Shown here one piece after another: positions 1 through 64,000 of a stretch of 64,000 nucleotides of DNA. How positions within the stretch are numbered: the first letter of the stretch is position 1; the number at the start of each line of letters is the position of its first letter. The notes under the pieces are model-generated. The model had not been told where the DNA came from. It made no database searches and saw nothing but the letters and a program-made list of their open reading frames with translations. Made by a program: the position numbers and the translations under genes. This DNA is from a virus (taxonomy: Duplodnaviria; Heunggongvirae; Uroviricota; Caudoviricetes), in the IMG/VR virus record IMGVR_UViG_3300018065_000012; one strand, 5' to 3'.

Positions 1-11
1 GAGAAAGAAGT

Positions 12-893
12 ATGAAAGTGGTTTCTTATTATGGTCAAAAAAGGCCAACAGATTATTGGACCTTTTGGACTGAAGGAATAGGAATTGCCTTGCCAAAAGC
101 AATCGGTGATGCAACTTTGGTTCCGTTGCCCCCTGATACTATATCATATGATGTAGTAGAAGGCGATTATGATATTGCGTTTTGTCATACTTGGGCGGTC
201 CCAAAAAAAAGACCAGCAGAGTTTGTCTATTCTTTTCTGAGCGACTATGTTAACAATGAAACCAAAATAAGAGAATGGATAAAAATCGTCCAGCCTGATC
301 TGCTTTGTTGTTTACAAACTTGTCCCGAAGAATTGATTGATTTTGGGAAAGCTGTTGGATGCAGGATCGAACTTGTGCCGTGGTTTGTTTTGGAAGTCCC
401 TGACCGTTTCGAAAAAACAATTACAGCTATGTGTTCAGGGTGTGTGGGGTCAGCTTACCCTTCCCGAACTCAAATATATGATCATCTTGTTTCGATGAAC
501 CGTTCTGATTTTGTTTTATCTTGTTCTGATGATTTCGGCAATTATCGCCTTTCAAGAGAAGGGTATGAAGAAGCAGTAAGGAGGACAAAATATTATTTTA
601 GCGGAGGGATTTATGACTTGTATATACCGCCAAAATATTACGAAGTTTGCGCATATGGAGCATGTTTGGCAAGCTTCGAAATGCCTTTTATGGAAAGATG
701 CGGTTTTGTTGACGGGGAAACGTATTTGAAACTTACAAGTATAGAGGATATCGGACGGATTCTGAAAACAGATCAGTATCAAGCGATTGGGAGAAACGCG
801 CAACAGATGATTCGAGAACGTCATACGGTGGAAAAGCGTGCGAGGCAAATACGTGAGTTTGCAAGAGAAAAATTTCAAAGCATTTGCAGGTGA
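12..893 (+). CDS. glycosyltransferase-like protein (GT-B C-terminal domain pattern)
   Basis: C-terminal region resembles the GT1/GT4 donor-binding pattern (E..CAYGAC...G.TYL....EDIGRIL...YQAIG.NA...I.E.H). Context is a glycosyltransferase cluster. Confidence 0.4.
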   Translation: MKVVSYYGQKRPTDYWTFWTEGIGIALPKAIGDATLVPLPPDTISYDVVEGDYDIAFCHTWAVPKKRPAEFVYSFLSDYVNNETKIREWIKIVQPDLLCCLQTCPEELIDFGKAVGCRIELVPWFVLEVPDRFEKTITAMCSGCVGSAYPSRTQIYDHLVSMNRSDFVLSCSDDFGNYRLSREGYEEAVRRTKYYFSGGIYDLYIPPKYYEVCAYGACLASFEMPFMERCGFVDGETYLKLTSIEDIGRILKTDQYQAIGRNAQQMIRERHTVEKRARQIREFAREKFQSICR

Positions 894-1428
894 TTGGCGT
901 ATCCGTGACGAGATTCAACGACTTGTCTCAAAGTATGGCATAACTATTGTTGTCGAGACGGGGACAAATCGCGGAGCCAGCACCGTCGTACTTGCTGAAA
1001 TGGTTGATACAGTCTGCACGATAGAAATAAATGAAAAAGCGGCAAAGGAGAACCGGCATTTAGACGAACACCCAAGAATTTTTCCGTTTATTGGTAGCTC
1101 TCCTGAAATTCTGAAACAGATTTTAACGCACGTCCTTGACGGTGTACTCTTTTATCTTGATGCTCATTGGCCTTCTTATTGGCCTTTGAGAGACGAGTTG
1201 AAGGTAATAGCAGAGCGTAAGATGGACCGTTCTGTAATCTGCATTCACGATTGCCAAGTGCCGGGGAAAGACTTCGGGTTTGACGAGTACAACGGTCAAA
1301 TCCTCAACATCGAGTATGTGCAAGACTTGTTGCCTTTGATATACGAGGATGGTTACGATTACCATTACAATGAAGTCGCTGAAGGCAACAGGCGTGGCAT
1401 TGTTTACATTACACCCAAGGAAAAATGA
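838..1428 (+). CDS. putative SAM-dependent methyltransferase-like protein
   Basis: Rossmann-like stretch ITIVVETGTNRGASTVVLAEM. Start uncertain; overlaps the 3' end of the previous ORF. Confidence 0.3.
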   Translation: MRGKYVSLQEKNFKAFAGDWRIRDEIQRLVSKYGITIVVETGTNRGASTVVLAEMVDTVCTIEINEKAAKENRHLDEHPRIFPFIGSSPEILKQILTHVLDGVLFYLDAHWPSYWPLRDELKVIAERKMDRSVICIHDCQVPGKDFGFDEYNGQILNIEYVQDLLPLIYEDGYDYHYNEVAEGNRRGIVYITPKEK

Positions 1429-2159
1429 TGGATGGCGTTGTTTATGTTATCGTGGGCGAACGGGATGTAGCGCATTTTCATACATCGCTTAGACTATTGA
1501 GGCATTTCAAACCCGATTTGCCTGTTGTAGTTTATCACGATATTCCCAAGGAGCGACTTGGGATAATGTCGCACGATGTGGAATTCAAGAAGTATACGCG
1601 AATCAGTTATCCACACCGAGAGGAAAACAGGAACAGCAGCTTGTGGCGGTTAATGGCCTTGAAAAAATCGACATTTGATACAACACTCTACATCGACAAT
1701 GATGTCTATGTGGTTCACGAAGGTTTTTTTGAGGGTTTCAAGATTGCCGAACACTATGGAATTTGCATGGTACAAAACGAGCGGGCGTTTATCAAAACGT
1801 TTGAAGGCGACATGGGCGATGCTGATATTGGCGAGGATGTCTTGGATTATGACAAACAGTTTATCAACGAAATGCCTTCGTATATGACAGCAATGAATAT
1901 GGGAGTGATATTCAACCATTTTTCAAAATGGAGTTGGTTTTTAGATGCGATGATAGAGGAACAAAAAGATCATCCCTCTCGTGGACAAGCTGGGCTTTAT
2001 AGAACGATTTGGAAAACAAAAAAGATGCCTTATTGTTTGCCGATGAATTGGCTTGCTTGTGGCGCTGTGGCCGATATAAAGCGTCCTCTGTCTTTGCATG
2101 TGGGTCATGTTCCTGCAATGGAGAGATTCAATCAAGAGTTTAGAGGGAAGCTGCTGTGA
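1425..2159 (+). CDS. hypothetical protein, possible GT-A glycosyltransferase (DxD-like LYIDNDVYVV)
   Basis: ORF with overlapping stop/start; DxD-like motif; surrounded by glycan genes. Confidence 0.3.
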   Translation: MMDGVVYVIVGERDVAHFHTSLRLLRHFKPDLPVVVYHDIPKERLGIMSHDVEFKKYTRISYPHREENRNSSLWRLMALKKSTFDTTLYIDNDVYVVHEGFFEGFKIAEHYGICMVQNERAFIKTFEGDMGDADIGEDVLDYDKQFINEMPSYMTAMNMGVIFNHFSKWSWFLDAMIEEQKDHPSRGQAGLYRTIWKTKKMPYCLPMNWLACGAVADIKRPLSLHVGHVPAMERFNQEFRGKLL

Positions 2160-2887
2160 GCGTCCATGAGTTTGAAGGTTTGAAGTACGATTTGCAAGAA
2201 GGTCATTCCATAGACGATAGCTTGCTGGAGGGGAAGTGCTTTGAACCTTGGACATGGAATTGGATTAAGCAATATGTAACCAAAGAATCTGCCTGTGTTG
2301 ATGTTGGAGCAAATTTTGGATGTTTCAGTGTATTGATGGCTTCGCTTGGAAAAAAGGTGTGGTGTTTTGAACCAATGCCCATTATTGAGCGTTTGATTTG
2401 CAATATGGAATTGAATAGGTTTACGAATTATAAGGCTTGTCAGTTTGTTGTGGGAAGTGAATGCCGAGAAGTTCATGCGAATTTTCAATACAAGTGGGAT
2501 GCAGAGAGCGATACGAATGAACAAGTGCATACCACAATGATAACACTTGATGATTTTATTCAGGGCAGGGTTGATTTCCTGAAGATTGATACTGATGGAG
2601 ATGAGTTGAGAGTGATTGACGGAATGAGGCGGTGTGTTGGCTCGTATCATCCTGTTGTTGTGCAAGAGTTGGCTGTTGACACGTTTGCTTTTGATGAAAA
2701 GACATGGAGCAAAGAACGACAAGATAATACGGGCAACTGGAAAGAAATACTGGACTTCTACTTCTCATTTGGTTATGAAATCAAGGCGCAGTCATTGGGC
2801 GCGCTGGCTACAAATGCAGAGCAGTTGGTTGAGATTGCGAAAGACCCGAACATATCCAGCATTGACGTGTTACTGGTGAACGAATGA
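2156..2887 (+). CDS. FkbM-family methyltransferase
   Basis: CVDVGANFGCFSVLMASLGKKVWCFEP matches the FkbM family signature (vvDvGAniG...vyafEP). Confidence 0.6.
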   Translation: MSVHEFEGLKYDLQEGHSIDDSLLEGKCFEPWTWNWIKQYVTKESACVDVGANFGCFSVLMASLGKKVWCFEPMPIIERLICNMELNRFTNYKACQFVVGSECREVHANFQYKWDAESDTNEQVHTTMITLDDFIQGRVDFLKIDTDGDELRVIDGMRRCVGSYHPVVVQELAVDTFAFDEKTWSKERQDNTGNWKEILDFYFSFGYEIKAQSLGALATNAEQLVEIAKDPNISSIDVLLVNE

Positions 2888-4173
2888 ACGTTGTTTTGAT
2901 ATATCCAAATCAAACTGAGTTGGACGACTTGTTGAGAAAGCATCCGCATGCTGGCGTTGAATATCGCGTCAATCCGCATATTTCATTAGGAATGTTGTCG
3001 CTTGTTTCAAATATTATTGGGCATAGAGTTACATATCTTGATAACAACATTGCAAAGTTTTCAAATGGAGACTTGATAAAGTGGCTTTCAAAAGAGAGCC
3101 CAGATGTGGTTGGTTTTGGCGGAACGTTTACAGAGTGGCCTCAAGCGAGAAGGGTTTCGCAGGTTTTGAGAAATCAAGGAGTTGTTACTGTTTATGGCGG
3201 GTCAAACGCTACGGTCCGCCCAGAAAAACATATCAAGCATTTTGATTATGTTGCAAGAGGACTTGCCGAAAAATCGTTTCAACAGCTTTTGGATGAGTTA
3301 GACAAAGGGAATAAAGAAATTGGAATACCCGGTATTTGCTTTAAGGCTGGTAATTTGTCGAGCATTGAAGCCCCGGTTTACGAATTAAATTTGGATGAGT
3401 TGAACCCACCAGATCGGAGTTTTGTAGACATAACCAAGTATCGGCGTGATCTTTCTCCAATGCCGCTTCCAGAGCCTGTTGATATTGTAATGTCAACTCG
3501 CGGGTGTCCGTTTGATTGTAAATTCTGCTCATCGAAAACAATTTGGAATCGGAGACATAACAAACGTTCTGTCGACTTGGTGATAGAAGAAATCAAAGGG
3601 ATGATGGAGCAATACGGAACAAGGTCGATTCATTTTAGGGAAGATAATTTTGTTATTGACAAAAAACGTTTGATAGATATGTGTTTTGGATTGAAGCATC
3701 TCGATATCAAATGGATTTGTCAAATGCGCATTGATAGCGTTGATGAGACAATGTTGCGTATGATGAAAGATTCTGGTTGCGTTGGCGTTACTTGCGGGTT
3801 TGAAAGCGCAAATGATTCGACATTGGAATATATTAGGAAGGGATTCCGGACTAAGGATATAAGGGAAGCGATCGATACATTTGGACGGGTTGGTCTTTAT
3901 TGGCTTGGCGGTTTTATGGTGGGCGTATTGAACGAAGGAGAGAAAGAGATTATCAGAACCCTTACATATGCGAGGGAGATAGGAAAAAAGCCGTATTCCC
4001 TTCAGCAGTTGGGAGCAATGCGCTTTGTTGGAATTCCAGTTTCTGAGACATATCGGGAGATGATTTCGAGTAATCTTGTAGAATATGATTGGCAAGACGG
4101 TGAGTTGCTTGTTTCGGGAACGCATAAATTGACGGCAAAGGAAGTTGATTCTTTGATGATCAAGTGTTCATAG
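2884..4173 (+). CDS. B12-binding-domain radical SAM protein (class B-like)
   Basis: N-terminal B12-binding-like Rossmann region (VVGFGGTFTEWPQARRV) followed by STRGCPFDCKFCSS (CxxxCxxC). Ends with TAG. Confidence 0.65.
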   Translation: MNVVLIYPNQTELDDLLRKHPHAGVEYRVNPHISLGMLSLVSNIIGHRVTYLDNNIAKFSNGDLIKWLSKESPDVVGFGGTFTEWPQARRVSQVLRNQGVVTVYGGSNATVRPEKHIKHFDYVARGLAEKSFQQLLDELDKGNKEIGIPGICFKAGNLSSIEAPVYELNLDELNPPDRSFVDITKYRRDLSPMPLPEPVDIVMSTRGCPFDCKFCSSKTIWNRRHNKRSVDLVIEEIKGMMEQYGTRSIHFREDNFVIDKKRLIDMCFGLKHLDIKWICQMRIDSVDETMLRMMKDSGCVGVTCGFESANDSTLEYIRKGFRTKDIREAIDTFGRVGLYWLGGFMVGVLNEGEKEIIRTLTYAREIGKKPYSLQQLGAMRFVGIPVSETYREMISSNLVEYDWQDGELLVSGTHKLTAKEVDSLMIKCS

Positions 4174-4181
4174 GAAATACG

Positions 4182-4784
4182 ATGCAGAAAAGAGAACAAA
4201 CAAGTTACGAAAGCTATATTGCAAAACAGATTGAAAAGACGAGCAATCCAAGCGTTATACAAGCACTTCAGAATGACGCTGATGTCCGCTTCTTGCGATT
4301 CAAAGAATATTTTGAAGCGTGTGGTTTGTTGGAATTTATGCCGCCAGCGCCAGATTCATTCGTTTTGTGTTTGGGGGCAAGATTAGGCGGAGAAGTTCGG
4401 GCGTTGCGAGAACTTGGTTATGAAAGATCAATTGGCGTTGACTTGCATCCACTTTCGGATTTGGTGGAAGTGGGCGACTTCCAAAATCTCAAATATGATG
4501 ACTGTTCTTTCAATGGGGTGTATAGCAATTCGTTAGACCATTGCTATGATTTGAAGACTGTTTTGTCCGAGGCAGAAAGGGTGCTTAAGCCTGAAGGGAT
4601 AATGATATTCAATTTGGGTATGAGGGCAGGAATGGGAGAGTACGAGACAATCATTATCGAATCGCCAGAAGAAGTAACGAAGCGCTTACCAAATTGCGAC
4701 GTTTTGCGTTCTGTCGCGAAACACTTCAATCTTCACGAACACGGTGGCTTGAACTTTGAAATGGTGTTAAGGAAGCAAGCATGA
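4182..4784 (+). CDS. class I SAM-dependent methyltransferase
   Basis: Motif I-like CLGARLGGEVRALRELGYERSIGVDL and motif post-I/II; LKPEGIMIF. Confidence 0.5.
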   Translation: MQKREQTSYESYIAKQIEKTSNPSVIQALQNDADVRFLRFKEYFEACGLLEFMPPAPDSFVLCLGARLGGEVRALRELGYERSIGVDLHPLSDLVEVGDFQNLKYDDCSFNGVYSNSLDHCYDLKTVLSEAERVLKPEGIMIFNLGMRAGMGEYETIIIESPEEVTKRLPNCDVLRSVAKHFNLHEHGGLNFEMVLRKQA

Positions 4785-5401
4785 ATGTGTTAGTGCGTGA
4801 CAAGAAAGTTCTCATGCTGTTTGCACATCCAGATGACGAAATCATTTGTGGTTGGCCTGTGTTACAACAGAAGGATGTTGAGAAAATTGTTCTTATCTGT
4901 TCAAATGATGCAAATAATCCCGAAAGAGAGTGGTGCAAACATCGAGGCGCGGCACTTCACGAATTGATGCATGCTTTAGATATTCCTTATATCTGTCTTG
5001 ATTTCAATTCGGGTTTTTATAGAATGCCCACAAGACCCAAACCAGAGTTGTCAGAAACGTTGCGGTGTATAAGGGATGAAGCCAGCGCTGTGGACTGTGA
5101 TATGATTTTCACGCACAATCCAATGGGCGAGTATGGACACGTTGACCATGTATTGATTCATCAGTTGGCGATGACCCTTGGGAAACCCGTGCTTGTGACG
5201 GACATGTTCGTACCGATGAATTGGGTTCCATATCAAAAGTTTGGAAACGGGTTTGAGCGTATGTATGGAAGGTCTGCTCATTGCGGAACAGAAGTGAGCG
5301 ATTTGGCTTTCTACCAAAAGTGTGAAAATGTTTACCGTAAGCACAACGTATGGACGTGGTGTAAACTGCCAGTACCTAAATGCGAGTTGTACATGCTATG
5401 A
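4781..5401 (+). CDS. PIG-L/LmbE-family N-acetylglucosaminyl deacetylase
   Basis: LMLFAHPDDEIICG matches the AHPDDE signature of LmbE/PIG-L deacetylases. Confidence 0.6.
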   Translation: MNVLVRDKKVLMLFAHPDDEIICGWPVLQQKDVEKIVLICSNDANNPEREWCKHRGAALHELMHALDIPYICLDFNSGFYRMPTRPKPELSETLRCIRDEASAVDCDMIFTHNPMGEYGHVDHVLIHQLAMTLGKPVLVTDMFVPMNWVPYQKFGNGFERMYGRSAHCGTEVSDLAFYQKCENVYRKHNVWTWCKLPVPKCELYML

Positions 5402-6261
5402 AAATCTTAGTCATTGTCGATGAATACGGTTGGGCTTTTTCTTTTTTTGCTCGTGGATGGAAAGACTATTCGCGCCATCAGATCGAGTATTTGAGAGTGG
5501 ATAAGGTAAGTCCAGAAACTTTGGAAAAGTTTGATGCGTTTTTCACGATGAACTCAAAGCAATATGATAATTGTCTCAACAAACCGCCTTTGAACAGGAC
5601 AATTTGCGGGTTGCGATCACCCTTCAAAGAATGGGAACAAGCGCGGCCTCATGATTTTATTGCAGTTGTAACAAATTCAAAAGAACTTCAAGAAGATACC
5701 TTGAAGGAACACACTAACGACAAAGAAAAGATTTTGTATATACGTGGCGCTATTGATGGGAACATCTTTACATACAGCCCAAAACTTGGAGACAAAGTTG
5801 GGTGGAGCGGAAACAGAACGCATGCAAAACGTTATCATTTGTTGAAGTGTCTTTGGTATCCAGTAGAGGAAAAATCAGATTGGAGCAGAGAATTTTTCAA
5901 GCGCGGTAGGACTCGCGACGATCAAGTTGCATTTTTGCGCTCTCTTAACTGTTATGTTCACCCTTCTATGAATGAAGCGATGAGTCAATCAATTATGGAA
6001 GCAGTTGCTTGCGGTATTCCCGTTGTAGCTACAAACGTGGGCGATTCAAAATATCTGATAGAAGAAGAATGGCTTGTTCCGCCATATCCAGAAGAGGAAT
6101 GTGTAAGACAAATGAATGAAAGGATAATGATGTTGATGACTGATTCAGAGTTGGCTCATTTTGTCGGGAGAAAGAACAGGGAACGATTTGATAAAGAAGG
6201 TTGGTGTTGGTCAAAACGTGCAAAAGAATACGATGACTTGTTTGATAGGTTCTTTGGCTAA
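5398..6261 (+). CDS. glycosyltransferase family 4-like
   Basis: C-terminal EAMSQSIMEAVACGIPVVATNVGDS is the typical GT4 E..G..EA.A.G.PVV motif. Confidence 0.5.
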   Translation: MKILVIVDEYGWAFSFFARGWKDYSRHQIEYLRVDKVSPETLEKFDAFFTMNSKQYDNCLNKPPLNRTICGLRSPFKEWEQARPHDFIAVVTNSKELQEDTLKEHTNDKEKILYIRGAIDGNIFTYSPKLGDKVGWSGNRTHAKRYHLLKCLWYPVEEKSDWSREFFKRGRTRDDQVAFLRSLNCYVHPSMNEAMSQSIMEAVACGIPVVATNVGDSKYLIEEEWLVPPYPEEECVRQMNERIMMLMTDSELAHFVGRKNRERFDKEGWCWSKRAKEYDDLFDRFFG

Positions 6262-6914
6262 TGGAACAGCATTTTCCAGATTCAATTTTCATATTGGCTT
6301 GTGGTCCATCGCTCGCAGAATGTAATGTGAGCAAGTTAAAGAACTGTAACACGATGGCAATAAAGCGTGCTTATATTGCTTTTGATGATTGGGGGTTTGA
6401 GCCAACATATTATGCAAACTTGGACATGTTATCTCAAAAGGAAAAGAAAGAAGAAATAATTGCGATGATTAGGAAGTATCAGAACATCAAACAATTTTTC
6501 TTTCCTTATCACGAGACAGTTGAGGAGTTCAAATTTGATCCAAGGGTTACGATAGTTGGAAACGTTGAAAGCAATCCAGTCAGGGTCAATTTAGACCTTC
6601 AGCGCTTGTATACCGCCAATAGTGGTTTGTTTGGCGTACAAGCGTCTGTTGCTATCCTCGGGTTTAGGAAAGTGTTTCTTTTGGGATGTGACGCAAGATA
6701 TAGCGACTCAATAAAAGAAAATCACTTCCGTTCCGATTATTGGGATGAGCGGAAACATAACCCACCGGGAGAATATCATTTGCCTGCTTGGAAACTTTTC
6801 TTTCGGAAGTATGTAAAAGGAAAATCGTTGAAAGTGTTTAATTGTGCGAGAAATGGTGCCTTGCAATTTTACGAGTATTGTGATTTCAATAAACTTGTTG
6901 AGCGACTTCCATGA
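6261..6914 (+). CDS. DUF115 / Maf (MptE-like) family protein
   Basis: IFILACGPSLAECNV ... FDDWGFEPTYYANLD resembles the GPSL ... D motifs of motility-accessory-factor/DUF115 proteins linked to flagellin/nonulosonic-acid glycosylation. Confidence 0.4.
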   Translation: MEQHFPDSIFILACGPSLAECNVSKLKNCNTMAIKRAYIAFDDWGFEPTYYANLDMLSQKEKKEEIIAMIRKYQNIKQFFFPYHETVEEFKFDPRVTIVGNVESNPVRVNLDLQRLYTANSGLFGVQASVAILGFRKVFLLGCDARYSDSIKENHFRSDYWDERKHNPPGEYHLPAWKLFFRKYVKGKSLKVFNCARNGALQFYEYCDFNKLVERLP

Positions 6915-7834
6915 AAATTACTGAACGCGTAGACAAACACACACATGTTCCAAAGGAAAAGCTTGTTTCAAAACCGCCTTTTCCTGACGCAATCAAAATT
7001 GAGGTTACGGCGAGATGTAATCTCAATTGTTCCTATTGTGCAACTAAAAAAGACTTGCGTGCAGTAGGTGATATGGATGAAGACTTTCTTTACAGAATTT
7101 TGCTCGAAGCCAAGCAAGCTGGAGTAAAAGAAATTGGGTTGTTCTTGTTGGGAGAACCATTTCTATTAAAGAAGCTTCCAGAGTATATTCGCTATACAAA
7201 GGAAGTTGCTAAGATAGATTATGTTTTCATTACAACCAATGGCGCTCTTTGTACGCCTGAAAAGCTTACTCCTGTAATGGATGCCGGTTTAGACAGCTTG
7301 AAAATTTCTATCAATGCTGGAAATCGTGAACGGTACAAAGAATTACATGGAGTTGATTGTTTTGATAAGGTGATTTCAAATGTAAAGTGGTTGAGTGAGA
7401 ACAAGCCGAATTCGTTGCGCACGTGTGTAAGCGCAATATTTATTGAGCAATTCAGGGATGAGTTAGAACAACTTAAAAAATTTATTCTTCAGTATGTTGA
7501 TGAATTTTATTATCTTCCGTTGTATAATCAAGCAGGACATGTTGGAAAACGCTTTCCAACTAAAATCGTTGGAAATCCCGGAAGGTATGAAAACATGGTT
7601 CCACCAATTCCCTGCTGGGGGTTGTTTAACTCAGCAAAGATTTCTTGGGATGGTTGGTTGACTGCTTGCTATTTTGATCACGATACGCAGTTTGAGATCG
7701 CCAACTTGAAAGATTTCACTTTGCTTGAAGCATGGAATCATCCGAAATTCGTGAAGTTGCGATTGCAACATCTCAACAATAATTTGGCTGATTCGCTTTG
7801 TGCTGCTTGCTTGGGTATGCCGAATAATGAATGA
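6911..7834 (+). CDS. radical SAM protein with SPASM-like C-terminal Cys cluster
   Basis: EVTARCNLNCSYCA (CxxxCxxC), GLFLLGEPFL and a C-terminal Cys-rich segment CWGLFNSAKISWDGWLTACYFD. Confidence 0.6.
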   Translation: MKITERVDKHTHVPKEKLVSKPPFPDAIKIEVTARCNLNCSYCATKKDLRAVGDMDEDFLYRILLEAKQAGVKEIGLFLLGEPFLLKKLPEYIRYTKEVAKIDYVFITTNGALCTPEKLTPVMDAGLDSLKISINAGNRERYKELHGVDCFDKVISNVKWLSENKPNSLRTCVSAIFIEQFRDELEQLKKFILQYVDEFYYLPLYNQAGHVGKRFPTKIVGNPGRYENMVPPIPCWGLFNSAKISWDGWLTACYFDHDTQFEIANLKDFTLLEAWNHPKFVKLRLQHLNNNLADSLCAACLGMPNNE

Positions 7835-8612
7835 TTTGAAAGACGTCACGTTTACTATTCCCATACGCGTAGATATGCGCGAAAGGGGAATTTGTCTTCA
7901 CGTTGTTGTTGGCTGCTTGTTACATTATTTTGATACAAATATAATCATTTTGGAGGACGACAAGGAACAAAAGGTTCCAAAATACTTACCAAAAGATTTG
8001 CTTGATCGTTGTAATTATATATTTGTCAAAACTGACAATGAATTGTTTCACCGGACTCGTTGGTTGAATGAAATGGCAAAGGCAGCAACAACGCCAATTG
8101 TTGTGAACCAAGATGGAGATTTGGCTTGTAAGCCGGAATTTCTCTTACGATCAGCTAACGTAATCAGAAATGGAGAATGTAAGTTTTCAATTCCTTATGA
8201 AAGGAACGTGCATTTTTATCATGGTGGTACTGAGAAAAGATTTATAAATAGCGGGTTTGATTTTGAGATGTTGAAGAAAGAGCGTCGTGCAAATACGGGA
8301 CAAGGACAAGTAGGTGGTATAGTTTTTAGCGACCAGCAAACATACTTTGAAATAGGAATGGAAAATGAGAATTTTGTGTCATGGGGTTTTGAGGATGATG
8401 AAAGGATGCACAGAATGGTGGCTTTGGGCTATCCGCCAAAGCGAATAACAGGCGGGGAGCTTTATCATTTTCATCACGGGCGAAATATAAATTCTGATTA
8501 CTCAAATCCTAATTTGAAGAAAAATATAGCAGAACGTAACAAGATTTTAGGGATGAAGATGGATGAGCTAAAAACATATGTTCAGACTTGGCCATGGATA
8601 CAGCAAGGGTGA
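7827..8612 (+). CDS. GT-A glycosyltransferase, beta-1,4-galactosyltransferase-like
   Basis: SWGFEDDERMHRMVALGY resembles the WGWGGEDDD motif of the galactosyltransferase C-terminal domain. Confidence 0.45.
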   Translation: MNDLKDVTFTIPIRVDMRERGICLHVVVGCLLHYFDTNIIILEDDKEQKVPKYLPKDLLDRCNYIFVKTDNELFHRTRWLNEMAKAATTPIVVNQDGDLACKPEFLLRSANVIRNGECKFSIPYERNVHFYHGGTEKRFINSGFDFEMLKKERRANTGQGQVGGIVFSDQQTYFEIGMENENFVSWGFEDDERMHRMVALGYPPKRITGGELYHFHHGRNINSDYSNPNLKKNIAERNKILGMKMDELKTYVQTWPWIQQG

Positions 8613-8616
8613 ACTC

Positions 8617-8874
8617 ATGTCAGAGTTGGTTAAAAAAGTTGGCGTCAAAAAAGAAAAAGGCTATTTGTATTTTGTTGATAGCGATGGCGATATATCACGA
8701 GCAAAGATGGTCCGCAGAGGCTCAATAGTGCCCGTTGATCCACCGGAAAAAGTGATAAGTGGGGTAGGGGTCAAGAGAGAACCGAATTGGAATTATTTCG
8801 TCGACAAAGAAGGTCATATTTCCCGCTCACCTTCACGCAGAAGAAGGATTGACAAAATGGAGAAAGAGAAATGA
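8617..8874 (+). CDS. hypothetical protein with internal duplicated motif YFVDxDGxISR
   Basis: KGYLYFVDSDGDISRAKM and NWNYFVDKEGHISRS repeats within 85 aa. Confidence 0.35.
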   Translation: MSELVKKVGVKKEKGYLYFVDSDGDISRAKMVRRGSIVPVDPPEKVISGVGVKREPNWNYFVDKEGHISRSPSRRRRIDKMEKEK

Positions 8875-9668
8875 GCGGATTGTTAGCTGGGATAGGGAAG
8901 ATTTTTAACGGTGTCAAATATGATTTTCCCTTGGAGGCTTGCATCGCTTCTGTTTTGGAAGGGGCAGATGAATTTGTTTTGACCGTTTGTACAGACTCAG
9001 AAGACAACACTCATGAGTATTGCGTTGAACTTCAAAAGAAGTTTAACGGCAGGTTGAAAATCCTTTTGGATGTTTGGAGAGAAACGCCTGCTGAGAACTA
9101 TACCAACATGACGCGTCTTGCAAACAAAGCAATTGATGCTTCTAATTGTGATTGGTTTTGGTCAATTGACATGGATGAAATTGTTCCAACGGGGGAAGCA
9201 AATAAGCTTGCTCATTTTTTGCGTCATCAACCAATAGGCGTCACGTGCGCAATGGTGAATTTCAATCATTTATATATCGACTTGGAACACAAGATTCTTG
9301 GAAAACTGTATGACAAAATTCACCGCGTCGCAAAAGCTGGGTTTGGCTGGCGCAGCGGAATGGATGGTTGTGGATTAGGCGGTGGAAGTGGCAGAACCGT
9401 TAGCGCACCTGTGGTTGTTAATCATTACGGGTTTGTTCGTGACATGATAATAATGATTGAAAAAGAGAGCCGTTTCCAATCAGAATTGTTTCATAGTGGT
9501 GTTCCGGGTTTGCCAGATCAGCGTTTGATTGATTTCAAAAGAAAAACTCCAGAGTCGAAAAAGGCATTCTATGATGCGTTTGTAAGTCCAAACGATACGG
9601 TCATTCCTTACGACGGCCCACCGCATCATCCGCTTGCAATTCAAAAATATGGAGACGCTGTCTCATGA
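8871..9668 (+). CDS. glycosyltransferase family 2-like (GT-A)
   Basis: N-terminal ADEFVLTVCTDSEDNT and DxD-like SIDMDEIV. Confidence 0.4.
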   Translation: MSGLLAGIGKIFNGVKYDFPLEACIASVLEGADEFVLTVCTDSEDNTHEYCVELQKKFNGRLKILLDVWRETPAENYTNMTRLANKAIDASNCDWFWSIDMDEIVPTGEANKLAHFLRHQPIGVTCAMVNFNHLYIDLEHKILGKLYDKIHRVAKAGFGWRSGMDGCGLGGGSGRTVSAPVVVNHYGFVRDMIIMIEKESRFQSELFHSGVPGLPDQRLIDFKRKTPESKKAFYDAFVSPNDTVIPYDGPPHHPLAIQKYGDAVS

Positions 9669-10558
9669 TCGTCGTACGAAAGGGAGCGCTTGGAGATATT
9701 TTGATGACCACGCCAGCATTCCGAGAACTGAGGCGCAGGAATCCAAATATGTACATTGGCGTCAGAACGTTGTTCCCCGACGTTTTTGCAAACAGTCCTT
9801 ATGTCGACGAAGCGTCTGTGCGTTTGGACAGGAACAACGAAAGAAAACTCAAACTGGACGCGGAATATGAAAAGGACTTCAACCGTCATCCTGCTCATGT
9901 TTATGCAAAAGCAATCGTAGGAGATTGTGAATTTGATTGGTGGAATCTTGAACTTTTTCCAACAGAAAAAGAGCGGCTATATGTTGATGAGTGGTGGAAT
10001 AAAAACGTAAAAGACGCTTGGCCCGTAGTCGTCCTTCATTATGGGATTACATGGGTTAAATTACAATCGGCTGAAATGGAAAAATTGATACAAGCTTTGA
10101 CAAAAGAATTCAAAGTCATTCTTGTTGGAAGAAAAACCCGGAGCAAAGAATATTACCCACAATTTCGTGAAGGCGTTTTGGACTTGGTAGATGCTGAGTG
10201 GAGCATTCACAAGTTGAATTGGTTGATCCAAAAAGCCAATATGTTTGTTGGTACGGATACAGGCGTGATGCATATTGCAGCAACGACAACGACGCCGATT
10301 GTTTGCTGTTATGGTTTTGTGAATCCAGAGTTCAGAAAACCATTCAGACAGAAAATTCCTTTTGAATCTGTTGTAGGCGACATGAGCGGTTGTAATATCC
10401 CTTTCTGCGCAGAAGGGAATAAGATTAAATGTCCAAATGGAGACTTTGGCGGTGTGCGGTGCAAAAGGGATTACGCCTGTGCAAAGAGTATTACTGCTGA
10501 AATGATTTTGGAGAAAGTCAACAAAATCAAAGCAGACATTATGAAAGGTCAACAATGA
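9665..10558 (+). CDS. glycosyltransferase family 9 (heptosyltransferase-like)
   Basis: MIVVRKGALGDILMTTPAFRELRRRNP matches the GT9 N-terminal signature (i.r.salGDvl.t.Pal..lk...P). Confidence 0.55.
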   Translation: MIVVRKGALGDILMTTPAFRELRRRNPNMYIGVRTLFPDVFANSPYVDEASVRLDRNNERKLKLDAEYEKDFNRHPAHVYAKAIVGDCEFDWWNLELFPTEKERLYVDEWWNKNVKDAWPVVVLHYGITWVKLQSAEMEKLIQALTKEFKVILVGRKTRSKEYYPQFREGVLDLVDAEWSIHKLNWLIQKANMFVGTDTGVMHIAATTTTPIVCCYGFVNPEFRKPFRQKIPFESVVGDMSGCNIPFCAEGNKIKCPNGDFGGVRCKRDYACAKSITAEMILEKVNKIKADIMKGQQ

Positions 10559-11964
10559 GCAACAAATCCAGAGAAAAGAAACGCAAAGAAAAAGCGAAAC
10601 GAAAAAAACAACGGAACAAGGACAAGATCAATCATAGCATTGCTCCAATGCCGCCTGAGTTCAAGAAACAGATTTTGCCTTACGCTGTTATTAAGCTGTT
10701 GACCAATGCGGAAATTCAAGAACGTTATAAGCTGCGCGATGATTTGGTCTGCATCCGTTGGAATAACGAAGATGAAATCTTGCACAGTGAAGATTTCAAA
10801 ATGGTGAAAGAAGTAGCGCAACGCATACACAAAGAACAAGTCGTTCAGAAAAATCTTCACAACACATTGTCAACAGTTCCAACAGCGTTAGATTTACATT
10901 ACGAGGCAGCACGGCATATAAGGAAAATGGTTGATGGTGAAAGTAAAGGGAAAAAGAAGCTTATCTTCATCAAAGACCAATCAGGTTGTGGCTACTGGAG
11001 AATGGTTGTTCCAGCGAGATATATGACCACAGAGGAATATTATATTGACATGGCAGAAATTGAGGTCATTTATGATTATCTTCTTGAGTATGATGTGATT
11101 GTAGTTCAGCGGCTTTGCCGATGGTCAGAATACTATACCATCATAAGATTGAAGCGGCAAAACAAGCGAATCGTTTATGACATTGACGATAACATTTTTG
11201 ATGTTCCGCTTGATAATCCTGCCGCCTATGTAATCAAGAAAGATCAGTATGAAGCGGCTCGCGCTATCATGAGCGTCTGTGATGTTGTAACAACGACAAC
11301 GGAGATTTTGAAAGAACAACTGAAGTGTCCCGACAAGACAATAGTGGTTCCAAACGCAATTGATTTTGACGACGGTTATCCTGCAAAATATCTTGGTCAA
11401 CCAGACAACTACAAGCGCATCTTGTGGATGGGCAGCGCGACACACAATCAAGATTGGTTACAATGCGCTGATGCTGTCGACAGGGTAATGAGGGAAAGGG
11501 GCGACGTCCGGTTGGTCATTATTGGTTCAATGCCAAAAACTTTAGAGCAATATGTAGGAGACCCAAGACGCCCGTGGTATAAAAAGCGAATTGAGTTTGA
11601 AAAGTTCAAGCATGTTGAAACATATGTTCTTACTACAAAGCAACTTAGAGCAAATTGCGGACTTGCTCCATTGCAAGAATCTGTTTTCAATAGTTCAAAA
11701 TCAAACATCAAGTGGTTGGAGTACACAGGGGCAGGCGTTCCAACAATTGCAAGTAATGTTAGTCCCTACAAGGAAGACATCGTCCATGGGACAAATGGAT
11801 TTCTTGCAAATACAGAAAACGAGTGGTACCAAGCAATTACAAATCTCCTTGACGCTCCTGATATATGCACAAGCGTTGTTAGCGCAGCAAAAAAATCAAT
11901 TGAGCAAAAGTTTGATATCAAGCAAGTTATACACAAATGGGAAGAAACCATTCTTGGCGAATAA
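10555..11964 (+). CDS. glycosyltransferase family 4-like with Lys-rich N-terminus
   Basis: C-terminal GVPTIASNVSPYKEDIVHGTNGFLANTENEW is the typical retaining GT-B motif. N-terminal KKRKEKAKRKKQRNK tract. Confidence 0.5.
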   Translation: MSNKSREKKRKEKAKRKKQRNKDKINHSIAPMPPEFKKQILPYAVIKLLTNAEIQERYKLRDDLVCIRWNNEDEILHSEDFKMVKEVAQRIHKEQVVQKNLHNTLSTVPTALDLHYEAARHIRKMVDGESKGKKKLIFIKDQSGCGYWRMVVPARYMTTEEYYIDMAEIEVIYDYLLEYDVIVVQRLCRWSEYYTIIRLKRQNKRIVYDIDDNIFDVPLDNPAAYVIKKDQYEAARAIMSVCDVVTTTTEILKEQLKCPDKTIVVPNAIDFDDGYPAKYLGQPDNYKRILWMGSATHNQDWLQCADAVDRVMRERGDVRLVIIGSMPKTLEQYVGDPRRPWYKKRIEFEKFKHVETYVLTTKQLRANCGLAPLQESVFNSSKSNIKWLEYTGAGVPTIASNVSPYKEDIVHGTNGFLANTENEWYQAITNLLDAPDICTSVVSAAKKSIEQKFDIKQVIHKWEETILGE

Positions 11965-12022
11965 TTTTTTGATATTTTACGGTTAGTAGAGACATATCAT
12001 ATTGAAATTAGGAGGTTAGAAA

Positions 12023-13225
12023 ATGATTCGGCTGATACTCGCTTTCCGTAAATTGCTTGGCGTCAGTGGAAATGGCGCAACAGAAATCGTTTTGCTTACG
12101 GTTTTGAAGCAAGTCTATCTCGCGATGGAAAAACAAACGGACGAACTTTTGAAAGTAGTAAACGCGGATGACGAAAGAGCTGCAAAAAAGGCTAAGAAAG
12201 AATTGAAAAAGATTCAGGGCCGAAGAGATGAAATCCAAGAAGCTGTTTCACAAAAGCGATTTGACAAGATAGCAATTAGGGAAGCGGAAAAAACGGTTGA
12301 AAGGGTAAGCAAGGGTATCAAGGGAAGAAAAGTTAGATTAGCTCCAGACGAAGCATGGGACTTGTTCCAGACTTTTATTACGTGGTTTTGGAAAGATGGT
12401 CACGAGGAGTTTTTGAAAAACTTGCTCAGAAGGAAGAAAAAACTTTACAACGTTGAGGTTTCTGACATAATGCCTTTGTTCGTGCTTTCTGCAAGAAACG
12501 ATATGATCAGCAACGCGGAGAAAGCGCTCAACAAAAGGAAAGAAGAACGGACGATGCCAGAGTTGGACGAAGGTCACACTTTGACAGAAATTACGCCTTC
12601 TGAAGAACCCAAGGAAGTTGTCAGGGTTGGTGATATCAAGAAATTGAAAAACGAGATAGATAACCTCATCAAGAGGAACGACGATAAGAGCGGTGTTATG
12701 CAGGCTATGTTGTCTTCGTGGTGGAAATATGTCGGAAAGGTACACGATACAACGCAAAAAGTTTTTAGGTATATACTTAAATCTCCGGAAGTTAAAGGAC
12801 TCAAACAAACCGAAGGAGCGTACAAAGGACAGTCATACTCGAACGATAGGTTGCGAGACTTCTTCAATTATATGACTTGGCTTATTGTTGCTTTTTTGGT
12901 TAAGAAAAAGAACTTTTCTGTTACTACTGAATTGGAGCGGTTTTTGCATACAGAAGGGCGCAAAAAACTTTCTTCGGCAAAAACCTCTGCGGAACGAAAA
13001 GCTTGTGCAAGAATGATTGTTGCTTTTGTGAAAGAGATTCGGCGTCGTCAGGCGCAAGCTGATTTTGCATTGTTAGTGTTGGGAGAAAGTTTTCAGCCAG
13101 ATTCCGGTTATATGCCGCCGGAAGAAATGGTAGAGGAAATACAAGACGAGAAAAAGAACGCATCTGAATGCGATGAGTATATTGCGAAAGAGATTATTTA
13201 CATTGCCAACGCGCTTTTAGAATAA
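12023..13225 (+). CDS. hypothetical protein (400 aa, charged)
   Basis: Strong RBS TTAGGAGGTTAGAAAATG; long ORF. Confidence 0.45.
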   Translation: MIRLILAFRKLLGVSGNGATEIVLLTVLKQVYLAMEKQTDELLKVVNADDERAAKKAKKELKKIQGRRDEIQEAVSQKRFDKIAIREAEKTVERVSKGIKGRKVRLAPDEAWDLFQTFITWFWKDGHEEFLKNLLRRKKKLYNVEVSDIMPLFVLSARNDMISNAEKALNKRKEERTMPELDEGHTLTEITPSEEPKEVVRVGDIKKLKNEIDNLIKRNDDKSGVMQAMLSSWWKYVGKVHDTTQKVFRYILKSPEVKGLKQTEGAYKGQSYSNDRLRDFFNYMTWLIVAFLVKKKNFSVTTELERFLHTEGRKKLSSAKTSAERKACARMIVAFVKEIRRRQAQADFALLVLGESFQPDSGYMPPEEMVEEIQDEKKNASECDEYIAKEIIYIANALLE

Positions 13226-13252
13226 GGCGCGGAAATATTGATCGGGGGAACA

Positions 13253-13744
13253 ATGCCACTGTATGAATACAAGTGTGAAGACTGTGGAAACGTGACTGAG
13301 TTTTTATCCCGTAACGGGAAAAAGCTGGTGGTGCTGTGTTCCAGATGTAAGAGTCATCATACAAATCGGATCATGAGTTCTTTCTCGGTTAAAGAAGGGC
13401 CAACGCTTGATTTCAAAAGAGCACACGACAATGCAAAAAAAGAAGCAGTTATGAAACAAGACTTGAAGACAAACTACGGTGTCGAAAAAATATCAATGGC
13501 AAATAACACGGCAGGAAAAACTTTCAAGGATACATACAGTGATATAAAAGCTCAAGGAAGTGCGGTCCCTGAAGCAATGGCTGCGCAAAAAGAGATTAAC
13601 AAGAAAAAGACGCGTAAAAAACAAAAGGAATGGATGAAGGGTGCGTTGAAAAGAACGCCTAAGCGCAGGGCAGAATTGAAAGCAAGGAAGGAGAAAGCAG
13701 CTGCTGAAAAAAGAAAAATCAGTATTGGAAAAAAAGAAAGTTGA
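13253..13744 (+). CDS. FmdB-family zinc-ribbon protein with Lys-rich tail
   Basis: MPLYEYKCEDCGNVTEF...CSRCKSHH matches the FmdB zinc-ribbon pattern. Confidence 0.5.
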   Translation: MPLYEYKCEDCGNVTEFLSRNGKKLVVLCSRCKSHHTNRIMSSFSVKEGPTLDFKRAHDNAKKEAVMKQDLKTNYGVEKISMANNTAGKTFKDTYSDIKAQGSAVPEAMAAQKEINKKKTRKKQKEWMKGALKRTPKRRAELKARKEKAAAEKRKISIGKKES

Positions 13745-13761
13745 CCTCATCAGAGGAGAAT

Positions 13762-14031
13762 ATGATGGCTAAAGCTAAACCAGAAGATTTCAAACATACC
13801 GTTCTCAAAGTCATTTTTTCAAAGCAGATTGGCGATAACAACCGTATTGATTTGCGCGTTGTAAAATGGGACAATTCAAAGAAGCCAACGTTAGAATATC
13901 GCCGTTTGTATTTCGATAAGAATTATGAAGAATGGAGAATGAGAAAACAAGCAGGCATTGGCGCTGAAGAGTGGAAAACGCTTTTGGAAAACGCCAATGA
14001 AATTACAAAGCTATTAGAGAAGGAAGAGTAA
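13762..14031 (+). CDS. hypothetical protein
   Basis: RBS GAGGAG 5 nt upstream of ATG. Confidence 0.4.
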   Translation: MMAKAKPEDFKHTVLKVIFSKQIGDNNRIDLRVVKWDNSKKPTLEYRRLYFDKNYEEWRMRKQAGIGAEEWKTLLENANEITKLLEKEE

Positions 14032-14033
14032 TT

Positions 14034-14465
14034 ATGGATATGCGATATATTGATCTGATTTCAGCTTTCAAGAAACAAGAACAAACGGTGTTGCAAAACG
14101 TTGTCGTGCTTATGGATGAAAAGAACAAAGAATTGCGGGATGCTTTTCTTGCGTGGCAGAGTATGATATCGGAATACGATTCAGACGCAAGGTGCCCGGA
14201 ACAAGACGCGAAACGACAATGGCGATGGTTGTGGGAGAATACCAAGTTTGATATGAAGCAATACGCAATCGTTGCAAACGTTAATGCGTACGATGCTCCA
14301 AAGCATCATGAGCGATTAAAGAGTTTACGATTGATTTACCCTGATGGAACTGTTCATAGTATTGCTGTTGCGACGATGTTCAAGAAAGTATTTGAAATGA
14401 TTCCCAAGGAAGCGATCAAGGCAAAAGATGATAATTCTAAATCAGAACAAAAGGACAGCGCATGA
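14034..14465 (+). CDS. hypothetical protein
   Basis: ORF starts 3 nt after the previous stop. Confidence 0.4.
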   Translation: MDMRYIDLISAFKKQEQTVLQNVVVLMDEKNKELRDAFLAWQSMISEYDSDARCPEQDAKRQWRWLWENTKFDMKQYAIVANVNAYDAPKHHERLKSLRLIYPDGTVHSIAVATMFKKVFEMIPKEAIKAKDDNSKSEQKDSA

Positions 14466-14641
14466 CGAGCGGAACGAAGAAGCCAAGAAACATCGTGGAC
14501 ATGATTTGATAAAATTGCGCTCGCATACGACTCGTCATAGAACAGCTGGTGAATACGAAATAGGCACTTTTATTTGCATGGATTGCGATGTCCAATTCAA
14601 AGCCTACATCTGGCCCGAAAGTTGATCAAAATGGGCCTAAA

Positions 14642-14785
14642 ATGAGCGCTACGGACGTGTTTGCGATGCGTCTCAAGATTTGCAAGCGTTGCGATAAGCA
14701 AGATTGTACCAAAGGAGCGTTTGGAGCGCCACCGCCAAACGATTGCCCTTTTTCGCTGGAACATCTTGTTCATGGACAGAAATAA
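14642..14785 (+). CDS. CPF-LEH family small Cys-rich protein (short member)
   Basis: RLKICKRCDKQDC ... PNDCPFSLEHLVHGQK. Confidence 0.4.
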   Translation: MSATDVFAMRLKICKRCDKQDCTKGAFGAPPPNDCPFSLEHLVHGQK

Positions 14786-14805
14786 CGCAAATGTTTTCAA
14801 ACGAG

Positions 14806-14814
14806 TTGTATAAT
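14806..14814 (+). promoter_or_regulatory. TTGTATAAT extended -10-like promoter motif
   Basis: GAGTTGTATAATATA in intergenic gap upstream of the RBS/ATG at 14844. Confidence 0.4.
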
Positions 14815-14843
14815 ATAACATAGAATGAATTTAGGAGGAACAG

Positions 14844-15206
14844 ATGAGACAGATGATCATGGTGTTATTGCTTCTGCTTTTTTCGGGTTGTTCTTATTTT
14901 GTTCCCGGAGATATAAAGCGCGAAGCTTCTTTGACCCGAATTGATCTTCAAACAGCTTGCGGCGAAGCGCCACCCCTGCAAAAAGAGGCAGATGAAAGAA
15001 TGAAAGAAGCAGATGAATTATTCGGGAAGGGGCAATGGCAACAGGCGGCATCCAAATACAAAGAGGCAGCAACGAAATCTGGCGAAGCGACAAGTAAGAT
15101 GTTGCGCTCTTATAGAAGGGTGTTGCCGCATGCGGTCAATCTGGATGATTATATGAACAGAAGACCGTCGGAGAAAGATGATGAAAAGGAGAAAGACAGT
15201 AGGTAA
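14844..15206 (+). CDS. putative lipoprotein
   Basis: Signal peptide MRQMIMVLLLLLFSGC with lipobox LFSGC. RBS TTAGGAGGAACAGATG. Confidence 0.5.
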   Translation: MRQMIMVLLLLLFSGCSYFVPGDIKREASLTRIDLQTACGEAPPLQKEADERMKEADELFGKGQWQQAASKYKEAATKSGEATSKMLRSYRRVLPHAVNLDDYMNRRPSEKDDEKEKDSR

Positions 15207-15310
15207 TTGTTATGGGAAGTTCTCATTTTGGGAACTGACTTGTAAAACTTGCTTGGCGACTTCATGGTGCAAAAACAAAATGATGGATAGAGAACTGAAA
15301 AAGATGTTTT

Positions 15311-15535
15311 ATGCTGAGCAAAAAGATTTGCCGACAATGCCATAAAGAACATTCCAGTTGGACTGAGCATGCTGATGAACCTCACTGGAACAATGGATGG
15401 GTTTTTTGCGTCTACAAGCAGCTTGAATCATACCGTTCAAATCCGATGTTCATTCCTTTTCTGCCCATAACAGCCAATCCGCCAGAAGAATGTCCTTTTT
15501 ACTTGGAGCACTTTCTCAGTGACTCAAGTGTTTGA
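15311..15535 (+). CDS. CPF-LEH family small Cys-rich protein
   Basis: MLSKKICRQC ... PPEECPFYLEHFL. Confidence 0.5.
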   Translation: MLSKKICRQCHKEHSSWTEHADEPHWNNGWVFCVYKQLESYRSNPMFIPFLPITANPPEECPFYLEHFLSDSSV

Positions 15536-15887
15536 ACTCAATGCAAGCCTTGGGATGGACTTTCAAGTTCCCGCTTACATCTCAGTCAATGATGTGAACG
15601 AAACCTTTGAAAAAGATTTCAAGGTGTTTCTGAATGGATTTTGTTCGTGTTGGGTATTGTTTATGATCGAAGAAGAAGCCGAAAAGCAAGAGACGTTTTT
15701 GTGTCCCGTAATTTCAAAGCTTGAATGGCGTCTTTTTGAAAAGGAAGACTTGCATTTCATCAAATTCTTCACTGAAGTAAAGTTCGAATGCATTTGCGAA
15801 ACCCCACAGCCTCCCTTTGAAGACGGCGAACTTCAGGGGATGTTGCAAGCCTGCGTTTGCTCGTTTTCAGCCGCTTTCTACAAATAA
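15519..15887 (+). CDS. hypothetical protein
   Basis: ORF only. Confidence 0.3.
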   Translation: MTQVFELNASLGMDFQVPAYISVNDVNETFEKDFKVFLNGFCSCWVLFMIEEEAEKQETFLCPVISKLEWRLFEKEDLHFIKFFTEVKFECICETPQPPFEDGELQGMLQACVCSFSAAFYK

Positions 15888-15929
15888 TTTGGAAAATCCT
15901 GAGTTCAACGCAAAATCTTGATTTTTCGG

Positions 15930-15938
15930 TTGTATAAT
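15930..15938 (+). promoter_or_regulatory. TTGTATAAT promoter motif
   Basis: CGGTTGTATAATAAA 29 nt upstream of ATG 15967. Confidence 0.4.
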
Positions 15939-15966
15939 AAATCAGGATTTTACAGGGAGACTAAGG

Positions 15967-16347
15967 ATGAAGGTGCGTATTGGTTTTGTGAGCAACAGTT
16001 CGTCAAGTAGTTTTCTGATTGTTGGAACCGACAGCCAAGAGCTGATTACAAAACTTCTCAATGCAGAAGGCGTTGGTTGTGAATACAGTCCGAACAATGG
16101 GATCGTTTTCGAGGACGATGATTTCTATATGAGCTACGGAACGCACGAAGGCGTACACTTGGACTTTTTTGGATACGACAACCAACCGTATTATGCTGGC
16201 TTGAGTTGTCATGAAGAATTGTGCGACGGGGAGACAGTTCAGCAGTTGATAAAAAGGTTTGCAAGGATTTGTCAAAACAGTTTGAACGTGCCGCTTGATG
16301 TCCGGAAACATCATGTGACTTTGCACTATGGTGAATGCAGTAGTTAA
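15967..16347 (+). CDS. GFVSN-leader family protein (paralog A)
   Basis: N-terminus MKVRIGFVSNSSSSSFLIVG. RBS GGGAGACTAAGGATG. Confidence 0.55.
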   Translation: MKVRIGFVSNSSSSSFLIVGTDSQELITKLLNAEGVGCEYSPNNGIVFEDDDFYMSYGTHEGVHLDFFGYDNQPYYAGLSCHEELCDGETVQQLIKRFARICQNSLNVPLDVRKHHVTLHYGECSS

Positions 16348-16357
16348 GGGGAAAGCG

Positions 16358-16675
16358 ATGCTGCCCAGAGTGAAACTGACGGAAGGTGACCGAAAATGTT
16401 TTGAGGTTGCGCGAAGAAATGTTGGGCGCGTGCGTTGCCGTTTGTACAAAAAGTTGAACGAAATACTTCGGGACAAATCAGAGTTTGACGCTGACCAAGT
16501 GGTTTCGATCATTGAACTTGAGAAGTTTGGCCAGCGGTTAAAAGACGTCGAATACGAGATTGAAAGATTTTACAGTATAGCACAAAATCAAATTGTTGAC
16601 AGAGCAGGTGGACTAAAACCGTGGTGTAAAGCCGAACAAAAGAAGAAAGCCAAAAAGAAAAGGAAGAAACGATGA
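16358..16675 (+). CDS. hypothetical protein with Lys-rich C-terminus
   Basis: ORF; KKKAKKKRKKR tail. Confidence 0.4.
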   Translation: MLPRVKLTEGDRKCFEVARRNVGRVRCRLYKKLNEILRDKSEFDADQVVSIIELEKFGQRLKDVEYEIERFYSIAQNQIVDRAGGLKPWCKAEQKKKAKKKRKKR

Positions 16676-17814
16676 AACGGCGAAAAACGTATTTCATTGG
16701 CGAAGGGGAAGAAATCTTCAATCTTGGCGGCGTGTCGTTCAGAGGGGGCGATCCTTACACAGTCGTTGAAACCAACACGGCAAAAACGATTATGTCACCG
16801 TGTGACTACCATTACATCTTCGACAAAAAGACCGGCTTCTTTGCGCGTTGGGGAAAGACGCCGAAGGATGATCCAGAATTCAGCCCCATTGGGCCTGAAA
16901 TTCTCGACTTGGAAATTTCAGTCAATGGATGTCCAAACGCATGCAAATTCTGTTACAAGAGCAATCAGGATGTCCCAGCGACTAATATGACGCTGGGGCA
17001 GTTCAAAACGCTCATGGACAAAATGCCGATGACCCTTACGCAAATTGCGTTTGGGATTACGGGCGTCCAGACAAACCCAGATTTCATTCCAATGCTGAAA
17101 GAATCCCGCAAGCGTGGTGTGATTCCAAACTTCACGCTTTCAGGAATTGACTTGACGCCGAAACTGGCTGATGAAATCGCGCCGTTGGTTGGCGGCTTGG
17201 CGGTCAGCGTTTACAAGACAGACAAGAATGTCGGCTACAACACTGTGAAGATGTTCTCAGATCGCGGTGTGAAGCAGACCAACATTCATCTAATGGCCAG
17301 CCAAGAGACGCTTGACTTCGTTTATGAAGTATTGCGCGATAGCAAAACTGATTCACGGCTTGAAAAGCTCAATGCTATCGTGTTTCTCGGGGTCAAACCA
17401 AAAGGCAGAGCCAAGGGACAATTTCATTCGCTCACTTCAGAACAGTATGCGGATTTGATCAACTACTGTTTTGAAAATGATTTGCGGTTCGGGTTTGATT
17501 CTTGTTCAGCGCCGAAGTTCGAACAAGCTGTGAAAGAGCGCGAGATGAGTGAAGAGCGCAGGAAAGTTCTATTGTCGATGTCGGAGTCTTGTGAATCTTC
17601 GCTGTTTTCGGCATACATCAACGTCAAGGGCGAGTATTGGCACTGTTCATTTTCTGAAGACGAGCCAAATGTTGAATGCGTGAACGTTCTTGAGTGCAAC
17701 GACTTCCTCAAGGACGTTTGGTTCAGTCCAGCAGTTATTAAATTTCGCCAGCGCGTGTTAAACTCGATGAGAGACGGTTGCCGCCATTGTGTGACGTATG
17801 ATTTGAAAGGTTAA
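16672..17814 (+). CDS. radical SAM domain protein
   Basis: ISVNGCPNACKFCY (CxxxCxxC); additional C-terminal Cys residues. Confidence 0.5.
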   Translation: MKRRKTYFIGEGEEIFNLGGVSFRGGDPYTVVETNTAKTIMSPCDYHYIFDKKTGFFARWGKTPKDDPEFSPIGPEILDLEISVNGCPNACKFCYKSNQDVPATNMTLGQFKTLMDKMPMTLTQIAFGITGVQTNPDFIPMLKESRKRGVIPNFTLSGIDLTPKLADEIAPLVGGLAVSVYKTDKNVGYNTVKMFSDRGVKQTNIHLMASQETLDFVYEVLRDSKTDSRLEKLNAIVFLGVKPKGRAKGQFHSLTSEQYADLINYCFENDLRFGFDSCSAPKFEQAVKEREMSEERRKVLLSMSESCESSLFSAYINVKGEYWHCSFSEDEPNVECVNVLECNDFLKDVWFSPAVIKFRQRVLNSMRDGCRHCVTYDLKG

Positions 17815-17854
17815 GTAGTTTAGAAGCCTCTACGCCTTTGACAAAGGCGAAAAT

Positions 17855-18319
17855 ATGAAATTTGACATTGACCAACCGTTTGAAGAATGGACTCCCGAAG
17901 AAAAAGGGGAGCTTCGTGTAATCTTGTTGGTTTGGTTTTGGAATATGACCATTGTTCAAAATGACGCTGTGAAAACAAAACGCATTGGAAAGCAAACATG
18001 GAAGTACAAGGAAGAGTTGTTTCAAAGAAACAGTATGGAAGTTTATGCTTTCAAGACAGTGGATATGGGCTGGGTTTTTGTAGACGATTGTCCCGACCCA
18101 TTGACCAATCAAAAAGACGTTTTTGAAATGGACAAGAAAATCAAAACAACGGGGCATGTAAAGGTTGGGTGGTATATTCGAGAATTGAGAAATATGCTTC
18201 ACAACTATTACACGCGCCAACCGTTTTCCGGAGAAGAGTGTTTCAATTTCAGATTGTTTGAGCCGTACCAGTGTTGTATTGCTGCTTATCGAGCCTTTTA
18301 CAAAATCGGTCTTATGTGA
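17855..18319 (+). CDS. hypothetical protein
   Basis: ORF with RBS. Confidence 0.4.
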   Translation: MKFDIDQPFEEWTPEEKGELRVILLVWFWNMTIVQNDAVKTKRIGKQTWKYKEELFQRNSMEVYAFKTVDMGWVFVDDCPDPLTNQKDVFEMDKKIKTTGHVKVGWYIRELRNMLHNYYTRQPFSGEECFNFRLFEPYQCCIAAYRAFYKIGLM

Positions 18320-18328
18320 GGTTACAAC

Positions 18329-18568
18329 ATGGAAGAGAAAGAAAAACCAACTTGTCCGAAGTGCGGCGGCAAATCCGGTTTCATAATGAACGAGTATGTT
18401 TGTGGCTGGTGGGAAACTTGGTATGATTGGGGTGGTAAAATTGAAAGCACCAACTTGGACAAGATGAAGCATCAGCCGTTTCCAAAATCTGTTGTTTGTG
18501 CTGATTGTAAGAAACGGATACCAAACCCTTTGCTGGAGAAAGAAAATGCTCCCCGATTGGCCGAATAG
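18329..18568 (+). CDS. zinc-ribbon protein
   Basis: CPKCGG ... CADCKKR four-Cys arrangement. Confidence 0.4.
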   Translation: MEEKEKPTCPKCGGKSGFIMNEYVCGWWETWYDWGGKIESTNLDKMKHQPFPKSVVCADCKKRIPNPLLEKENAPRLAE

Positions 18569-18773
18569 GTGGATCAATGCATCGGTGCTGACGGAAGAAG
18601 ACAGGAAGGAGCTTTGGGGTGACAATTCGCATCCCAGAGTGCCCGATATGGATCATGCAAAAGGACTGCTTCGGCGTTATGAGGCAACGTTGCGGAAATA
18701 CGAAAAGGAACTTGCATTGGCGAAAGGCGATGAGGAAACGTTTCAGCATTTGGAGAAAGTTCAACCAAGATGA
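18546..18773 (+). CDS. hypothetical protein
   Basis: RBS GGAGAAAGAAAATG; overlaps previous gene end. Confidence 0.35.
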   Translation: MLPDWPNRWINASVLTEEDRKELWGDNSHPRVPDMDHAKGLLRRYEATLRKYEKELALAKGDEETFQHLEKVQPR

Positions 18774-19261
18774 ATTACATTATTGATAAATTTACGGCTG
18801 AAACACAGGTCATTATCAACAAGAAAGCAAACGGGACTTGGTGCGCGTTGCCTTATCCCGGTCATAAGAAAGGCTGTCCAAACTTTGGAAAGAAGAAACG
18901 GTGCCCGCCAAACGTTCCTTTGATGAAAGAAGGCGCAACGGTTATGATGATCGGCGTCGCATTTGATATTGGGCGTTGGGCGTCTGAGATGAAGAAAAAG
19001 CATGCTTCGTGGACGGACAGGCAGTGTCGCTGCCTTTTGTATTGGCAGGGCACTTTGAGAAAAGAGTTGAGAGGATTTCTCAAGCAGGCAATAGCAGCAC
19101 CGTTTACGGTGATTTATGCTACGCCTGAAGGTCAAGGGGCTGATATTACAGCAATGATGAAAGCGGTTGGCAGACCGCTTCAATGGCCTCCACTTACTAA
19201 AACGTGGGCTATCGTGCTGCTCGGAAAACCTGAAGACAGGGTTGCAAGAAATGGGAAATAG
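18770..19261 (+). CDS. hypothetical protein (Cys/His-containing)
   Basis: ORF, ATGA overlap with upstream gene. Confidence 0.4.
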   Translation: MNYIIDKFTAETQVIINKKANGTWCALPYPGHKKGCPNFGKKKRCPPNVPLMKEGATVMMIGVAFDIGRWASEMKKKHASWTDRQCRCLLYWQGTLRKELRGFLKQAIAAPFTVIYATPEGQGADITAMMKAVGRPLQWPPLTKTWAIVLLGKPEDRVARNGK

Positions 19262-19592
19262 AGCGTATATTCAGTTTCAACGAGTCATTGAGCTTAGCGA
19301 TGACTTATCAGAACGGTCTGGCGATAGGCGTTATTATGGAATCTGTACGTATGATGATTTCAACCACTCAACACAACTTTGGGACAGCAAGGACGAATTC
19401 ACAAAAAACTTTGATGCTGATCCAGACCGTTTCGCGGTCAGTGTTTTGAAATTACTCCTTAATCAAGGCGATGCAAGCACCGGAAACGTTCTTGACACGA
19501 TTCAACACTATGAGCAAGGCGTTCATATAAACGGTAACTATTATATATGGGACAAAATCAAAGAAGCTTTTGAGGATGACGATGAAAATTAG
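19251..19592 (+). CDS. hypothetical protein
   Basis: ORF; ends with TAG overlapping the next start. Confidence 0.35.
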   Translation: MGNRAYIQFQRVIELSDDLSERSGDRRYYGICTYDDFNHSTQLWDSKDEFTKNFDADPDRFAVSVLKLLLNQGDASTGNVLDTIQHYEQGVHINGNYYIWDKIKEAFEDDDEN

Positions 19593-19893
19593 ATTGGGCT
19601 ACGTTTCAAATTCGAGTTCAGCATCCTTTTGGGTGCGTAAGGATATGCTCACTGATTGGCAAGTCAAAGCCATTCTGGATTACAAACGGTTTGGGGAAGA
19701 GTTTGTTCGGTTGAACGCTTTTCCAGATTTTAACGGTGGCCGTCTTGGATTTGGCGACAGTTGGGAGTTGTCTGAGACAAAAAATGGAGAACGGATTGTT
19801 GGAAGTACGTGGATGGATAACGGAGAAATGGAAATCTTTCTGAAAGCCTTGGGAGTCAAGAAAAAGGCTTACAAGATTATTGATCACAATTGA
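19582..19893 (+). CDS. GFVSN-leader family protein (paralog B)
   Basis: MKIRLGYVSNSSSASFWV. Confidence 0.5.
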   Translation: MKIRLGYVSNSSSASFWVRKDMLTDWQVKAILDYKRFGEEFVRLNAFPDFNGGRLGFGDSWELSETKNGERIVGSTWMDNGEMEIFLKALGVKKKAYKIIDHN

Positions 19894-19901
19894 GGTGTAG
19901 G

Positions 19902-20540
19902 ATGAAAGCGCGCAGTGGATTTGTAAGCAACAGTTCAACCAGTAGCTTTATCATCGTCGTTAAAAATAGCGGTGCCGAGGGTGAGGATTGGTTTGGACAA
20001 TTAGAATTCGTCGTTGGATCGTTGACGCATGGAAAAATGGACAATGTAAAGTGGCACGCAGGAAAGATTTCTGAATACCGCGAGACATTGATGCGCGAAC
20101 TCGAAGGGCTTCAAAAGAGCAAAGAAGTTTGCGAGAAAGAACTCAAAGAATTCAAAGCGATTATTAAAAACAAAGAAGCACGACGTGGTGCAGAGTTGGT
20201 TTTGGAATTGCAAAGTAGAAAGAAGCAACGGGAGTTTCAAAAAGAAGGTCCGGAAGGAATACTTCAAGAAGTAACGCTCAAACAATATGATTCTCGACGA
20301 AAGCCTTTCAACAGATTGGTCAAGAATGAACTTGAGCGTTATGATTCAGGGCTTACTGAATTGAGCAAAAAGATTGAGAAGTTGTGGGAACGTTTGAAAG
20401 CTGTTGAACCGTATAACGACAAGAAATGGAAAATGGTTTCATTTGAAGAAGAAAATAGTTGGGGCGTCGGCATTACAGATGCAGCAGAGAGGTTAGTGAA
20501 CATGGGGAAGGCAGTCATTGTTCACAAGGAGTCGACATGA
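19902..20540 (+). CDS. GFVSN-leader family protein (paralog C, coiled-coil-like body)
   Basis: MKARSGFVSNSSTSSFIIVV. Confidence 0.5.
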   Translation: MKARSGFVSNSSTSSFIIVVKNSGAEGEDWFGQLEFVVGSLTHGKMDNVKWHAGKISEYRETLMRELEGLQKSKEVCEKELKEFKAIIKNKEARRGAELVLELQSRKKQREFQKEGPEGILQEVTLKQYDSRRKPFNRLVKNELERYDSGLTELSKKIEKLWERLKAVEPYNDKKWKMVSFEEENSWGVGITDAAERLVNMGKAVIVHKEST

Positions 20541-20836
20541 AATTGCGAGCAGGGTTTGTTTCCAATAGTAGTTCGGCTTCATTTGTTGTTTGGATTCCGA
20601 TGATCAATGAACGGCAAAAGCGAGCTATCTTGAATCATACTGAATATGCAAGGGAACATGGCTTCAAATCAGAATGGATGGATCAAGAAGGAATCTTTCA
20701 TGACGACTGGGACGATGTAGAAGATGATTATCCAATGATCAAAGGAGAAATCCGTTGCGACAACGGAGATACGGAAAAGTTTTTCAAATGGCTTGGAATT
20801 AATAGTGAAGCCTTTGTGGTGAGGGATGAATCATGA
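20537..20836 (+). CDS. GFVSN-leader family protein (paralog D)
   Basis: MKLRAGFVSNSSSASFVVWI. Confidence 0.5.
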   Translation: MKLRAGFVSNSSSASFVVWIPMINERQKRAILNHTEYAREHGFKSEWMDQEGIFHDDWDDVEDDYPMIKGEIRCDNGDTEKFFKWLGINSEAFVVRDES

Positions 20837-21264
20837 AGACAAGAACGGGTTTTGTTTCCAACAGTTCCAGTTCAAGTTTTTGCATCATTGGTACTTCCAA
20901 CTGGTCAAGAGTGCTGGCAAAGAAGGAAGGGCTTTACAAAACGGAACACTATGAAGAAAAAGTTTGCGAGCACGGAAGACCAAACAAGAAAACGAAGTAT
21001 TGTCCTCAATGTGGATTTGAATTTAGCAATGCTGAGGATTTCACGTATCCTGAACTTGCTTATGGAAGCGCTCAGGGAAAAGTATTTTCCTATTATGGTT
21101 CAGAGGACGTTGATTATGCGGGTTTGGATGCAGAAGAGCTTTTGAAGAAAATGACTATTCCCCAAGCTTGTAAGCACGTTCAGGAAATAGCAGAGAAAAA
21201 ATTGGGCGTCAAGATTCCTTCAAAGCAGCTTGGATTTTTCTACGGGGAAGCGGGCAATGGATGA
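20833..21264 (+). CDS. GFVSN-leader family protein (paralog E, with zinc-ribbon CEHGRPNKKTKYCPQCG)
   Basis: MKTRTGFVSNSSSSSFCIIG. Confidence 0.55.
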   Translation: MKTRTGFVSNSSSSSFCIIGTSNWSRVLAKKEGLYKTEHYEEKVCEHGRPNKKTKYCPQCGFEFSNAEDFTYPELAYGSAQGKVFSYYGSEDVDYAGLDAEELLKKMTIPQACKHVQEIAEKKLGVKIPSKQLGFFYGEAGNG

Positions 21265-21799
21265 GTTTTTGAAAGAGGTTGAGGCTTTTGTCTATGCTGC
21301 TCATAAAGGGCAACGGCGAAAGTATACAAATGAGATGTATGCTCGACACCCTATGAACGTTGGGGCAAAGGTTGCTGAGCGGGCAGATTCGAGCGAAACG
21401 ATGATTGCGGCTGCTATGTTGCATGACGTTTTGGAAGATACAAAGATAACGTCAAAACAGTTGCGCGAGAAGTTTGGAGGGATTGTTTCTTCTTTGGTGC
21501 TTCAATTGACAAATCCTTCTAAAAATCATACAGATTTGCCCAGAGCAAAAAGAAAACAAATGGACAGGGATTTTCTGAGAACGGTTTCTCGCGAAGCAAA
21601 GATAATTAAGATGCATGATCGGCTTGACAATATATCTGACTTTGGCGATGCTCTTGAAACCGACAGGGGCTTTGTAAAGTTGTACCTTGAGGAATCACGT
21701 TTGCTTGCTGATGTGTTGGGAGACGCAGACGAAAAACTATACCATGAGCTGATGAAAGAAATCGAAAAACAAGAAGAGAGGGTAAAAGAAAATGGCTAA
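21257..21799 (+). CDS. HD-domain (p)ppGpp hydrolase-like (small alarmone hydrolase, RelA/SpoT HD family)
   Basis: AAHKGQRRKYTNEMYARHPMNVG ... AAMLHDVLEDT matches the RelA/SpoT hydrolase HD signature. Confidence 0.55.
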   Translation: MDEFLKEVEAFVYAAHKGQRRKYTNEMYARHPMNVGAKVAERADSSETMIAAAMLHDVLEDTKITSKQLREKFGGIVSSLVLQLTNPSKNHTDLPRAKRKQMDRDFLRTVSREAKIIKMHDRLDNISDFGDALETDRGFVKLYLEESRLLADVLGDADEKLYHELMKEIEKQEERVKENG

Positions 21800-22208
21800 A
21801 AAATGGTGGTATGAAACGTCTGAAGTTGTCGATAGGGACTTAGCGACTTTTTGGGATGAAGACTTTCACGGTAATTGTACTATGGATGAAGGAAGTGTTG
21901 AAAGCCTTCGCAAATGGCTGAATAAAGAAGTGAAGAAAGCAAAAAAGAAAAAGATTTTCAAAGAATTGTGGTTTGAACTTCGGCACGTTGAAGTAGATGA
22001 GTTTGGGCACATGAAATCACAGTTGGTTTTGCGGGGAAAGAGTCCTGAAACAAAAGCAGAGCGCAAAAGAAGAATGGAACATTTCATGGCGCAGGAATGG
22101 ATGGAGTTTGAAAAAGCAGAGCGCATGATGAAGCTTTACAAAACGCCTGATGGGAAGGCGCATTTCAAAAAACTGAAGGAATGGGCAGAAAGGAAGATGA
22201 AGAAATGA
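21792..22208 (+). CDS. hypothetical protein (Lys/Glu-rich)
   Basis: ORF only. Confidence 0.4.
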   Translation: MAKKWWYETSEVVDRDLATFWDEDFHGNCTMDEGSVESLRKWLNKEVKKAKKKKIFKELWFELRHVEVDEFGHMKSQLVLRGKSPETKAERKRRMEHFMAQEWMEFEKAERMMKLYKTPDGKAHFKKLKEWAERKMKK

Positions 22209-22723
22209 AAATCAGACTCGGAATGGTATCAAATTCAAGCACGTCAAGTTTTGTCGTCGTTGGTTACGGAATCGACAACAAGATGTTCTCGCGGGAAAAA
22301 ATTATGGAAGCGGTTTGGGGAAACGAATCGGATTTCCCAAAAAAGGAGCCTTCCGAGAAAAAGCGTGGTTGTGTTCATCCAGAAACCAAAGGGGCAAGGT
22401 TTTGTCCGGAGTGTGGAAAACCAACTTGGGTTGATAGTTTCAAACATGCTGAAGACAAGTTCGCTGATGAACTTTCTGATTACTATTATGAAAAACGCGG
22501 AACGGGCGACGGTTTCACGATTAGGGACGACGACGATGACGGAGCGCCAAACGGCAAGACAGTGGTTGGAATTGAAGCTGCTTGCTGGAGCGACGACGGC
22601 GATAGCGCGGAATGCGAGTGTGATTTGGAGGACATTTTTGGAAAGCTTAAAGATTTGCGCAGCAGGCTTGGCCTTTCAGATGAGGAGCAGATCAAGCTTT
22701 TCGTAGGGACTTGTGCCAGTTAA
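22205..22723 (+). CDS. GFVSN-leader family protein (paralog F, zinc-ribbon CVHPETKGARFCPECG, acidic tail)
   Basis: MKIRLGMVSNSSTSSFVVVG. Confidence 0.5.
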   Translation: MKIRLGMVSNSSTSSFVVVGYGIDNKMFSREKIMEAVWGNESDFPKKEPSEKKRGCVHPETKGARFCPECGKPTWVDSFKHAEDKFADELSDYYYEKRGTGDGFTIRDDDDDGAPNGKTVVGIEAACWSDDGDSAECECDLEDIFGKLKDLRSRLGLSDEEQIKLFVGTCAS

Positions 22724-22735
22724 GGAGAAAAGCAA

Positions 22736-23119
22736 ATGAAGATCAGAAGTGGGTTTGTAAGCAACAGCAGTTCAAGTAGCTTTTGCATTTTCGGAGTTTC
22801 CCTTGATACAAGCGAATTCAAGAAGACAAAAGCGTATCAACAAACGCTGAAAGAGTTGGCTGACAAAGAAGGAAAGACGCCAGAAGAGCTTGAAGAAAGT
22901 TGGGGCGTCTATGAAATATCGGAAGGTATCAAATTGCCTGACGATTTTTCAATGCATCAGCCTCCTGAATTTGAGACTGTTTACATTGGCCGTTCATGGA
23001 CGGGCATTAAAGACGATGAAACAGGCGCTCAGTTCAAAGAGAATGTTCGGACAGTGGTTAAAGAAATGCTCGGAAATCAAACGTTTGCAATACATGAGGT
23101 ATCGTGGTACAATGGATAG
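22736..23119 (+). CDS. GFVSN-leader family protein (paralog G)
   Basis: MKIRSGFVSNSSSSSFCIFG. Confidence 0.55.
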   Translation: MKIRSGFVSNSSSSSFCIFGVSLDTSEFKKTKAYQQTLKELADKEGKTPEELEESWGVYEISEGIKLPDDFSMHQPPEFETVYIGRSWTGIKDDETGAQFKENVRTVVKEMLGNQTFAIHEVSWYNG

Positions 23120-23128
23120 GAGAAAAAG

Positions 23129-23515
23129 ATGAAGACGCGCAGCGGGTTTGTGAGCAACAGTTCTTCAAGTAGTTTTATCATCGCATGGAAGGGTGATGAT
23201 AAGGCATTGGAGAGAAAACTTCATAAGGTTTTCCAAACGCCGAAAAAAGGCCCATTGCGTTCTTTTGCGGAAAACGTGATTGCGCTGCTTCTTGGTGGTG
23301 ATGTTTGGAAAACAGAAAAGGCTTATCGTAAGTATCATTGCTATGACGATGATGAAGAATTGCCGCACGCAGATTTGTTCAAGAAATTTGGTAAGATAAG
23401 AACAATCAGGGTGAGCAACGAAAGCGGAGAATCACTTGACGAATATTTGTACAGTGACGGGGACGCGTTTGAAGTCAAAACTCCTACTCTTGTAATCAGA
23501 TTTGAGGGACATTAG
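23129..23515 (+). CDS. GFVSN-leader family protein (paralog H)
   Basis: MKTRSGFVSNSSSSSFIIAW. Confidence 0.55.
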   Translation: MKTRSGFVSNSSSSSFIIAWKGDDKALERKLHKVFQTPKKGPLRSFAENVIALLLGGDVWKTEKAYRKYHCYDDDEELPHADLFKKFGKIRTIRVSNESGESLDEYLYSDGDAFEVKTPTLVIRFEGH

Positions 23516-23516
23516 G

Positions 23517-23918
23517 ATGAAAACAAGAAATGGTTTTGTGAGCAACAGTAGCTCCAGCAGTTTTGTTATCGTGACGTCAAAAGAGAATCACGAGCGTGCG
23601 ATGAAGGCTCTTCATCCATATGTTCAAGACGTTGTAAACCAAGTCATCAAGTATGAGAAATTCCTTGGACAAGACGTCGTTTATTTTGGCGATTTGAGCG
23701 TTCAAGGGTACGGCCCTATCACTATGGGTGATGAGTTTGATGATACCATTGATGGGAAATGGGACAGCGAGCTTGATGACGACGATGAAAACAAGGGCAA
23801 GCAAAAACGGCCAGATGGGGAATATGGCGACTTGATGACCGGCTATGATGCGGTGGAAAAATGGCAGGAAGAACTCAGAAAAGAAAAAGACAAAGTATTT
23901 GAATGGGGAGAAGGATAG
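23517..23918 (+). CDS. GFVSN-leader family protein (paralog I)
   Basis: MKTRNGFVSNSSSSSFVIVT. Confidence 0.5.
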   Translation: MKTRNGFVSNSSSSSFVIVTSKENHERAMKALHPYVQDVVNQVIKYEKFLGQDVVYFGDLSVQGYGPITMGDEFDDTIDGKWDSELDDDDENKGKQKRPDGEYGDLMTGYDAVEKWQEELRKEKDKVFEWGEG

Positions 23919-23922
23919 CAAA

Positions 23923-24450
23923 ATGAAAGTCCGAATTGGATTTGTCAGCAACAGTTCAAGTAGCGGTTTCATTGTTGGCTTTGAAAAAGGCAAGCTTCCA
24001 AAGTCAGTAGAGAAGATTCAGGACTTGCTTTTTGGAAACGACAAGCAAATTTCCATTTACGACAAAACTATTCAAACTGACCAAGCTGCGAAAACGGTTT
24101 GGGATGATTTGCAAAAAGCCAAGCCGATGACTGATGCAGAAATAGCAAATGAACTTGAACACTTTGGTGGTTGGGATTGCACTGGAAAGGTATCTTTTCC
24201 AAAAGAGATTAAGTATGATGATTTTAAGAAACCTAAAAAGGACGGGGGATGGGAATATTGCGATTGGGATCAATATGAAATTGAAGTTAAAAAACGGGGA
24301 ATGAATTGTATGTTGATGTTTAGAAAACAGTATCCCAATTTTGATTTTTTCCATTTCGAATATGGAGATGAAGATGGTGACTACTTTTGTGTAATGGAGC
24401 ATGGCGGCATCTTTGATAATGTCCTTCACTTGAAAATCAGTCATCATTAA
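23923..24450 (+). CDS. GFVSN-leader family protein (paralog J)
   Basis: MKVRIGFVSNSSSSGFIVGF. Confidence 0.5.
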   Translation: MKVRIGFVSNSSSSGFIVGFEKGKLPKSVEKIQDLLFGNDKQISIYDKTIQTDQAAKTVWDDLQKAKPMTDAEIANELEHFGGWDCTGKVSFPKEIKYDDFKKPKKDGGWEYCDWDQYEIEVKKRGMNCMLMFRKQYPNFDFFHFEYGDEDGDYFCVMEHGGIFDNVLHLKISHH

Positions 24451-24459
24451 GGAAATAGA

Positions 24460-24921
24460 ATGAAACTTACGGAAGAACAACAACAATATTGTATCAAACG
24501 TTATGAACGGGAGATACGATATTTGAAAGTGAAACGCATGAAAGCGCCAGCAGTGATCACTGAGGCGTATGAAGAGATGATTGCAAAAGTTACAGAGAAA
24601 TGCAAAGAGCTTGGCGTGACAGACAAAATTTATTTAGCGTTTTGCGAAAAGTACCATGAAATTTATATCGCTAACGAGATAGAACATTCTATTCGACAAA
24701 GTTGTTTGAAATGGCTACGTCATATTCAGAATGATGTCAGGGGAGATAAACTTACAATATGCAAATGCGTTGTACGGAATAATGGTTGTAGGCATGATTG
24801 CCCAGAGATTGAACCGGCGACAGAGCAGCAACAGAATTGGTTCAAATCATGTTGCGATGTTGATACTGGAGAGTTTTATGAAACGCCCAACGATCCACCA
24901 GACATTGATTTACAAGAATAA
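24460..24921 (+). CDS. hypothetical protein (Cys-containing)
   Basis: ORF with RBS-like GGAAATAGAATG. Confidence 0.4.
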   Translation: MKLTEEQQQYCIKRYEREIRYLKVKRMKAPAVITEAYEEMIAKVTEKCKELGVTDKIYLAFCEKYHEIYIANEIEHSIRQSCLKWLRHIQNDVRGDKLTICKCVVRNNGCRHDCPEIEPATEQQQNWFKSCCDVDTGEFYETPNDPPDIDLQE

Positions 24922-25228
24922 GTGAAAATTCTTTTATATTCGCCGTCTTATAGAACGCAAGGTTTAAGGAAGCCTTGAAAATATGAAGTGCAAATTGAAA
25001 ACATTTTTGAATTGTGCGGCCCTTCAATTTTTCAAAGGGCTGTATTAGTTTTGAGATGTTACTAAGTTTGCGCTTTCCCTTGCATAAGGAGACATTAATG
25101 AGCTTTTTCCTTTTGCTTTGGTTTTTCTTTTTGACCGTGAATTTTTCTTTAGTGTCTTATACTGACGAGCTGATTTGCAAGCAAATGGGATTCATGTAAC
25201 AAAAGAAATTCCGAAAGGACAATATGAA

Positions 25229-25900
25229 ATGAAAATGAGATTTGGTTTTGTTAGTAATAGTTCATCCCAAAGTTTTTTGATTGATATGAAAGCATATCCA
25301 ACCGTGTTTGACCTTGCGTTGCATATGCTGGAAATCAGGAATGACGACTACAAGGATTATGACGAGAAAAATAAGGAACGCTTTTTCAGTGAAGAAGTTC
25401 ATTGTTCGGAAGAGCGCAGGATTATAACATCCGAGCGCGATCGCAACACGTCTGTTTCGTTCAGCAGTTGCAATTTTGATACTGAAATTACCTGTGTTGG
25501 GAATGCTTTTTTTGTCGCTACTTGTAACAATCATCCGTTTCATGTTCATCTCAACGGACGGCTTAACCTTTATGATGCGACTTTGAATTGTGATTGGCTG
25601 AAAGAAACTTTCAAAGACGAGGACATTGAGGGAATAGAGCAAGACTTGGAATACGAAATCGAGAAAAGATTTCAACAGCGACCATTCTGGTGGCCGCGAT
25701 ACGATTTGGTTTTGAAAATAATAGACTACGAAGACAAGCGGCACGATCAATTCAAATGCAGAGATCAAGGACATTGGATGAGTCCGTATATTATCGCAGA
25801 AGGTCAATACACGGGGAAAATCGTTTGTCCACACTGTTTTATTGAAAGAGGAGTGGTCCAAGGTGAAGCCACAAAAGCAGATTTGCAAAAGATGCGTTGA
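25229..25900 (+). CDS. GFVSN-leader family protein (paralog K, Cys/His-rich body)
   Basis: MKMRFGFVSNSSSQSFLIDM. Confidence 0.5.
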   Translation: MKMRFGFVSNSSSQSFLIDMKAYPTVFDLALHMLEIRNDDYKDYDEKNKERFFSEEVHCSEERRIITSERDRNTSVSFSSCNFDTEITCVGNAFFVATCNNHPFHVHLNGRLNLYDATLNCDWLKETFKDEDIEGIEQDLEYEIEKRFQQRPFWWPRYDLVLKIIDYEDKRHDQFKCRDQGHWMSPYIIAEGQYTGKIVCPHCFIERGVVQGEATKADLQKMR

Positions 25901-26087
25901 GAAGCAGACGAGCAATGGGTGGGGAGAGCTTGATGAACTTGCTTGGGACAAGATGTCGTTGCATTTTTGCTCCGAGTATGCTAAAGAGAGAAATAACATC
26001 GTAAGTGTTGAGAAAAAAATTCCACCCAATTGTATATTCTTGCTTGAATATTTGATGTACTATCAGGGAAAGAAAAATGAGGCTTAG
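25863..26087 (+). CDS. CPF-LEH family small Cys-rich protein
   Basis: KQICKRCVEK ... PPNCIFLLEYLMYYQ; GTG/TTG start overlapping the previous gene. Confidence 0.4.
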   Translation: MKPQKQICKRCVEKQTSNGWGELDELAWDKMSLHFCSEYAKERNNIVSVEKKIPPNCIFLLEYLMYYQGKKNEA

Positions 26088-26277
26088 CCCAAAGATTTGC
26101 AAAATTTGCCACAACAAAAGGTTCACCATGGAACAGAACAAATGGGGCGAGTTCGATCATCAACGGTGGAGTAGCGATCAAGTATTCTGTCCTGTCGTTG
26201 CGAAAGTAATCAGTACGAAAGCTGTTCCGGATTCTTGCTCCTATTCGGCAGAACAAATAGTATCTAACAGAAGTTGA
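26077..26277 (+). CDS. CPF-LEH family small Cys-rich protein
   Basis: MRLSPKICKICH ... PDSCSYSAEQIVSNRS. Confidence 0.45.
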   Translation: MRLSPKICKICHNKRFTMEQNKWGEFDHQRWSSDQVFCPVVAKVISTKAVPDSCSYSAEQIVSNRS

Positions 26278-26295
26278 AAATTTTTTGATATTCAG

Positions 26296-26304
26296 TTGTA
26301 TAAT
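26296..26304 (+). promoter_or_regulatory. TTGTATAAT promoter motif directly abutting start codon (leaderless candidate)
   Basis: TTCAGTTGTATAATAGAACATG: the -10-like hexamer ends 5 nt before ATG 26310. Confidence 0.4.
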
Positions 26305-26309
26305 AGAAC

Positions 26310-26666
26310 ATGAAGAAATTGCATTTTGAATACAGAGAAAGCTTTGCCGTCCCTCAACTTCTTACAAGCGATGAGGTTACGGCATTATTAGCTGAGCTTG
26401 ACCCTTTTTTGGATGGGTTCTTTTTGGGTTTAGCACATGAAAATGTTTTTGATCTTTTGTGTCCCGTGGTTGATTCTTTTGAGCATACTGTGATTGATGA
26501 TGAAAAATTGGGTATTAGTCGTATCAAAGTCTTGATCAAAATTTCAATGAAGATGGTGACGCAACAAGAGTATCCAACTTTGCAAAGATGTTTTAACGAT
26601 GCCATTAGTGCGTTTTTGGGTAGTCGGTTTCCCAACGCTGGGAAGGATGAGAAAAATGCTCGATAA
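26310..26666 (+). CDS. hypothetical protein
   Basis: ORF; no RBS, consistent with leaderless initiation. Confidence 0.4.
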   Translation: MKKLHFEYRESFAVPQLLTSDEVTALLAELDPFLDGFFLGLAHENVFDLLCPVVDSFEHTVIDDEKLGISRIKVLIKISMKMVTQQEYPTLQRCFNDAISAFLGSRFPNAGKDEKNAR

Positions 26667-26871
26667 GAAAATTTGTAAAGGTTGCCGTGAAAAGTCATCA
26701 TGGTGGAATGATTATGATGACAGGCGTTGGACAAAAGGAAATGTTGTTTGTGTTTTGGGAAATATTACGAAACGCAAACGAGCAGAAAAAGAAAACGCAC
26801 CGCCAGATTGGTGCGCCTTTACGCTGGAACACGTTTTGAAATCGCAACGTGTTTCAAAAGGAGCAAAATAA
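26656..26871 (+). CDS. CPF-LEH family small Cys-rich protein
   Basis: MLDKKICKGCREK ... PPDWCAFTLEHVLKSQ. Confidence 0.45.
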   Translation: MLDKKICKGCREKSSWWNDYDDRRWTKGNVVCVLGNITKRKRAEKENAPPDWCAFTLEHVLKSQRVSKGAK

Positions 26872-27192
26872 ATGGACGTGGGAGACATCCTTGAAAAGTT
26901 GGAAGGCGATCAGGAAGCAATCAAATTGCTTCCTTTGATTCAGCCATACTTGACTGTTTTATCCCGCGAAGAAGGGAAAGACAAGGTTGACAAGTTCATG
27001 AACCTGTTCATAAAACAGGAGTGGCAAGACTTAGATTCGTGGTTGTGGCCCAAGATGACAGATGATGAGCGGGATGCATTGTCGGCTCAAGTTTTGGATG
27101 CCGCGAGAAAAACAGTTGACAATTTGCATTTGAGTGATAAGATTATGAAGAAAGTTGCTTTGAAAATTCTCATGCTGGCCCTGAAAATTTAG
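26872..27192 (+). CDS. hypothetical protein
   Basis: ORF with RBS AAAGGAGCAAAATAAATG. Confidence 0.4.
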   Translation: MDVGDILEKLEGDQEAIKLLPLIQPYLTVLSREEGKDKVDKFMNLFIKQEWQDLDSWLWPKMTDDERDALSAQVLDAARKTVDNLHLSDKIMKKVALKILMLALKI

Positions 27193-27200
27193 AGGACAAT

Positions 27201-27632
27201 ATGAAAGTTGAAGTATCACGTCAAGAAGGTGGGAGATTGCCCGTATACAAAACGCCAAACTCAGCGGGTGCTGATTTGTGTTCCATTGTTGATGAAATGA
27301 TTCAGCCGGGCGAAGTAGTTTTGATCAACACTGGGATTCGCGTTTCAATTCCAAAAGGCTATGAACTTCAAGTTCGTTCTCGTTCTGGTTTGGCATTCAA
27401 AGAACATATCTTTGTCTTGAATGCGCCGGGAACCGTTGACAGCGACTACCGTGGACTTGTGGGAGTTATCCTTGCCAACTTTGGAAAACAACCATTTCAT
27501 GTTAAGCGGGGCGATAGAATCGCTCAAGCGGTTGTTTCTAAGGTTGAACACGTTGAATGGGAAAGCGTAGAACAGGTTGACATGGACACAGAACGTGGCG
27601 AAGGTGGGTTTGGTTCAACAGGAGTCAAATAA
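27201..27632 (+). CDS. dut: dUTP diphosphatase (dUTPase)
   Basis: All five dUTPase motifs present: AGADLCS, RSGLAFKEHIFVLNAPGTVDSDYRG, GDRIAQAV, RGEGGFGSTG. Confidence 0.85.
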   Translation: MKVEVSRQEGGRLPVYKTPNSAGADLCSIVDEMIQPGEVVLINTGIRVSIPKGYELQVRSRSGLAFKEHIFVLNAPGTVDSDYRGLVGVILANFGKQPFHVKRGDRIAQAVVSKVEHVEWESVEQVDMDTERGEGGFGSTGVK

Positions 27633-27814
27633 TGAAAACAGTTTTTGTTCATACAGATCAACAGCTTGGTTATGGTGAAATGAAAGAGGCTTCATTTGTG
27701 GCGATAGAAGGAGAAGTGATCAAAAATAAGTATGGCGAAACGGGTCAACAAGTTGGTGATCCAACGGTTCACGAAGATGATACGGGAATTCACATCACAT
27801 TTCCGAAAACATGA
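27632..27814 (+). CDS. small hypothetical protein
   Basis: ATGA start overlap; 60 aa. Confidence 0.3.
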   Translation: MKTVFVHTDQQLGYGEMKEASFVAIEGEVIKNKYGETGQQVGDPTVHEDDTGIHITFPKT

Positions 27815-28248
27815 AACCAAAAGATTTGGTCGGAAACTACGTTGCATATGATTCTGAAAAAGGTTCTGTCTGGGCTGAGATCGATGAACTAAGAAAACAG
27901 CCAGATGGGAGACGCTTTTTCATTGCAAAACATATGCGAGTCAGGACAGAAGAAGGGAGAATCATTGAACATTACAATAGAGTGTTGTGGTGGGATGGTT
28001 TGAAGAAAGGAAAATTTGTTGTCGTCAAGCCAGATGACAATTTGAAAGAAATTGAAGATGAATTGTTCATGTTCCTATTGCGTGATACTACTGATTTCAA
28101 TTCCTTTTTCTTGGGCGCTGAAGATTTAGAAGGAATGATTGATCCAACATTGTCCGAGAAAATACAGAACACGATTGAACATCTGCTTAACAAAGGAAAG
28201 ATGTTAGTATCATGCGGAGACGATAACGAGAGCGAGGAAGAGGAATGA
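27811..28248 (+). CDS. hypothetical protein with acidic C-terminus
   Basis: ORF only. Confidence 0.4.
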   Translation: MKPKDLVGNYVAYDSEKGSVWAEIDELRKQPDGRRFFIAKHMRVRTEEGRIIEHYNRVLWWDGLKKGKFVVVKPDDNLKEIEDELFMFLLRDTTDFNSFFLGAEDLEGMIDPTLSEKIQNTIEHLLNKGKMLVSCGDDNESEEEE

Positions 28249-28592
28249 AACGCATAATAATATTTGCGGTGTTGATTTTTCTTTGTGGTTGTATGTCCAC
28301 GCCTGTTCAAAAAGAACCCGAATATGAGAACTGGTATGAAAATCCGCAGCATCAAGAAAAATATTATAAGAGAAAAGTTGATCTGTTGAGAGAAATGGAT
28401 GCAGCAAAAACTCATACGCAAAAATTCGAAGCCTATATCGCGTTGATTCATAACGCTGACAAGTATCAGAAGAAACCAGAAGTTGTATTCTGGTGTAAGG
28501 AATTGCTCAAGCTGTTTCCAAAAGAAAGACGGGGCGAACCCATACCTAAAGATGCGCAAAGGATGATCGATGAGTACACTGCGGAGAGATGA
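28245..28592 (+). CDS. putative lipoprotein
   Basis: MKRIIIFAVLIFLCGC lipobox-like signal. Confidence 0.45.
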   Translation: MKRIIIFAVLIFLCGCMSTPVQKEPEYENWYENPQHQEKYYKRKVDLLREMDAAKTHTQKFEAYIALIHNADKYQKKPEVVFWCKELLKLFPKERRGEPIPKDAQRMIDEYTAER

Positions 28593-28947
28593 GTTTGCCG
28601 TTGATGTAGGCGAAAACAAAAAAGTGGTCGTGGCTGTGAATCTTGACGGCAAAGAAATGACGGGTCTTGACTTTGGAGGGGCGTTGGGCTACGAGTTTTT
28701 CAAATGCGAGGAAGACATTCCTTCAGAAAAAGCGTTGCGGACGCTCGAAATGAACCGGGAAGTTTGCAAAAAATGCACAAAGAAAAAAGAACTGCCCTGT
28801 GGTTGGAAAAAAGGTGACGACCAAGTGTTCCGGAATGGGCAATGGTTGATCAAAGAAGGATACGAATGCCCTTATGAAACTGAACATGCCGTTTGTCGGG
28901 ACAAACCTTTTGTGAAAAAGGAACTGTTCGACGATGCCAAACATTAG
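28570..28947 (+). CDS. protein with C-terminal CPF-LEH-like module
   Basis: C-terminal EVCKKCTKKKELPCGW ... GYECPYETEHAVCRDK after a 60-aa N-terminal extension. The module alone could start at the internal ATG (MNREVCKKC). Confidence 0.4.
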   Translation: MSTLRRDEFAVDVGENKKVVVAVNLDGKEMTGLDFGGALGYEFFKCEEDIPSEKALRTLEMNREVCKKCTKKKELPCGWKKGDDQVFRNGQWLIKEGYECPYETEHAVCRDKPFVKKELFDDAKH

Positions 28948-29167
28948 CATATGCAAAAAATGCATCGGGCGTTTGAAACTTTCTTGGTATGTTGATCCAG
29001 AAACGGACAAACAGATGTTGCGCAATTGTCCTGCGGCATGGGTAATCGCTTATGACGAGCAAGCGCCACCAGCTTGTAGATACATCCTTGAGCAAACGCT
29101 TCAAAAGGAAGAATTGAAGCCACGCATCCTTGATGAAGACTACTATGATTCGCGGGGGATAGAATGA
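28934..29167 (+). CDS. CPF-LEH family small Cys-rich protein
   Basis: MPNISICKKCIGR ... PPACRYILEQTLQKEE. Confidence 0.45.
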   Translation: MPNISICKKCIGRLKLSWYVDPETDKQMLRNCPAAWVIAYDEQAPPACRYILEQTLQKEELKPRILDEDYYDSRGIE

Positions 29168-37674: not shown

Positions 37675-37721
37675 TGACAATATTGTCACAATGTTGTCAA
37701 AACCTTATCACAATATTGCCA
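37675..37721 (+). promoter_or_regulatory. operator-like cluster: perfect 14-bp palindrome TGACAATATTGTCA plus two related half-site repeats, overlapping a TTGACA -35 box
   Basis: TGACAATATTGTCA (37675-37688), CACAATGTTGTCA, TCACAATATTGCCA (37708-37721), immediately upstream of RBS AAAGGAGAAATATCATG of gene 37735. Confidence 0.45.
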
Positions 37722-37734
37722 AAGGAGAAATATC

Positions 37735-38010
37735 ATGGAACAGAAAGTAATTGAGACAATTGAACGCGACCCAAAGGTTTACGAGCGGATACAAGAAGTC
37801 AAAAAGGAAATCAAAAGGCTTGCTGAAATTCAGAAGAAGCAGAAAGGATGGTTGCGAACGCCACATCATTTGATTAAGGAGAAATTTGGAGAATATTCGA
37901 GCGTCTTGCAGTTTGAGACGTTCAAGCGTGCTGGAAAACTCACAAGGTTACACATCGAATACAACCAGTTGCGGGGAAAGCCGTGGGACATGCATATGTG
38001 TAAAAATTGA
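37735..38010 (+). CDS. hypothetical protein
   Basis: Strong RBS. Confidence 0.4.
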   Translation: MEQKVIETIERDPKVYERIQEVKKEIKRLAEIQKKQKGWLRTPHHLIKEKFGEYSSVLQFETFKRAGKLTRLHIEYNQLRGKPWDMHMCKN

Positions 38011-38030
38011 GAATTTTAGCAAAAAACGAG

Positions 38031-38070
38031 CCTCCCGTTTGTATAATATATGAGCGGGAGGTTTTGTTTT
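38031..38070 (+). terminator. hairpin CCTCCCG-N17-CGGGAGG followed by TTTTGTTTT, with a TTGTATAAT motif in the loop
   Basis: Rho-independent terminator-like structure 20 nt after the stop of gene 37735-38010; the T-run overlaps the TTG start at 38069. Confidence 0.4.
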
Positions 38071-38308
38071 GCTGACCAAGCGGATTTGCAAACGTTGTAG
38101 TACAGAAACATTGTGGGCGAAGGAGCGAAGTTACGTTTGGACAGATGAGGATGAATCGTTTTGGGAAGGTGATAAAACGGTTCGGTGTCCTTATGCTAAT
38201 TCTGACCCTTCTTCTCCGCTTTGGGAATCAATATCCATTGAGAAGTCTCCACCAAAAGAATGTCCTTTTTCTTTGGAACACTTAATGGAGGAGCGACGTG
38301 GCGAATAA
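38069..38308 (+). CDS. CPF-LEH family small Cys-rich protein (TTG start)
   Basis: LLTKRICKRCS ... PPKECPFSLEHLMEER. Confidence 0.45.
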   Translation: MLTKRICKRCSTETLWAKERSYVWTDEDESFWEGDKTVRCPYANSDPSSPLWESISIEKSPPKECPFSLEHLMEERRGE

Positions 38309-38750
38309 CTATCTCCAATTTTCTGAGCATTTGGAATTGCCAAAAGGCCACGAAGCCAGATCAGAGAAAGTCCTATCACGCCTCAAAATGCTGAACGATG
38401 AGCTTTATGATGAAATGGAAACGGACTCAAACGAGGATGTCGAAGCTTATCCAAGCGATGAAGACAAAGAAGCATTGCCTGATGGATTTTATGTTCAAGC
38501 CGAAACAGATGAAAAAGGCGTCTGGTTTTATTCAGAAGAAAGTGGCGACTTAGAAGCAGTGTTTTACACTGCGCAATTGTTGTTGAAAGAGTTTGATATC
38601 AAAGAACCTTTTGTTGTTTCGTGGGCCTATACTTGTAGCAAACCGCGCATTAGTGAATTTGGCGGTGGCGCTGCTGCAATTTATCAAGACAACATTATTT
38701 CCATTGACGCAAGGGAACACATTGAAAAACTTGTCAATAGTAAAAAATGA
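38298..38750 (+). CDS. acidic hypothetical protein
   Basis: GTG start overlapping the previous stop. Confidence 0.4.
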   Translation: MANNYLQFSEHLELPKGHEARSEKVLSRLKMLNDELYDEMETDSNEDVEAYPSDEDKEALPDGFYVQAETDEKGVWFYSEESGDLEAVFYTAQLLLKEFDIKEPFVVSWAYTCSKPRISEFGGGAAAIYQDNIISIDAREHIEKLVNSKK

Positions 38751-39171
38751 AAACGTCGCAAAAGAATTTCTGCGCAAGGTAGGAAATCATCTCAAGCGAT
38801 TAAGAAAAGAAAAAGGAATGACACAGGTACAGATTGCAAAGATGTTCGGAATATCGAGTAGCACAATCAGTCGTTGGGAAAACCAATGTAACATTCCTAT
38901 TGCTGAGATGGATAAATGGTTAGCCGTGTTTGGAGACAAACTTGTTGTGTCGTTTGAAAAAGAAGGATCATTGAAGGCTGATCGGAAGATTTGTACCAAG
39001 TGTGAAAATTCTTATTGTCCAATAAAGCCAGAGGAAAAAACAGTAGGGTTGGTCATCCAGCACACTGAAGTTCCAGAGCAATGCCCATATGAACTCGAAC
39101 ATTTGATGAGTACGCAGAAACATAATCCGAGCGTTGACAAAGGGATACAAGAGAACAAGAAAAAAGTTTGA
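38722..39171 (+). CDS. XRE-family HTH domain fused to C-terminal CPF-LEH module
   Basis: HTH: LKRLRKEKGMTQVQIAKMFGISSSTISRWENQ. C-terminal module: RKICTKCENSYC ... PEQCPYELEHLMSTQ. Start is a TTG at 38722 or 38731 (uncertain). Confidence 0.45.
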   Translation: MKNLSIVKNENVAKEFLRKVGNHLKRLRKEKGMTQVQIAKMFGISSSTISRWENQCNIPIAEMDKWLAVFGDKLVVSFEKEGSLKADRKICTKCENSYCPIKPEEKTVGLVIQHTEVPEQCPYELEHLMSTQKHNPSVDKGIQENKKKV

Positions 39172-39237
39172 TACTTGACCATATAATAGGACAGGTGACT
39201 TATTTCATACAAACGTAAAAAGAAACAGAAAAAGTCC

Positions 39238-39861
39238 ATGAAGTTTCCCGATACGCAAAGGACTGCGGAACACGAGATGGTACGATTGCGCATGAATTCT
39301 ATTTCTTTGCGCAAAAATGTAGGACTGTTTCCAAACCCAGAAGAGGCAACCAAAGAACCAACGCGGAAGCAAAAAATGAAGTTGATGTTGCTCGACCGCG
39401 AAATCGACCGTTTCTGTAAACGTCTCTTTGCTCATCCTTATTTTTCTTACCGGATGATTTCTTGCGTTATCGATGTTTGTGGAAATGTTAAGTCTTGTGA
39501 AAGTTGCGTCACCGAGACCGAAGAAATAATTGAGAAGGTTGAGACGTTTGAAGAAATGGACGAACTGATTTCACGTTATGGGTCTTTGCCTGTTGAGGTG
39601 AGCAAGACAATCAGGAGAGCAGGTTACTCAATTACAGAAAGTGGAGTGGGGAGTTGTGGCTGGCATCTTGGAATCCCTTGCTCCGAACCGCAAGGACATC
39701 ATTTGTGTGATTTGCTTCATTGGCGTTTCAATCAGGCGATCAAAGCTGGAATGGTGGAAGTGTTGCGGCATTCTTGTCGTCCTCAATTTCCGCACCTTTG
39801 GACGGATGATCATGTGTTGGAATGGATAAAGGAAAACGGATTGCCCGATGACCGGCGATGA
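39238..39861 (+). CDS. hypothetical Cys-rich protein
   Basis: ORF only. Confidence 0.4.
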   Translation: MKFPDTQRTAEHEMVRLRMNSISLRKNVGLFPNPEEATKEPTRKQKMKLMLLDREIDRFCKRLFAHPYFSYRMISCVIDVCGNVKSCESCVTETEEIIEKVETFEEMDELISRYGSLPVEVSKTIRRAGYSITESGVGSCGWHLGIPCSEPQGHHLCDLLHWRFNQAIKAGMVEVLRHSCRPQFPHLWTDDHVLEWIKENGLPDDRR

Positions 39862-40205
39862 AAACTAAGAAACGAAAACGTAAGAGGGGTTCAAAAACAG
39901 AGTGCAAAAAATGCGGACGTTGCTGTTACTTCAAAACGACAGTAAATGGCGTTCGAGTATTCACAAACAAATCATGCCTCTATCTTAATCGCGATACAAA
40001 CCTTTGCACAGTGTATCCAAACCGATTCCGCGCTGGAGTTGGCTGTTTACCGATAAAGGAAGCAATTGAGAATTTTGGCGTGCCGAAGGATTGTGCGTTT
40101 GTTTCTCATTTGCCCCATTACAAAGGAGTAATTACGGCAAAGGAAGCTTTTGAAAAAGGCTTGATTGATGAAAGTGATTATCGCAGGCTCGCGGAATTGC
40201 CTTGA
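39858..40205 (+). CDS. YkgJ-family (CxxCxxCC) cysteine-cluster protein
   Basis: ECKKCGRCCYF ... SCLYLNRDTNLCTVYPNRFRAGVGCL matches the PF03692-type zinc/iron-chelating motif. Confidence 0.45.
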   Translation: MKTKKRKRKRGSKTECKKCGRCCYFKTTVNGVRVFTNKSCLYLNRDTNLCTVYPNRFRAGVGCLPIKEAIENFGVPKDCAFVSHLPHYKGVITAKEAFEKGLIDESDYRRLAELP

Positions 40206-40518
40206 TTATGAATTGCTCTGTGAAGCGATCAAAGAGTCAAAGTTTGAAATTACAGAAGTGGTTAGTGGTTGTGCCGCTGGAGCGGATACAATGGGGATTC
40301 GGTGGGCTGTGGAAAACAAGATTCCAGTTAAGAAATTTCCCGCTGAATGGTCGAAGTATGGAAAGCAAGCAGGTATGATACGTAATCGAGAAATGGCGTG
40401 GTATGGAGATGCCTTGATTGCGATTCATCTTTCGGGTTCTCGTGGAACTGCTGATATGATAAGGGTTGCGAAAAAGCAAGGGTTGAAACGGTATGTGAAA
40501 GAAATGAAGATTTCATGA
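40168..40518 (+). CDS. SLOG/DUF2493-like Rossmann-fold protein (DprA/LOG-related)
   Basis: MKVIIAGSRNC ... VVSGCAAGADTMGIRWA ... GMIRNREM ... HLSGSRGTADMIRVA pattern. Confidence 0.45.
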   Translation: MKVIIAGSRNCLDYELLCEAIKESKFEITEVVSGCAAGADTMGIRWAVENKIPVKKFPAEWSKYGKQAGMIRNREMAWYGDALIAIHLSGSRGTADMIRVAKKQGLKRYVKEMKIS

Positions 40519-40567
40519 AATTCATTTCGGAGATTCATCAATTTTATCAAAAATCTTTGTTGTTCAG

Positions 40568-40576
40568 TTGTATAAT
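40568..40576 (+). promoter_or_regulatory. TTGTATAAT promoter motif
   Basis: TTCAGTTGTATAATTATACATG, 5 nt before ATG 40582. Confidence 0.4.
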
Positions 40577-40581
40577 TATAC

Positions 40582-40995
40582 ATGAGAATATGGCCCCCGA
40601 ATTACCAGAATGTTAAACCGACGATGCGTCCAGCGGATTTGATCCGAGATATTAAGGAGCGACGAAAGATTCCGTTATCTGCTCGGATTTGCACCAAATG
40701 TCAGCATCAAATAACTGGCGACAGGTGGGGCGACGAAGGGCATTCTTTTTATTGTACCGTTGGCGATATTGATGATGAGTTGGGATTTCAAAGAGTAATT
40801 GGGGAAGTCGACCCCGTAACAATGAAGGTTACAATCAACGCTTGCGGCATCCCGCAAAATTGTCCTTTTCAGTTGGAACATTTTATGCATTTTGAAAGTA
40901 GGAAACAGAGAAGGAAGAAAATGACGTTTTGGCAGCGTATTTTAGAAACGTTGAAAAACAGGCGTGACAAAGATTACACGCCGGAGAAAGAATGA
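40582..40995 (+). CDS. CPF-LEH family protein with N- and C-terminal extensions
   Basis: ARICTKCQHQ ... PQNCPFQLEHFMHFES. Confidence 0.4.
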   Translation: MRIWPPNYQNVKPTMRPADLIRDIKERRKIPLSARICTKCQHQITGDRWGDEGHSFYCTVGDIDDELGFQRVIGEVDPVTMKVTINACGIPQNCPFQLEHFMHFESRKQRRKKMTFWQRILETLKNRRDKDYTPEKE

Positions 40996-41288
40996 ATCCA
41001 TTGCCGCCCAGAACAGTAAAGCTTTCAAAGGTGGTTTGCAAAAGCTGCATCAATCATTGTAGGTGTGGTGTTTTGGAAAAAGCAAACGAAGGAACTTATC
41101 TTCATAAAGAACCATGGAGCAAAAGAGATGATAAACTTTGGGATGATCCAAACTTGCGGGTAGTTTATTGTCCTATAACAACTATAGAAACAAGTTTGTA
41201 TATGGAACCGCCAGTGAATTGCCGATTTCGTTTAGAACATTTGATGGAGACTCAAAATGTTCAAGACCGTGTTGGTCAACGCAAGTAA
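40992..41288 (+). CDS. CPF-LEH family small Cys-rich protein
   Basis: KVVCKSCINHC ... PVNCRFRLEHLMETQN. Confidence 0.45.
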   Translation: MNPLPPRTVKLSKVVCKSCINHCRCGVLEKANEGTYLHKEPWSKRDDKLWDDPNLRVVYCPITTIETSLYMEPPVNCRFRLEHLMETQNVQDRVGQRK

Positions 41289-41463
41289 CGCTTATTGCCG
41301 CCTTTGCGACCCTTACAATCGGACGGAAAAAAGTGCGTTGAAAAGAGGAACTCGTGCGGTACAAATTGAAATGCTGCATTCTGGTGGCCTTGCAAGTTCA
41401 ATGATTTGTTTTAAGTGCGCAAGCGCAGTGCATGGCGAATTGAACGAAGTGGTTGGCGATTAA
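41257..41463 (+). CDS. small Cys-containing hypothetical protein
   Basis: ORF overlapping neighbours; weak. Confidence 0.25.
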   Translation: MFKTVLVNASNAYCRLCDPYNRTEKSALKRGTRAVQIEMLHSGGLASSMICFKCASAVHGELNEVVGD

Positions 41464-41464
41464 A

Positions 41465-41680
41465 ATGACATTGGTCAAACGGATTTGTCAAAGATGTACG
41501 ATGAATGTCCTCGGTAATGAATGGTCTGAGGCTGACCACGAGTTTTTTGATGAAAACAAAGAAGCTTGGTGCGATGTATGTGAGTTTTGGGTATCAACGA
41601 AAGAGGCTCCTCCGCAGAAATGTCCTTTTACCCTTGAGCACTTGATGGAGTCGCAAAAATGCAAGCCAAAGAGAAAATAA
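41465..41680 (+). CDS. CPF-LEH family small Cys-rich protein
   Basis: MTLVKRICQRCT ... PPQKCPFTLEHLMESQK. Confidence 0.45.
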   Translation: MTLVKRICQRCTMNVLGNEWSEADHEFFDENKEAWCDVCEFWVSTKEAPPQKCPFTLEHLMESQKCKPKRK

Positions 41681-41862
41681 AGATTTGCAAGAAGTGTAAG
41701 CATGTTCGCAGGTTATTTCGGGGCGATAAGCCGTTGGATTTGATTTGCAAGGTTGCATTTTTGGACGATGATGAATATCGCATCAAGGAAGAGAATTTTG
41801 TTCCCCCGAAAGAATGCCCCTACAGGCTTGAGTTTGTTATCAAAGAAGCATCGGTGGTTTGA
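41659..41862 (+). CDS. CPF-LEH family small Cys-rich protein
   Basis: KIKICKKCKH ... PPKECPYRLEFVIKEA. Confidence 0.4.
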   Translation: MQAKEKIKICKKCKHVRRLFRGDKPLDLICKVAFLDDDEYRIKEENFVPPKECPYRLEFVIKEASVV

Positions 41863-41866
41863 GCCA

Positions 41867-42034
41867 ATGACAAAGCGAGACATATGCAAAAAATGCAGGG
41901 CTTGGGATTTTTGGTTTACAGGCGACAATGGAGAGAGTAAAAAGGAATGTATTTTTGAATTGGGCATGGAAGTAGGCGGTAAGAAGAAATGCTTTTATGA
42001 GCTTGAGATTTTGATGGTAGAACAGAATGCTTGA
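41867..42034 (+). CDS. CPF-LEH family small Cys-rich protein (short)
   Basis: MTKRDICKKCRAW ... KKKCFYELEILMVEQ. Confidence 0.4.
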   Translation: MTKRDICKKCRAWDFWFTGDNGESKKECIFELGMEVGGKKKCFYELEILMVEQNA

Positions 42035-42230
42035 CAAGGATGTTTGCAAAGCGTGTTTTAAGGAAGAAAGTCAACCAATGTTTCCACAAGAGGAATGGTT
42101 TGCTGGGTTGTTTTCTTGTCCACCGGGAATCAGGATTGGAATGGCTATTGTTGAAAAAGAACCACCTGAAAATTGTCCTCGTAAAAATCAACATCGGCTT
42201 GAAGGGGCTGATGACAGTCATAAATCGTAA
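42027..42230 (+). CDS. CPF-LEH-like divergent member
   Basis: MLDKDVCKACFKE ... PPENCPRKNQHRLEG (C-terminal motif degraded). Confidence 0.35.
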   Translation: MLDKDVCKACFKEESQPMFPQEEWFAGLFSCPPGIRIGMAIVEKEPPENCPRKNQHRLEGADDSHKS

Positions 42231-42254
42231 GGGGATTGTAGGAAGGGGAACGTA

Positions 42255-42425
42255 ATGAAATTTGACGCAACTGTTGAGTGGGTAATGGCTGTTCGGCTTA
42301 AAGTCGAAGCGGAAAGCGAAGACGAAGCCAGAGAACAGCTTTCAGTAGAGAGCGGTTTGCCAAAAAATGGAGAGTACATCCCCGGTAGTTTTAGAGTGAC
42401 ATTTATAGAGCCGGAGGGTTAATCA
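42255..42425 (+). CDS. small hypothetical protein (56 aa)
   Basis: ORF below the track threshold; RBS AGGAAGGGGAACGTAATG. Confidence 0.3.
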
Positions 42426-43267
42426 TGTCTACAATAGCTCAAAAAATCAAAAAGGGAAGTTATTCAAGGACACGGGCGTTAAAGCAACATGGGTTTCATA
42501 TTACTATGGAAGGATACAAAGAATTAGCAATAACAAAGGACATCATAAGTAGAGCATTGAAGGTTGAGAAGAGATGGAAAAAAACTGAACATACATTCAA
42601 AGATGAAGACAAACTATTTTCTTTTATCATTGGCGAAGCCTTCTTGGAAGTTTACAAAAGCGCAAGACGCGTCGGGTTGGTGAAACAAGTGTTTGACAAA
42701 ACGACAAAAGAAGGCACAAAACGTTTTAAGCTAATGTCGAAAAGACGTGAAATAAAGCCAAGACCGGAGCACTTGGGAAGCATTGCTGTAAAATATGCAA
42801 ACAACGATGCTGACTACTATATTTTTGCAAGCGCGATTGTTGACAAGACGCGAGACAGAGAAGACCCTAAAGCATATCAAGCTTGGCTTTGTGGGCACCT
42901 CCCGAAGCAAGAGTTTCATCGACTACAAAAGTTCTTTCCAAAAGATTCATATGATTCATCAAATGGTTATCGCACAAGGACGGACTGTTATTCAGTCTCA
43001 TATGAGAATATGGAAAATTGGAAGCGGAAACATCTCATAACGTTGAGCGATGAAGAACTGATTTTACAAGCAGCTACAGACGCAACAGAAAACGAGCAAG
43101 TCACTATTGATGAAATTTCTGAAATGACCGGAATTCAAAAGATGAAGGTGTTGAAAATATGTAGAAGTATGAGTTGGGCGCTTCAAATCAACAACAAAAC
43201 TTTTGAAGTTACCGCGACAGATCAGGGAATTTCAGCTGCGTATGATCCCAATTGTTGGGAAGGTTAA
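42425..43267 (+). CDS. hypothetical protein (280 aa)
   Basis: RBS GGAGGGTTAATCATG. Confidence 0.4.
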   Translation: MSTIAQKIKKGSYSRTRALKQHGFHITMEGYKELAITKDIISRALKVEKRWKKTEHTFKDEDKLFSFIIGEAFLEVYKSARRVGLVKQVFDKTTKEGTKRFKLMSKRREIKPRPEHLGSIAVKYANNDADYYIFASAIVDKTRDREDPKAYQAWLCGHLPKQEFHRLQKFFPKDSYDSSNGYRTRTDCYSVSYENMENWKRKHLITLSDEELILQAATDATENEQVTIDEISEMTGIQKMKVLKICRSMSWALQINNKTFEVTATDQGISAAYDPNCWEG

Positions 43268-43965
43268 TGAGCAAGCTTCAGTTTGATGAAAAGACACATA
43301 CGTACAAAGTTGATGGCGTCAAATATGCTTCCGTTACGACTGTCGTGAAAAAATGGTTCCAGCCGTTCAATGCTCCAGTTCAGGCAGCAAGATACGCGGC
43401 CAAACATGGTAAGACGGCAAAGCATTGGATGAAAGAATGGCAAAAGACAGCCGTGTTCGGAACGCGCATTCATTCTTTTGCAGAGAAGTTTTTGAAGGAG
43501 AGGGTTTTTCCAAAAACATCTGATCAACGGGAAAGACGCTTCCAAGAGCATATCGGTCGGTTTGTCGAAAAAGAAATATGGGGAGGATTTGAAGTTGTTT
43601 TCATTGAGCATAAGACGTTCAGTGAAAAACACCATTTGGCTGGAACCGTTGACCTTGTCCTGAGAGATACAGAATCCAATGGTTTGCTTTTGGCAGACTG
43701 GAAAACGAACAAGCAGATCAGACAATGCAATACTTGGGCTGCTGGTTTCAAAGAACTGTCTCACTTGGACGATTGCAATTATGTTCACTATTCGTTGCAG
43801 TTGAATTTGTATAGGGCGTTGCTCAATATAGAATTTCCAAACTCAGGGTACGATACTGCTACGATGGCATTGCTTCATCTTACGGAATTGAAAGGGGTAA
43901 ATATATATAAAGTGTTTCCAATGGAAACGGAAGTTGCCTCAATTTTGAAAGAGTTGGAATGTTAA
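43267..43965 (+). CDS. PD-(D/E)xK nuclease superfamily protein (Cas4/RecB-like fold)
   Basis: HTYKVDGVKYASVTTV; D..(E/D)xK-like TVDLVLRD ... LADWKTNKQ; QxxxY-like YSLQLNLYRALL. Confidence 0.5.
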   Translation: MSKLQFDEKTHTYKVDGVKYASVTTVVKKWFQPFNAPVQAARYAAKHGKTAKHWMKEWQKTAVFGTRIHSFAEKFLKERVFPKTSDQRERRFQEHIGRFVEKEIWGGFEVVFIEHKTFSEKHHLAGTVDLVLRDTESNGLLLADWKTNKQIRQCNTWAAGFKELSHLDDCNYVHYSLQLNLYRALLNIEFPNSGYDTATMALLHLTELKGVNIYKVFPMETEVASILKELEC

Positions 43966-44423
43966 GTAAATTGGTTTGTGAGAAATGCGCAGAACGGAAA
44001 AAGCTGTATAAAGAGGAAGCAGATGAATATTCCTACGGCGGCTCAAAAGTTCCCTCTTTTGATGGCGCTTGGAAAACGATGAATATAGTTGTTTGTCCGG
44101 TTGTAGAAAAGCTTGAGGTTTCTAAAGGGCCAAATTGGGTAAGATATCAATTGCCCATAACGTCTGCTTGTCCGCCAGATTGTTTCTATCAGCTTGAGCA
44201 ATTCATTGATAATACGCCAGAAGAGGAAACGTTAAGAAGTCGTATTCACGTTGCTTCGCTTGGAGAAGTTCTTTCAGAAAAATGCGAAGAGTGCAAAGGG
44301 ACGTTCCATTTGCAAAGGACGCGAAGAAAACATTATTTGTGTTACAAGTGTAATCAGTGCGGGAAAATGTTAGCAGTTGATCAAAGGACCGGAGAGTTAA
44401 TAAAAAGGAGAATTCGTGGGTAA
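43959..44423 (+). CDS. CPF-LEH module fused to C-terminal zinc-ribbon extension
   Basis: MLSKLVCEKCAER ... CPPDCFYQLEQFIDN then CEECKG ... CYKCNQCG. Confidence 0.4.
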   Translation: MLSKLVCEKCAERKKLYKEEADEYSYGGSKVPSFDGAWKTMNIVVCPVVEKLEVSKGPNWVRYQLPITSACPPDCFYQLEQFIDNTPEEETLRSRIHVASLGEVLSEKCEECKGTFHLQRTRRKHYLCYKCNQCGKMLAVDQRTGELIKRRIRG

Positions 44424-44784
44424 TTTCATTTTCAAAGTCGTAGGAGAATATCACGATAGTAAAGGAGCGTTCATCCGAGAGAATGAAATCATAAGCGGGA
44501 AAAAACCAGATGATTTCCCGCGTTTCACAGGACAAATTCAAGTGATGTTTGGAACGCCAGCAGGAAATATCCCCCATACAGTGAACTTCCCAATTTCAGC
44601 GGGGAATATAGAAGAGGCGTTCCGGAAGTTTGAAAAAGAGTCTAAAGAGGCGATAGCGGACGCGGCAAAGAACTTTGAGGCTCAGCTTAGAGAGAGAATG
44701 GCAAGCCGACCTAAAGTTCAAGCTCCGCCACCCGGTTTGAACCTCAAGGACTTGCCGCCACACAAAGGAAGAATAAAGCAATGA
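44416..44784 (+). CDS. hypothetical protein
   Basis: ORF only. Confidence 0.4.
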   Translation: MGNFIFKVVGEYHDSKGAFIRENEIISGKKPDDFPRFTGQIQVMFGTPAGNIPHTVNFPISAGNIEEAFRKFEKESKEAIADAAKNFEAQLRERMASRPKVQAPPPGLNLKDLPPHKGRIKQ

Positions 44785-44929
44785 AGAAAAGTAAGTTCGC
44801 ACAGTCAACCGAAAACAAAAAACGGTATGTTTACAAAGCAAACAATTGGGAGTATGAAATTTTTTGCGAGGACATTGCGAAGTTTTGTAGAGAAAACAAG
44901 CTTGATATCAAGAATGCAAAGTTGCTCAA

Positions 44930-45172
44930 ATGAAGAAAAAAGCGTTGATTGTTTGTAAGTATTGTTTCGCGAAAAGGGTGCTTGAAAAGCCGCCCAAGAA
45001 TGGACTTGAAGCAGCATTTACTGAGCAAATGTTAACATGGGAACCAAAAGAGAAATCTTTTATGGCACCTTGTTATTGTAAGTTGAAACCGACTGAAGGT
45101 TTTAATGAGAAAAAAGCGTTGCCGAAAAAGTGCCCTTACTCAACCGAGCATGTAGTGGAATTGAAATGTTGA
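44930..45172 (+). CDS. CPF-LEH family small Cys-rich protein
   Basis: ALIVCKYCFAK ... PKKCPYSTEHVVELKC. Confidence 0.45.
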   Translation: MKKKALIVCKYCFAKRVLEKPPKNGLEAAFTEQMLTWEPKEKSFMAPCYCKLKPTEGFNEKKALPKKCPYSTEHVVELKC

Positions 45173-45366
45173 GTAAATTGGTTTGCAAAAAATGTCAGGA
45201 GAAGTTTTTCAGGACTGTTTACGTTGGGTTTTTTGATCACAGCGTTGTTCAATGCCCGCATCCTGCTCTTGGAAAGTTGGGGATTTGTGTTGGGAGAGCA
45301 ATTAAGGCGAAACCACCGCCTAAGTGGTGCGGGTATAGTTTGGAGCATTTGCTATGCCGAAAATAA
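45166..45366 (+). CDS. CPF-LEH family small Cys-rich protein
   Basis: MLSKLVCKKCQEK ... PPKWCGYSLEHLLCRK. Confidence 0.45.
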   Translation: MLSKLVCKKCQEKFFRTVYVGFFDHSVVQCPHPALGKLGICVGRAIKAKPPPKWCGYSLEHLLCRK

Positions 45367-45683
45367 CATTAGAGTTTTTGAAAAAGGAAATCAGAAGGCT
45401 TGATTCTAACGTTGAGGAAGGTTCCGATGATTTCAAAACCGCATTAGTATTGCTGGCGTCATTGGTAGTCGGTCCAAATATTAAGAAAATAGCTCACTTT
45501 GTAAAGTTGCCAAGGAGTTATGTCGGAAAGATTTCAAAACGTATGAGGGAAAACAAGATTTGGAAAGGTACGGAAACCTATTGTGATAACTGGTTCAAAA
45601 AGAAAGAAGGCGTTGTTGCTTTCTGGCTTGATGTATGCGTTGCTCTTGGCCATATGAAACGTGAGAAAAGAGCGGTAAAATAA
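45354..45683 (+). CDS. hypothetical protein
   Basis: ORF only. Confidence 0.35.
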   Translation: MPKITLEFLKKEIRRLDSNVEEGSDDFKTALVLLASLVVGPNIKKIAHFVKLPRSYVGKISKRMRENKIWKGTETYCDNWFKKKEGVVAFWLDVCVALGHMKREKRAVK

Positions 45684-45709
45684 TCACTTTTGCAAGGAGG
45701 GTTTGAGTA

Positions 45710-46066
45710 ATGAGCGACTTGACGGAGAAGTTTGATGCGATCAAAAACGAAGTCGAGGACATGATCAAGAAGTGGGCAGAGATTAAGCCTGAAGGAATCA
45801 AAGGATTTTTTGAGTTTCTGTATGCAATCACCAGTGACTTGATCGAATTGGTCGAAGTGTCTACGGAAGTTGTCAAGACAAACAAGAAGGAAACAGTGGT
45901 CGCGGCATTCAAATATGCCTATGATCAGATCAACCCCGACATCCCGTGGGTGCCGGAATTTCTCGAAACCAAGATTGAAGCTTGGCTTTTTGACGCTGCT
46001 CTTCCAACATTCATTGATTGGCTTGTTTCCAAGTACAATGAAAAGGGAATTTTCAAGCATGCGTAA
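45710..46066 (+). CDS. hypothetical protein
   Basis: RBS GGAGGGTTTGAGTAATG. Confidence 0.4.
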   Translation: MSDLTEKFDAIKNEVEDMIKKWAEIKPEGIKGFFEFLYAITSDLIELVEVSTEVVKTNKKETVVAAFKYAYDQINPDIPWVPEFLETKIEAWLFDAALPTFIDWLVSKYNEKGIFKHA

Positions 46067-46078
46067 TTGAGTCCCACC

Positions 46079-46140
46079 GGGCGTAGTGGTCTTGTCCCTC
46101 TCCTTCTCTTTTTTACAGGCCACTACGCCCAATTATTTTC
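46079..46140 (+). terminator. inverted repeat GGGCGTAGTGG ... CCACTACGCCC (11-bp stem, ~40-nt pyrimidine-rich loop) followed by AATTATTTTC
   Basis: Seen directly; lies between a stop at 46066 and a start at 46151. Confidence 0.3.
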
Positions 46141-46150
46141 AAGGTGAAGA

Positions 46151-46705
46151 ATGGAAAAGGCAGAAGTTTGTCCTCATTGTAAATATTCGAAGCTTATTGT
46201 TCACGACAGTGATACAAAGATAACTTGTCAGCTTGAGCAAGGCCGAGAATGCCCATACCATTTGGAGCATACAGTTGTCGGTAACAAGGACAAACGATTG
46301 TACATTTACAACATTGGATACGGTACATGTGAAGAGTCAGCAGATTGGCAGTATATGCATGAAGAAAAATTCACCGACGAGCAATTGTTTGATATCATGG
46401 AAGATTGCTTGTTCATTGCTTTGAAAAACACAAGAAAACCCAATTCAGAATATGAGCATTCACAACACCCTTCTTTTCAAGACTTGATGAGCAGTTGGAA
46501 GGATGATGGGATTTTTCATAAAGAACTTAAAAAAAGAGGCTTTCAACATATTGAGTTTACAGGGGGTTTTGATATATTTGGTTGGGCGAAATCAGACGTG
46601 CCAGATGATTGGGACGGTCATACAGGGCCAGAAACCAAAAAGCTTCAAAAGAATTTGAAACGACGTTTGGAAGAGCAGGATGCCGCTGAGCAAAAAAGTT
46701 TGTAG
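46151..46705 (+). CDS. protein with N-terminal short CPF-LEH-like module and 140-aa C-terminal domain
   Basis: EVCPHCKYSK ... GRECPYHLEHTVVGNKD at the N-terminus. Confidence 0.4.
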   Translation: MEKAEVCPHCKYSKLIVHDSDTKITCQLEQGRECPYHLEHTVVGNKDKRLYIYNIGYGTCEESADWQYMHEEKFTDEQLFDIMEDCLFIALKNTRKPNSEYEHSQHPSFQDLMSSWKDDGIFHKELKKRGFQHIEFTGGFDIFGWAKSDVPDDWDGHTGPETKKLQKNLKRRLEEQDAAEQKSL

Positions 46706-46952
46706 TTGTTGCGAACATTGTGATGCGCCGTTTGATACGTTGCCATCTGATTTGATTCCATGTTCTTTAATTCGGACCGTTCAACTTGGAGTTACTATGG
46801 ATGGTGGCAAGCCCGTTTATTTAGATTCAACAACAGGCTATGTAAGATATGATGAAAAACGTTTGAGCATTGACGATGATGTTCCAGAAGAATGTCCTTT
46901 TCATCTTGAACATTTAATGGAAACACAAAATGAAGACAAAGGAACTAATTGA
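46680..46952 (+). CDS. CPF-LEH family small Cys-rich protein
   Basis: MPLSKKVCSCCEH ... PEECPFHLEHLMETQN. Confidence 0.45.
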   Translation: MPLSKKVCSCCEHCDAPFDTLPSDLIPCSLIRTVQLGVTMDGGKPVYLDSTTGYVRYDEKRLSIDDDVPEECPFHLEHLMETQNEDKGTN

Positions 46953-47631
46953 GCAGTTAAAAGAAAACGACCCTTCAGGCGAACTTGAAGTTTGCGTTGA
47001 CAACCTTCCCATTTACTTTGTCGACGTTTTGCCTGCTTATTGGGATGGTCGCCTTCAGTGTTTAATTCAAGACCACTCCAAAGACCCTTATTACAACATC
47101 GTGGGTTACAGAATTACTTCTAATGGCGATAAGCTGAATTTGAGGACGATGGATTTGGGGACTGTGTTGTTGGACAATCCAGAAGCAGTTGTTGAGCTTG
47201 ATTTGGACAGTATGCCGTCTGAAAAACCTCGTTGGGAAAAGATAGTTGAAAAAGAAAGGAAAGAAGCAAGAACTATTTTGAGAGATGTCTGTTTGGAGAG
47301 TATCAAAGAAGACAGTGGCAACAGGTGGGAAGAATTCAAAAAGAATCGTGACTTGTATCAGAATGATATGAAGGTCAAAATTGCATCATTCCCTACTGAT
47401 GATCATCCTGCATATCAGCGCATCATAAAAATGAAAGCGCATGCTATTCCATTCTTGCTTTACGAGTTGAAGGAAGGTTTGAAACGGCCAGAAGGTCCAA
47501 ATCATTGGTTCACTGCGTTGAGTGTTATTATGGGGAAGGATAGGCCAGAAATCCCAGAGGAAGCACGCGGACGCATTGTTAAGATGGCCGAAATTTGGAT
47601 CAAATGGGGTGAAGAAAAAGGCTATGCATAG
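46930..47631 (+). CDS. hypothetical protein (233 aa)
   Basis: ORF only. Confidence 0.4.
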   Translation: MKTKELIEQLKENDPSGELEVCVDNLPIYFVDVLPAYWDGRLQCLIQDHSKDPYYNIVGYRITSNGDKLNLRTMDLGTVLLDNPEAVVELDLDSMPSEKPRWEKIVEKERKEARTILRDVCLESIKEDSGNRWEEFKKNRDLYQNDMKVKIASFPTDDHPAYQRIIKMKAHAIPFLLYELKEGLKRPEGPNHWFTALSVIMGKDRPEIPEEARGRIVKMAEIWIKWGEEKGYA

Positions 47632-47662
47632 TAATTTTCGCCCCAAAAGATGTCTTGGAAAA

Positions 47663-47671
47663 TTGTATAAT
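47663..47671 (+). promoter_or_regulatory. TTGTATAAT promoter motif
   Basis: GGAAAATTGTATAATTAAGAGGAAAAAATG upstream of 47684. Confidence 0.4.
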
Positions 47672-47683
47672 TAAGAGGAAAAA

Positions 47684-48067
47684 ATGGATCAACCGAAGTG
47701 TTTCAAGTGTGAAAAGCCGATTGAAGCCGCCGTAAGAGAACCTACACAAGAGGACTATTGGAGCATGCCTTGTGGGGTTCATTTTCGCGGTGGTAGCAAT
47801 TTTGGCTCTACTGTTTATGATACGCTGATAGATAAAAAGCAAGTTGAATTGATTGTTTGCGATGACTGTTTGAAAAAACACCAACCGCTTTTGAGAGTTG
47901 TTGAAGCTTGTAAAACGTGCAGCCTCTATGAACAAAAGCCAAAGGAATGTGGCAAGTGTTGGTTGAAAGAAACTGAACTCCAGAAAAAGATCAAGGAAGG
48001 AAGGATTGAAGGAAAATCATTCCGGCAAATACTTGATGAACACAAAAAGGAAGAACAGGGAGATTGA
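47684..48067 (+). CDS. Cys-rich hypothetical protein
   Basis: Multiple CxxC pairs (CFKCEK, CDDCLKK, CKTC, CGKC). Confidence 0.4.
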   Translation: MDQPKCFKCEKPIEAAVREPTQEDYWSMPCGVHFRGGSNFGSTVYDTLIDKKQVELIVCDDCLKKHQPLLRVVEACKTCSLYEQKPKECGKCWLKETELQKKIKEGRIEGKSFRQILDEHKKEEQGD

Positions 48068-48300
48068 GAATGGCAACATGTATTTGGATAAACGCGAATG
48101 CAGAGCAGTGTCAATCTGATGCTCAAGAAGGAAGCTTCTTTTGCGGCGATCACGACGGCGTTGTCTGCTATGATTGCGGCGTTCAAGCAACCCATGAGTG
48201 CGGCGTGACGACGAATGGTTTGCTTTGTAGCGTCAATCTTTGCGGTGGTTGTCAAATTGATCACGTTGAAAAATGCCACGCAGAAGGGCCGGAAGAATGA
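48064..48300 (+). CDS. small Cys-rich hypothetical protein
   Basis: CYDCG ... CGGCQ. Confidence 0.35.
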   Translation: MRMATCIWINANAEQCQSDAQEGSFFCGDHDGVVCYDCGVQATHECGVTTNGLLCSVNLCGGCQIDHVEKCHAEGPEE

Positions 48301-48596
48301 AGCTCGATGTTACGCCAAGGAAAAAAATGATGGCTTGGGGCGGTTACATTGAAGTCAGCGATTATCCGCTACGCGTAGCCGACGTCAAAAAGGTTCGCAT
48401 CCCGAATAATCTTGTCAAAGCAATGTGCGGAGGCAAATGGCCCGACGACAGGGGCAAGTGGTTTCAAGGGTTCAACTTTGATGCTGTTGATTGTTGGGCT
48501 ATTGAAGGTGATGAGCTGATTCCTTGCGATGGCAGTAGTGATTCGGCTTCGCCTTGTCCGGGGCCAAACCTGAAGATTGTTGCATTGGAGTATTGA
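48297..48596 (+). CDS. hypothetical protein
   Basis: ORF only. Confidence 0.35.
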   Translation: MKLDVTPRKKMMAWGGYIEVSDYPLRVADVKKVRIPNNLVKAMCGGKWPDDRGKWFQGFNFDAVDCWAIEGDELIPCDGSSDSASPCPGPNLKIVALEY

Positions 48597-48597
48597 G

Positions 48598-49089
48598 ATG
48601 GAAAAGATTTTTGGGAAATATAAAACATTAGTCATAGCCCTTATGTTTGTTGGTATTGGAATAGGAATAGGAGAAAAGTGGCAAGAGCATTCTGCAAAAA
48701 AGAGCGCCCCCAAAGGTCTTTCCAGAAGTCTTTCCGGCGAAGCGTATAGCTGTAAATACAGAGCGTTGATCGTCAGCGTCTATGACGGCGACACAGTGAC
48801 GGCCAATTTTGACCTTGGGCTGGACGTTCATATTGACAAGCAGAAGGTGCGCTTGTATGGAATCAATACGCCAGAGTTACGCGGGGAAGAAAAAGAACAA
48901 GGCATTGTATCACGCGACAAGTTGCGGGAACTGATTTTGAATCATTGGGTGATCATTCACGTTCCAAATAATAAACGCGGAAAGTACGGAAGGTGGCTTG
49001 GAATCATTTACAAAGACGAAGCGGGAACGTTGGTAAACATCAACGATTACCTTTTGGAAAATGGTTATGCGAAGGTGTATGAAGAATGA
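48598..49089 (+). CDS. staphylococcal-nuclease (SNase/thermonuclease)-like protein with N-terminal hydrophobic segment
   Basis: VSVYDGDTVTANF ... VRLYGINTPEL ... matches the SNase signature V.DGDT ... VRL.GIDAPE. N-terminal TM/signal LVIALMFVGIGIGIG. Confidence 0.65.
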   Translation: MEKIFGKYKTLVIALMFVGIGIGIGEKWQEHSAKKSAPKGLSRSLSGEAYSCKYRALIVSVYDGDTVTANFDLGLDVHIDKQKVRLYGINTPELRGEEKEQGIVSRDKLRELILNHWVIIHVPNNKRGKYGRWLGIIYKDEAGTLVNINDYLLENGYAKVYEE

Positions 49090-49532
49090 ATTTCCGAGGG
49101 GAGTATGAATTCTTGAGCAACTTTTCTTCATCACCCATCGCTTACGATGGGTGTTTGTTTCCTACTGTGGAACATGCTTTTCAATATGCAAAAGTTGAAG
49201 GGCCAGTTTGGAAAAAGATGATAAAGGAAGCAGAGACTCCCGGTAGGGCAAAAAAAATTGGCCGCAGAGGTAAGATGATTGCCGATTGGGATAGCAAGAA
49301 ATTTGGCGTCATGTTGACGCTTTTGAACTTGAAGTTCGCCGATGATGAACTCAAAGAGCAACTTTTGGAGACGGAACTTCAAAATCTTGTTGAAACCAAT
49401 ACGTGGCATGATCGCACGTGGGGTGTATGTTGTTGTGATAAATGTGGCGGGAAAGGGGAGAATATGCTCGGAAAATTGTTGATGCAAGTCCGAGATAGGT
49501 TGAGAAGGGAGAGAAGTGGAGCCGTCGAATGA
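49086..49532 (+). CDS. NADAR (DUF1768, YbiA-like) domain protein
   Basis: MNFRGEYEFLSNFSSSPIAYDGCLFPTVEHAFQYAK matches the conserved NADAR N-terminus (FRGEY.FLSNF ... FPT.EH.FQ). Confidence 0.65.
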   Translation: MNFRGEYEFLSNFSSSPIAYDGCLFPTVEHAFQYAKVEGPVWKKMIKEAETPGRAKKIGRRGKMIADWDSKKFGVMLTLLNLKFADDELKEQLLETELQNLVETNTWHDRTWGVCCCDKCGGKGENMLGKLLMQVRDRLRRERSGAVE

Positions 49533-49768
49533 ACAAGGAAGAATTTGTAGAGAAGCACGGAGAAGAAGCTTTGTCTTTTGTTAATCCGAACATGAATGCG
49601 TTTATGCAAAAGCATTTTAGCGCAGTGGTAGCAGATGCAACAGAATATGACATCATTGATCATGACGTTATTGGACGCGTCCTTGGGCTGATTGGGTTCA
49701 AGAATAGCAGTTTGCTGGAGGCAAAAAAGTTTATTCAGAAACACGTTCCAAAAGAGTTTTTGAAATGA
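49529..49768 (+). CDS. hypothetical protein
   Basis: ATGA overlap. Confidence 0.35.
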   Translation: MNKEEFVEKHGEEALSFVNPNMNAFMQKHFSAVVADATEYDIIDHDVIGRVLGLIGFKNSSLLEAKKFIQKHVPKEFLK

Positions 49769-50253
49769 AGCGGTTGCATTACACAAACAAGCGGTTTGAG
49801 CGGCTTATTAACCGAAGAAAGACCAATTTGCGGCCAGACGACAAGCCGCAAGGTCTTTGGTATAGCGTTGGTAACGCTTGGGTCGATTGGTGCGTTGGAG
49901 AAACATTTGATGGCCTTGGGCGTTGGCAATATGAACTTGAAGTTGACTTTTCCAAAATGCTTGTTCTGAGTACAATAAAAGCTATTCGGGATTTCACGAA
50001 AGAGTATGGCGTCAAAGAGCGTTATGAAGCGGGTTTCAAAAGCGGTCCGTTTAAGCTTGATTGGCCCAAGATCAAAAAGTTGTATTCAGGCGTTGAGATC
50101 AATCCGTATCAATGGAAACTTCGGCATGATAAACGTTTCCGGTGGTACTACAGCTGGGACGTGGCGTCAGATTGTATTTGGAAGTCAAACGCATTGATCG
50201 GTTGGAAAGAAAGCGAATATGTTGAACAAAAGCATTTGTATAAAGTGTCGTAA
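49765..50253 (+). CDS. hypothetical protein
   Basis: ATGA overlap. Confidence 0.4.
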   Translation: MKRLHYTNKRFERLINRRKTNLRPDDKPQGLWYSVGNAWVDWCVGETFDGLGRWQYELEVDFSKMLVLSTIKAIRDFTKEYGVKERYEAGFKSGPFKLDWPKIKKLYSGVEINPYQWKLRHDKRFRWYYSWDVASDCIWKSNALIGWKESEYVEQKHLYKVS

Positions 50254-50488
50254 TAGTCCAGACATGTTTCACAGATGGGATGACAGTATCTCGACGAACA
50301 AGGATAAGTTTGCAGATTTGATCGCCAGAGATGATAGCTGGCATGATGATGAAGCGATTTGGGAAATAAGGAAACGGGTTTGGTGTCCTTATAAGCCACC
50401 GACAATAAATGAACCTCATTTGTCTATATATTCTGAACCGCCAAAGAATTGTCCTTTCGTTTTGGAACACTTGGTGAGCAAATGTTGA
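50219..50488 (+). CDS. CPF-LEH family small Cys-rich protein
   Basis: MLNKSICIKCRNS ... PPKNCPFVLEHLVSKC. Confidence 0.45.
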   Translation: MLNKSICIKCRNSPDMFHRWDDSISTNKDKFADLIARDDSWHDDEAIWEIRKRVWCPYKPPTINEPHLSIYSEPPKNCPFVLEHLVSKC

Positions 50489-50712
50489 ATAAAGCCGTTT
50501 GCAAAAGATGTTATAAGAAATATGGCGTCAATTGGACCGGCAAAGAAGGAAGTGCTTTTTGGGCGAACGAAGCTTGGGAAAAGGGGTTTGTACGTTGTCC
50601 TAAAAGGGCTGTCGAAGGCGTCTCGCGGCTTGTTACTGTCAGCAAGCATTTTATCGACGCGACGCCCAACCATTGTCCCTTTATACTTGAGCATACTGTG
50701 AGCAAGAAATGA
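50482..50712 (+). CDS. CPF-LEH family small Cys-rich protein
   Basis: MLNKAVCKRCYKK ... TPNHCPFILEHTVSKK. Confidence 0.45.
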   Translation: MLNKAVCKRCYKKYGVNWTGKEGSAFWANEAWEKGFVRCPKRAVEGVSRLVTVSKHFIDATPNHCPFILEHTVSKK

Positions 50713-51101
50713 AAGCTGTATCTGAAATCTTTTTGGAAGCTTGCGAAGGAACTTCACATTCAGGCTCAACAGTCATTGATTGTGAATTGTGCGGCAGAAC
50801 TCATTTCAACTCGTCGGACACAGGATGTTTCGAAGAGGGTGAATTGGAACAACTGCAAAAAGAGGCTGATAAAGACCCAGAGAAGTATGTAGAAACTGAT
50901 TACACAATTCCGTGGCTCTACGTGGATGATAAACAAGCGGTGATTGGATGTCCATGTAACAAGCTTGCTTACTATGAACATTTGTTTTGGCAGCATCGTA
51001 AACTGATTGCAAATTATTTCACGGCGCGTGCGAAAAGGATGACTGAGTATGCACAGGAAGCTGAAATCGCGGCTGGTAAAGTAAGAGGAGCGGCACGATG
51101 A
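50709..51101 (+). CDS. hypothetical protein
   Basis: ATGA overlap. Confidence 0.4.
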   Translation: MKAVSEIFLEACEGTSHSGSTVIDCELCGRTHFNSSDTGCFEEGELEQLQKEADKDPEKYVETDYTIPWLYVDDKQAVIGCPCNKLAYYEHLFWQHRKLIANYFTARAKRMTEYAQEAEIAAGKVRGAAR

Positions 51102-51505
51102 GAAGAAGATACCCCATTGGCCTTAAAATGAATGCTTGGATTGGCCGTCATATTTTCAATCATCCTATTGAGTGGGCGACAGAGAAAGTTTTTCCAGTAG
51201 ACAAAAACAAAAAGAAGGATTGGGCGAAAATTCCATTGTTTGCCGACACAGGCAAAGACCATCCGCATATGGAACGTTGTCCTGATTACAACGGTGATAT
51301 CAAAGCAGCAATAGAATTGGCTTTCCATATGGGGATGACGTTGGAAAGCATGGGATACAAAGACGGCCATCACGAGTGGCAAGTTGGATTTTCTGATTAT
51401 CATGTGTTGGATTATTGTCATTATGTAAATGCGGCAAAGAACGAAACTTTGTCCCGTGCGATTTGCAAAAGTGCATATGATAAAACGTTAAAGAGAAACC
51501 GATGA
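51098..51505 (+). CDS. hypothetical protein
   Basis: ATGA overlap. Confidence 0.4.
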   Translation: MRRRYPIGLKMNAWIGRHIFNHPIEWATEKVFPVDKNKKKDWAKIPLFADTGKDHPHMERCPDYNGDIKAAIELAFHMGMTLESMGYKDGHHEWQVGFSDYHVLDYCHYVNAAKNETLSRAICKSAYDKTLKRNR

Positions 51506-51786
51506 TAAAGCAATTTGAAGCGCCAGATGATAGTTGGGAGTTTTGGCTTGTTGGTAATAAGGGAGTAAGACAACTTGTTGATCTCAAATCAACATTGATT
51601 TGTACGAAGGAAGATAAAAGTTGGTATTGGTATGGCGGAGAAAATCCACCGCATTGGGGTGCTCATTCTGGAAATTCTGTGTGCGGGGGAGGTTACGAAG
51701 AAGTGAATGTTATTTCAAGAGACAATGCGCTCAAGCTTTTGAAAGAGCAAGAGTCACGGAGAACAAATGCTTTGTCCAGTGTGTAA
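51502..51786 (+). CDS. hypothetical protein
   Basis: ATGA overlap. Confidence 0.35.
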   Translation: MIKQFEAPDDSWEFWLVGNKGVRQLVDLKSTLICTKEDKSWYWYGGENPPHWGAHSGNSVCGGGYEEVNVISRDNALKLLKEQESRRTNALSSV

Positions 51787-52582
51787 AACTAAATTGACTT
51801 GTACGGGTCAAGCAAAATTGGAAACGCTTGATGAGCATATCTTTTGCGAAACGCCGTCGCTAAAGGACAAGTTTGAATGCTTGAACGCAAATTGCTCAAC
51901 TTACAACCATGTATACTGGAATAAAATGGGCGAGTATTACAACAGCGACAATGATTACAAAAAAGAGTTTGGCTTCATTGGTGGAAATTCCGCGCCACTT
52001 GGAACGTTTCAGCGTCAACTAAATGTTGAGATCGAGAAAAAGGATGAAAATTATACGCTGTTTGAAACCAAGAAGTGGCGATTCAGAATTGTATTCAAAT
52101 ACAAAGCGGACCGGAATGGAAAGGTTTTGAAGCGCTGGAGGAAGCTTGAGATTTGGAAGCGCAAATGCGGTGAGGAACTTTGGACGTTGCATATTCCCGG
52201 CATCAAGATGTTGATATACAAAATTGGGGAGATAAACAGACTGTTCAGAAATTTCAACGCGAGTCATCATCCCGGAACGCGAGAGAAATTGATATTGGCG
52301 GGTGTTTCAGAAAAGGGCGAAGAGTGGTGGCGCAGGTTGGGTGCGAAATATGCCCGATGGAGGATTGTTTTTGGGATGCGACAGGTGTTGAGCGAGAGAG
52401 TATGTAAGCAATGCAAACATTGTAAAGACACTTATGATTCCGGGCGATTTTGGAGTGTGAATTGTAACGTGAGCAGCGTATTTCAACCAACACAGTATGA
52501 CTGTCATGTAATGCCGCATGATTGTCCTTTCCGTTTGGAACACTTGATGGATTTGCAAGATGTCAAAACCGTTAAAGCGTGA
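51767..52582 (+). CDS. 271-aa protein with C-terminal CPF-LEH module
   Basis: N-terminal CPVCKTKLTC zinc-ribbon-like; C-terminal RVCKQCKHCKD ... PHDCPFRLEHLMDLQD. Confidence 0.4.
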   Translation: MLCPVCKTKLTCTGQAKLETLDEHIFCETPSLKDKFECLNANCSTYNHVYWNKMGEYYNSDNDYKKEFGFIGGNSAPLGTFQRQLNVEIEKKDENYTLFETKKWRFRIVFKYKADRNGKVLKRWRKLEIWKRKCGEELWTLHIPGIKMLIYKIGEINRLFRNFNASHHPGTREKLILAGVSEKGEEWWRRLGAKYARWRIVFGMRQVLSERVCKQCKHCKDTYDSGRFWSVNCNVSSVFQPTQYDCHVMPHDCPFRLEHLMDLQDVKTVKA

Positions 52583-52775
52583 CATAGAAATCTGCAATCA
52601 TTGCAGAAGCTTTGAGAGAAGATCACTTTGCAATTTCTCGGAAGAGTTGGAGAGAAAAATCATTGTGAACGCTTGTGAAATCGAAGTGGATTCTATTGCG
52701 GTGATGACGCATAGAATAAAAGTTCCAGACAGCTGCCCTTTTCTCTTGGAGCATGTAGTGAAAAATGCTGAATAA
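52560..52775 (+). CDS. CPF-LEH family small Cys-rich protein
   Basis: IEICNHCRSF ... PDSCPFLLEHVVKNAE. Confidence 0.4.
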   Translation: MSKPLKRDIEICNHCRSFERRSLCNFSEELERKIIVNACEIEVDSIAVMTHRIKVPDSCPFLLEHVVKNAE

Positions 52776-53088
52776 AGAAGTTTGCAAAAAATGTTGGAAG
52801 GGTGAATGGGACGCGGCCCAAGATAACCTTTGGAAGCTTGGAGAAGTTGAATGCAGATCATACAGAAATTTTGTGTTCATAAAGAATCGATATTCTCACG
52901 ACAAGATTCCTGAAGATTGTGAGTATGCTACAGAACACATCGTGAAAGCAGGGAGGCCGGTAGAGTTTCAAACAGCAGAAGACATTAGATACACGATGGG
53001 TGTCGACACAGCGTCTGCAAATTCTAAAAGCTGGACTTATTTTTGCATACGCAATGAAAACGGTACTTGGAGAGTTATATGCTCGTAA
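52765..53088 (+). CDS. CPF-LEH family small Cys-rich protein with C-terminal extension
   Basis: MLNKEVCKKCWKG ... PEDCEYATEHIVKAGR. Confidence 0.45.
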   Translation: MLNKEVCKKCWKGEWDAAQDNLWKLGEVECRSYRNFVFIKNRYSHDKIPEDCEYATEHIVKAGRPVEFQTAEDIRYTMGVDTASANSKSWTYFCIRNENGTWRVICS

Positions 53089-53112
53089 AGAAATTATGAA
53101 AAGGAGATGAAC

Positions 53113-53649
53113 ATGAGCGAACAGAGGGAATTCAATCCAGTTGATGCAAAAGATGTGGATGTTGACGCTGTATGGGATCAAGTCCCTGCAAGGGTTCCCG
53201 TCATTGATAGGAGAAATGGAGAAGAGATTGGCTATGTGGACAAAACAGATGTAAAAGAGAAACTCAAAAATCAACGGTTCTGGAGTCTTGTTCTTGAATC
53301 ATCGAATAAATTCGTGCTGGTTTACAATACCCTTTATGATAGCAAAACGTTCGAACATACCGCAGGAAGTGTTTCCGAACTTCTTGCTATCACTCGTGCA
53401 AATATTAAAACAGCGTTGGGAGCAGATGATCCTTACAACAGAATGTTGGGCGTTTCATATACGAATGAAGGAAGAAATCATCATGTCAACTTACATATAA
53501 CAACGCTCAAAAAAGATTTATGGATGCTCCCAGAAAAGTTGAAAGAGAAGTTATGCGCAAAAAGTGATGATGTGATGGGTAATGGCCCGTCTGAAAAGAT
53601 AGTCAATTTCGTGAGAGAACAAATACTTCAGGAACAAAATGCTAAGTAA
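53113..53649 (+). CDS. hypothetical protein
   Basis: RBS AAAGGAG 7 nt upstream of the second ATG. Confidence 0.4.
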   Translation: MSEQREFNPVDAKDVDVDAVWDQVPARVPVIDRRNGEEIGYVDKTDVKEKLKNQRFWSLVLESSNKFVLVYNTLYDSKTFEHTAGSVSELLAITRANIKTALGADDPYNRMLGVSYTNEGRNHHVNLHITTLKKDLWMLPEKLKEKLCAKSDDVMGNGPSEKIVNFVREQILQEQNAK

Positions 53650-53929
53650 AGAAGTGTGCTGGAAATGCTTTTGTAGACACTATGGCCTTCATGAGCAACA
53701 TTCGAAGGGCACCGCGCACGTGACGTTTGATGACCATTTTAATAAGGATGGAGGATGGTCTTTTCGTTACACTTATTGTCCAATTGGAAATATCTGGTTG
53801 CACATTCATGAACCGTCAGAGTATTGTGAATACACTTTGGAACATATTATGACGTGGGAGAAGACGTGCCAGAATGCAGAAAGTGCGGCAAGTGTTGTTA
53901 CTTCAAAGCAAGAATCGGTGGACAAGTAG
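53639..53929 (+). CDS. CPF-LEH family small Cys-rich protein
   Basis: MLSKEVCWKCFCR ... PSEYCEYTLEHIMTWEK. Confidence 0.45.
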   Translation: MLSKEVCWKCFCRHYGLHEQHSKGTAHVTFDDHFNKDGGWSFRYTYCPIGNIWLHIHEPSEYCEYTLEHIMTWEKTCQNAESAASVVTSKQESVDK

Positions 53930-54153
53930 TCCTTACCAAAACGGCTTGTCCCTTTTTAGACGAGAAAACGAATCTGTGCAAAGTGTTTGATAAGCGTTTT
54001 GAAGTTGTTGAAGGATGTTTGCCTGCTGAAACAGCAGCGCAACGCGGGATGCTTCCTGAAGATTGCCCGTTTGTTCAGGACATTCCAAACTACAAAGGCC
54101 CAAGGCCGATTGAAGAGTTGTTTGATGGTATGGCCGGAAACTCAACTCAATAA
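53854..54153 (+). CDS. YkgJ-family (CxxCxxCC) cysteine-cluster protein, paralog of 39858-40205
   Basis: ECRKCGKCCYF ... ACPFLDEKTNLCKVFDKRFEVVEGCL; GTG start. Confidence 0.4.
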   Translation: MGEDVPECRKCGKCCYFKARIGGQVVLTKTACPFLDEKTNLCKVFDKRFEVVEGCLPAETAAQRGMLPEDCPFVQDIPNYKGPRPIEELFDGMAGNSTQ

Positions 54154-54352
54154 GAAAGTTTGCCAACGATGTAAAGGCGAATGGGAACATCGTGATGAGC
54201 ACCACTGGGATGAACTTGGGGACGTTTATTGTCCAAAAAAAGGTGGCGCAATTTGTTCAACTGTAACGTGTTCTCCGCCGCCAAGTTGGTGTGTTTACAA
54301 ATTGGAGCATTTGGTTCATCGGAAAGAGCCGTTCAAAAATGATTTTGAGTAA
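54125..54352 (+). CDS. CPF-LEH family small Cys-rich protein
   Basis: QLNKKVCQRCKGE ... PPSWCVYKLEHLVHRKE. Confidence 0.4.
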   Translation: MVWPETQLNKKVCQRCKGEWEHRDEHHWDELGDVYCPKKGGAICSTVTCSPPPSWCVYKLEHLVHRKEPFKNDFE

Positions 54353-54548
54353 AAAGATTTGCATAAGCTGTTACAAAAAGCAAAACTGGAAATGGGCGAG
54401 ATACTACGAATTTCATTGGAAGGGGAATGATGGACGCCTTTGGTGCGTGATAAATTATGAATTTCGCAGGGCCAAATTTAATCCACCAGACAACTGCCCT
54501 TTTTACTTGGAACACTTTATGGAATTTCAGAATGATTGTCAAGTGTAA
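54339..54548 (+). CDS. CPF-LEH family small Cys-rich protein
   Basis: MILSKKICISCYKK ... PPDNCPFYLEHFMEFQN. Confidence 0.45.
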   Translation: MILSKKICISCYKKQNWKWARYYEFHWKGNDGRLWCVINYEFRRAKFNPPDNCPFYLEHFMEFQNDCQV

Positions 54549-54891
54549 AAATTGTTCTCGCAATATTGAAACAGAAAAGATGGATCATTATTACACTTCT
54601 GGCTACTATTGTTCAAACAAATGTTGGGAAACATTGCTCAGAGTTTGTGTCAATTGTGGAAAACAAGATTTGGAAGTTAGGAGCAATGATAACTGTTGTG
54701 ACGCGCCCGTATGTCGCGAGTGCTTTTTCAAATTGATTTGTAACAAATTGCCGCCTATAAAAGATTGGGATAGATTCAGAAACAAATACGATTGGAGCGT
54801 CTATCCATACTATTTTGAATATTTCATTGACAAGGAGAACAAATACCGTGGACGTGACTTTCAGGCGGTTACAGATTCCAGACGTGATTGA
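54532..54891 (+). CDS. Cys-rich hypothetical protein
   Basis: MIVKCKNCSRN ... CVNCGKQ ... CRECFFK. Confidence 0.35.
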   Translation: MIVKCKNCSRNIETEKMDHYYTSGYYCSNKCWETLLRVCVNCGKQDLEVRSNDNCCDAPVCRECFFKLICNKLPPIKDWDRFRNKYDWSVYPYYFEYFIDKENKYRGRDFQAVTDSRRD

Positions 54892-55402
54892 AGTCGAGCC
54901 AAGTGTTCATCTGGATACAAGAGGGCACTTTCAAGAGTTTTATCATAAGGAAAAATATTTTGATGGCGGAATCACTTGCGAGTTTGTTCAAGACAATACA
55001 TCTGTTACAGCGCAATATGTTTTGAGAGGAATGCATTACCAATTGAACAATCCGCAAGCAAAATTGGTTTCAGTGCTTCATGGAAAAGTGTTTGATGTAG
55101 CATTGGACATCCGCAGAGCATCGCCAACGTTTGGGCAAGCCGTTGGCGCGACGCTTTCTGCTTCTGGCGCGAAGCAATTGTTCATTCCAGAAGGGTTTGC
55201 GCACGGTTTTTACGTTATATCAAAATGGGCGTTGTTCTTTTACAAATGTTCTGCATTGTATGATCCAGCTGATGATCGTGGTGTTCATTGGGCCAGTGTG
55301 AACATTTGGGATTTTCAAAAGGAAGGCGACCCGTTGCTTTCTGAAAAAGACAACGGACTACCATTGTTGAATCAAACGCCAATGATTGATCTTCCAGAAT
55401 GA
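54848..55402 (+). CDS. rmlC: dTDP-4-dehydrorhamnose 3,5-epimerase (RmlC-like cupin)
   Basis: RGHFQEFYHKEKYF ... QDNTSVTAQYVLRGMHYQ ... GKVFDVALDIRRASPTFGQ ... IPEGFAHGF matches RmlC active-site regions. GTG start inferred. Confidence 0.65.
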   Translation: MDVTFRRLQIPDVIEVEPSVHLDTRGHFQEFYHKEKYFDGGITCEFVQDNTSVTAQYVLRGMHYQLNNPQAKLVSVLHGKVFDVALDIRRASPTFGQAVGATLSASGAKQLFIPEGFAHGFYVISKWALFFYKCSALYDPADDRGVHWASVNIWDFQKEGDPLLSEKDNGLPLLNQTPMIDLPE

Positions 55403-55412
55403 GAGGGGAAAT

Positions 55413-56843
55413 ATGAATGGATTGTTAGTTGGTGGATCAGTTGCCGCTATCGCTGTTTCAGTTTGGAGCTACATCAAAGGATTTTTCTCCAAGGTGCGTA
55501 GCTTATTCATTGTGAAGGTGACGATCAACGGGCAATTGTCGTCCGCTGTTTCATTCTATTGTTGGAAAAACATGAAACGGGTGCGAATTGGCGATAGAAA
55601 ATATGAGAGCTATAACACGTTTGTCCGGCCAAAGGACAGATACCAGCATGTAGCTTATGAACTCATTGGGCGTAGCGGTTTGATCTTTTGGAAGGGTTGG
55701 AGGTTTTTGCTTGTTGGCGAGGCTTCAACAAGTCGAGATCAAACCCCAGCTACCGAAGATACGGGTGATTTGAAGATTTCCTTCATCCGTGGTACGTGGA
55801 ATGTTGACACGTTGATTGAGGACGCCGTTGCGCTTTATAACAAATATATTATCAGTGGATTTCAAAAACGACGCTTTCGCGTGCGGCGTGCTTACGGAAC
55901 GTTTGGGTTAGCAAGAGGTCAAGATGGAAAAGTTTCACTCACGCCGCGCACAGAAGACGAAAAATCTGAAGCGGATCATTTCCTTTGGGACAAGCGATTA
56001 CTCACTTGGAAAGTAGACGACCTTGGGCAAAGGATTCATGATTCTGGAAAACCGTTTGAATCATTAGCGTTTCCTGATATGATTTGGACAGCAATACGCG
56101 ATATTGAGCGGTGGAAAAAATCAGTGGATTGGTACAAGGAGAAAGGCATTCCTTGGAAGCGAGGATGGTTGCTTTACGGTGTTCCCGGTACTGGCAAGAC
56201 TTCATTGGTCAGAGCAATTGGAGAACATCTTGACGTGCCTGTTATTTCTTTTACGCTTTCCAGTTTCACTGATCGTGAATTTCAAGAGGAATGGGGTGAC
56301 TTGCGACGCTTCACGCCTTGTATCGCATTGATTGAAGACATCGATACAGTTTTTCACGGTAGAACAAACATCACTAAAGGAGGCAATTACGACAAACCGT
56401 TGAACTTCGATGTGTTGCTCAATACCATTGATGGGATTCAAACATCAGATGGAGTGTTCACAATTGTAACGTCAAATTGCATCGAACATCTTGACCCTGC
56501 GATTGGCAGACCTTCTGGAAAAGGGGTTACAACGCGTCCCGGACGCATTGACCGCGCTATTGAGTTGAAAGAACTTGGCAAAGAGGAACGCCGTATGGTT
56601 GCCAAGCGTATTCTTGTAGATTGCCCCGAATTCATTGAAGAACAAGTACGGCTTGGCGATGGCGAAACTGGCGCTCAATTTACTGATCGTTGCGCGAAGT
56701 TGGCACTGGCTCAGTATTGGGGCGACAACGTGGATGAATTTATTTGTAATCACAGAGTCGCAAAGCGGGAAATAGAAGAGACGACGCATTATGAATACGC
56801 TGAACCGCCAGAAGCGCAGAATACGCCGATGAGCGCTGAATAA
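55413..56843 (+). CDS. AAA+ ATPase, BCS1-like family, with N-terminal transmembrane segment
   Basis: Walker A LLYGVPGTGKTSLVRAIGEHLDVPVISF; Walker B CIALIEDID; N-terminal LLVGGSVAAIAVSVWSY. Confidence 0.65.
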   Translation: MNGLLVGGSVAAIAVSVWSYIKGFFSKVRSLFIVKVTINGQLSSAVSFYCWKNMKRVRIGDRKYESYNTFVRPKDRYQHVAYELIGRSGLIFWKGWRFLLVGEASTSRDQTPATEDTGDLKISFIRGTWNVDTLIEDAVALYNKYIISGFQKRRFRVRRAYGTFGLARGQDGKVSLTPRTEDEKSEADHFLWDKRLLTWKVDDLGQRIHDSGKPFESLAFPDMIWTAIRDIERWKKSVDWYKEKGIPWKRGWLLYGVPGTGKTSLVRAIGEHLDVPVISFTLSSFTDREFQEEWGDLRRFTPCIALIEDIDTVFHGRTNITKGGNYDKPLNFDVLLNTIDGIQTSDGVFTIVTSNCIEHLDPAIGRPSGKGVTTRPGRIDRAIELKELGKEERRMVAKRILVDCPEFIEEQVRLGDGETGAQFTDRCAKLALAQYWGDNVDEFICNHRVAKREIEETTHYEYAEPPEAQNTPMSAE

Positions 56844-56870
56844 TGTTTGCGACGCTAAAATACTCCATCT

Positions 56871-56908
56871 CCCGCCGAAAACGGTGGCTTTTATGCTGGC
56901 GGGGCGGG
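56871..56908 (+). terminator. GC-rich hairpin CCCGCC ... GGCGGG(GCGGG) downstream of the AAA ATPase gene
   Basis: Inverted repeat 28 nt after the stop; weak T-tract afterwards. Confidence 0.3.
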
Positions 56909-57026
56909 CATCGGAATCCTTTCTTCTTTGCGTCTGGTACGTTGGCTCTTCCGTAGGCGAAAAGGCTCTATTGCATTAGCAAATCCACACCTTTTATAAA
57001 AATCAAGCAAAAAGGGGCGTGTCAAA

Positions 57027-57035
57027 TTGTATAAT
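57027..57035 (+). promoter_or_regulatory. TTGTATAAT promoter motif directly abutting start codon (leaderless candidate)
   Basis: GTCAAATTGTATAATATTATATG: hexamer ends 5 nt before ATG 57041. Confidence 0.4.
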
Positions 57036-57040
57036 ATTAT

Positions 57041-57292
57041 ATGAAAGTGTTTGCCAATATCATCGTTTGCCAGCGCTGTCAAAAAAAGCCTATTGATACT
57101 ACGGCAGTTCATTACTACGTAGGCGGCACGTCTGATTGTCCAAAAGAAATACACAGAGAATGGCCTTGTAGGAAGCTGTGGGCGATTGTGGGCGATCATG
57201 TTTTGCTCGAACAAGACGTAAATGGTTGCCCTTATTTTTTAGACCATATGATGATTCAGGATCATGAACAAGCTAAGCAAAAACATATGTAA
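57041..57292 (+). CDS. CPF-LEH family small Cys-rich protein
   Basis: NIIVCQRCQKK ... VNGCPYFLDHMMIQDH. Confidence 0.45.
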   Translation: MKVFANIIVCQRCQKKPIDTTAVHYYVGGTSDCPKEIHREWPCRKLWAIVGDHVLLEQDVNGCPYFLDHMMIQDHEQAKQKHM

Positions 57293-57551
57293 AAGATGCC
57301 TGAATGAAGCGGGAGAAAAAGGCCATTACCGTCGGTCTGCGGGAAGTTTTGAAAAAATGAAGACACGTTGGGATAGTTGGGATGGAAGATTGTGGAATGC
57401 GTTTCAAATTGATTGTCCTTACCAACCAAAAGATGTCTTTCCCGTTTCAACAGTCAAGGAACCACCAGAATGGTGTAAATATACTCTTGAACATTTGATG
57501 GAGCGGCAAAATGGGCGATTGGGAAGTGGCGGGAGAATTGCGCGAACTTGA
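57264..57551 (+). CDS. CPF-LEH family small Cys-rich protein
   Basis: MNKLSKNICKRCLNE ... PPEWCKYTLEHLMERQN. Confidence 0.45.
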   Translation: MNKLSKNICKRCLNEAGEKGHYRRSAGSFEKMKTRWDSWDGRLWNAFQIDCPYQPKDVFPVSTVKEPPEWCKYTLEHLMERQNGRLGSGGRIART

Positions 57552-57708
57552 TTCCAAGATCAAAAGACTGCGCGAGAGCAAACGAACAATGAAACGCGAT
57601 TGTCAAGATGTTTTCAAGCTGGTAAACAAAGCGAAACGTACCAGTAATGGAAAACATCTTGATGAAGCATTGTTGATTCTGTGCAAGTACGCTCCAAAGA
57701 GGAAATGA
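57511..57708 (+). CDS. small basic hypothetical protein
   Basis: ORF only. Confidence 0.3.
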   Translation: MGDWEVAGELRELDSKIKRLRESKRTMKRDCQDVFKLVNKAKRTSNGKHLDEALLILCKYAPKRK

Positions 57709-57709
57709 A

Positions 57710-57916
57710 ATGTTGAGTATATTAGTTTGTCAAAGATGTCGCAACCAACGGGGTATTGGCTGGTGCGCTTGGGACAGTATCAATTGGGAAGTATATGGTT
57801 GCGTCTCATGCGATATTGGAAAAGATTTTGCTCCAATCAGTATCAAAAAAGAACCACCAAAGAATTGCCTTTTTGAATTGGAGCATATAGTCGATTCGCA
57901 GGAGCCAACAGTATGA
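57710..57916 (+). CDS. CPF-LEH family small Cys-rich protein
   Basis: MLSILVCQRCRNQ ... PPKNCLFELEHIVDSQE. Confidence 0.45.
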   Translation: MLSILVCQRCRNQRGIGWCAWDSINWEVYGCVSCDIGKDFAPISIKKEPPKNCLFELEHIVDSQEPTV

Positions 57917-58407
57917 ACCTTTGGGAATTGTTTTTCCAGCATTTCAAAATCAAAGATGATCTTGTCTTGATCGACGATGACGACCAAATGCACGTAGGGA
58001 AGCTGGTAGACCTAAAGCTTGAAGGGTGCGCGCTTCAACTTTTTGGTAGCAACGCAAAGCCGAAATTCTTCAATTGGAAAGACATCCGTTTCATTTCACA
58101 TGACGGCTTTCCTGTCGAGCGGCTTCAAGGAGCAGACGGGAGCAAGCTGATCGAACAGTTAGACGGAAAACCGATTCATGAGTTGATTCACAAAGCATTG
58201 AAGTCGCCAAAAAGGGAAAAGCCAAAACAGATTGTGTTTGGCGACCCTTACCTCATTGAGAATGTTGATTGCAGATTGATCAACGGGAAGAATTGCGGAC
58301 CGGAATGGCGTGACGGCCTGTTTGAAGAATGTATTTGCATGAGAGCGCCGGACGGGGCTTGTGCCGAGTTATACGATTTCAGAACCATTTATCATTTTGC
58401 GGGCTGA
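57913..58407 (+). CDS. hypothetical protein
   Basis: ATGA overlap. Confidence 0.4.
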   Translation: MNLWELFFQHFKIKDDLVLIDDDDQMHVGKLVDLKLEGCALQLFGSNAKPKFFNWKDIRFISHDGFPVERLQGADGSKLIEQLDGKPIHELIHKALKSPKREKPKQIVFGDPYLIENVDCRLINGKNCGPEWRDGLFEECICMRAPDGACAELYDFRTIYHFAG

Positions 58408-58733
58408 TGAAAATTCGATATTGTATTCATTGCAGAGCAGCGATGTCTTTCAGAGCGCCAAAAGATGCTTTGCATTGTAGGTTATGTGAACGCCGGAAAA
58501 AGAAATCGGAAGAAGAAAAGCTTAGCAAAAAAGTTTGCAAGTCTTGTAGAATTGGGCGTGGCTTGAATTGGGATTGGAATAGCGAAAAGCTTTGGGAGAT
58601 CAACACTTCACGGTGTATGATTTCTACTGAAAAAGGAACGGTATTTGGCGGTGCTTTTGTGAATGAACCAGCGCCAGAATATTGTCCTTTTGTTTTGGAG
58701 CACCTGCTGGATGCTGAACAAAAAAATATGTAA
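58407..58733 (+). CDS. CPF-LEH family protein with extended Cys-rich N-terminus
   Basis: MKIRYCIHCRAA ... KKVCKSCRIG ... APEYCPFVLEHLLDAEQKNM. Confidence 0.4.
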   Translation: MKIRYCIHCRAAMSFRAPKDALHCRLCERRKKKSEEEKLSKKVCKSCRIGRGLNWDWNSEKLWEINTSRCMISTEKGTVFGGAFVNEPAPEYCPFVLEHLLDAEQKNM

Positions 58734-58929
58734 GAAATGTTGCATGGAAGACAATTCATATCGGATTTCATGGGTTGTGCTTGGAAGAAGGTTTGGTCAG
58801 AATTGGAAAAGAGGAGTTGCTTTTCCGTGCAGAACGAGATTTCCCAAATGGATGAATAGCTTGGACGGAATTCCTGAAAAATGTCCTTATCGTTTGGAGC
58901 AGTTGCTTGCTCAGCAAAAGAATATGTAG
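58711..58929 (+). CDS. CPF-LEH family small Cys-rich protein
   Basis: MLNKKICKKCCME ... PEKCPYRLEQLLAQQKNM. Confidence 0.45.
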   Translation: MLNKKICKKCCMEDNSYRISWVVLGRRFGQNWKRGVAFPCRTRFPKWMNSLDGIPEKCPYRLEQLLAQQKNM

Positions 58930-59128
58930 ACAGTGCAATAAGAGGTATCATGCATTTTGGTCAGCGTGGATAGCGCACGAAATTGAAAACGACCCTTGGA
59001 ATCAAGGAATCGTGTTTCCGTGTAAAGCAAAAACTTTCCAATCTGGATGGTGGGATAGTAAAAAAGAAATTCCTGAAGAATGCCCTTTCATTTTGGAGCA
59101 GACGCTTGCTCAGCAAAAGTATTTGTAA
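58907..59128 (+). CDS. CPF-LEH family small Cys-rich protein (TTG start)
   Basis: LLSKRICRQCNKR ... PEECPFILEQTLAQQKYL. Confidence 0.45.
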   Translation: MLSKRICRQCNKRYHAFWSAWIAHEIENDPWNQGIVFPCKAKTFQSGWWDSKKEIPEECPFILEQTLAQQKYL

Positions 59129-59324
59129 GCGTTGCCATGAATATGACTTTGGCGGGCGCATGGATGATCATCTGTTTGAAAACGAATGGGAACAAGGAAG
59201 CTTTTATTGTGGCCGCAACAGGCACACTGGTGGAATGTTTACAAGAGTCACTGATGAACCACCGCCAAACTGTCCTTTTTATTTGGAGCAGTTTTTGAAA
59301 GATGCTGAATCCGAAGGAGAGTGA
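59106..59324 (+). CDS. CPF-LEH family small Cys-rich protein (TTG start)
   Basis: LLSKSICKRCHEY ... PPNCPFYLEQFLKDAE. Confidence 0.45.
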   Translation: MLSKSICKRCHEYDFGGRMDDHLFENEWEQGSFYCGRNRHTGGMFTRVTDEPPPNCPFYLEQFLKDAESEGE

Positions 59325-59668
59325 GAATGGCATATCTTCATTGCCACAAATGTGATTGGGGTCAAGACGATTTCTGGTCCAAAGATGGTTACAATCCGTT
59401 TCGTCAAGACTTTATTGAGGACATGAAACATCATTTGTTTGAGGACAAAGTTTATGGCGACAAGTTTATGTTTGTAGAAATGAATTTGGTTCCTAAACGA
59501 GATACAAAAGGCTGGTATTGTGATTCGCGTAAATTTGTCGCGGCTCAATTGGAAAGAAAAGCAGCACAGATTTGCAACATGGCCGTGAAGACATATGAAG
59601 AATGGGAAAAGGTAAAAGATAATTTCGTTTGTCCTGAATGCGGACACGCTTGTTGGGACATCGACTGA
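59321..59668 (+). CDS. Cys-rich hypothetical protein
   Basis: CHKCDWG ... CPECGHAC. Confidence 0.4.
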   Translation: MRMAYLHCHKCDWGQDDFWSKDGYNPFRQDFIEDMKHHLFEDKVYGDKFMFVEMNLVPKRDTKGWYCDSRKFVAAQLERKAAQICNMAVKTYEEWEKVKDNFVCPECGHACWDID

Positions 59669-59684
59669 TAATGGAGAACTGCAA

Positions 59685-59906
59685 ATGACCATCCGTGAAT
59701 TCTTGAGGAAATACAAACCGGAAGAACGGACTGAAGAGTATGAAAAACTCAGAGCGGAGTTAGAGAAGTTGAGGAATCAATTCAAAACAGCGCGAAAATA
59801 TTTCAAGTACTTTATTGATCCAGATAAGGTCATGAGTAACAAAATTGAAATTGAAATGCCAACTTTGATTTGGAAACGGAAACGTGCTAAGCAAAAAGAT
59901 TTGTGA
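59685..59906 (+). CDS. hypothetical protein
   Basis: RBS GGAGAA. Confidence 0.35.
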   Translation: MTIREFLRKYKPEERTEEYEKLRAELEKLRNQFKTARKYFKYFIDPDKVMSNKIEIEMPTLIWKRKRAKQKDL

Positions 59907-60108
59907 AAAATGTCATGGGTACAAGTTTAAGAATAACGTGGGTGCTGGTCGTCAATGGTTTGAGGATGGGGGTGTTGCTTGCCCAAACTATCTTAGGAAA
60001 CCGGGACCGAACGACCATCAAAGAACGAACCCACTTTGGAGCGTGGACATCAACGGCGAGCCGCCAATTGAATGTCCTTTTTACCTTGAACACTTGTTGG
60101 AGCAGTAG
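59884..60108 (+). CDS. CPF-LEH family small Cys-rich protein (GTG start)
   Basis: VLSKKICEKCHGY ... PPIECPFYLEHLLEQ. Confidence 0.45.
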   Translation: MLSKKICEKCHGYKFKNNVGAGRQWFEDGGVACPNYLRKPGPNDHQRTNPLWSVDINGEPPIECPFYLEHLLEQ

Positions 60109-60109
60109 A

Positions 60110-60403
60110 ATGCTCTCACAAAGAATCTGTGAAAAGAAATGTAAATTGACTCAGGAAGATTGCAAATTCAAATGGGCAATCAAATATATGAGAAGCGACC
60201 CATTTACAGAATGGGCAATAACAAACAAAAAAACAGGTAAAGTGGTAGTCGAATTGACGCCTGAAAATTTTTATGAATTTGCAGGAGCACCTAAAGAATG
60301 TCCTTATGCCTTGGAACACCTGATGGAGACAAAGATTGGAAAATTCAATCAAAAAAGTTGGAAGAGTTGCAAAGTTAGAAAGAAGAGCAAAAGCCGTCGG
60401 TAA
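60110..60403 (+). CDS. CPF-LEH family small Cys-rich protein
   Basis: MLSQRICEKKCKL ... PKECPYALEHLMETKI. Confidence 0.45.
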   Translation: MLSQRICEKKCKLTQEDCKFKWAIKYMRSDPFTEWAITNKKTGKVVVELTPENFYEFAGAPKECPYALEHLMETKIGKFNQKSWKSCKVRKKSKSRR

Positions 60404-60546
60404 CTTTTTCAAAGTTTGCAGCATAATTTTGGCAATTGCGATACTTATGCTTATCAGTTTTCGCATTGGGCGTGCGTCGGTTCATGTTGAAGCAAAGAAA
60501 CGTGGGTTGCTCCAATATGGTCAGGCGGGAAATATAGGTTGGAAGT

Positions 60547-60903
60547 GTGACGGTGGCAAGTAAAGAGATTTGCAAAAGATGCTTTGAGAAATGCCCCAAC
60601 AGTAACTACAGTTGGTCTGAAGAAGCTTGGCGAATCGATATGCTAAATTGTTGTTTGTGGCCTCAGCACGTATCCAAAGAATGCAAAGGAAAAGATACCA
60701 ACAAGACCATTGCAGGAATCCTTGACGAATTGCGGGAAGGTTCGATTCAAGTGACCGTTGGGCCAAGTACAGAGCCAACATCATTTTGTCCTTTTGCTTT
60801 GGAACACTTGATGGAAACACGGGGCAAGAAAAAAGAAACAGACTACAAGAAGGAATTCACAAAGCGCGTCGTGATTACGGGAAAGCAAAAATATGCTGAA
60901 TAA
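60547..60903 (+). CDS. CPF-LEH family small Cys-rich protein
   Basis: VASKEICKRCFEK ... PTSFCPFALEHLMETRG. Confidence 0.4.
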   Translation: MTVASKEICKRCFEKCPNSNYSWSEEAWRIDMLNCCLWPQHVSKECKGKDTNKTIAGILDELREGSIQVTVGPSTEPTSFCPFALEHLMETRGKKKETDYKKEFTKRVVITGKQKYAE

Positions 60904-61234
60904 GAAAGTTTGTGAACGGTGTTATACAAAGCGTGGTTTCAATTGGAGCAGCTTCGTGTTTGAATTTCCAGACTTGCATATATTGACTGATCTACACATC
61001 CGACATGAGCAGGGACAAACAAAAATGGAACTTGGGTTTTTCCGAAACTGTTGGGTTGCGGATGACCTTTGGGATAAAAGAAATCAAGTGCTTTGTGTAA
61101 AACACATCCAAGGGTTAGACTCTTTGGGTTTGCATAATGGGGCAATCGTTTTAGACGTTGGCGGGAAAATCCCGCCCGGTTGCGATTATTGTCTTGAACA
61201 TTTGATGAAGGAACAAGAATATGAAGTGGGATGA
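60893..61234 (+). CDS. CPF-LEH family small Cys-rich protein
   Basis: MLNKKVCERCYTK ... PPGCDYCLEHLMKEQE. Confidence 0.45.
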   Translation: MLNKKVCERCYTKRGFNWSSFVFEFPDLHILTDLHIRHEQGQTKMELGFFRNCWVADDLWDKRNQVLCVKHIQGLDSLGLHNGAIVLDVGGKIPPGCDYCLEHLMKEQEYEVG

Positions 61235-61808
61235 AACGATCGCAACACAATGTCGTTACGGCGATATAGCAGGACGCATTTGGAGTGATTGGGAGATCAT
61301 CTGGGAAGACAGTGAAGCCGATTATCAAGGCCATGCGTCTATCGTCGCAACCAAAGATGGAAAGTGGGCTTTATATGAATGGTGGTACGGTTCTTGTTCC
61401 GGTTGTGATGGCTGGGAGAGCGATGGTAAGGACGAAGACGAAATTGAAGCTGAAATGCGCAAGGATGCTTTGTGGTTTGATGATTTCAAAGCATTCTGCG
61501 ATTGGTTTACAGGTCTCAAAGGTGATTTCCGCAGCAACGCCGATATGAATCGCGGCGGTGGCGGGATGGTTTTCGGTTTGGACCTTATGTCTGGCGGTTT
61601 GAAAACTCGCGTTGCTGGGATGAAAGATATTGCAATGGCCGCAGGATGTGCTTACATTTCGCGTCAGCCAAAACATGAAATTATTTGCAAGAAATGCAAA
61701 AAGTATTCTGACGTTGAGTTGCCGCATGAAATGACGCCGCAAGAAACGCCAGAGTGGTGTCCGTATCAGCTCGAACACTTAATGAAAGCGCAGGGGGAAA
61801 GCGAATGA
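61221..61808 (+). CDS. 195-aa protein with C-terminal CPF-LEH module
   Basis: C-terminal EIICKKCKKYS ... TPEWCPYQLEHLMKAQ; Trp/Asp-rich N-terminal domain with CSGCDGW. Confidence 0.4.
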   Translation: MKWDETIATQCRYGDIAGRIWSDWEIIWEDSEADYQGHASIVATKDGKWALYEWWYGSCSGCDGWESDGKDEDEIEAEMRKDALWFDDFKAFCDWFTGLKGDFRSNADMNRGGGGMVFGLDLMSGGLKTRVAGMKDIAMAAGCAYISRQPKHEIICKKCKKYSDVELPHEMTPQETPEWCPYQLEHLMKAQGESE

Positions 61809-62518
61809 AAGGTGTAATTTTGGCAGGAGGATCAGGTAGCCGTTTGTTTCCGCTTACCCGTGTTAGCAACAAGCATTTATTGCCTGTTGGAAAACAACCG
61901 ATGATTTTCTGGTCCATCCAAAGCTTGATGGAAGCTGGTATCTTTGAAATTCTTATTGTGACCGGCAAAGGGCATATGGGCGATATGGTCGACATGCTTG
62001 GCTCAGGTGTTGAGTTTGGCGCTGAATTTACTTACAAGGTTCAAGATGAAGCTGGCGGTATTGCTCAAGCGCTGGGCTTGGCAAGGGACTTCGTCGGCGA
62101 GAATAACCGCGTGGTGGTTATTTTGGGCGATAACGTTTTTCAGGATGACATTGAACCGTATGTAGAGGCGTTCCAGAAGCAAAAAACAGGGGCAAAGGTT
62201 CTGCTCAAAGAGGTTCCTGACCCCAAACGTTATGGAGTGGCCGAGATTGTTCCAAATCGTATCATTTCGATTGAAGAGAAGCCTTCAAAACCTAAGTCAA
62301 ACTACGCTGTGACGGGCATCTATTTTTACGACGAAAAGGTGTTTGATGTAGTTTCAACGCTCAAGCCTTCAGGCCGTGGGGAGTTGGAAATCACAGATGT
62401 CAACAATTGGTATATCCAACGTGGTGAAATGACTTATGATTTGTTGAAGGGCTGGTGGACAGACGCAGGAACGTTTGAGAGTTATCATCATGCAAACAAG
62501 TTGGCCATGGAAGGCTGA
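61805..62518 (+). CDS. rmlA: glucose-1-phosphate thymidylyltransferase (RmlA-like sugar nucleotidyltransferase)
   Basis: MKGVILAGGSGSRLFPLTRVSNKHLLPVGKQPMIFWSIQSLMEAGI ... YGVAE matches the RmlA/RfbA signature. Confidence 0.8.
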   Translation: MKGVILAGGSGSRLFPLTRVSNKHLLPVGKQPMIFWSIQSLMEAGIFEILIVTGKGHMGDMVDMLGSGVEFGAEFTYKVQDEAGGIAQALGLARDFVGENNRVVVILGDNVFQDDIEPYVEAFQKQKTGAKVLLKEVPDPKRYGVAEIVPNRIISIEEKPSKPKSNYAVTGIYFYDEKVFDVVSTLKPSGRGELEITDVNNWYIQRGEMTYDLLKGWWTDAGTFESYHHANKLAMEG

Positions 62519-62533
62519 TCGGGAACCACACGA

Positions 62534-63121
62534 ATGCTGAGCAAAGAGATTTGCAAAAAATGTATTGAGGAAATTGCGCCACCGTGTAAAGATTTCAAAG
62601 GTTGGACGCACAGAAGAACTTTATTACCCGATGAAGAAGTTTGGAATGATTGGTGGGATAAACAATTCATGTTTCATTGTCCTATGACTAAAATGCAAGG
62701 GGTTTCAATTTTTGATGCCGCTCCGCAAGAATGCCCGTATTGCTTGGAGCAATTGATGACAAAGCAAACTATAAAGCATCGCAAGCAAACGGTGATTATG
62801 TATCTACGTTTTTGTTACGGAAGAGTCAAAAGTTTTTGGAATGAGCATTGGGGAAAATTTTCGCTTGGTTCGTTCTTGTTTCTTTTAGCTTCCCTTTTGA
62901 TTTTTTTAATTGTATTGGAAGCGAAAGAGGAGGAAAGGTGCAAAGCAGAAGGATTGATATATGTCAATGAGAGCGATGAAAAAGAATTACGAGACAAAAT
63001 CCATCAACTCGAAAAGCGGTTGGGAGAACTTGAGAGGAAAGAATCTGGTAAAGTGTTGCCTGAATTGCTTGAGACAACACGTGTACGACGGGGAGGAAGA
63101 GTGGACGTGGATGGAGGATGA
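62534..63121 (+). CDS. CPF-LEH module fused to transmembrane helix and C-terminal coiled coil
   Basis: MLSKEICKKCIEE ... PQECPYCLEQLMTKQ then FSLGSFLFLLASLLIFLIVL then Glu/Lys-rich helix. Confidence 0.4.
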   Translation: MLSKEICKKCIEEIAPPCKDFKGWTHRRTLLPDEEVWNDWWDKQFMFHCPMTKMQGVSIFDAAPQECPYCLEQLMTKQTIKHRKQTVIMYLRFCYGRVKSFWNEHWGKFSLGSFLFLLASLLIFLIVLEAKEEERCKAEGLIYVNESDEKELRDKIHQLEKRLGELERKESGKVLPELLETTRVRRGGRVDVDGG

Positions 63122-63239
63122 TATTTGGGTTGCTTATCGAGGGTTTTGTCCTCTTCAGTGGAAGAAAGAGGAGCTTCCCGAAAAGTGTTATTACTATTTG
63201 GAACGGTTGATGCTTGATGCTGAGCAAACGGGTTTGTAA
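63030..63239 (+). CDS. CPF-LEH family small Cys-rich protein (TTG start, uncertain)
   Basis: LVKCCLNCLRQ ... PEKCYYYLERLMLDAEQTGL. Confidence 0.35.
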   Translation: MRGKNLVKCCLNCLRQHVYDGEEEWTWMEDDIWVAYRGFCPLQWKKEELPEKCYYYLERLMLDAEQTGL

Positions 63240-63525
63240 ATCTTGTGCTGAGCGAAATCGCAAATGGTCTTCCAACGACGAAGAATATTGGAAGAAAGGT
63301 TTGGTGCGTTGTCGATTCAAAGAACCGGGAATTCAACGAACTAATGATACCTGTTTTGGTGCTTACCATTGGGATTCAGTTGATTGTGTCGATTGTTCCA
63401 AGAAACGTAAAAATGCTTGCATCCGCTACAAGGATGGAATGCGGTTTATCAAAAGAGCGCCACCGAAATCGTGTGAATATAAGTTGGAGCATCTTGTAGA
63501 TGGAAACGATCATCTGTCGCAATAG
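63217..63525 (+). CDS. CPF-LEH family small Cys-rich protein
   Basis: MLSKRVCKSCAER ... PKSCEYKLEHLVDGND. Confidence 0.45.
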   Translation: MLSKRVCKSCAERNRKWSSNDEEYWKKGLVRCRFKEPGIQRTNDTCFGAYHWDSVDCVDCSKKRKNACIRYKDGMRFIKRAPPKSCEYKLEHLVDGNDHLSQ

Positions 63526-63940
63526 ACAAGTGTGTAACCTTTGCCCTGATTCTTATTCTTGCATCGGGGTGATACCGCCAAAGGATTGTAAGCTGCTTCA
63601 TGTTCATACGCTGTCTGAAAACTTCATTGAAAAGCGTTCGCGTCAAACTGGAAAAACAACAGACTTGATCAGACAAGCTTTTGAATTCTACAATAAGGGT
63701 AAGAATGTCTGTATTGTGACTATAACTGAAGATATGAAATATCATATCATAAGAAATTTTAAGCTTCACTTTGTCCAACGAGGCAGGTTCTATATTGTTC
63801 AAGCGAGAGAATTTGGACAATGGGCTGTTAGAAATTCCGGGTTTCATATCTTCGCTGATGAATTGACGCCAAAGCAATTGGAGGAGTATATTTTTCCTAA
63901 CATGGACAGTCATCATTTTGAAAAAGGGTATTACAGCTGA
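63500..63940 (+). CDS. hypothetical protein with P-loop-like motif
   Basis: KRSRQTGKTT (Walker A-like, reminiscent of the terminase large-subunit SRQxGKT) and CIVTITED (Walker B-like). Too short for a full terminase. Confidence 0.3.
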   Translation: METIICRNRQVCNLCPDSYSCIGVIPPKDCKLLHVHTLSENFIEKRSRQTGKTTDLIRQAFEFYNKGKNVCIVTITEDMKYHIIRNFKLHFVQRGRFYIVQAREFGQWAVRNSGFHIFADELTPKQLEEYIFPNMDSHHFEKGYYS

Positions 63941-64000
63941 TGCTCAGCCGAAAAATTTGCTTAATCTGTTGGCACGAAGCGTTGCCACATATTGATAAAA
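63940..64000 (+). CDS. CPF-LEH family member, 5' partial (continues beyond window)
   Basis: MLSRKICLICWHE ...; ATG overlaps the upstream TGA. Confidence 0.35.
   Translation, partial: MLSRKICLICWHEALPHIDK

Follow-up and report, generated by a model that had tools for sequence, protein, structure and literature searches.

A 19-gene island for predicted glycan assembly and tailoring in a huge bacteriophage

The window, a stretch of 64,000 nucleotides, opens inside a huge-phage island of 19 genes that appears devoted to glycan assembly and tailoring. In the reading that we prefer, with a probability of about 45%, the glycan would be built stepwise in the cytoplasm on an acceptor that is most likely a phage-made protein; a host lipid-linked glycan ranks second as acceptor and phage DNA third.

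Gene content of the island

A sequence-only reading of this DNA had described a 12-kb island of fifteen genes. Fifteen consecutive plus-strand ORFs do lie at 12-11964, tightly packed, with a 4-base overlap at most of the junctions and no long competing ORF on the opposite strand. However, the true island is larger. The window start cuts it, and on a longer contig (L001) it begins 3.1 kb upstream and comprises 19 genes in 15.1 kb, 15 of them within the window. The gene calls below were judged by Pfam and NCBIfam profile scores against curated or equivalog cut-offs.

L001 3977-7132: four upstream island genes, namely GT2, Methyltransf_11, Glyco_transf_17 and a Nucleotid_trans-like glycosyltransferase
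12..893, +: g1, short GT-B (GT4-like) glycosyltransferase, 293 aa; Pfam Glyco_trans_1_2 27.3 bits, cut-off 25; 67% identical in the sister phage
853..1428, +: g2, candidate class-I SAM methyltransferase (CmcI/Methyltransf_24-like), 191 aa, start as in the called gene; Pfam 20.1 and 17.9 bits, below cut-off
1425..2159, +: g3, candidate GT-A glycosyltransferase, 243-244 aa; DxD motif (YIDNDVY); Pfam Mannosyl_trans3 18.8 bits, below cut-off
2156..2887, +: g4, FkbM-family methyltransferase; Pfam 46.2 bits, NCBIfam fkbM_fam 70.5 bits against a cut-off of 37.7
2884..4173, +: g5, class-B (B12-domain) radical SAM enzyme, 429 aa; Pfam Radical_SAM 61 bits; CPFDCKFC motif
4182..4784, +: g6, class-I SAM methyltransferase (Methyltransf_11); Pfam 39.3 bits
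4781..5401, +: g7, PIG-L/LmbE-family de-N-acetylase; Pfam 38.7 bits
5398..6261, +: g8, GT4 glycosyltransferase; Pfam Glycos_transf_1 44.4 bits, Glyco_trans_1_4 44.1 bits
6261..6914, +: g9, DUF115/MptE-like protein with a GT42 (CstII)/Maf-like fold; Pfam MptE-like/DUF115 21.8 bits, below the 34.6 cut-off
6911..7834, +: g10, BtrN-like twitch radical SAM enzyme, 307 aa; Pfam Radical_SAM 81.7 bits, SPASM 40.4 bits
7827..8612, +: g11, GT-A glycosyltransferase (Glyco_transf_7C/GT2-like); Pfam 30.4 bits, cut-off 23, and a weak GT2 match
8578..8874, +: g12, protein of 98 aa with an internal duplication of ~24 aa (…YFVDxxGxISR… twice)
8871..9668, +: g13, GT2 glycosyltransferase; Pfam 24.8 bits, cut-off 23.3
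9665..10558, +: g14, short GT9 (heptosyltransferase-family) protein; Pfam 43 bits, match to the C-terminal domain only
10555..11964, +: g15, GT4 glycosyltransferase, 469 aa, last gene of the island; Pfam 45.3 bits

The window part thus codes for eight predicted glycosyltransferases (some calls lie below cut-off), where at least six had been claimed, together with three SAM methyltransferases (g2 only as a candidate), a PIG-L deacetylase and two radical SAM enzymes, one of class B (B12-type) and the other of the BtrN-like twitch type. The full island carries eleven predicted soluble glycosyltransferases (GT2, GT4, GT9, GT17-like, GT-A/Nucleotid_trans-like and GT42/Maf-like) and four SAM methyltransferases beside the same deacetylase and radical SAM pair. 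Profile searches, which the sequence-only reading had proposed as the test of its picture, did not assign the ORFs to unrelated families, and evidence from profiles, homologues or folds confirmed or strengthened each of its family assignments.

The FkbM and class-I methyltransferases that it named are borne out by g4, the sole island gene absent from the sister phage, and by g6, which has a homologue (1e-19) within the L185 island; the further methyltransferase, g2, stays a candidate with an ExGxxxGxS-type SAM motif ('VVETGTNRGAST'). The g3 protein is 81% identical in the sister phage. Both the g2 and g3 assignments lie below curated cut-offs, and the glycan itself is predicted. The zinc/catalytic motifs of the expected deacetylase g7 (AHPDDE, HVDH) are intact. 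For g9, expected to be Maf/DUF115-like, the weak Pfam score is upheld by homologues at 40-52% identity that carry PF01973, by an AF2 model (pLDDT 85.7) whose best matches are the CstII/CstI sialyltransferases and Maf, and by a match to the PHROG 'alpha-2,3-sialyltransferase' at 1.7e-9; we consider it a candidate CMP-sugar (nonulosonic-acid type) transferase. The g14 protein matches NCBIfam heptosyltransferase I/II/III and Aah/TibC at 31-42 bits, all below the cut-offs, and 3tov and 1psw in the PDB. No match was found for g12 in Pfam or PHROG; it travels as a pair with g13, and the two are placed elsewhere within the sister island.

Three further genes of the window, all previously pointed out as companions of the island, were recovered by profile:

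29164..29823, +: TylF-like sugar O-methyltransferase; Pfam TylF 81.7 bits
54848..55402, +: RmlC, dTDP-4-dehydrorhamnose 3,5-epimerase; NCBIfam rmlC 193 bits, above the 155.75 equivalog cut-off
61805..62518, +: RmlA-like sugar-1-phosphate nucleotidylyltransferase; Pfam NTP_transferase 201 bits, NCBIfam rmlA 242 bits, below the 361 equivalog cut-off

All three lie outside the island. The proposed link of the Rml genes to it is supported by the sister phage, where a distance of only ~3 kb separates the island from the RmlA-like gene downstream. RmlC and the RmlA-like enzyme would serve in donor-sugar supply, and the TylF-like gene is a possible accessory.

The element and its sister phage

The element, whose viral nature had been left conditional, is a huge bacteriophage with a genome of at least 338 kb. 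Its island proteins were found on contigs of 0.2-1 Mb, one of which has 338,319 bp. One hundred non-island proteins match 61 PHROG families, an MVP-like protein shares 42% identity with proteins from 'uncultured phage' genomes of 462 kb and 735 kb, an AAA ATPase matches jumbo phages, and a second radical SAM gene has full-length homologues (42-44%) in 172 T4-like phage records. All called genes lie on the same strand across the ~76 kb read, most of them small and unannotated; the window contains a suppressor tRNA, and no ribosomal or housekeeping genes were found. These features speak against an origin from a cellular chromosome, or from a giant extrachromosomal element that is not a virus, in which the island would be a fragment of an ordinary surface-polysaccharide locus. 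Such an origin would agree with the absence of capsid, portal, terminase and tail genes from the ~76 kb read, of a nucleotide match among 50,697 phage records and of a hit in IMG/VR for an exact 50-mer of the window, but we regard it as highly improbable. Proteins of the island are 58-81% identical in the sister phage, against 38-63% for flanking genes.

Radical SAM enzymes and the context of their homologues

The g5 protein had been described as a B12-binding radical SAM protein of the kind typical of C-methylation. The class-B two-domain architecture stands: the alignment to class-B models (BchE 121 bits, HpnJ 120 bits) spans their B12-domain and radical SAM regions alike, homologues carry PF02310, and the AF2 model (pLDDT 94.8) folds into the two domains expected of class B. 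C-methylation, however, is only one possibility, as BchE and HpnJ in sequence and AprD4 in structure are non-methylases. The best NCBIfam matches (BchE, HpnJ, ApyD, PhpK; 104-121 bits) are all far below equivalog cut-offs. AprD4, a non-methylating diol dehydratase, is the best full-length structural match of g5 in the PDB (TM 0.78-0.80, followed by OxsB, TsrM, MgmA and TokK), with a likeness at fold/superfamily level only (18-19% identity). Among the homologues there is also a fusion of GT2 with a B12 radical SAM enzyme (P0113). We therefore regard g5 as a candidate sugar-tailoring enzyme, whether C-methylase, dehydratase or ring-contracting enzyme.

The second enzyme, g10, had been called a SPASM radical SAM protein. 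It is a radical SAM enzyme with a SPASM match, but only four C-terminal cysteines are conserved, which makes it twitch-like. Invariant residues are Cys36/40/43 and Cys235/253/297/300, and the family is 60-72% conserved. Its profile finds BtrN as the best PDB match (1.4e-20), in an alignment that takes in the core domain, the twitch domain and the full set of four auxiliary cysteines; this likeness, too, is at fold/superfamily level only. The protein is a candidate radical dehydrogenase acting on a sugar or cyclitol hydroxyl.

AprD4 and BtrN, the best solved-structure matches of the pair, are both sugar-tailoring enzymes, and both belong to aminoglycoside pathways. The product might accordingly be a soluble aminoglycoside-like or glycolipid-like metabolite, a pseudo-oligosaccharide rather than a macromolecule-linked glycan. 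The GT4 gene g8 lies immediately 3′ of the deacetylase gene g7, and pairing of GT4 with PIG-L, which mirrors BtrM/BtrD, MshA/MshB and HpnI/HpnK-HpnJ, counts for the same product. For HpnJ we refer to PMC9204698. However, the structural likeness is distant, and the window has no 2-deoxy-inosose synthase, aminotransferase, cyclitol gene or resistance/export gene. Close homologues reside in polysaccharide clusters and not in antibiotic clusters, and we find a small-molecule product very doubtful.

Homologues of g5 (38-49% identity) were located in Wzx/capsule/LPS clusters in all five cellular contexts examined (L014, L176, L178, L180, L181), often beside Methyltransf_11, a DUF2334 deacetylase-like gene and GT4. 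Those of g10 (~60% identity) also lie within glycan clusters (L183, L185), so that the glycan reading gains independent support. In L177 and L179, homologues of g7 adjoin the radical SAM gene. L177 is a Mu-like phage locus whose module has homologues of g5 (42%), g7, g3 (6e-17) and the upstream Nucleotid_trans-like glycosyltransferase.

Candidate acceptors and known phage glycan systems

None of the 19 island proteins has a transmembrane helix, and therefore the island contains no initiating polyprenyl-phosphate transferase, flippase, polymerase or ligase. In contrast, a flippase or exporter adjoins the homologue in five of six cellular contexts; the remaining four phage-like loci (L177, L179, L185 and that of the sister phage) showed none. 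This distinction makes a phage-made protein the likeliest acceptor, and coating of phage components likelier than an ordinary bacterial surface polysaccharide. During infection the island enzymes would use host nucleotide sugars, topped up by the phage RmlA-like enzyme and RmlC, with one step possibly taking a CMP-activated sugar, and sugars would be added singly, in the cytoplasm, straight onto the acceptor. In the core module an N-acetyl-hexosamine would be transferred, PIG-L would then remove the acetyl group, and the amino sugar would be modified by O- or N-methylation and by radical chemistry that could methylate a carbon, deoxygenate the sugar, contract its ring or oxidise a hydroxyl to a ketone. 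Such a glycan would change the surface of the particle or shield it. Against a protein acceptor, nothing in the ~76 kb read connects the island by position with virion proteins; in mycobacteriophages, genes for glycosyltransferases are found within the structural module or close to it.

Peripheral glycosyltransferases of O-antigen and LPS pathways are soluble as well, so the missing membrane proteins are compatible with use of the host carrier lipid, flippase and ligase. Soluble phage enzymes might then act at the inner membrane face on host undecaprenyl-linked or lipid A-core intermediates, and the host initiating transferase, flippase and ligase would display an altered LPS, O-antigen or capsule. 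Such a change of surface could keep out superinfecting phages, make receptors more or less available, or protect the infected cell. Envelope glycans are suggested by the GT9 heptosyltransferase-family enzyme and by the LPS/capsule surroundings of g5-family genes; one of these loci, L178, shares its sample series with the phage contigs. O-antigen loci typically hold RmlA-like and RmlC genes, and the literature reads cyanophage clusters in this way (PMC12801897). On the other hand, flippase, polymerase, ligase, chain-length regulator and initiating transferase are missing from all five phage-like loci, whereas cellular relatives nearly always have one alongside; the host Wzx and ligase would probably need to accept a foreign, heavily tailored glycan, and no lysogeny genes were seen in the window. 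We hold envelope remodelling to be rather unlikely.

In L177, genes for two N6/N4 DNA methylases, a C5 DNA methylase and Mom are interspersed among those of the module. Such an arrangement would suit an oligosaccharide on a hydroxymethylated phage base, its sugar tailored by the deacetylase, methyltransferases and radical SAM enzymes against restriction or nucleases. There is a precedent in LPS/teichoic-acid-related phage glycosyltransferases that attach one to three sugars (hexose, HexNAc, heptose) to 5hmC (bioRxiv 10.1101/2023.12.21.572611). The Lys/Arg-rich N-terminal tail of g15, whose basic character is kept in the sister phage, and the dUTPase, dCTP-deaminase-like and NUDIX genes of the window fit as well. 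Nevertheless, C5 methylase, Mom, N6/N4 methylase, TET/JBP-type dioxygenase and thymidylate-synthase-like hydroxymethylase were not detected in the window or the sister locus, nor in the flanks on either side (7 kb upstream and the readable part downstream). Eleven glycosyltransferases far exceed the DNA glycans described to date (trisaccharides at most), L177 has no recognisable 5mYOX and its module also abuts a portal gene, and all cellular relatives are polysaccharide-cluster enzymes. DNA hypermodification is in our view improbable.

Large phage glycan clusters are already known: a cyanomyovirus carries 13 glycosyltransferases and 22 cell-wall-type genes, with a radical SAM gene in the same cluster (PMC12801897). 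The earlier description of the toolkit as unusually elaborate needs tempering in this light. Phage glycosyltransferases glycosylate virions according to Freeman et al. 2023, as cited in PMC12619734. The virion glycosylation that we propose can be likened to that of mycobacteriophages and giant viruses.

The glycan island and the phage that carries it

Fifteen consecutive ORFs (g1 to g15), all on the + strand, fill window positions 12-11964, with 4-base start/stop overlaps at nearly all junctions. The window start falls inside this gene block, hereafter the island: window base 1 is base 7118 of L001, a longer contig that includes the upstream flank, and the full island there comprises 19 genes over 15.1 kb (L001 3977-19081). 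These genes encode 11 predicted glycosyltransferases, 4 SAM methyltransferases, 1 deacetylase, 2 radical SAM proteins and 1 unknown protein.

Genes of the island
L001, before g1, co-oriented: GT2, 385 aa
L001, before g1, co-oriented: Methyltransf_11, 163 aa
L001, before g1, co-oriented: Glyco_transf_17-like, 262 aa
L001, before g1, co-oriented: 242 aa, Nucleotid_trans GT-A domain in homologues
g1, g8 and g15, +: GT4-type, Pfam above curated cut-offs
g11 and g13, +: GT2/GT-A-type, Pfam above curated cut-offs
g14, +: GT9, Pfam above curated cut-off
g4 (FkbM), g6 (Methyltransf_11) and g7 (PIG-L), +: Pfam above curated cut-offs
g5 and g10, +: radical SAM, Pfam above curated cut-offs, g10 with an added SPASM domain
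g2, +: Methyltransf_24/CmcI, below Pfam cut-off
g3, +: Mannosyl_trans3, below Pfam cut-off
g9, +: MptE-like/DUF115, below Pfam cut-off
g12, 8578-8874, +: 98 aa, no Pfam match

The assignments of g2 and g3 are sub-threshold matches only; in g3 a DxD motif can be read from the sequence. The sequence-only reading had described a 15-gene glycan island with glycosyltransferases, methyltransferases, a deacetylase and radical SAM proteins, and the ORF layout, Pfam matches, homologues and folds confirm it. It had also placed RmlA, RmlC and a TylF-like O-methyltransferase elsewhere in the window. Profile matches bear this out, the first of them as RmlA-like only: RmlC (above the equivalog cut-off) and the RmlA-like gene lie 43-50 kb from the island, and the TylF-like gene (29164-29823) is supported by profile search.

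The island is bordered upstream by an SbcC-like ATPase and a RuvC-like gene and downstream by a charged 400-aa protein and a zinc-ribbon protein. In GC content it is like the remainder of the window. The island has no nucleotide match among 50,697 phage records, an exact 50-mer from the window was not found in IMG/VR, and promoter and terminator scans gave counts at chance level.

The element itself is very probably a huge phage. All called genes in the ~76 kb read lie on one strand, and most of them are small and unannotated. In addition, 100 non-island proteins match 61 PHROG families, the AAA ATPase of the window matches jumbo phages, and island proteins were found on contigs of 0.2-1 Mb, one of which is 338,319 bp long. 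Three features described below, namely the phage homologues of an MVP-like protein and of a further radical SAM gene and a tRNA with anticodon CUA, count towards the same conclusion. Credible genes across the whole 64 kb are confined to the + strand, and GC skew stays positive throughout, with a monotonic climb in cumulative skew; a huge phage with one long replichore or transcription unit would fit this pattern. A Borg-like element, suggested by one-strand genes and strong GC skew, was rejected on the lack of tandem-repeat arrays and the high content of phage families. Capsid, portal and tail families were absent from the window and its readable flanks (~76 kb of a genome of at least 338 kb).

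Other features of the window
12023-13225, +: 400-aa highly charged, probably helical protein directly after the island; no family match; sister-phage counterpart in the same position, 38% identical
16672-17814, +: radical SAM/SPASM-like gene apart from the island, 380 aa, Pfam below cut-off
30701-33307, +: 868-aa protein with a major-vault-protein (MVP) shoulder domain (77.9 bits) and a Vault_3 repeat
35473-35504: tandem repeat of 15 bp x 2.1, beside the CUA tRNA
35505-35579, +: tRNA with anticodon CUA (reads UAG); ARAGORN call tRNA-Pyl; Rfam tRNA 67.9 bits

Uncultured huge phages of 462 kb and 735 kb encode proteins with 42-43% identity to the MVP-like protein across 96% of its length, without any neighbouring genes in common; in the 462-kb phage (LR756500), a comparison over +/-20 kb found the MVP-like gene alone to be shared. 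The gene at 16672-17814 has full-length homologues of 42-44% identity in 172 T4-like Klebsiella, Enterobacter, Cronobacter and Escherichia phage records, where it is mostly 'hypothetical', and judged by these matches it is a member of a widespread phage radical SAM family separate from the island. Nucleotide and ADP-ribose genes of the window include dUTPase, dCTP-deaminase-like, NUDIX, HD phosphohydrolases, NADAR, YAcAr/SLOG, PD-(D/E)XK nuclease, SNase and DUF3268. A PHROG 'DNA methyltransferase' match (2e-10) was also recorded among the window proteins.

Stop-codon recoding in the window was rejected: coding density is ~90% under the standard code and hardly rises with TAG read-through, and TAG is the stop codon in 13 of the 95 window ORFs of at least 100 aa. 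As described for other phages, the CUA tRNA may help to translate recoded late genes in another part of the genome. There are only hints of the host's identity, from Bacteroidota names on g10 homologues and from this suppressor tRNA.

A sister phage (locus L012/L013) has the same island, in which g5 is 78%, g9 about 80% and g10 81% identical; only the FkbM gene (g4) is missing, and the g12-g13 pair lies elsewhere. Island proteins are 58-81% identical between the two phages, except for the upstream GT-A-like protein (46%), and flanking genes are 38-63% identical. On this higher identity in the island than in its flanks, we judge from sequence that the island is under purifying selection, with a content that varies as glycan loci do. 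The sister phage has an RmlA-like gene ~3 kb after the island, a position that supports a functional tie between the island and dTDP-sugar supply. Upstream of the sister island (1-289) there is a weak AcrVA2-like (anti-CRISPR) Pfam match, in a 303-aa protein running off the upstream end of the locus.

Two smaller observations concern single genes. The short protein g12 contains an internal duplication (VGVKKEKGYLYFVDSDGDISR / VGVKREPNWNYFVDKEGHISR), and the relocation of g12 together with g13 (8871-9668) in the sister island (L012 5233-6302) suggests that the two could form a functional unit. The N-terminus of g15 is very basic (MSNKSREKKRKEKAKRKKQRNKDK; window 10555-10640) and is conserved in the sister phage (L012 16603-16690); such a tail could bind nucleic acid or an anionic membrane.

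Radical SAM enzymes, their partners and their genomic contexts

Which chemistry may the two radical SAM enzymes bring to the island? In g5 the cluster motif C208-x3-C212-x2-C215 (CxxxCxxC) is invariant among 34 homologues. The protein aligns to the class-B models BchE, HpnJ, ApyD and PhpK in their B12 domain as well as in their radical SAM part (104-121 bits, all far under the equivalog cut-offs), its alignment to the BchE and HpnJ models starts at residue ~46, and its homologues carry PF02310 (B12-binding). The full-length best match of its structural model (pLDDT 94.8) is AprD4 (TM 0.78-0.80), followed by the cobalamin enzymes OxsB, TsrM, MgmA and TokK. Sequence and model together place g5 in class B, as a predicted N-terminal Rossmann-type B12-binding domain fused to a radical SAM barrel.

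Class-B sugar C-methylases include GenK, GenD1 and MoeK5. The class also holds non-methylases such as HpnJ, BchE and OxsB, and AprD4, the top structural match, is a radical SAM 1,2-diol dehydratase acting on the glucosamine unit of paromamine. HpnJ contracts the glucosamine ring after the deacetylase HpnK (in part PMC9204698). Because of these non-methylases and the AprD4 match, sugar C-methylation by g5 is only plausible. The sequence-only reading had taken C-methylation as typical of this protein; its B12-binding radical SAM assignment stood and is extended to the two-domain class-B type by the PF02310 homologues and the fold.

The family profile of g10 matches BtrN (1.4e-20) far ahead of the next solved protein, MoaA (1.9e-10), and the alignment to BtrN covers the core and the twitch domain with all four auxiliary cysteines. 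Its invariant cysteines number seven, the CxxxCxxC set plus C235, C253, C297 and C300. A SPASM radical SAM protein had been proposed here, and Pfam SPASM does score above its cut-off (40.4 against 21.5 bits), but the full seven-cysteine SPASM motif with two auxiliary clusters is absent in the 23 homologues compared; since they conserve four C-terminal cysteines only, the domain is twitch-like instead. The reaction of BtrN, a radical SAM dehydrogenase, is the oxidation of a secondary alcohol in 2-deoxy-scyllo-inosamine. From its sequence, the simplest assignment of g10 would be a radical dehydrogenase with one auxiliary cluster that acts on a sugar hydroxyl, an epimerase being a further possibility. 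Conservation within the g10 family is unusually high (60-72% identity, ~310 aa), and some of its members are named Bacteroidota.

The deacetylase proposed from the sequence holds up well: g7 scores 38.7 bits against the PIG-L cut-off of 28.2, and LFAHPDDEII and GHVDHV correspond to the zinc-binding AHPDD(E/D) and HxDH motifs of PIG-L/LmbE de-N-acetylases. The genes g5, g6, g7 and g8 are adjacent (radical SAM, methyltransferase, PIG-L, GT4). Bacterial members of the g5 family recurrently have methyltransferase, deacetylase-type and GT4 genes as partners, and together with this adjacency that pairing suggests a core reaction sequence in which HexNAc would be transferred, de-N-acetylated and then methylated or radically modified as an amino sugar.

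For g9, homologues of 40-52% identity carry PF01973, and the AF2 model (pLDDT 85.7) best matches the GT42 sialyltransferases CstII and CstI (E 3e-6, TM 0.55-0.60). The model also matches the Maf glycosyltransferase 5mu5 (TM 0.62, falling to 0.24 when normalised to Maf), and the protein matches a PHROG annotated as alpha-2,3-sialyltransferase. Maf-type proteins of ~600 aa join a DUF115 core to flanking substrate-binding domains, and g9, with 217 aa, has the DUF115/GT42-like core without those flanking domains. The Maf/DUF115-like label given earlier is supported for the core by the homologues' PF01973 and the fold. The match suggests one CMP-activated, sialic-acid-like or Kdo-like sugar as donor. 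As to the flagellin/pseudaminic-acid loci, a comparison with which was proposed in the sequence-only reading, among the window's Pfam matches there are no nonulosonic-acid synthesis genes (NeuB/PseI-type synthase, CMP-sugar synthetase) and no flagellin target.

It is useful to follow these genes across other genomes. The g5 family profile found 160 loci in GTDB genomes and IMG/VR, all at 31% identity or less, with neighbours that rarely match island proteins; the informative g5 contexts are those of metagenome homologues at 38-51% identity.

Loci with homologues of g5 or g10
L014, cellular, 615-kb genome: Wzx/GT2/GT4/methyltransferase/PMT_2 with g5 homologue
L176, cellular: Wzi-Wza-Wzz-Wzx-(g5 homologue)-methyltransferase-GT4
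L178, cellular, sample series that of the phage: GT9-LpxD-LpxI-Kdo kinase-(g5 homologue)-GT2-carbamoyltransferase-RmlABCD
L180, cellular: DegT-DUF2334-(g5 homologue)-GT4-Wzx-GT4-PMT_2
L181, cellular: GT4-DUF2334-methyltransferase-(g5 homologue)-methyltransferase-GT4-Wzx
L183, cellular, g10 homologue: ABC transporter, UDP-galactopyranose mutase, glycosyltransferases
L185 (ENA ERZ27249004 k141_344471, 161 kb, all genes +), 1-18939: island of at least 19 kb, 28% GC
L177 (JGI 3300005253 Ga0073583_1292192, 63-kb Mu-like phage contig), 1510-10940: two-domain GT, g3-like, class-B radical SAM, PIG-L
L179, mobile contig: radical SAM, Nucleotid_trans GT, methyltransferase, PIG-L, two GT2, integrase

The g5 homologues (38-49% identity) sit in glycan clusters in all five cellular contexts, and one further homologue, P0113, is fused to a GT2 domain. 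The island of L185 encodes ~10 glycosyltransferases (including a sialyltransferase-like Glyco_transf_29), FkbM, two Methyltransf_11, a UDP-GlcNAc 2-epimerase and a 61%-identical g10 homologue, and this contig may represent another large element equipped in a similar way. L177 has a 42%-identical g5 homologue as well as homologues of g7, g3 and the upstream GT-A gene, the last within a protein combining GT2 and Nucleotid_trans. Here the module is intermingled with genes for Mom, two N6/N4 DNA methylases and one C5 methylase, and lies directly upstream of the portal gene; by sequence it is a candidate for radical-SAM-tailored DNA or virion glycosylation. GT-A, PIG-L and class-B radical SAM genes occur together in the island, L177 and L179, and we conclude that the three form a recurring mobile module. 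The island also brings out two widespread uncharacterised radical SAM families, class-B and BtrN-like twitch, that are tied to glycan clusters in bacteria and phages, and both could reveal new sugar modifications in surface polysaccharides.

The acceptor of the glycan

Which molecule receives the glycan? The candidates are virion, host envelope and DNA, and the answer would tell what use huge phages make of their additional coding capacity. A 19-residue Kyte-Doolittle scan detected no transmembrane helix in the 19 island proteins; its only signals were two single-window blips at 1.62 in g9 and g11. None of these proteins has a Pfam match or transmembrane segment of an initiating polyprenyl-phosphate glycosyl/phosphoglycosyl transferase (WecA/WbaP type). 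Flippase (Wzx) or ABC exporter, polymerase (Wzy), chain-length regulator and ligase are absent from the island, its flanks and the sister phage, and an oligosaccharyltransferase is absent from the island. The likeness to O-antigen loci, with which the sequence-only reading proposed a comparison, is partial: the 11 predicted glycosyltransferases and the nucleotide-sugar genes (RmlC, RmlA-like) are features of a surface-polysaccharide locus, but the initiating transferase, flippase/exporter, polymerase and ligase are lacking.

The main argument comes from the homologues. In five of six cellular contexts (L014, L176, L180, L181, L183) a flippase or exporter adjoins the homologous radical SAM gene, while none was seen in four other phage-like loci (sister phage, L177, L179, L185). 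From this distribution, and by analogy with mycobacteriophages and giant viruses, whose virion proteins are glycosylated by virus-encoded machinery, glycosylation would most likely be cytoplasmic and carrier-independent: the enzymes would act, without a lipid carrier, on a phage-made acceptor, most likely a virion protein. The island provides what such a system uses, namely phage-encoded soluble glycosyltransferases free of lipid-carrier and export functions; no structural module was found in or beside it in the ~76 kb readable of at least 338 kb.

It is also possible that the soluble island enzymes hijack the carrier, flippase and ligase of the host. The absence of membrane proteins is not decisive on this point, since peripheral O-antigen and LPS glycosyltransferases are soluble as well, and published cyanophage clusters are usually interpreted as using these host functions.

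A third acceptor, the DNA of the huge phage, is improbable. On this reading the product of the whole island would be a methylated amino-sugar oligosaccharide of some length attached to the phage genome, with the GT-A/PIG-L/class-B radical SAM module tailoring the DNA-attached sugars. Homologues of this module are interleaved in L177 with DNA methylases and Mom, and the module is found on L179 too. Moreover, phage glycosyltransferases add up to trisaccharides (hexose, HexNAc, heptose) to 5hmC (bioRxiv 10.1101/2023.12.21.572611), which makes DNA a legitimate candidate acceptor. However, no DNA methylase, Mom, dioxygenase or hydroxymethylase was detected in the window or readable flanks (~76 kb of at least 338 kb). 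The 100 window proteins searched include no Pfam family of a C5 methyltransferase with 5-methylpyrimidine dioxygenase, or of a thymidylate-synthase-like hydroxymethylase, and phmmer with the L177 DNA methylases and Mom gave no match in the window, L001, L005 or L012. L177 itself has no recognisable dioxygenase, and 11 glycosyltransferases far exceed the needs of any known DNA glycan. If true, DNA glycosylation would here include radical SAM tailoring and go well past the trisaccharides described so far.

Comparison with known systems

Glycosylation of a virion protein, the preferred reading, has its precedents in other viruses. Much work has been done on virus-encoded glycosylation in giant eukaryotic viruses, and a few mycobacteriophages have only recently been shown to have it. 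Mimivirus fibril glycans and chlorovirus capsid N-glycans are made by autonomous cytoplasmic virus-encoded machinery that places methylated and rare bacterial-type sugars on virion proteins. These clusters are comparable to the island in size, but their hosts are eukaryotic, no relationship to them was detected at the sequence level, and we know of no description of radical SAM tailoring enzymes in them. Mycobacteriophage operons use soluble glycosyltransferases and methyltransferases to modify capsid and tail-tube proteins in the cytoplasm, with no lipid carriers or exporters; they consist of few genes in or near the structural module. In contrast, the 19 genes of the island include those for a deacetylase and two radical SAM enzymes, and no structural gene is nearby. 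That phage glycosyltransferases of these operons glycosylate virion proteins is attributed to Freeman et al. 2023 as cited in PMC12619734.

The DNA-glycan clusters of Pyle et al. resemble the island in their GT-A and GT-B enzymes from LPS- and teichoic-acid-type families and in products with HexNAc and heptose (bioRxiv 10.1101/2023.12.21.572611). Their partners (C5 methyltransferase with 5mYOX, or ThyS-like hydroxymethylase) are not found near the island, and that paper mentions no radical SAM enzyme or deacetylase (bioRxiv 10.1101/2023.12.21.572611). The products known so far are trisaccharides at most. The bacterial Wzx-dependent loci (L014, L176, L180, L181) share with the island an orthologous-looking radical SAM (38-49%) beside Methyltransf_11, a deacetylase-type gene and GT4/GT2, but differ from it in their Wzx (Polysacc_synt), Wza/Wzz/Wzi or GT-C (PMT_2) membrane proteins.

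With antibiotic and hopanoid pathways the likeness lies in the chemistry. The core and four-cysteine twitch domain are common to g10 and BtrN (butirosin), the full two-domain fold to g5 and AprD4 (apramycin; TM 0.8), and the order GT, PIG-L-type deacetylase, class-B radical SAM follows the HpnI/HpnK/HpnJ hopanoid-glucosamine logic. Nevertheless, identity is low and the NCBIfam scores of g5 are far under the equivalog cut-offs. The substrates of those enzymes are small molecules or lipids, and the island is otherwise free of genes for aminoglycosides or hopanoids; among the Pfam matches of island and window there is no 2-deoxy-scyllo-inosose synthase, no aminotransferase and no resistance or export gene such as aminoglycoside clusters have.

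To our knowledge, glycosylation in huge phages is known only as 'glycosyltransferase' annotations. Four core glycosyltransferase families are reported in 'Moraphages'. The cyanomyovirus S-SCSM2R has 13 glycosyltransferases in a 22-gene cluster with a radical SAM gene, its function drawn from annotation only, and P-SSM2 and S-SCSM1 have related genes (PMC12801897). As here, a large tailed phage has a dense glycosyltransferase block, sugar-nucleotide enzymes including RmlC, and a radical SAM gene within the cluster; unlike the island, these clusters contain GT10, GT11, GT25, KdsA/B and epimerases (PMC12801897). They have none of PIG-L, class-B radical SAM, BtrN-like twitch enzyme, GT9 and GT42-like protein, all of which the island has. 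The host lineages also differ, and the phage of the island exceeds 338 kb.

Large glycan blocks in big phages are thus already documented, with functions inferred from annotation. What sets this island apart is the enzyme set (class-B and BtrN-like twitch radical SAM, PIG-L, GT9, GT42-like), the size of the island, its huge-phage setting and its total lack of export functions. Several of its distinctive enzymes have no relative in the 50,697 phage records or in PHROGs: in tblastn against these records g7 and g9 gave no match, and g5, g10 and g15 gave distant ones only (20-30% identity). Among the self-contained glycan toolkits seen in phages the island ranks with the largest, and it joins sugar transfer with two radical SAM chemistries characterised mainly in antibiotic pathways.

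Follow-up and report, generated by a model that had tools for sequence, protein, structure and literature searches.

A radical SAM enzyme and an array of proteins sharing an N-terminal tag as a putative protein-maturation module of phages

In the window, the whole 64-kb stretch of phage DNA analysed here, 11 + strand genes at 15967-25900 all open with the same tag, MKxRxG[FYM]VSNSS[ST]x[SG]F, and a radical SAM gene (16672-17814) lies among them. Comparison with other phage loci suggests, with a probability that we put at roughly 0.57, that one SPASM/Twitch-type radical SAM maturase and its many tagged substrate proteins make up a phage protein-maturation module. No description of a phage system of this kind was found in the literature.

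The tag and its coding

As the preliminary description had stated, all 11 genes are open reading frames beginning with the motif, and a six-frame regular expression search of the window returned exactly these 11 copies, with none in 50 shuffles. Among the window tags, M1, K2, R4, G6, V8, S9, N10, S11, S12, and F16 are invariant; in the wider family the tag is found at residue 1 throughout, with fixed spacing and high conservation (K2 0.99, R4 1.00, S15 0.97, F16 0.97). The variation of the leader serine codons noted earlier was also observed, as every Ser position mixes the AGY and TCN codon boxes, both in the window and among 533 unique family genes, and third-position identity in the tags is 0.38-0.65. 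Given the mixed codon boxes, the fixed spacing, and the conserved residues, selection on the tag operates at the peptide level. Wrongly assigned starts, which the preliminary description had named among the findings that would undo its claim, are excluded, since a GGAG/AGGA-type ribosome-binding site lies 5-10 nt upstream of all 11 tagged genes and 416 of 438 family ORFs (96 loci) have a start codon at a distance of exactly five codons upstream of Gly6. That the leader could not be matched to a known motif agrees with Pfam, NCBIfam, and PDB, where the 16-residue tag gave no match, but not with PHROGs, where it matches the N-terminus of phrog_7397, a family of no assigned function.

Organization of the array and bodies of the tagged proteins

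All genes described here are on the + strand. The first tagged protein (15967-16347, 126 aa, body class 0, tag MKVRIGFVSNSSSSSF) has a body homologous to that of 20833 and is the sole copy upstream of the enzyme. A small ORF with a Lys-rich C-terminus (16328-16675, 115 aa) overlaps both of its neighbours, has no family match, and is not part of the conserved module. Downstream of the radical SAM gene are four ORFs (17855-19592) that are not conserved with the module and form no recurrent cluster in other loci: two interspersed ORFs of no assigned function (17855-18319 and 19167-19592), a zinc ribbon ORF matching phrog_9107 (18329-18568), and an ORF with a DUF2284-like metal-binding motif (18770-19261). 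Tagged proteins 2 (19582-19893, 103 aa, tag MKIRLGYVSNSSSASF) and 4 (20537-20836, 99 aa, with a 4-nt overlap with each adjoining gene) are both of body class 1, and between them is tagged protein 3 (19902-20540, 212 aa), whose class 16 body is Lys/Glu-rich and helical. Tagged proteins 5 (20833-21264, 143 aa) and 6 (22205-22723, 172 aa) carry class 0 bodies with a zinc ribbon, inserted in the former; the tag of the latter has Met at position 7. They are separated by two non-family genes that are not recurrent with the module (21230-22208), one with a RelA/SpoT-type HD hydrolase domain (21230-21799; HD_4, E 2e-12) and the other a 138-aa ORF of no assigned function (21792-22208). The array continues with tagged proteins 7 (22736-23119, 127 aa, class 0), 8 (23129-23515, 128 aa, class 3), 9 (23517-23918, 133 aa, class 7, with an acidic tail), and 10 (23923-24450, 175 aa, class 2), the last of which matches phrog_7397 over its full length (E 3e-12) and is of the same subtype as phT4A gp221. 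After a non-family Cys-rich ORF with no match (24460-24921, 153 aa), it ends with the Cys-rich tagged protein 11 (25229-25900, 223 aa, class 5).

Compared without their first 20 residues, the 11 proteins form seven classes, namely {15967, 20833, 22205, 22736}, {19582, 20537}, and five singles, and profile-profile comparison between classes gave a probability of at most 11% for every pair. The bodies, described earlier as unrelated or weakly related, are thus more precisely classes whose sequences are without detectable mutual homology. The zinc ribbons reported in some of them are visible as CxxC...CxxC patterns in 20833 and 22205, with weak Pfam matches. The bodies are acidic (median pI 4.5). 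The tagged family as a whole comprises about 20,500 cluster representatives, unannotated and nearly all phage-borne, typically arranged in tandem arrays of 2-15 tagged genes; it includes at least 98 body clusters, of which phrog_7397 covers only one.

An AF2 model was obtained for 22736-23119, a member of class 0, which is the commonest body type and the only class modelled (pLDDT 90.6); compared by fold, it gave no match. Residues 1-10 of the model are of low confidence (pLDDT 51) and not packed, and residues 13-24 are built into the fold as a strand, which makes part of the tag structural: in class 0, its second half (SSSF-h-h-h-G) is predicted to supply the domain's first beta-strand. To that extent the word leader misleads.

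The radical SAM enzyme and its association with tagged genes

The gene at 16672-17814 had been correctly recognized as radical SAM: its product contains the motif CPNACKFC and matches Pfam Radical_SAM (E 3e-6) and SPASM (E 0.003). It has a SPASM/Twitch-like C-terminal auxiliary Fe-S region with only four invariant auxiliary cysteines, as well as a distinct N-terminal all-beta domain, and its predicted fold is closest to those of the peptide and protein maturases SuiB, SkfB, PqqE, and anSME. In a scan of NCBIfam, the enzyme matched none of the curated subfamily models, and no Hxs-named model was among its matches.

Across very diverse phage contigs, tagged-gene arrays have no conserved neighbour other than the enzyme. 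Of 85 distinct tag-anchored locus groups, 54 contained a homolog of it, 50 of them detected by direct BLAST, and no other neighbour family was present in more than 11 of the 85 (≤13%). Enzyme and tagged genes were on the same strand in every case (49/49), with 244 tagged genes downstream of the enzyme versus 39 upstream, and the nearest tagged gene on the downstream side followed within 50 bp in 12 of 43 cases and within 2 kb in 40. Reciprocally, 66 of 80 enzyme-anchored viral loci contained at least one tagged gene and 55 contained two or more; two further loci with variant tags bring the total to 68. No tagged gene was present within 10 kb in 12 of the 80 enzyme loci, and 35 of 84 tag-anchored groups had no enzyme within 10 kb, several of these being contig edges or, by record names, having the enzyme elsewhere on the same contig. 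No conserved RiPP recognition element, small partner protein, protease, or exporter was found across the loci, and the ORFs immediately upstream of the enzyme (91 loci) formed no cluster larger than three.

Among 50,697 records of cultured phages, the enzyme was found in 172, one tagged protein in 175, and another in 174, all with the same genus breakdown. The module is carried by the E. coli phages RB43, RB16, Lw1, and phT4A and by Vibrio phage D479, an independent lineage with the enzyme and five tagged genes within 10 kb, and enzyme and tag co-occur in three separate cultured lineages. In Slopekvirus, the enzyme is 20-24 kb from its two tagged genes. The E. coli phages and D479 make the idea of maturation directly testable.

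Concerted variation of the tag

Where tag position 6 or 7 carries a rare substitution, the tags of a genome change together (0 of 2000 permutations). T6 was found in 9/9 tags of L165, D6 in 4/4 of L161, S6-L7 in 4/4 of L099, and H7 in 4/4 of L102. These variant tags span bodies of different classes that have G6-F7 in other genomes, and within a genome they are encoded by different codons, all four Thr codons being used for T6 in L165. Concerted substitution across unrelated bodies with differing codons implies a single genome-encoded reader shared by the tags. Few deviations at conserved positions were seen in the enzymes of the lineages with variant tags, and enzyme-tag covariation was not demonstrated. 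The reader could be encoded elsewhere in the genome than at the enzyme gene.

Proposed mechanism and alternative explanations

The enzyme would serve many clients, each consisting of the tag M-K-x-R-x-G-F-V-S-N-S-S-S-S-S-F at residue 1 followed by one of a large number of small bodies that are unrelated to one another and mostly acidic. The exposed residues 1 to about 12, the first to leave the ribosome, would dock on the enzyme, perhaps by adding a strand to its N-terminal all-beta domain; we count the low model confidence of residues 1-10 as accessibility of the tag. Radical chemistry would then take place on the invariant S9-N10-S11-S12 region, the candidates, in no order of preference, being oxidation of a Ser C-beta to an aldehyde (as by anSME), a side-chain crosslink, and epimerization. 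A single enzyme would in this way place one and the same modified N-terminus on a wide range of diversifying phage proteins, and the arrays may serve as rapidly evolving effectors, possibly in host takeover or counter-defence. The enzyme-substrate link is drawn from comparative genomics, and we infer that the enzyme reads the tag and modifies it, as we do the chemistry and the biological role. The earlier suggestion of leader-recognized substrates of a modifying enzyme is the one favoured by the two-way linkage, the maturase-like fold, and the concerted variants, the modification itself being probable rather than observed.

It is unlikely that the tag is instead a targeting signal that directs its proteins into the capsid (as in the T4 internal proteins), to a compartment, or to a protease or chaperone, the machine reading it being encoded at another place in the genome and the radical SAM gene linked for some other reason. 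A short invariant peptide at residue 1 of many unrelated bodies does fit such a signal, and residues 1-10 are unpacked in the class 0 model; the Slopekvirus arrangement also fits, as do the concerted variants, which require a shared reader without naming it. However, the enzyme-only, two-way linkage would be left unexplained, no acidic or protease-type cleavage motif is conserved after the tag (11 window copies and the wider family), and removal past about residue 12 would damage the class 0 domain. The tag has no hydrophobic signal-peptide core, the bodies are acidic whereas T4 internal proteins are basic, and the genes nearby serve replication and nucleotide metabolism and do not belong to the head. 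A search for virion proteomics of phages with the module returned none. The capsid-targeting comparison made in the preliminary description is thus unsupported.

Somewhat more doubtful is that the tagged proteins are partners of the enzyme, the tag being a docking handle and each body an adaptor or regulator that delivers its own target (a host protein, nucleic acid, or metabolite) to the one catalytic subunit, or inhibits it. The six to seven consecutive invariant small polar residues at fixed spacing (S9 N10 S11 S12 ... S15 F16) resemble a reaction site more than a docking strand, and the nearest structural relatives of the enzyme act directly on the bound peptide, although the linkage and concerted variation would fit partners equally, diverse bodies are expected of specificity modules, a chemistry cannot be read from the tag, and the N-terminal beta domain could bind it. 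Exchangeable adaptor subunits are not known to us among SPASM/Twitch enzymes.

We regard as improbable that the enzyme acts on a nucleotide, nucleic acid, or cofactor and is near the arrays through inherited gene order, with the tag an intrinsic oligomerization strand or ligand loop. Under inherited order, other neighbours should have been retained as well, yet none is above 13% while enzyme identities drop to 36%, and co-occurrence holds in the three separate cultured lineages; an intrinsic element would not be common to bodies without detectable homology, nor vary in concert by genome. Finally, although the motif is at the 5' end of every gene and AAA or AAG is common as the second codon of well-translated genes, a DNA- or RNA-level translation or regulatory signal, or wrong starts, is effectively refuted by the codon mixing (including the Thr codons of L165), the ribosome-binding sites, and the start offset.

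Comparison with known systems

Both parts of the proposed maturation module have unannotated counterparts in PHROGs, 23923-24450 being a full-length member of phrog_7397 and the enzyme a member of phrog_7293, a family of no assigned function; the PHROGs output records no link between the two. Like the capsid-targeting sequence of T4 internal proteins, the tag is a short conserved N-terminal peptide on unrelated, rapidly diversifying, clustered small phage proteins, but it has no protease-type cleavage motif, is partly a fold strand, precedes acidic bodies, and is linked to a radical SAM enzyme. Unlike in sulfatase maturation by anSME/AslB, the tag has no C/S-x-P/A-x-R motif, the clients are not sulfatases, and the enzyme does not have the full SPASM set of cysteines.

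In RiPP SPASM/Twitch systems (SuiB/StrB of streptide, SkfB/CteB of sactipeptides, ChlB of triceptides, and PqqE/PqqA), the enzyme likewise adjoins one or more genes with a conserved recognition sequence and a variable remainder, and their maturases are nearest to the phage enzyme in predicted fold. The phage clients, however, are folded proteins of 100-220 aa rather than short peptides, and what they conserve is found at residue 1 and is probably where the reaction takes place, not a cleaved leader before a variable core. Nor does the phage module conserve an RRE domain, a PqqD-like partner, a protease, or an exporter; it is encoded by the phage, a locus can hold as many as 15 clients, and its enzyme is outside the curated NCBIfam subfamily models.

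In the HXS anti-phage system, the HxsA effector is matured by the radical SAM enzymes HxsB/HxsC with HxsD, the folded protein being modified at a Ser-rich SHRSS motif and processed near its N-terminus (PMC13128918). That system is bacterial, uses two enzymes together with HxsD, has only one effector, which contains internal repeats, and exports its product, whereas the module described here is phage-encoded and would pair one enzyme with many clients, each with one N-terminal copy of a different motif. The two would have in common the radical SAM maturation of a folded protein at a short Ser-rich motif and a setting of phage-bacterium conflict, and we count this precedent in favour of the maturation reading.

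The conserved N-terminal tag

The eleven ORFs named in the preliminary description (15967-25900) were all present on the + strand, and each begins M-K-x-R-x-G-[FYM]-V-S-N-S-S-[ST]-x-[SG]-F followed by hydrophobic residues. A six-frame regular-expression search of the 64 kb window returned exactly these eleven copies of the tag, and 50 shuffled versions of the window gave none. When the eleven proteins are aligned with MAFFT, M1, K2, R4, G6, V8, S9, N10, S11, S12, and F16 are invariant, and next to nothing aligns outside these positions. A GGAG/AGGA-type ribosome-binding site lies 5-10 nt 5' of each ATG and, in the 96 loci compared, the start codon is exactly five codons before Gly6 in 416 of 438 motif-bearing ORFs; mis-assigned starts were excluded. 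The variation in Ser codons described earlier was confirmed both in the window and in 533 unique family genes. Because the AGY and TCN boxes are both used at every Ser position, selection acts on the tag peptide, and an explanation at the level of DNA or RNA was excluded.

Compiled from 533 unique proteins, the profile of the tag reads M1, K2 (0.99), x, R4 (1.00), x, G6 (0.93), F7 (0.95), V8 (0.94), S9, N10, S11, S12, S13 (0.85), S14 (0.79), S15 (0.97), F16 (0.97), and two hydrophobic residues, with fixed spacing. Here S9-S12 were imposed by the regular expression used for collection; SNSS was also present in 259/259 members obtained through the profile instead. On inspection, the tag had no twin-Arg, hydrophobic core, or lipobox that would indicate a Tat, Sec, or lipoprotein signal.

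The leader had been reported as matching no known motif. This held for Pfam, NCBIfam, and PDB sequence-profile searches, in which the tagged proteins found no match, but not for PHROGs: phrog_7397 (unknown function) matches ten of the eleven proteins solely through their first ~20 residues, and the product of 23923-24450 aligns with it at full length (E 3e-12; protein 1-175, profile 1-170).

Distribution of the tagged family

A profile search of 5.8 billion proteins gave 639 hits, nearly all of 95-155 aa, unnamed and lacking Pfam domains, with the motif at residue 1 in 117 of the 120 hits listed. An exhaustive HMM search of 1.84 billion representatives gave 20,573 matches at E≤1e-3, the lower tier of which contains some Ser-rich false positives, and 583 at E≤1e-10. 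Family members were found mainly on IMG/VR viral contigs of 50-550 kb (the contig of the window itself is up to 338 kb) and, in a collection of species-representative genomes, solely in MAGs from scattered phyla. Tandem arrays predominate, with 2-15 copies per ~20 kb in 79 of 96 loci; 424 of 438 tagged copies have the same orientation as the query gene, and the median length of the proteins is 124 aa.

Six predicted database proteins of 170-280 aa (P0122, P0123, P0124, P0128, P0139, and P0170) each contain two tagged units, both complete, one after the other. Read-through or mis-calling of neighboring array members probably accounts for them, and through them arrays are seen to be common on short metagenomic contigs as well. 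Two MAG contigs carry a single tagged gene resembling the commonest body class (class 0) and no enzyme homolog within 10 kb: L087 (Pirellulales, 2.6 Mb; 10001-10309) and L090 (Planctomycetia, 530 kb; 10001-10336). These genes could be prophage remnants or chromosomal copies.

Bodies of the tagged proteins

The bodies, the parts that follow the tag, had been described as unrelated or only weakly related, and at the sequence level they are. Stripped of their first 20 residues, 533 bodies fell into 98 phmmer clusters, 69 of them singletons, and the eleven of the window into seven, namely {15967, 20833, 22205, 22736}, {19582, 20537}, 23923, 23129, 25229, 23517, and 19902. Comparison of class profiles by hhalign gave a probability of ≤11% for every pair. 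The idea of one fold with a variable insert, which came from C-terminal motifs and the class 0 alignment, was thus rejected for the bodies as a whole: with the tag stripped before phmmer and hhalign were run, it is true within class 0 only, and no relation between classes could be detected. The bodies matched neither a sulfatase nor any other Pfam domain. They are acidic, with a median pI of 4.5 and 81% below pI 5, against 19% of the other ORFs of 80-230 aa in the same loci, a control made of crude ORF calls.

The radical SAM enzyme

The window has three radical SAM genes, of which the one at 16672-17814 lies within the cluster of tagged genes. Its product carries CPNACKFC and matches Pfam Radical_SAM at E 3e-6, just below the gathering score, and SPASM at E 0.003. 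Among 43 homologs, C87/C91/C94 are kept at 95-100% (they are invariant in A5 and A6) within the motif C-x(3-20)-C-x2-C-Y-K-x-N, in which the first spacing is variable, and four more cysteines (C278, C307, C325, and C373) are invariant. The protein thus combines the three-Cys [4Fe-4S] motif and the C-terminal Cys-rich domain for auxiliary Fe-S cluster(s) that define the radical SAM SPASM/Twitch group. At E≤1e-10 the enzyme family comprises at least 1,615 members. Its relatives carry generic names ("MoaA/NifB/PqqE/SkfB family" or "AslB"), curated NCBIfam subfamily models match it weakly, and phrog_7293, of unknown function, matches it at E 2e-82. The known structures nearest to its predicted fold were SuiB (24.2), SkfB (21.7), PqqE (19.7), BlsE (19.1), anSME (19.0), CteB (18.9), ChlB (18.5), viperin (18.5), TigE (18.3), and EpeE (17.5), eight of the ten being peptide or protein maturases. 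The N-terminal domain is all-beta, with seven strands in residues 3-60.

At three loci (L039, 7707-9453; L044, 5279-7888; L064, 6412-8926) the radical SAM gene is in two pieces that bear the marks of a split intein ("fractured gene"). The N piece terminates in C-x2-[C-(L/S)P(A/D)G...], and the C piece has a ~35-residue M...HN segment followed by C-Y-K, so that the insertion falls exactly at the third Cys of the cluster motif.

Linkage of the enzyme and the tagged genes

Among loci collected around tagged genes, enzyme homologs were detected in 54 of 85 distinct groups (direct BLAST sufficed for 50), and enzyme and tagged genes shared a strand in 49/49 groups. Tagged genes are mostly downstream of the enzyme (244, and 39 upstream), and the distance from its stop to the first downstream tagged gene was ≤50 bp in 12/43, ≤500 bp in 21/43, and ≤2 kb in 40/43. 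Judging by contig names, several loci without a detected homolog are contig edges or belong to contigs bearing the enzyme elsewhere. As a control for plain synteny, neighbor families were built by clustering crude ORF calls from all of these loci; the next commonest families each occurred in ≤11 of 85 groups, and by eye they look like ThyX, UDG-like proteins, transposase, phosphoesterase, clamp loader, RecA-like proteins, ligases, and HNH endonucleases. In this clustering, single linkage joined to the radical SAM cluster an ORF at 27201-27632 (+) that resembles dUTPase by eye and has eight homologs in other loci.

The association was also seen from the other side. At least one tagged gene was present in 66 of 80 viral loci collected around enzyme homologs, and at least two in 55 of 80, usually beginning within a few hundred bases of the stop of the enzyme; two further loci of this set contain variant tags missed by the regular expression. 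Since no small partner ORF is conserved beside the enzyme, the recurrent module consists of the enzyme and the tagged genes only.

Concerted variation of the tag

In some genomes, all copies of the tag depart from the consensus together: Thr6 in 9/9 tags of locus L165, Asp6 in 4/4 of L161, Ser6-Leu7 in 4/4 of L099, and His7 in 4/4 of L102. Within-locus pairs with both tags variant numbered 49 at position 6 (5.3 expected) and 16 at position 7 (2.3 expected), counts reached in 0 of 2000 permutations. The bodies in these loci are of different classes (similar within-locus pairs, 0/36, 0/6, 0/6, and 0/6), and the same classes bear G6-F7 in other genomes. All four Thr codons are used for Thr6 in L165, and third-position identity in the tags is 0.38-0.65; as the variants use different codons, recent gene conversion is not the explanation. 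The tag variant follows the genome rather than the body, which implies one genome-encoded reader, and the radical SAM enzyme, as the sole conserved linked gene, is the candidate that sequence comparison offers for it. Covariation of the enzyme with the tag was also considered, and the deviations in variant-tag lineages (W60F, P68V, and A235S in L161; D67N in L099) are too few to interpret.

The module in cultured phages

Searched directly against GenBank phages, the DNA of the window and two tagged proteins gave no match, and the tag was probably hidden by the low-complexity filter. Members in cultured phages were reached only through the enzyme, followed by a genome scan. Enzyme homologs with 42-44% identity occur in 172 of 50,697 GenBank phage records, which belong to Slopekvirus (KP15, KP27, phT4A, Miro, PMBT1, and phiEap-3) and the RB43 group (RB43, RB16, Lw1, Miller, and GAP161). 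In phT4A, the genes directly beside the enzyme have no tag, and a whole-genome scan located the tagged genes gp221 and gp226 on the same strand, at a distance of 20-24 kb. By tblastn these two were found in 175 and 174 records, distributed over genera just as the enzyme is. Because the carriers are related lineages, this co-occurrence counts for little as independent evidence. A separate lineage is represented by Vibrio phage D479 (258 kb), which encodes the enzyme at 39% identity and five tagged genes ≤10 kb upstream of it, on the same strand. The annotation of module genes in cultured phages is either "hypothetical" or a generic radical SAM label. No virion proteomics of Slopekvirus, Pseudotevenvirus, or D479 turned up in a literature search; one study concerns Jiaodavirus (PMC13119998), a genus not among the module carriers found here.

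Between gp221 and gp226 lies gp223 of phT4A (NC_055712.1, 61913-64129; 738 aa), the N-terminus of which resembles by eye a von Willebrand factor A domain (MIDAS, D-x-S-x-S). A similar motif was seen in a recurrent neighbor cluster at locus L033.

Other genes in the window

A second and larger paralog family, of ~25 small + strand ORFs of 65-110 aa with four Cys, extends over 14588-63500 and has the motif (M)L[SN]KK[IV]CxxC ... W ... C ... PP..C.[FY].LEH. Examples start at 14588, 15311, 25842, 26077, 26599, 28934, 34610, 40992, 41465, 41659, 45166, 50219, 50482, 52560, 53639, 54125, 54339, 57264, 57710, 58329, 58663, 58856, 59160, 59869, 60893, and 63217. As it was found in only two distinct other loci (L010/L097 and L064/L107), it is lineage-specific and outside the enzyme-tag module.

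Inside the tagged array, 21230-21799 (+) encodes an HD_4 protein (RelA/SpoT-type HD hydrolase; Pfam E 2e-12) that does not recur with the module. A 163-aa ORF a short way downstream of the enzyme (18770-19261, +) has the Cys-rich metal-binding motif of DUF2284 (E 2e-5, exactly the gathering score) and is not conserved at other loci. An 868-aa ORF on this phage-like contig (30701-33307, +) has major vault protein domains (MVP_shoulder, E 8e-22; Vault_3, E 4e-6). The block at 1-12000 (+) comprises at least four glycosyltransferase genes (12-893, 5380-6261, 9665-10558, which is GT9, and 10555-11964) and the two further radical SAM genes, 2884-4173 and 6911-7834, the latter with a clear SPASM domain.

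Tagged proteins as probable clients of the enzyme

The tagged proteins are best read as clients of the radical SAM enzyme, and most likely as its substrates. The earlier proposal of a modifying enzyme is favored by the two-way linkage, the shared reader, and the maturase-like predicted fold, and the modification itself is a prediction from these. The N-terminal ~12 residues would be an accessible segment for both docking and reaction, and the candidate chemistries are oxidation of Ser in the manner of anSME, epimerization in the manner of EpeE, or a crosslink like the one that joins an aromatic residue to a C-beta in triceptides. In triceptides, the ring of the aromatic residue in an aromatic-x-x motif (Omega1-X2-X3) is crosslinked to the C-beta of X3 by a radical SAM enzyme (PMC11499958). 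The corresponding F7-V8-S9 fits ~98% of tags; Leu7 and Met7 variants exist, and they weaken the case for an obligatory aromatic at position 7, as a cyclophane on F-V-S would need.

We give a probability of about one in three to a fuller reading, in which a single phage maturase places the same modification on the extreme N-terminus of many diversifying, unrelated acidic effectors, as a protein-level analogue of RiPP maturation. The phages would span many lineages, from T4-like coliphages to huge phages of 300-550 kb. The modified tag (it might be a reactive aldehyde, a crosslinked cap, or an end that resists proteases) would give all of them one chemical handle or warhead, which they would need in order to act on the host. 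With as many as 15 unrelated acidic proteins at a locus, the arrays have the look of a set of effectors that evolves fast, and in phages such sets often prove to be host-takeover or counter-defense factors.

Instead of being substrates, the tagged proteins are possibly adaptors of the linked enzyme. It is also possible that the tag is a capsid-targeting signal, which a conserved leader before a variable body had earlier brought to mind. The capsid-targeting peptide of T4 ends in a prohead-protease cleavage site, (L/I)-x-E. Against this reading, neither a conserved Glu nor a cleavage-like motif occurs at positions 1-22 of the 533 tagged proteins, and the bodies are acidic. R-x-G-F suggested a glycyl-radical site, in which the radical is carried by an invariant Gly within the fingerprint R-V-x-G-[FYW]. 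This was rejected, since whole lineages have another residue in place of Gly6 and the enzyme does not resemble an activase.

If the enzyme modifies the tag, a function would be assigned to one of the larger unannotated phage families (~20,500 representatives when clustered at 50% identity) and also to a radical SAM family of phages with >1,600 members, both still "hypothetical" even in the well-known coliphages RB43 and RB16. Radical SAM peptide maturation would be extended to a logic of one enzyme and many folded proteins in viruses, and protein engineering could gain a portable N-terminal tag of 16 residues that has its own enzyme. The module is widespread, unannotated, and open to direct testing in E. 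coli with existing phages.

Comparison with known systems

Both families are already present in PHROGs, as "unknown function", and our literature searches, which covered 8 million papers for the motif string, found no paper with that string and no description of the module. On the best-supported reading of the sequences, what is new would be a phage-encoded radical SAM maturase with tagged substrates, acting on proteins, one enzyme serving many clients.

The likeness to RiPP and T4 capsid-targeting systems is one of analogy, not membership. As precursor genes with a common recognition sequence do in RiPP loci, the tagged genes lie beside the proposed maturase, in two-way synteny, on the same strand and often within 50 bp. 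The precursor of a RiPP system is short; it loses its leader, and the modified core is then released or exported. The proposed clients here have a median of 124 aa and folded bodies. No RiPP recognition element (PqqD-like winged helix) was found in the enzyme, with its all-beta N-terminal domain, or as an adjoining small ORF; a small PqqD/HxsD-like partner was sought beside the enzyme and none is conserved; and no protease or transporter family recurs near the arrays. Membership is withheld because there is no RRE, protease, or exporter, and because the clients are large and folded. The tag also differs from the substrates of anSME in that it lacks the sulfatase motif (C/S)-x-(P/A)-x-R.

HXS is a bacterial defense system in which a radical SAM enzyme matures a folded protein at a Ser-rich motif (PMC13128918). 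It comprises HxsA, with His-x-Ser repeats, and HxsB, HxsC, and HxsD, whereas the module has one enzyme, no HxsD-like partner, and no HxS repeats, and none of the NCBIfam models that the enzyme matched at E up to 0.1 bears an Hxs name. By analogy, HXS is the closest functional precedent for the proposed maturation.

What the first reader, a model, noticed from the sequence alone, without database searches (positions are those of the whole stretch)
48598..49532. Adjacent SNase-like nuclease and NADAR-domain genes: candidate counter-defence pair
- A membrane-anchored or secreted staphylococcal-nuclease homolog is immediately followed by a NADAR (YbiA-like) protein.
- NADAR enzymes are established to remove ADP-ribose from guanine bases, reversing DarT-type toxin modification.
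- Phage-encoded nucleases commonly degrade host DNA.
- In a mobile-element context this pair is a plausible anti-defence or host-takeover module.
Basis: partly seen in the sequence, partly recalled or inferred. Interest (0 to 1): 0.5.

Follow-up and report, generated by a model that had tools for sequence, protein, structure and literature searches.

The report
Unlinked phage nuclease and NADAR genes
Two neighbouring genes in an uncultured giant phage really do encode a staphylococcal-type nuclease with a membrane anchor or export signal and a NADAR ADP-ribose-removing enzyme, but they sit together by chance of gene shuffling and are not a conserved two-gene module; the NADAR alone resembles known phage anti-DarT enzymes.

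Summary
Observation confirmed. ORF 48598-49089 is an SNase-fold nuclease (Pfam E 5e-9; Foldseek top hits staphylococcal nuclease). It has an N-terminal hydrophobic segment. ORF 49086-49532 is a NADAR (Pfam E 6e-27; AF2 pLDDT 96.5; best folds YbiA and Phytophthora NADAR), and every catalytic residue is present.

The "pair" reading is not supported.
- None of 80 viral NADAR loci has an SNase within 5 kb, and none of 80 viral SNase loci has a NADAR.
- The syntenic sister phage has the SNase ortholog followed by a 49-aa ORF and the same 79-aa gene, with no NADAR.
- The closest NADAR (60% identity) lies in an unrelated neighbourhood.
- The 4-nt overlap is the norm here (35 of 135 junctions).

The NADAR is a YbiA-core, Glu-type enzyme. 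It is 45% identical to the T5-like NADAR of phage Bas32, which has been shown experimentally to neutralise DarT1. It is therefore a plausible orphan-antitoxin counter-defence gene of an already described kind.

The nuclease is probably exported or signal-anchored (Nuc2-like), which argues against host-chromosome degradation.

Minor new points: a covarying His/Cys3 knuckle in this NADAR subclade, and a 20-copy CPFxLEH zinc-finger-like family around the pair. Overall this is ordinary.

The parts
48598..49089 (+). Gene for a 163-aa SNase-fold nuclease carrying an N-terminal signal/anchor
   Evidence: Pfam PF00565 and phrog_452. AF2 plus Foldseek give staphylococcal nuclease. GGAG RBS 8 nt upstream of the ATG.
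48625..48675 (+). Codons 10-26: hydrophobic segment, either a signal-anchor or a Sec signal h-region
   Evidence: KD-17 peak of 2.04. Among 120 homologs only this protein and its ortholog P0122 (KD-17 2.52) have such a segment. Their sequences differ but the hydrophobicity is kept (alignment).
48745..49086 (+). SNase catalytic core (residues 50-163), a short form lacking the C-terminal helix of S. aureus nuclease
   Evidence: D65, R85, E93, Y130 and R132 correspond to SNase D21, R35, E43, Y85 and R87 (alignment). The D40 position is N90, which is Asn in 91 and Asp in 25 of 120 homologs.
49086..49532 (+). Gene for a 148-aa stand-alone NADAR (YbiA-like core, Glu type)
   Evidence: PF08719. phmmer to YbiA 2b3w E 5e-16 and to 8bau E 3e-7. 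AF2 pLDDT 96.5. Foldseek TM 0.82 and 0.81. Catalytic E29, K36, E103, D109 and W112.
49407..49445 (+). Codons 108-120: H108-x6-C115-x-C117-x2-C120, a putative zinc knuckle next to catalytic D109/W112
   Evidence: The CxCxxC/H insert occurs only together with His or Cys at position 108: 31 strict plus at least 3 C-x-C-x2-H variants, against 0 among 82 sequences with another residue at 108. The metal has not been tested.
49529..49768 (+). 79-aa gene of unknown function, the conserved downstream neighbour of the SNase rather than of the NADAR
   Evidence: 50% identical homolog downstream of the SNase ortholog in L093-L096. Absent from 80 other SNase loci. No Pfam, PHROG or NCBIfam hit.

Best explanation
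These are two independently inherited accessory genes in a densely packed, fast-shuffling region of an uncultured jumbo phage (338 kb or more). They are not a functional unit.

(1) The NADAR
- It is a stand-alone, YbiA-core, Glu-type ADP-ribosyl N-glycohydrolase.
- Most likely it acts as an orphan-antitoxin-like counter-defence enzyme. It would strip ADP-ribose from guanine (possibly also cytosine) in phage DNA that a host DarT1-like or pierisin-like ADP-ribosyltransferase has modified, so that replication can resume.
- Shown: the fold, the family, the complete catalytic set and the phage context.
- Inferred: the substrate and the anti-defence role, by homology to NADAR-Bas32 and from the in-vitro activity of all NADAR subtypes tested in the literature.
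- The gene arrived as a cassette exactly between the SNase stop codon and the 79-aa gene.

(2) The SNase
- It is a short-form, Ca2+-type staphylococcal nuclease with an intact active site, fused to an N-terminal signal/anchor.
- Most likely it is exported, and then either tethered to the outer face of the cytoplasmic membrane (Nuc2-like) or released.
- There it would digest extracellular or periplasmic nucleic acid rather than the host chromosome. Candidate targets are DNA released at lysis, eDNA matrix, or incoming foreign DNA.
- Shown: the fold, the catalytic residues and the hydrophobic segment kept in the ortholog.
- Inferred: the topology and the target.
For: Domains, folds and residues.

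No linkage:
- 0 of 80 NADAR loci (768 kb) have an SNase and 0 of 80 SNase loci (696 kb) have a NADAR within 5 kb. This holds even at E<=10, with an HMM that still detects T4 gp30.3.
- The sister phage L093-L096 shares at least 7 syntenic genes with the window and has SNase, then a 49-aa ORF, then the 79-aa gene. The breakpoint is at the conserved SNase end TATGAAGAATGA.
- The nearest NADAR (P0002, 60% identity) shares no neighbour with the window.
- 35 of 135 junctions overlap by exactly 4 nt and 95 of 135 overlap.
- Cultured-phage hosts of the two families barely overlap.

NADAR function:
- 45% identity to the Bas32-type NADAR.
- Bas32 NADAR neutralises DarT1 (PMC11257639).
- All NADAR subtypes hydrolyse G-ADPr in vitro (PMC11125620), and YbiA types also hydrolyse C-ADPr (PMC12945103).
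- No ART, macro or riboflavin gene was found among the 111 window ORFs scanned.

SNase export: a signal-anchored SNase precedent exists in Nuc2 (PMC3994088).
Against: - No experiment exists on this protein or on its Zn-knuckle subclade.
- T4 gp30.3 and YbiA hydrolyse G-ADPr in vitro yet fail to rescue DarT1 toxicity in cells (PMC11125620), so homology does not guarantee anti-DarT1 function.
- The host, and whether it carries DarT1, are unknown.
- Iyer et al. (PMC9503650) argue that most phage NADARs act on soluble ADPr derivatives. This phage also encodes a SLOG/YAcAr and a Nudix protein.
- The SNase topology is not decided by charge bias: the flanks carry similar net charge on my own reading of the sequence.
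- AF2 gives low confidence for residues 1-48.
- Only 5-6 kb either side of each relative was examined, so genome-level co-occurrence was not tested.
Confidence: 0.62

Rival explanations
1. One reading: SNase and NADAR form a co-functional counter-defence or host-takeover module. The nuclease attacks host DNA, or excises damaged DNA, while the NADAR repairs ADP-ribosylated phage DNA.
For: The genes are adjacent, on the same strand, with a 4-nt overlap that allows translational coupling. Both act on nucleic acids. Both sit in a region of small accessory genes.
Against: Adjacency is unique to this one phage: 0 of 160 related loci, and it is absent in the syntenic sister phage and in the nearest NADAR relative. 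Overlapping junctions are the rule here. The nuclease carries an export/anchor segment, which predicts a different compartment from the DNA-repairing NADAR.
Confidence: 0.08
2. The NADAR works on low-molecular-weight ADP-ribose derivatives, such as cADPR-type immune signals or NAD breakdown products. It would act together with the phage's SLOG/YAcAr and Nudix proteins and blunt NAD/ADPr-based immunity, rather than repairing DNA.
For: The window encodes a YAcAr/SLOG protein (40165-40518) and a Nudix hydrolase (35569-36003). NADAR-YAcAr fusion proteins exist among close homologs (P0101, P0104). Iyer et al. propose this division of labour, and statistical co-occurrence of NADAR, SLOG and Nudix in DNA viruses (PMC9503650).
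Against: No NADAR has yet been shown to process such signals. Every biochemical test so far shows nucleobase-ADPr hydrolysis (PMC11543638, PMC11125620, PMC12945103, PMC11257639). The three genes lie 9-13 kb apart here.
Confidence: 0.2
3. The NADAR is a metabolic YbiA-type N-glycosidase that clears reactive riboflavin-pathway intermediates, that is, an auxiliary metabolic gene.
For: The best PDB sequence and fold match is E. coli YbiA. It passes NCBIfam TIGR02464. It carries the YbiA-family hallmark Glu (E103; PMC11543638).
Against: No riboflavin genes were found in the 64-kb window. TIGR02464 is a domain-level model. The protein is closer to the Bas32 anti-DarT1 NADAR (45%) than to YbiA (37%). 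YbiA itself hydrolyses G- and C-ADPr (PMC11125620, PMC12945103).
Confidence: 0.05

Closest known systems
NADAR of phage Bas32 (IrisVonRoten) and other T5-like Markadamsvirinae: a non-T4 phage 'AdfN-like' orphan antitoxin (PMC11257639)
   Same: A stand-alone phage protein of about 148 aa. 45% identity over 143 residues. The same Glu-type active site. No DarT partner.
   Different: Bas32 has Gly at position 108 and no Cys insert, whereas the window protein carries an H-C-C-C knuckle. The genomic neighbourhoods differ: nucleotide-metabolism genes in the T5-like phage. No functional data exist for the window protein.
E. coli YbiA (PDB 2b3w) and Phytophthora NADAR (8bau)
   Same: The same core fold (TM 0.82 and 0.81). 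E, K, E, D and W catalytic/ligand residues are conserved. There is no N-terminal DNA-binding extension.
   Different: Phage context. No LexA or riboflavin operon. Pn Y84 is Ile here. The Cys knuckle is absent from both structures' sequences as aligned.
DarG1 (DarT1-linked NADAR, BC4488 subfamily) and T4 AdfN (gp30.3)
   Same: The same superfamily. E29 and K36 equivalents are present in T4 gp30.3. The presumed reaction is the same.
   Different: DarG1 has Asp, and T4-type proteins have His, at the E103 position (PMC11543638). DarG1 also has an N-terminal beta-beta-alpha extension and an adjacent DarT1. None of these is present here. T4 gp30.3 aligns only over the N-terminal half (21 bits).
S. 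aureus Nuc2 (signal-anchored surface thermonuclease; PMC3994088) and Nuc
   Same: The architecture is an N-terminal hydrophobic anchor followed by an SNase domain. The catalytic D, R, E and R residues are conserved.
   Different: Only about 26% identity. A short core without the C-terminal helix. Asn at the D40 Ca2+-ligand position. Encoded by a phage. The topology is untested.
Short about 110-aa SNase 'endonuclease' of T4-like cyanophages and marine viruses (phrog_452)
   Same: 50-62% identity in the core, with the same N/D40 variation.
   Different: Those proteins lack the N-terminal extension of about 50 aa. Only the window protein and P0122 have it.

Membership tests
NADAR superfamily (PF08719) | Profile match above the curated threshold | tested here: met
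   95.4 bits against a cut-off of 35.1.
NADAR superfamily (PF08719) | Alpha-helical core fold shared with YbiA and Pn NADAR | tested here: met
   AF2 pLDDT 96.5. Foldseek TM 0.82 (2b3w) and 0.81 (8bau).
NADAR superfamily (PF08719) | Catalytic Glu and Lys (C7 E88/K95 = Pn E43/K50) | tested here: met
   E29 and K36 are present and invariant in 120 of 120 homologs.
YbiA subfamily of NADAR | Conserved Glu at Pn E125, with a core fold lacking any extension | tested here: met
   E103 is Glu in 117 of 120 homologs. The 148-aa protein starts at the core.
YbiA subfamily of NADAR | Riboflavin or housekeeping genomic context | tested here: not met
   Phage window. No rib genes among 111 ORFs scanned.
DarG1 / BC4488 (DarT1-associated NADAR antitoxin) | Asp at the C7 D171 position | tested here: not met
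   The residue is Glu (E103) (PMC11543638).
DarG1 / BC4488 (DarT1-associated NADAR antitoxin) | N-terminal beta1-beta2-alpha1 DNA-binding extension | tested here: not met
   No residues precede the YbiA core. G. lovleyi NADAR is not among the sequence or fold hits.
DarG1 / BC4488 (DarT1-associated NADAR antitoxin) | Adjacent DarT1 toxin gene | tested here: not met
   The neighbours are the SNase and a 79-aa ORF. No ART family is present in the window.
Phage anti-DarTG1 NADAR (AdfN sensu lato) | Phage-encoded orphan NADAR with intact catalytic residues | tested here: met
Phage anti-DarTG1 NADAR (AdfN sensu lato) | Rescues a phage or cell from DarT1 | not testable with these tools
   There is only homology: 45% to the Bas32-type protein that does this (PMC11257639).
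Staphylococcal nuclease family (PF00565) | Profile match and OB-fold | tested here: met
   37 bits against a cut-off of 21. Foldseek prob 1.0 to SNase structures.
Staphylococcal nuclease family (PF00565) | Catalytic and Ca2+ residues D21, R35, E43, R87 | tested here: met
   D65, R85, E93 and R132 are invariant in the alignment.
Staphylococcal nuclease family (PF00565) | Second Ca2+ ligand D40 | tested here: inconclusive
   Asn here (N90). Asn in 91 and Asp in 25 of 120 homologs, so it is a subfamily norm. The effect on metal binding is unknown.
Signal-anchored surface SNase (Nuc2-like) | N-terminal hydrophobic anchor | tested here: met
   KD-17 of 2.04 at residues 10-26, conserved as a property in the ortholog P0122.
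Signal-anchored surface SNase (Nuc2-like) | Catalytic domain outside the cytoplasm | not testable with these tools
   No topology predictor or experiment was available. The charge bias is ambiguous.
Two-gene counter-defence module (operon-level unit) | Adjacency conserved across independent lineages | tested here: not met
   0 of 80 plus 0 of 80 loci. The sister phage and the nearest NADAR relative both lack it.

The most novel reading that the evidence does not exclude
The His/Cys3-knuckle NADAR subclade, found here and in about 30% of the closest 120 homologs, may be a metal-stabilised variant with a distinct substrate range. Candidates are ADP-ribosylated bases in hypermodified or glycosylated phage DNA, or a non-guanine adduct. 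In this phage lineage it may also have been recruited next to an exported nuclease because both are expressed in the same early window. That would define a new specificity class of phage anti-ADP-ribosylation enzymes.
Probability: 0.1. Interest if true: 0.5.

Novelty: new member of a known kind. Interest (0 to 1): 0.2.

Why it matters
It adds one more jumbo-phage example to the recently described class of orphan NADAR 'antitoxin-like' counter-defence enzymes. It also shows, with comparative data, that gene adjacency in tightly packed phage accessory regions should not be read as functional coupling. The Zn-knuckle NADAR variant and the anchored phage SNase are modest leads for biochemistry. 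Neither changes current understanding.

Tried and rejected
- blastn of 46-52 kb against 50,697 phage records gave no match, so no cultured relative is available.
- Promoter scan: not above chance (27 against 23.3 +/- 4.2).
- The terminator-like hairpin inside the NADAR 5' end (49132-49153; -15.2 kcal/mol, z -4.6) is not conserved in the 60% relative. It is unexceptional against 60 other NADAR genes (mean -9.5, minimum -24), so I treated it as incidental.
- TAG recoding, suggested by the CTA-anticodon tRNA, is not supported. The standard code gives 98.7% coding, and TAG ends 15 of 136 ORFs.
- I searched for a partner ART, macro or DarT gene in the window and found none.
- I tested the 79-aa downstream gene as a general SNase partner (possible inhibitor). 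It appears only in the sister phage, not in 80 other SNase loci.
- NCBIfam 'calcium-activated nuclease EcnA' gave a partial hit (42.8 bits against 180). Literature searches returned only the unrelated entericidin EcnA.
- Aligning T4 gp30.3 to check the His hallmark failed, because only the N-terminal half aligns. For that residue I relied on PMC11543638.
- A literature search for a zinc site in NADAR found nothing relevant.

Full report
**1. What is there**

The window is coded almost entirely on the + strand. It holds 136 non-nested ORFs covering 98.7% of the sequence. It has no nucleotide-level relative among 50,697 deposited phage genomes. The identical NADAR and SNase proteins occur on metagenomic contigs of up to 338,319 bp. 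The source is therefore an uncultured jumbo phage.

ORF 48598-49089 (163 aa):
- GGAG lies 8 nt before the ATG.
- It matches Pfam SNase (E 5.2e-9) and phrog_452 'endonuclease' (E 2.3e-26).

ORF 49086-49532 (148 aa):
- It overlaps the SNase gene by ATGA.
- It matches Pfam NADAR (E 5.7e-27) and phrog_1017 (E 1.4e-40).

**2. The NADAR**

Sequence, fold and active site:
- By sequence the closest solved structures are E. coli YbiA (2b3w, E 5e-16) and Phytophthora NADAR (8bau, E 3e-7).
- An AlphaFold2 model built on 28 homologs has pLDDT 96.5. It superposes on these two structures with TM 0.82 and 0.81, and nothing else in the PDB scores.
- I mapped the residues defined by Schuller et al. (PMC11543638) through the alignments:

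| Window residue | Equivalent | Note |
|---|---|---|
| E29 | C7 E88 / Pn E43 | |
| K36 | C7 K95 / Pn K50 | |
| K56 | Pn K75 | |
| R60 | Pn R79 | |
| D67 / W68 | Pn D86 / W89 | |
| E103 | Pn E125 | |
| D109 / W112 | Pn D130 / W133 | |
| I65 | Pn Y84 | the only contact not kept |

- E29, K36, E103, D109 and W112 are invariant in 117-120 of the 120 nearest homologs.

Subfamily placement:
- According to PMC11543638, Glu at the E125 position marks the YbiA subfamily, Asp marks the DarT1-linked BC4488 subfamily, and His marks the T4-type phage NADARs. This protein is therefore Glu-type.
- It lacks the N-terminal extension of DarG1.
- No ART or DarT gene sits next to it, and none was found among the 111 window ORFs scanned.
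- It passes NCBIfam TIGR02464 ('riboflavin biosynthesis intermediates N-glycosidase', 91 against 73.7 bits). That is a domain-level model, and no riboflavin genes are present.

Nearest characterised relative:
- Among cultured phages the best relatives are T5-like Salmonella and Escherichia phages.
- The window protein is 45% identical (E 2e-35) to the T5_ev212 protein.
- That protein is 99.3% identical to the one in phage IrisVonRoten, which is Bas32 (PMC8594841).
- NADAR-Bas32 neutralises DarT1 and restores plaquing of DarTG1-sensitive phages (PMC11257639).
- All NADAR subtypes tested hydrolyse guanine-ADPr in vitro (PMC11125620). YbiA types also remove cytidine-ADPr (PMC12945103).

The most likely function is therefore removal of ADP-ribose from bases of phage DNA, as an orphan-antitoxin-like counter-defence. 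This is an inference from homology. T4 gp30.3 and YbiA are active in vitro yet fail to rescue DarT1 toxicity in cells (PMC11125620), so in-vivo specificity cannot be assumed.

**3. The nuclease**

- The AF2 model is confident for residues 50-163 (pLDDT above 90) and poor for residues 1-48.
- Foldseek's top hits are staphylococcal nuclease structures and SND1 SN domains (prob 1.0).
- Alignment with S. aureus nuclease gives D65 = D21, R85 = R35, E93 = E43, Y130 = Y85 and R132 = R87. All are invariant among homologs.
- The second Ca2+ ligand D40 is Asn here. Asn is the majority state in this subfamily: 91 Asn against 25 Asp of 120.
- Homologs are mostly core-only proteins of about 110 aa from T4-like cyanophages and marine viruses.
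- Only the window protein and its ortholog P0122 carry an N-terminal extension of about 50 aa with a strongly hydrophobic stretch (KD-17 2.04 and 2.52). Hydrophobicity is conserved there but sequence is not.
- I therefore infer an exported or membrane-tethered nuclease acting outside the cytoplasm. This does not fit the 'degrades the host chromosome' idea. Topology is untested.

**4. Is it a pair?**

Four independent lines of evidence say no.

(a) *Related loci.*
- I fetched 80 viral loci around NADAR relatives (39-52% identity, 768 kb) and 80 around SNase relatives (696 kb).
- HMMs built from 120 homologs of each family found the partner family in none of them. Only the six loci of the same phage contain both.
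- Relaxing the threshold to E<=10 changes nothing.
- The NADAR HMM is sensitive enough to detect the very divergent T4 gp30.3.

(b) *The sister phage.*
- The SNase ortholog P0122 (62% identity) lies in loci L093-L096.
- These loci are syntenic with the window, with homologs of the window genes at 42425, 43959, 44416, 44930, 45710 and 49529.
- There the SNase is followed by a 49-aa ORF and then the 79-aa gene (50% identical), and there is no NADAR.
- The two arrangements diverge exactly after the shared SNase end ...TATGAAGAATGA.
- The NADAR is thus a cassette gained, or swapped, at that junction.

(c) *The nearest NADAR.* P0002 (60% identity; L007-L012) shares no other gene with the window within 6 kb on either side, and has no SNase.

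(d) *Spacing.* The 4-nt overlap is not informative. 35 of 135 junctions in the window have exactly this overlap and 95 of 135 overlap. Promoter-like sites are at chance level.

In addition, the cultured-phage hosts of the two families are almost disjoint: enterobacterial, Vibrio and Streptomyces phages for the NADAR against cyanophages, Flavobacterium and Staphylococcus phages for the SNase.

**5. Rivals**

- The main live alternative for the NADAR is action on soluble ADPr derivatives together with SLOG and Nudix proteins, as proposed by Iyer et al. (PMC9503650).
- The window does encode a Nudix hydrolase (35569-36003) and a YAcAr/SLOG protein (40165-40518). I identified the latter through the C-terminal domain of the NADAR-YAcAr fusions P0101 and P0104.
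- I give this alternative about 0.2, because every biochemical test of NADARs so far shows nucleobase-ADPr hydrolysis.
- A riboflavin-damage-control role gets 0.05.
- The original module hypothesis gets 0.08.

**6. Comparison and novelty**

- The NADAR is a new member of a known kind: phage orphan NADARs, non-T4 type, Bas32-like branch.
- Its only unusual feature is H108-x6-C115-x-C117-x2-C120, next to the catalytic D109/W112.
- In the 120 homologs the CxCxx(C/H) insert occurs only when position 108 is His or Cys: 31 strict cases plus at least 3 with a terminal His, and none among the 82 sequences with another residue at 108.
- That covariation suggests a small zinc site. I found no mention of one in the NADAR literature searched. 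It is untested.
- The anchored SNase is a new variant of a common phage nuclease.
- Overall the finding is ordinary. The proposed pairing is not supported.

Noticed in passing
window, 20 ORFs between 14.5 and 61.8 kb (e.g. 14588-14785, 15311-15535, 38069-38308, 41453-41680, 46680-46952, 50219-50488, 50449-50712, 51767-52582, 52560-52775): Twenty proteins (73-279 aa) end in a near-C-terminal motif (P)PxxCP[FY]xLEH, usually with an N-terminal MLxKxICxxC, which looks like a C2-C(H) zinc-binding module. The expected count by chance is 0.005. There is no Pfam or PHROG hit. Only 16 pattern matches, and 1 confirmed relative, exist in 2.9 million IMG/VR contigs, from the same sample set as the sister phage. 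Many copies also occur in L093. This is a lineage-specific, massively expanded small-protein family of unknown function that surrounds the SNase/NADAR pair.
   Followed up: partly
window 35505-35579 (+): A tRNA with anticodon CTA (amber suppressor, called tRNA-Pyl by ARAGORN) sits immediately upstream of the Nudix gene. There is no sign of TAG recoding in this window: 98.7% coding in the standard code, and TAG terminates 15 of 136 ORFs.
   Followed up: partly
window 30701-33307 (+): An 868-aa protein with Major Vault Protein shoulder (E 8e-22) and vault repeat domains, and no PHROG match. This is unusual for a phage.
   Followed up: no
window 35569-36003 and 40165-40518 (+): A Nudix hydrolase and a YAcAr/SLOG-family protein. 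Close NADAR homologs P0101 and P0104 are NADAR-YAcAr fusions. The phage therefore carries the NADAR + SLOG + Nudix trio discussed in PMC9503650, dispersed over 14 kb.
   Followed up: partly
window 49407-49445 (+), NADAR residues 108-120: An H-x6-C-x-C-x2-C insert beside the catalytic D109/W112. It covaries perfectly with His or Cys at position 108 across 120 homologs, and a few have C-x-C-x2-H. This is a putative zinc knuckle defining a NADAR subclade, and it is absent from the YbiA, Pn NADAR and Bas32 sequences.
   Followed up: partly
window 49132-49153 (+): A 9-bp GC-rich hairpin followed by UUUGUUU (-15.2 kcal/mol, z -4.6) lies inside the first 70 nt of the NADAR ORF. It is not conserved in the 60% relative and falls within the range seen in other NADAR genes, so it is probably incidental.
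   Followed up: yes
window 1-13 kb and 54-63 kb: A dense set of glycan or modification genes: several glycosyltransferases, three radical-SAM proteins (one with SPASM), TylF/FkbM-type methyltransferases, a PIG-L deacetylase, an RmlA-like nucleotidyltransferase and RmlC (54815-55402). There are also dUTPase/dCTP-deaminase-like and HD-domain proteins. This suggests virion or DNA glycosylation chemistry.
   Followed up: no
SNase residue C52 (window 48751-48753) and P0122: The two anchor-bearing SNases share an 'SCKY' motif with a Cys just before the catalytic core, where core-only homologs have 'YxYKA'. This could be a site for a disulfide in an oxidising compartment.
   Followed up: no
NADAR 49086-49532: A weak, sub-threshold similarity to NCBIfam NF053876 'NADAR family anti-phage protein' (55.9 bits against a cut-off of 240). 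NADAR domains are therefore also annotated on the defence side of the conflict.
   Followed up: no
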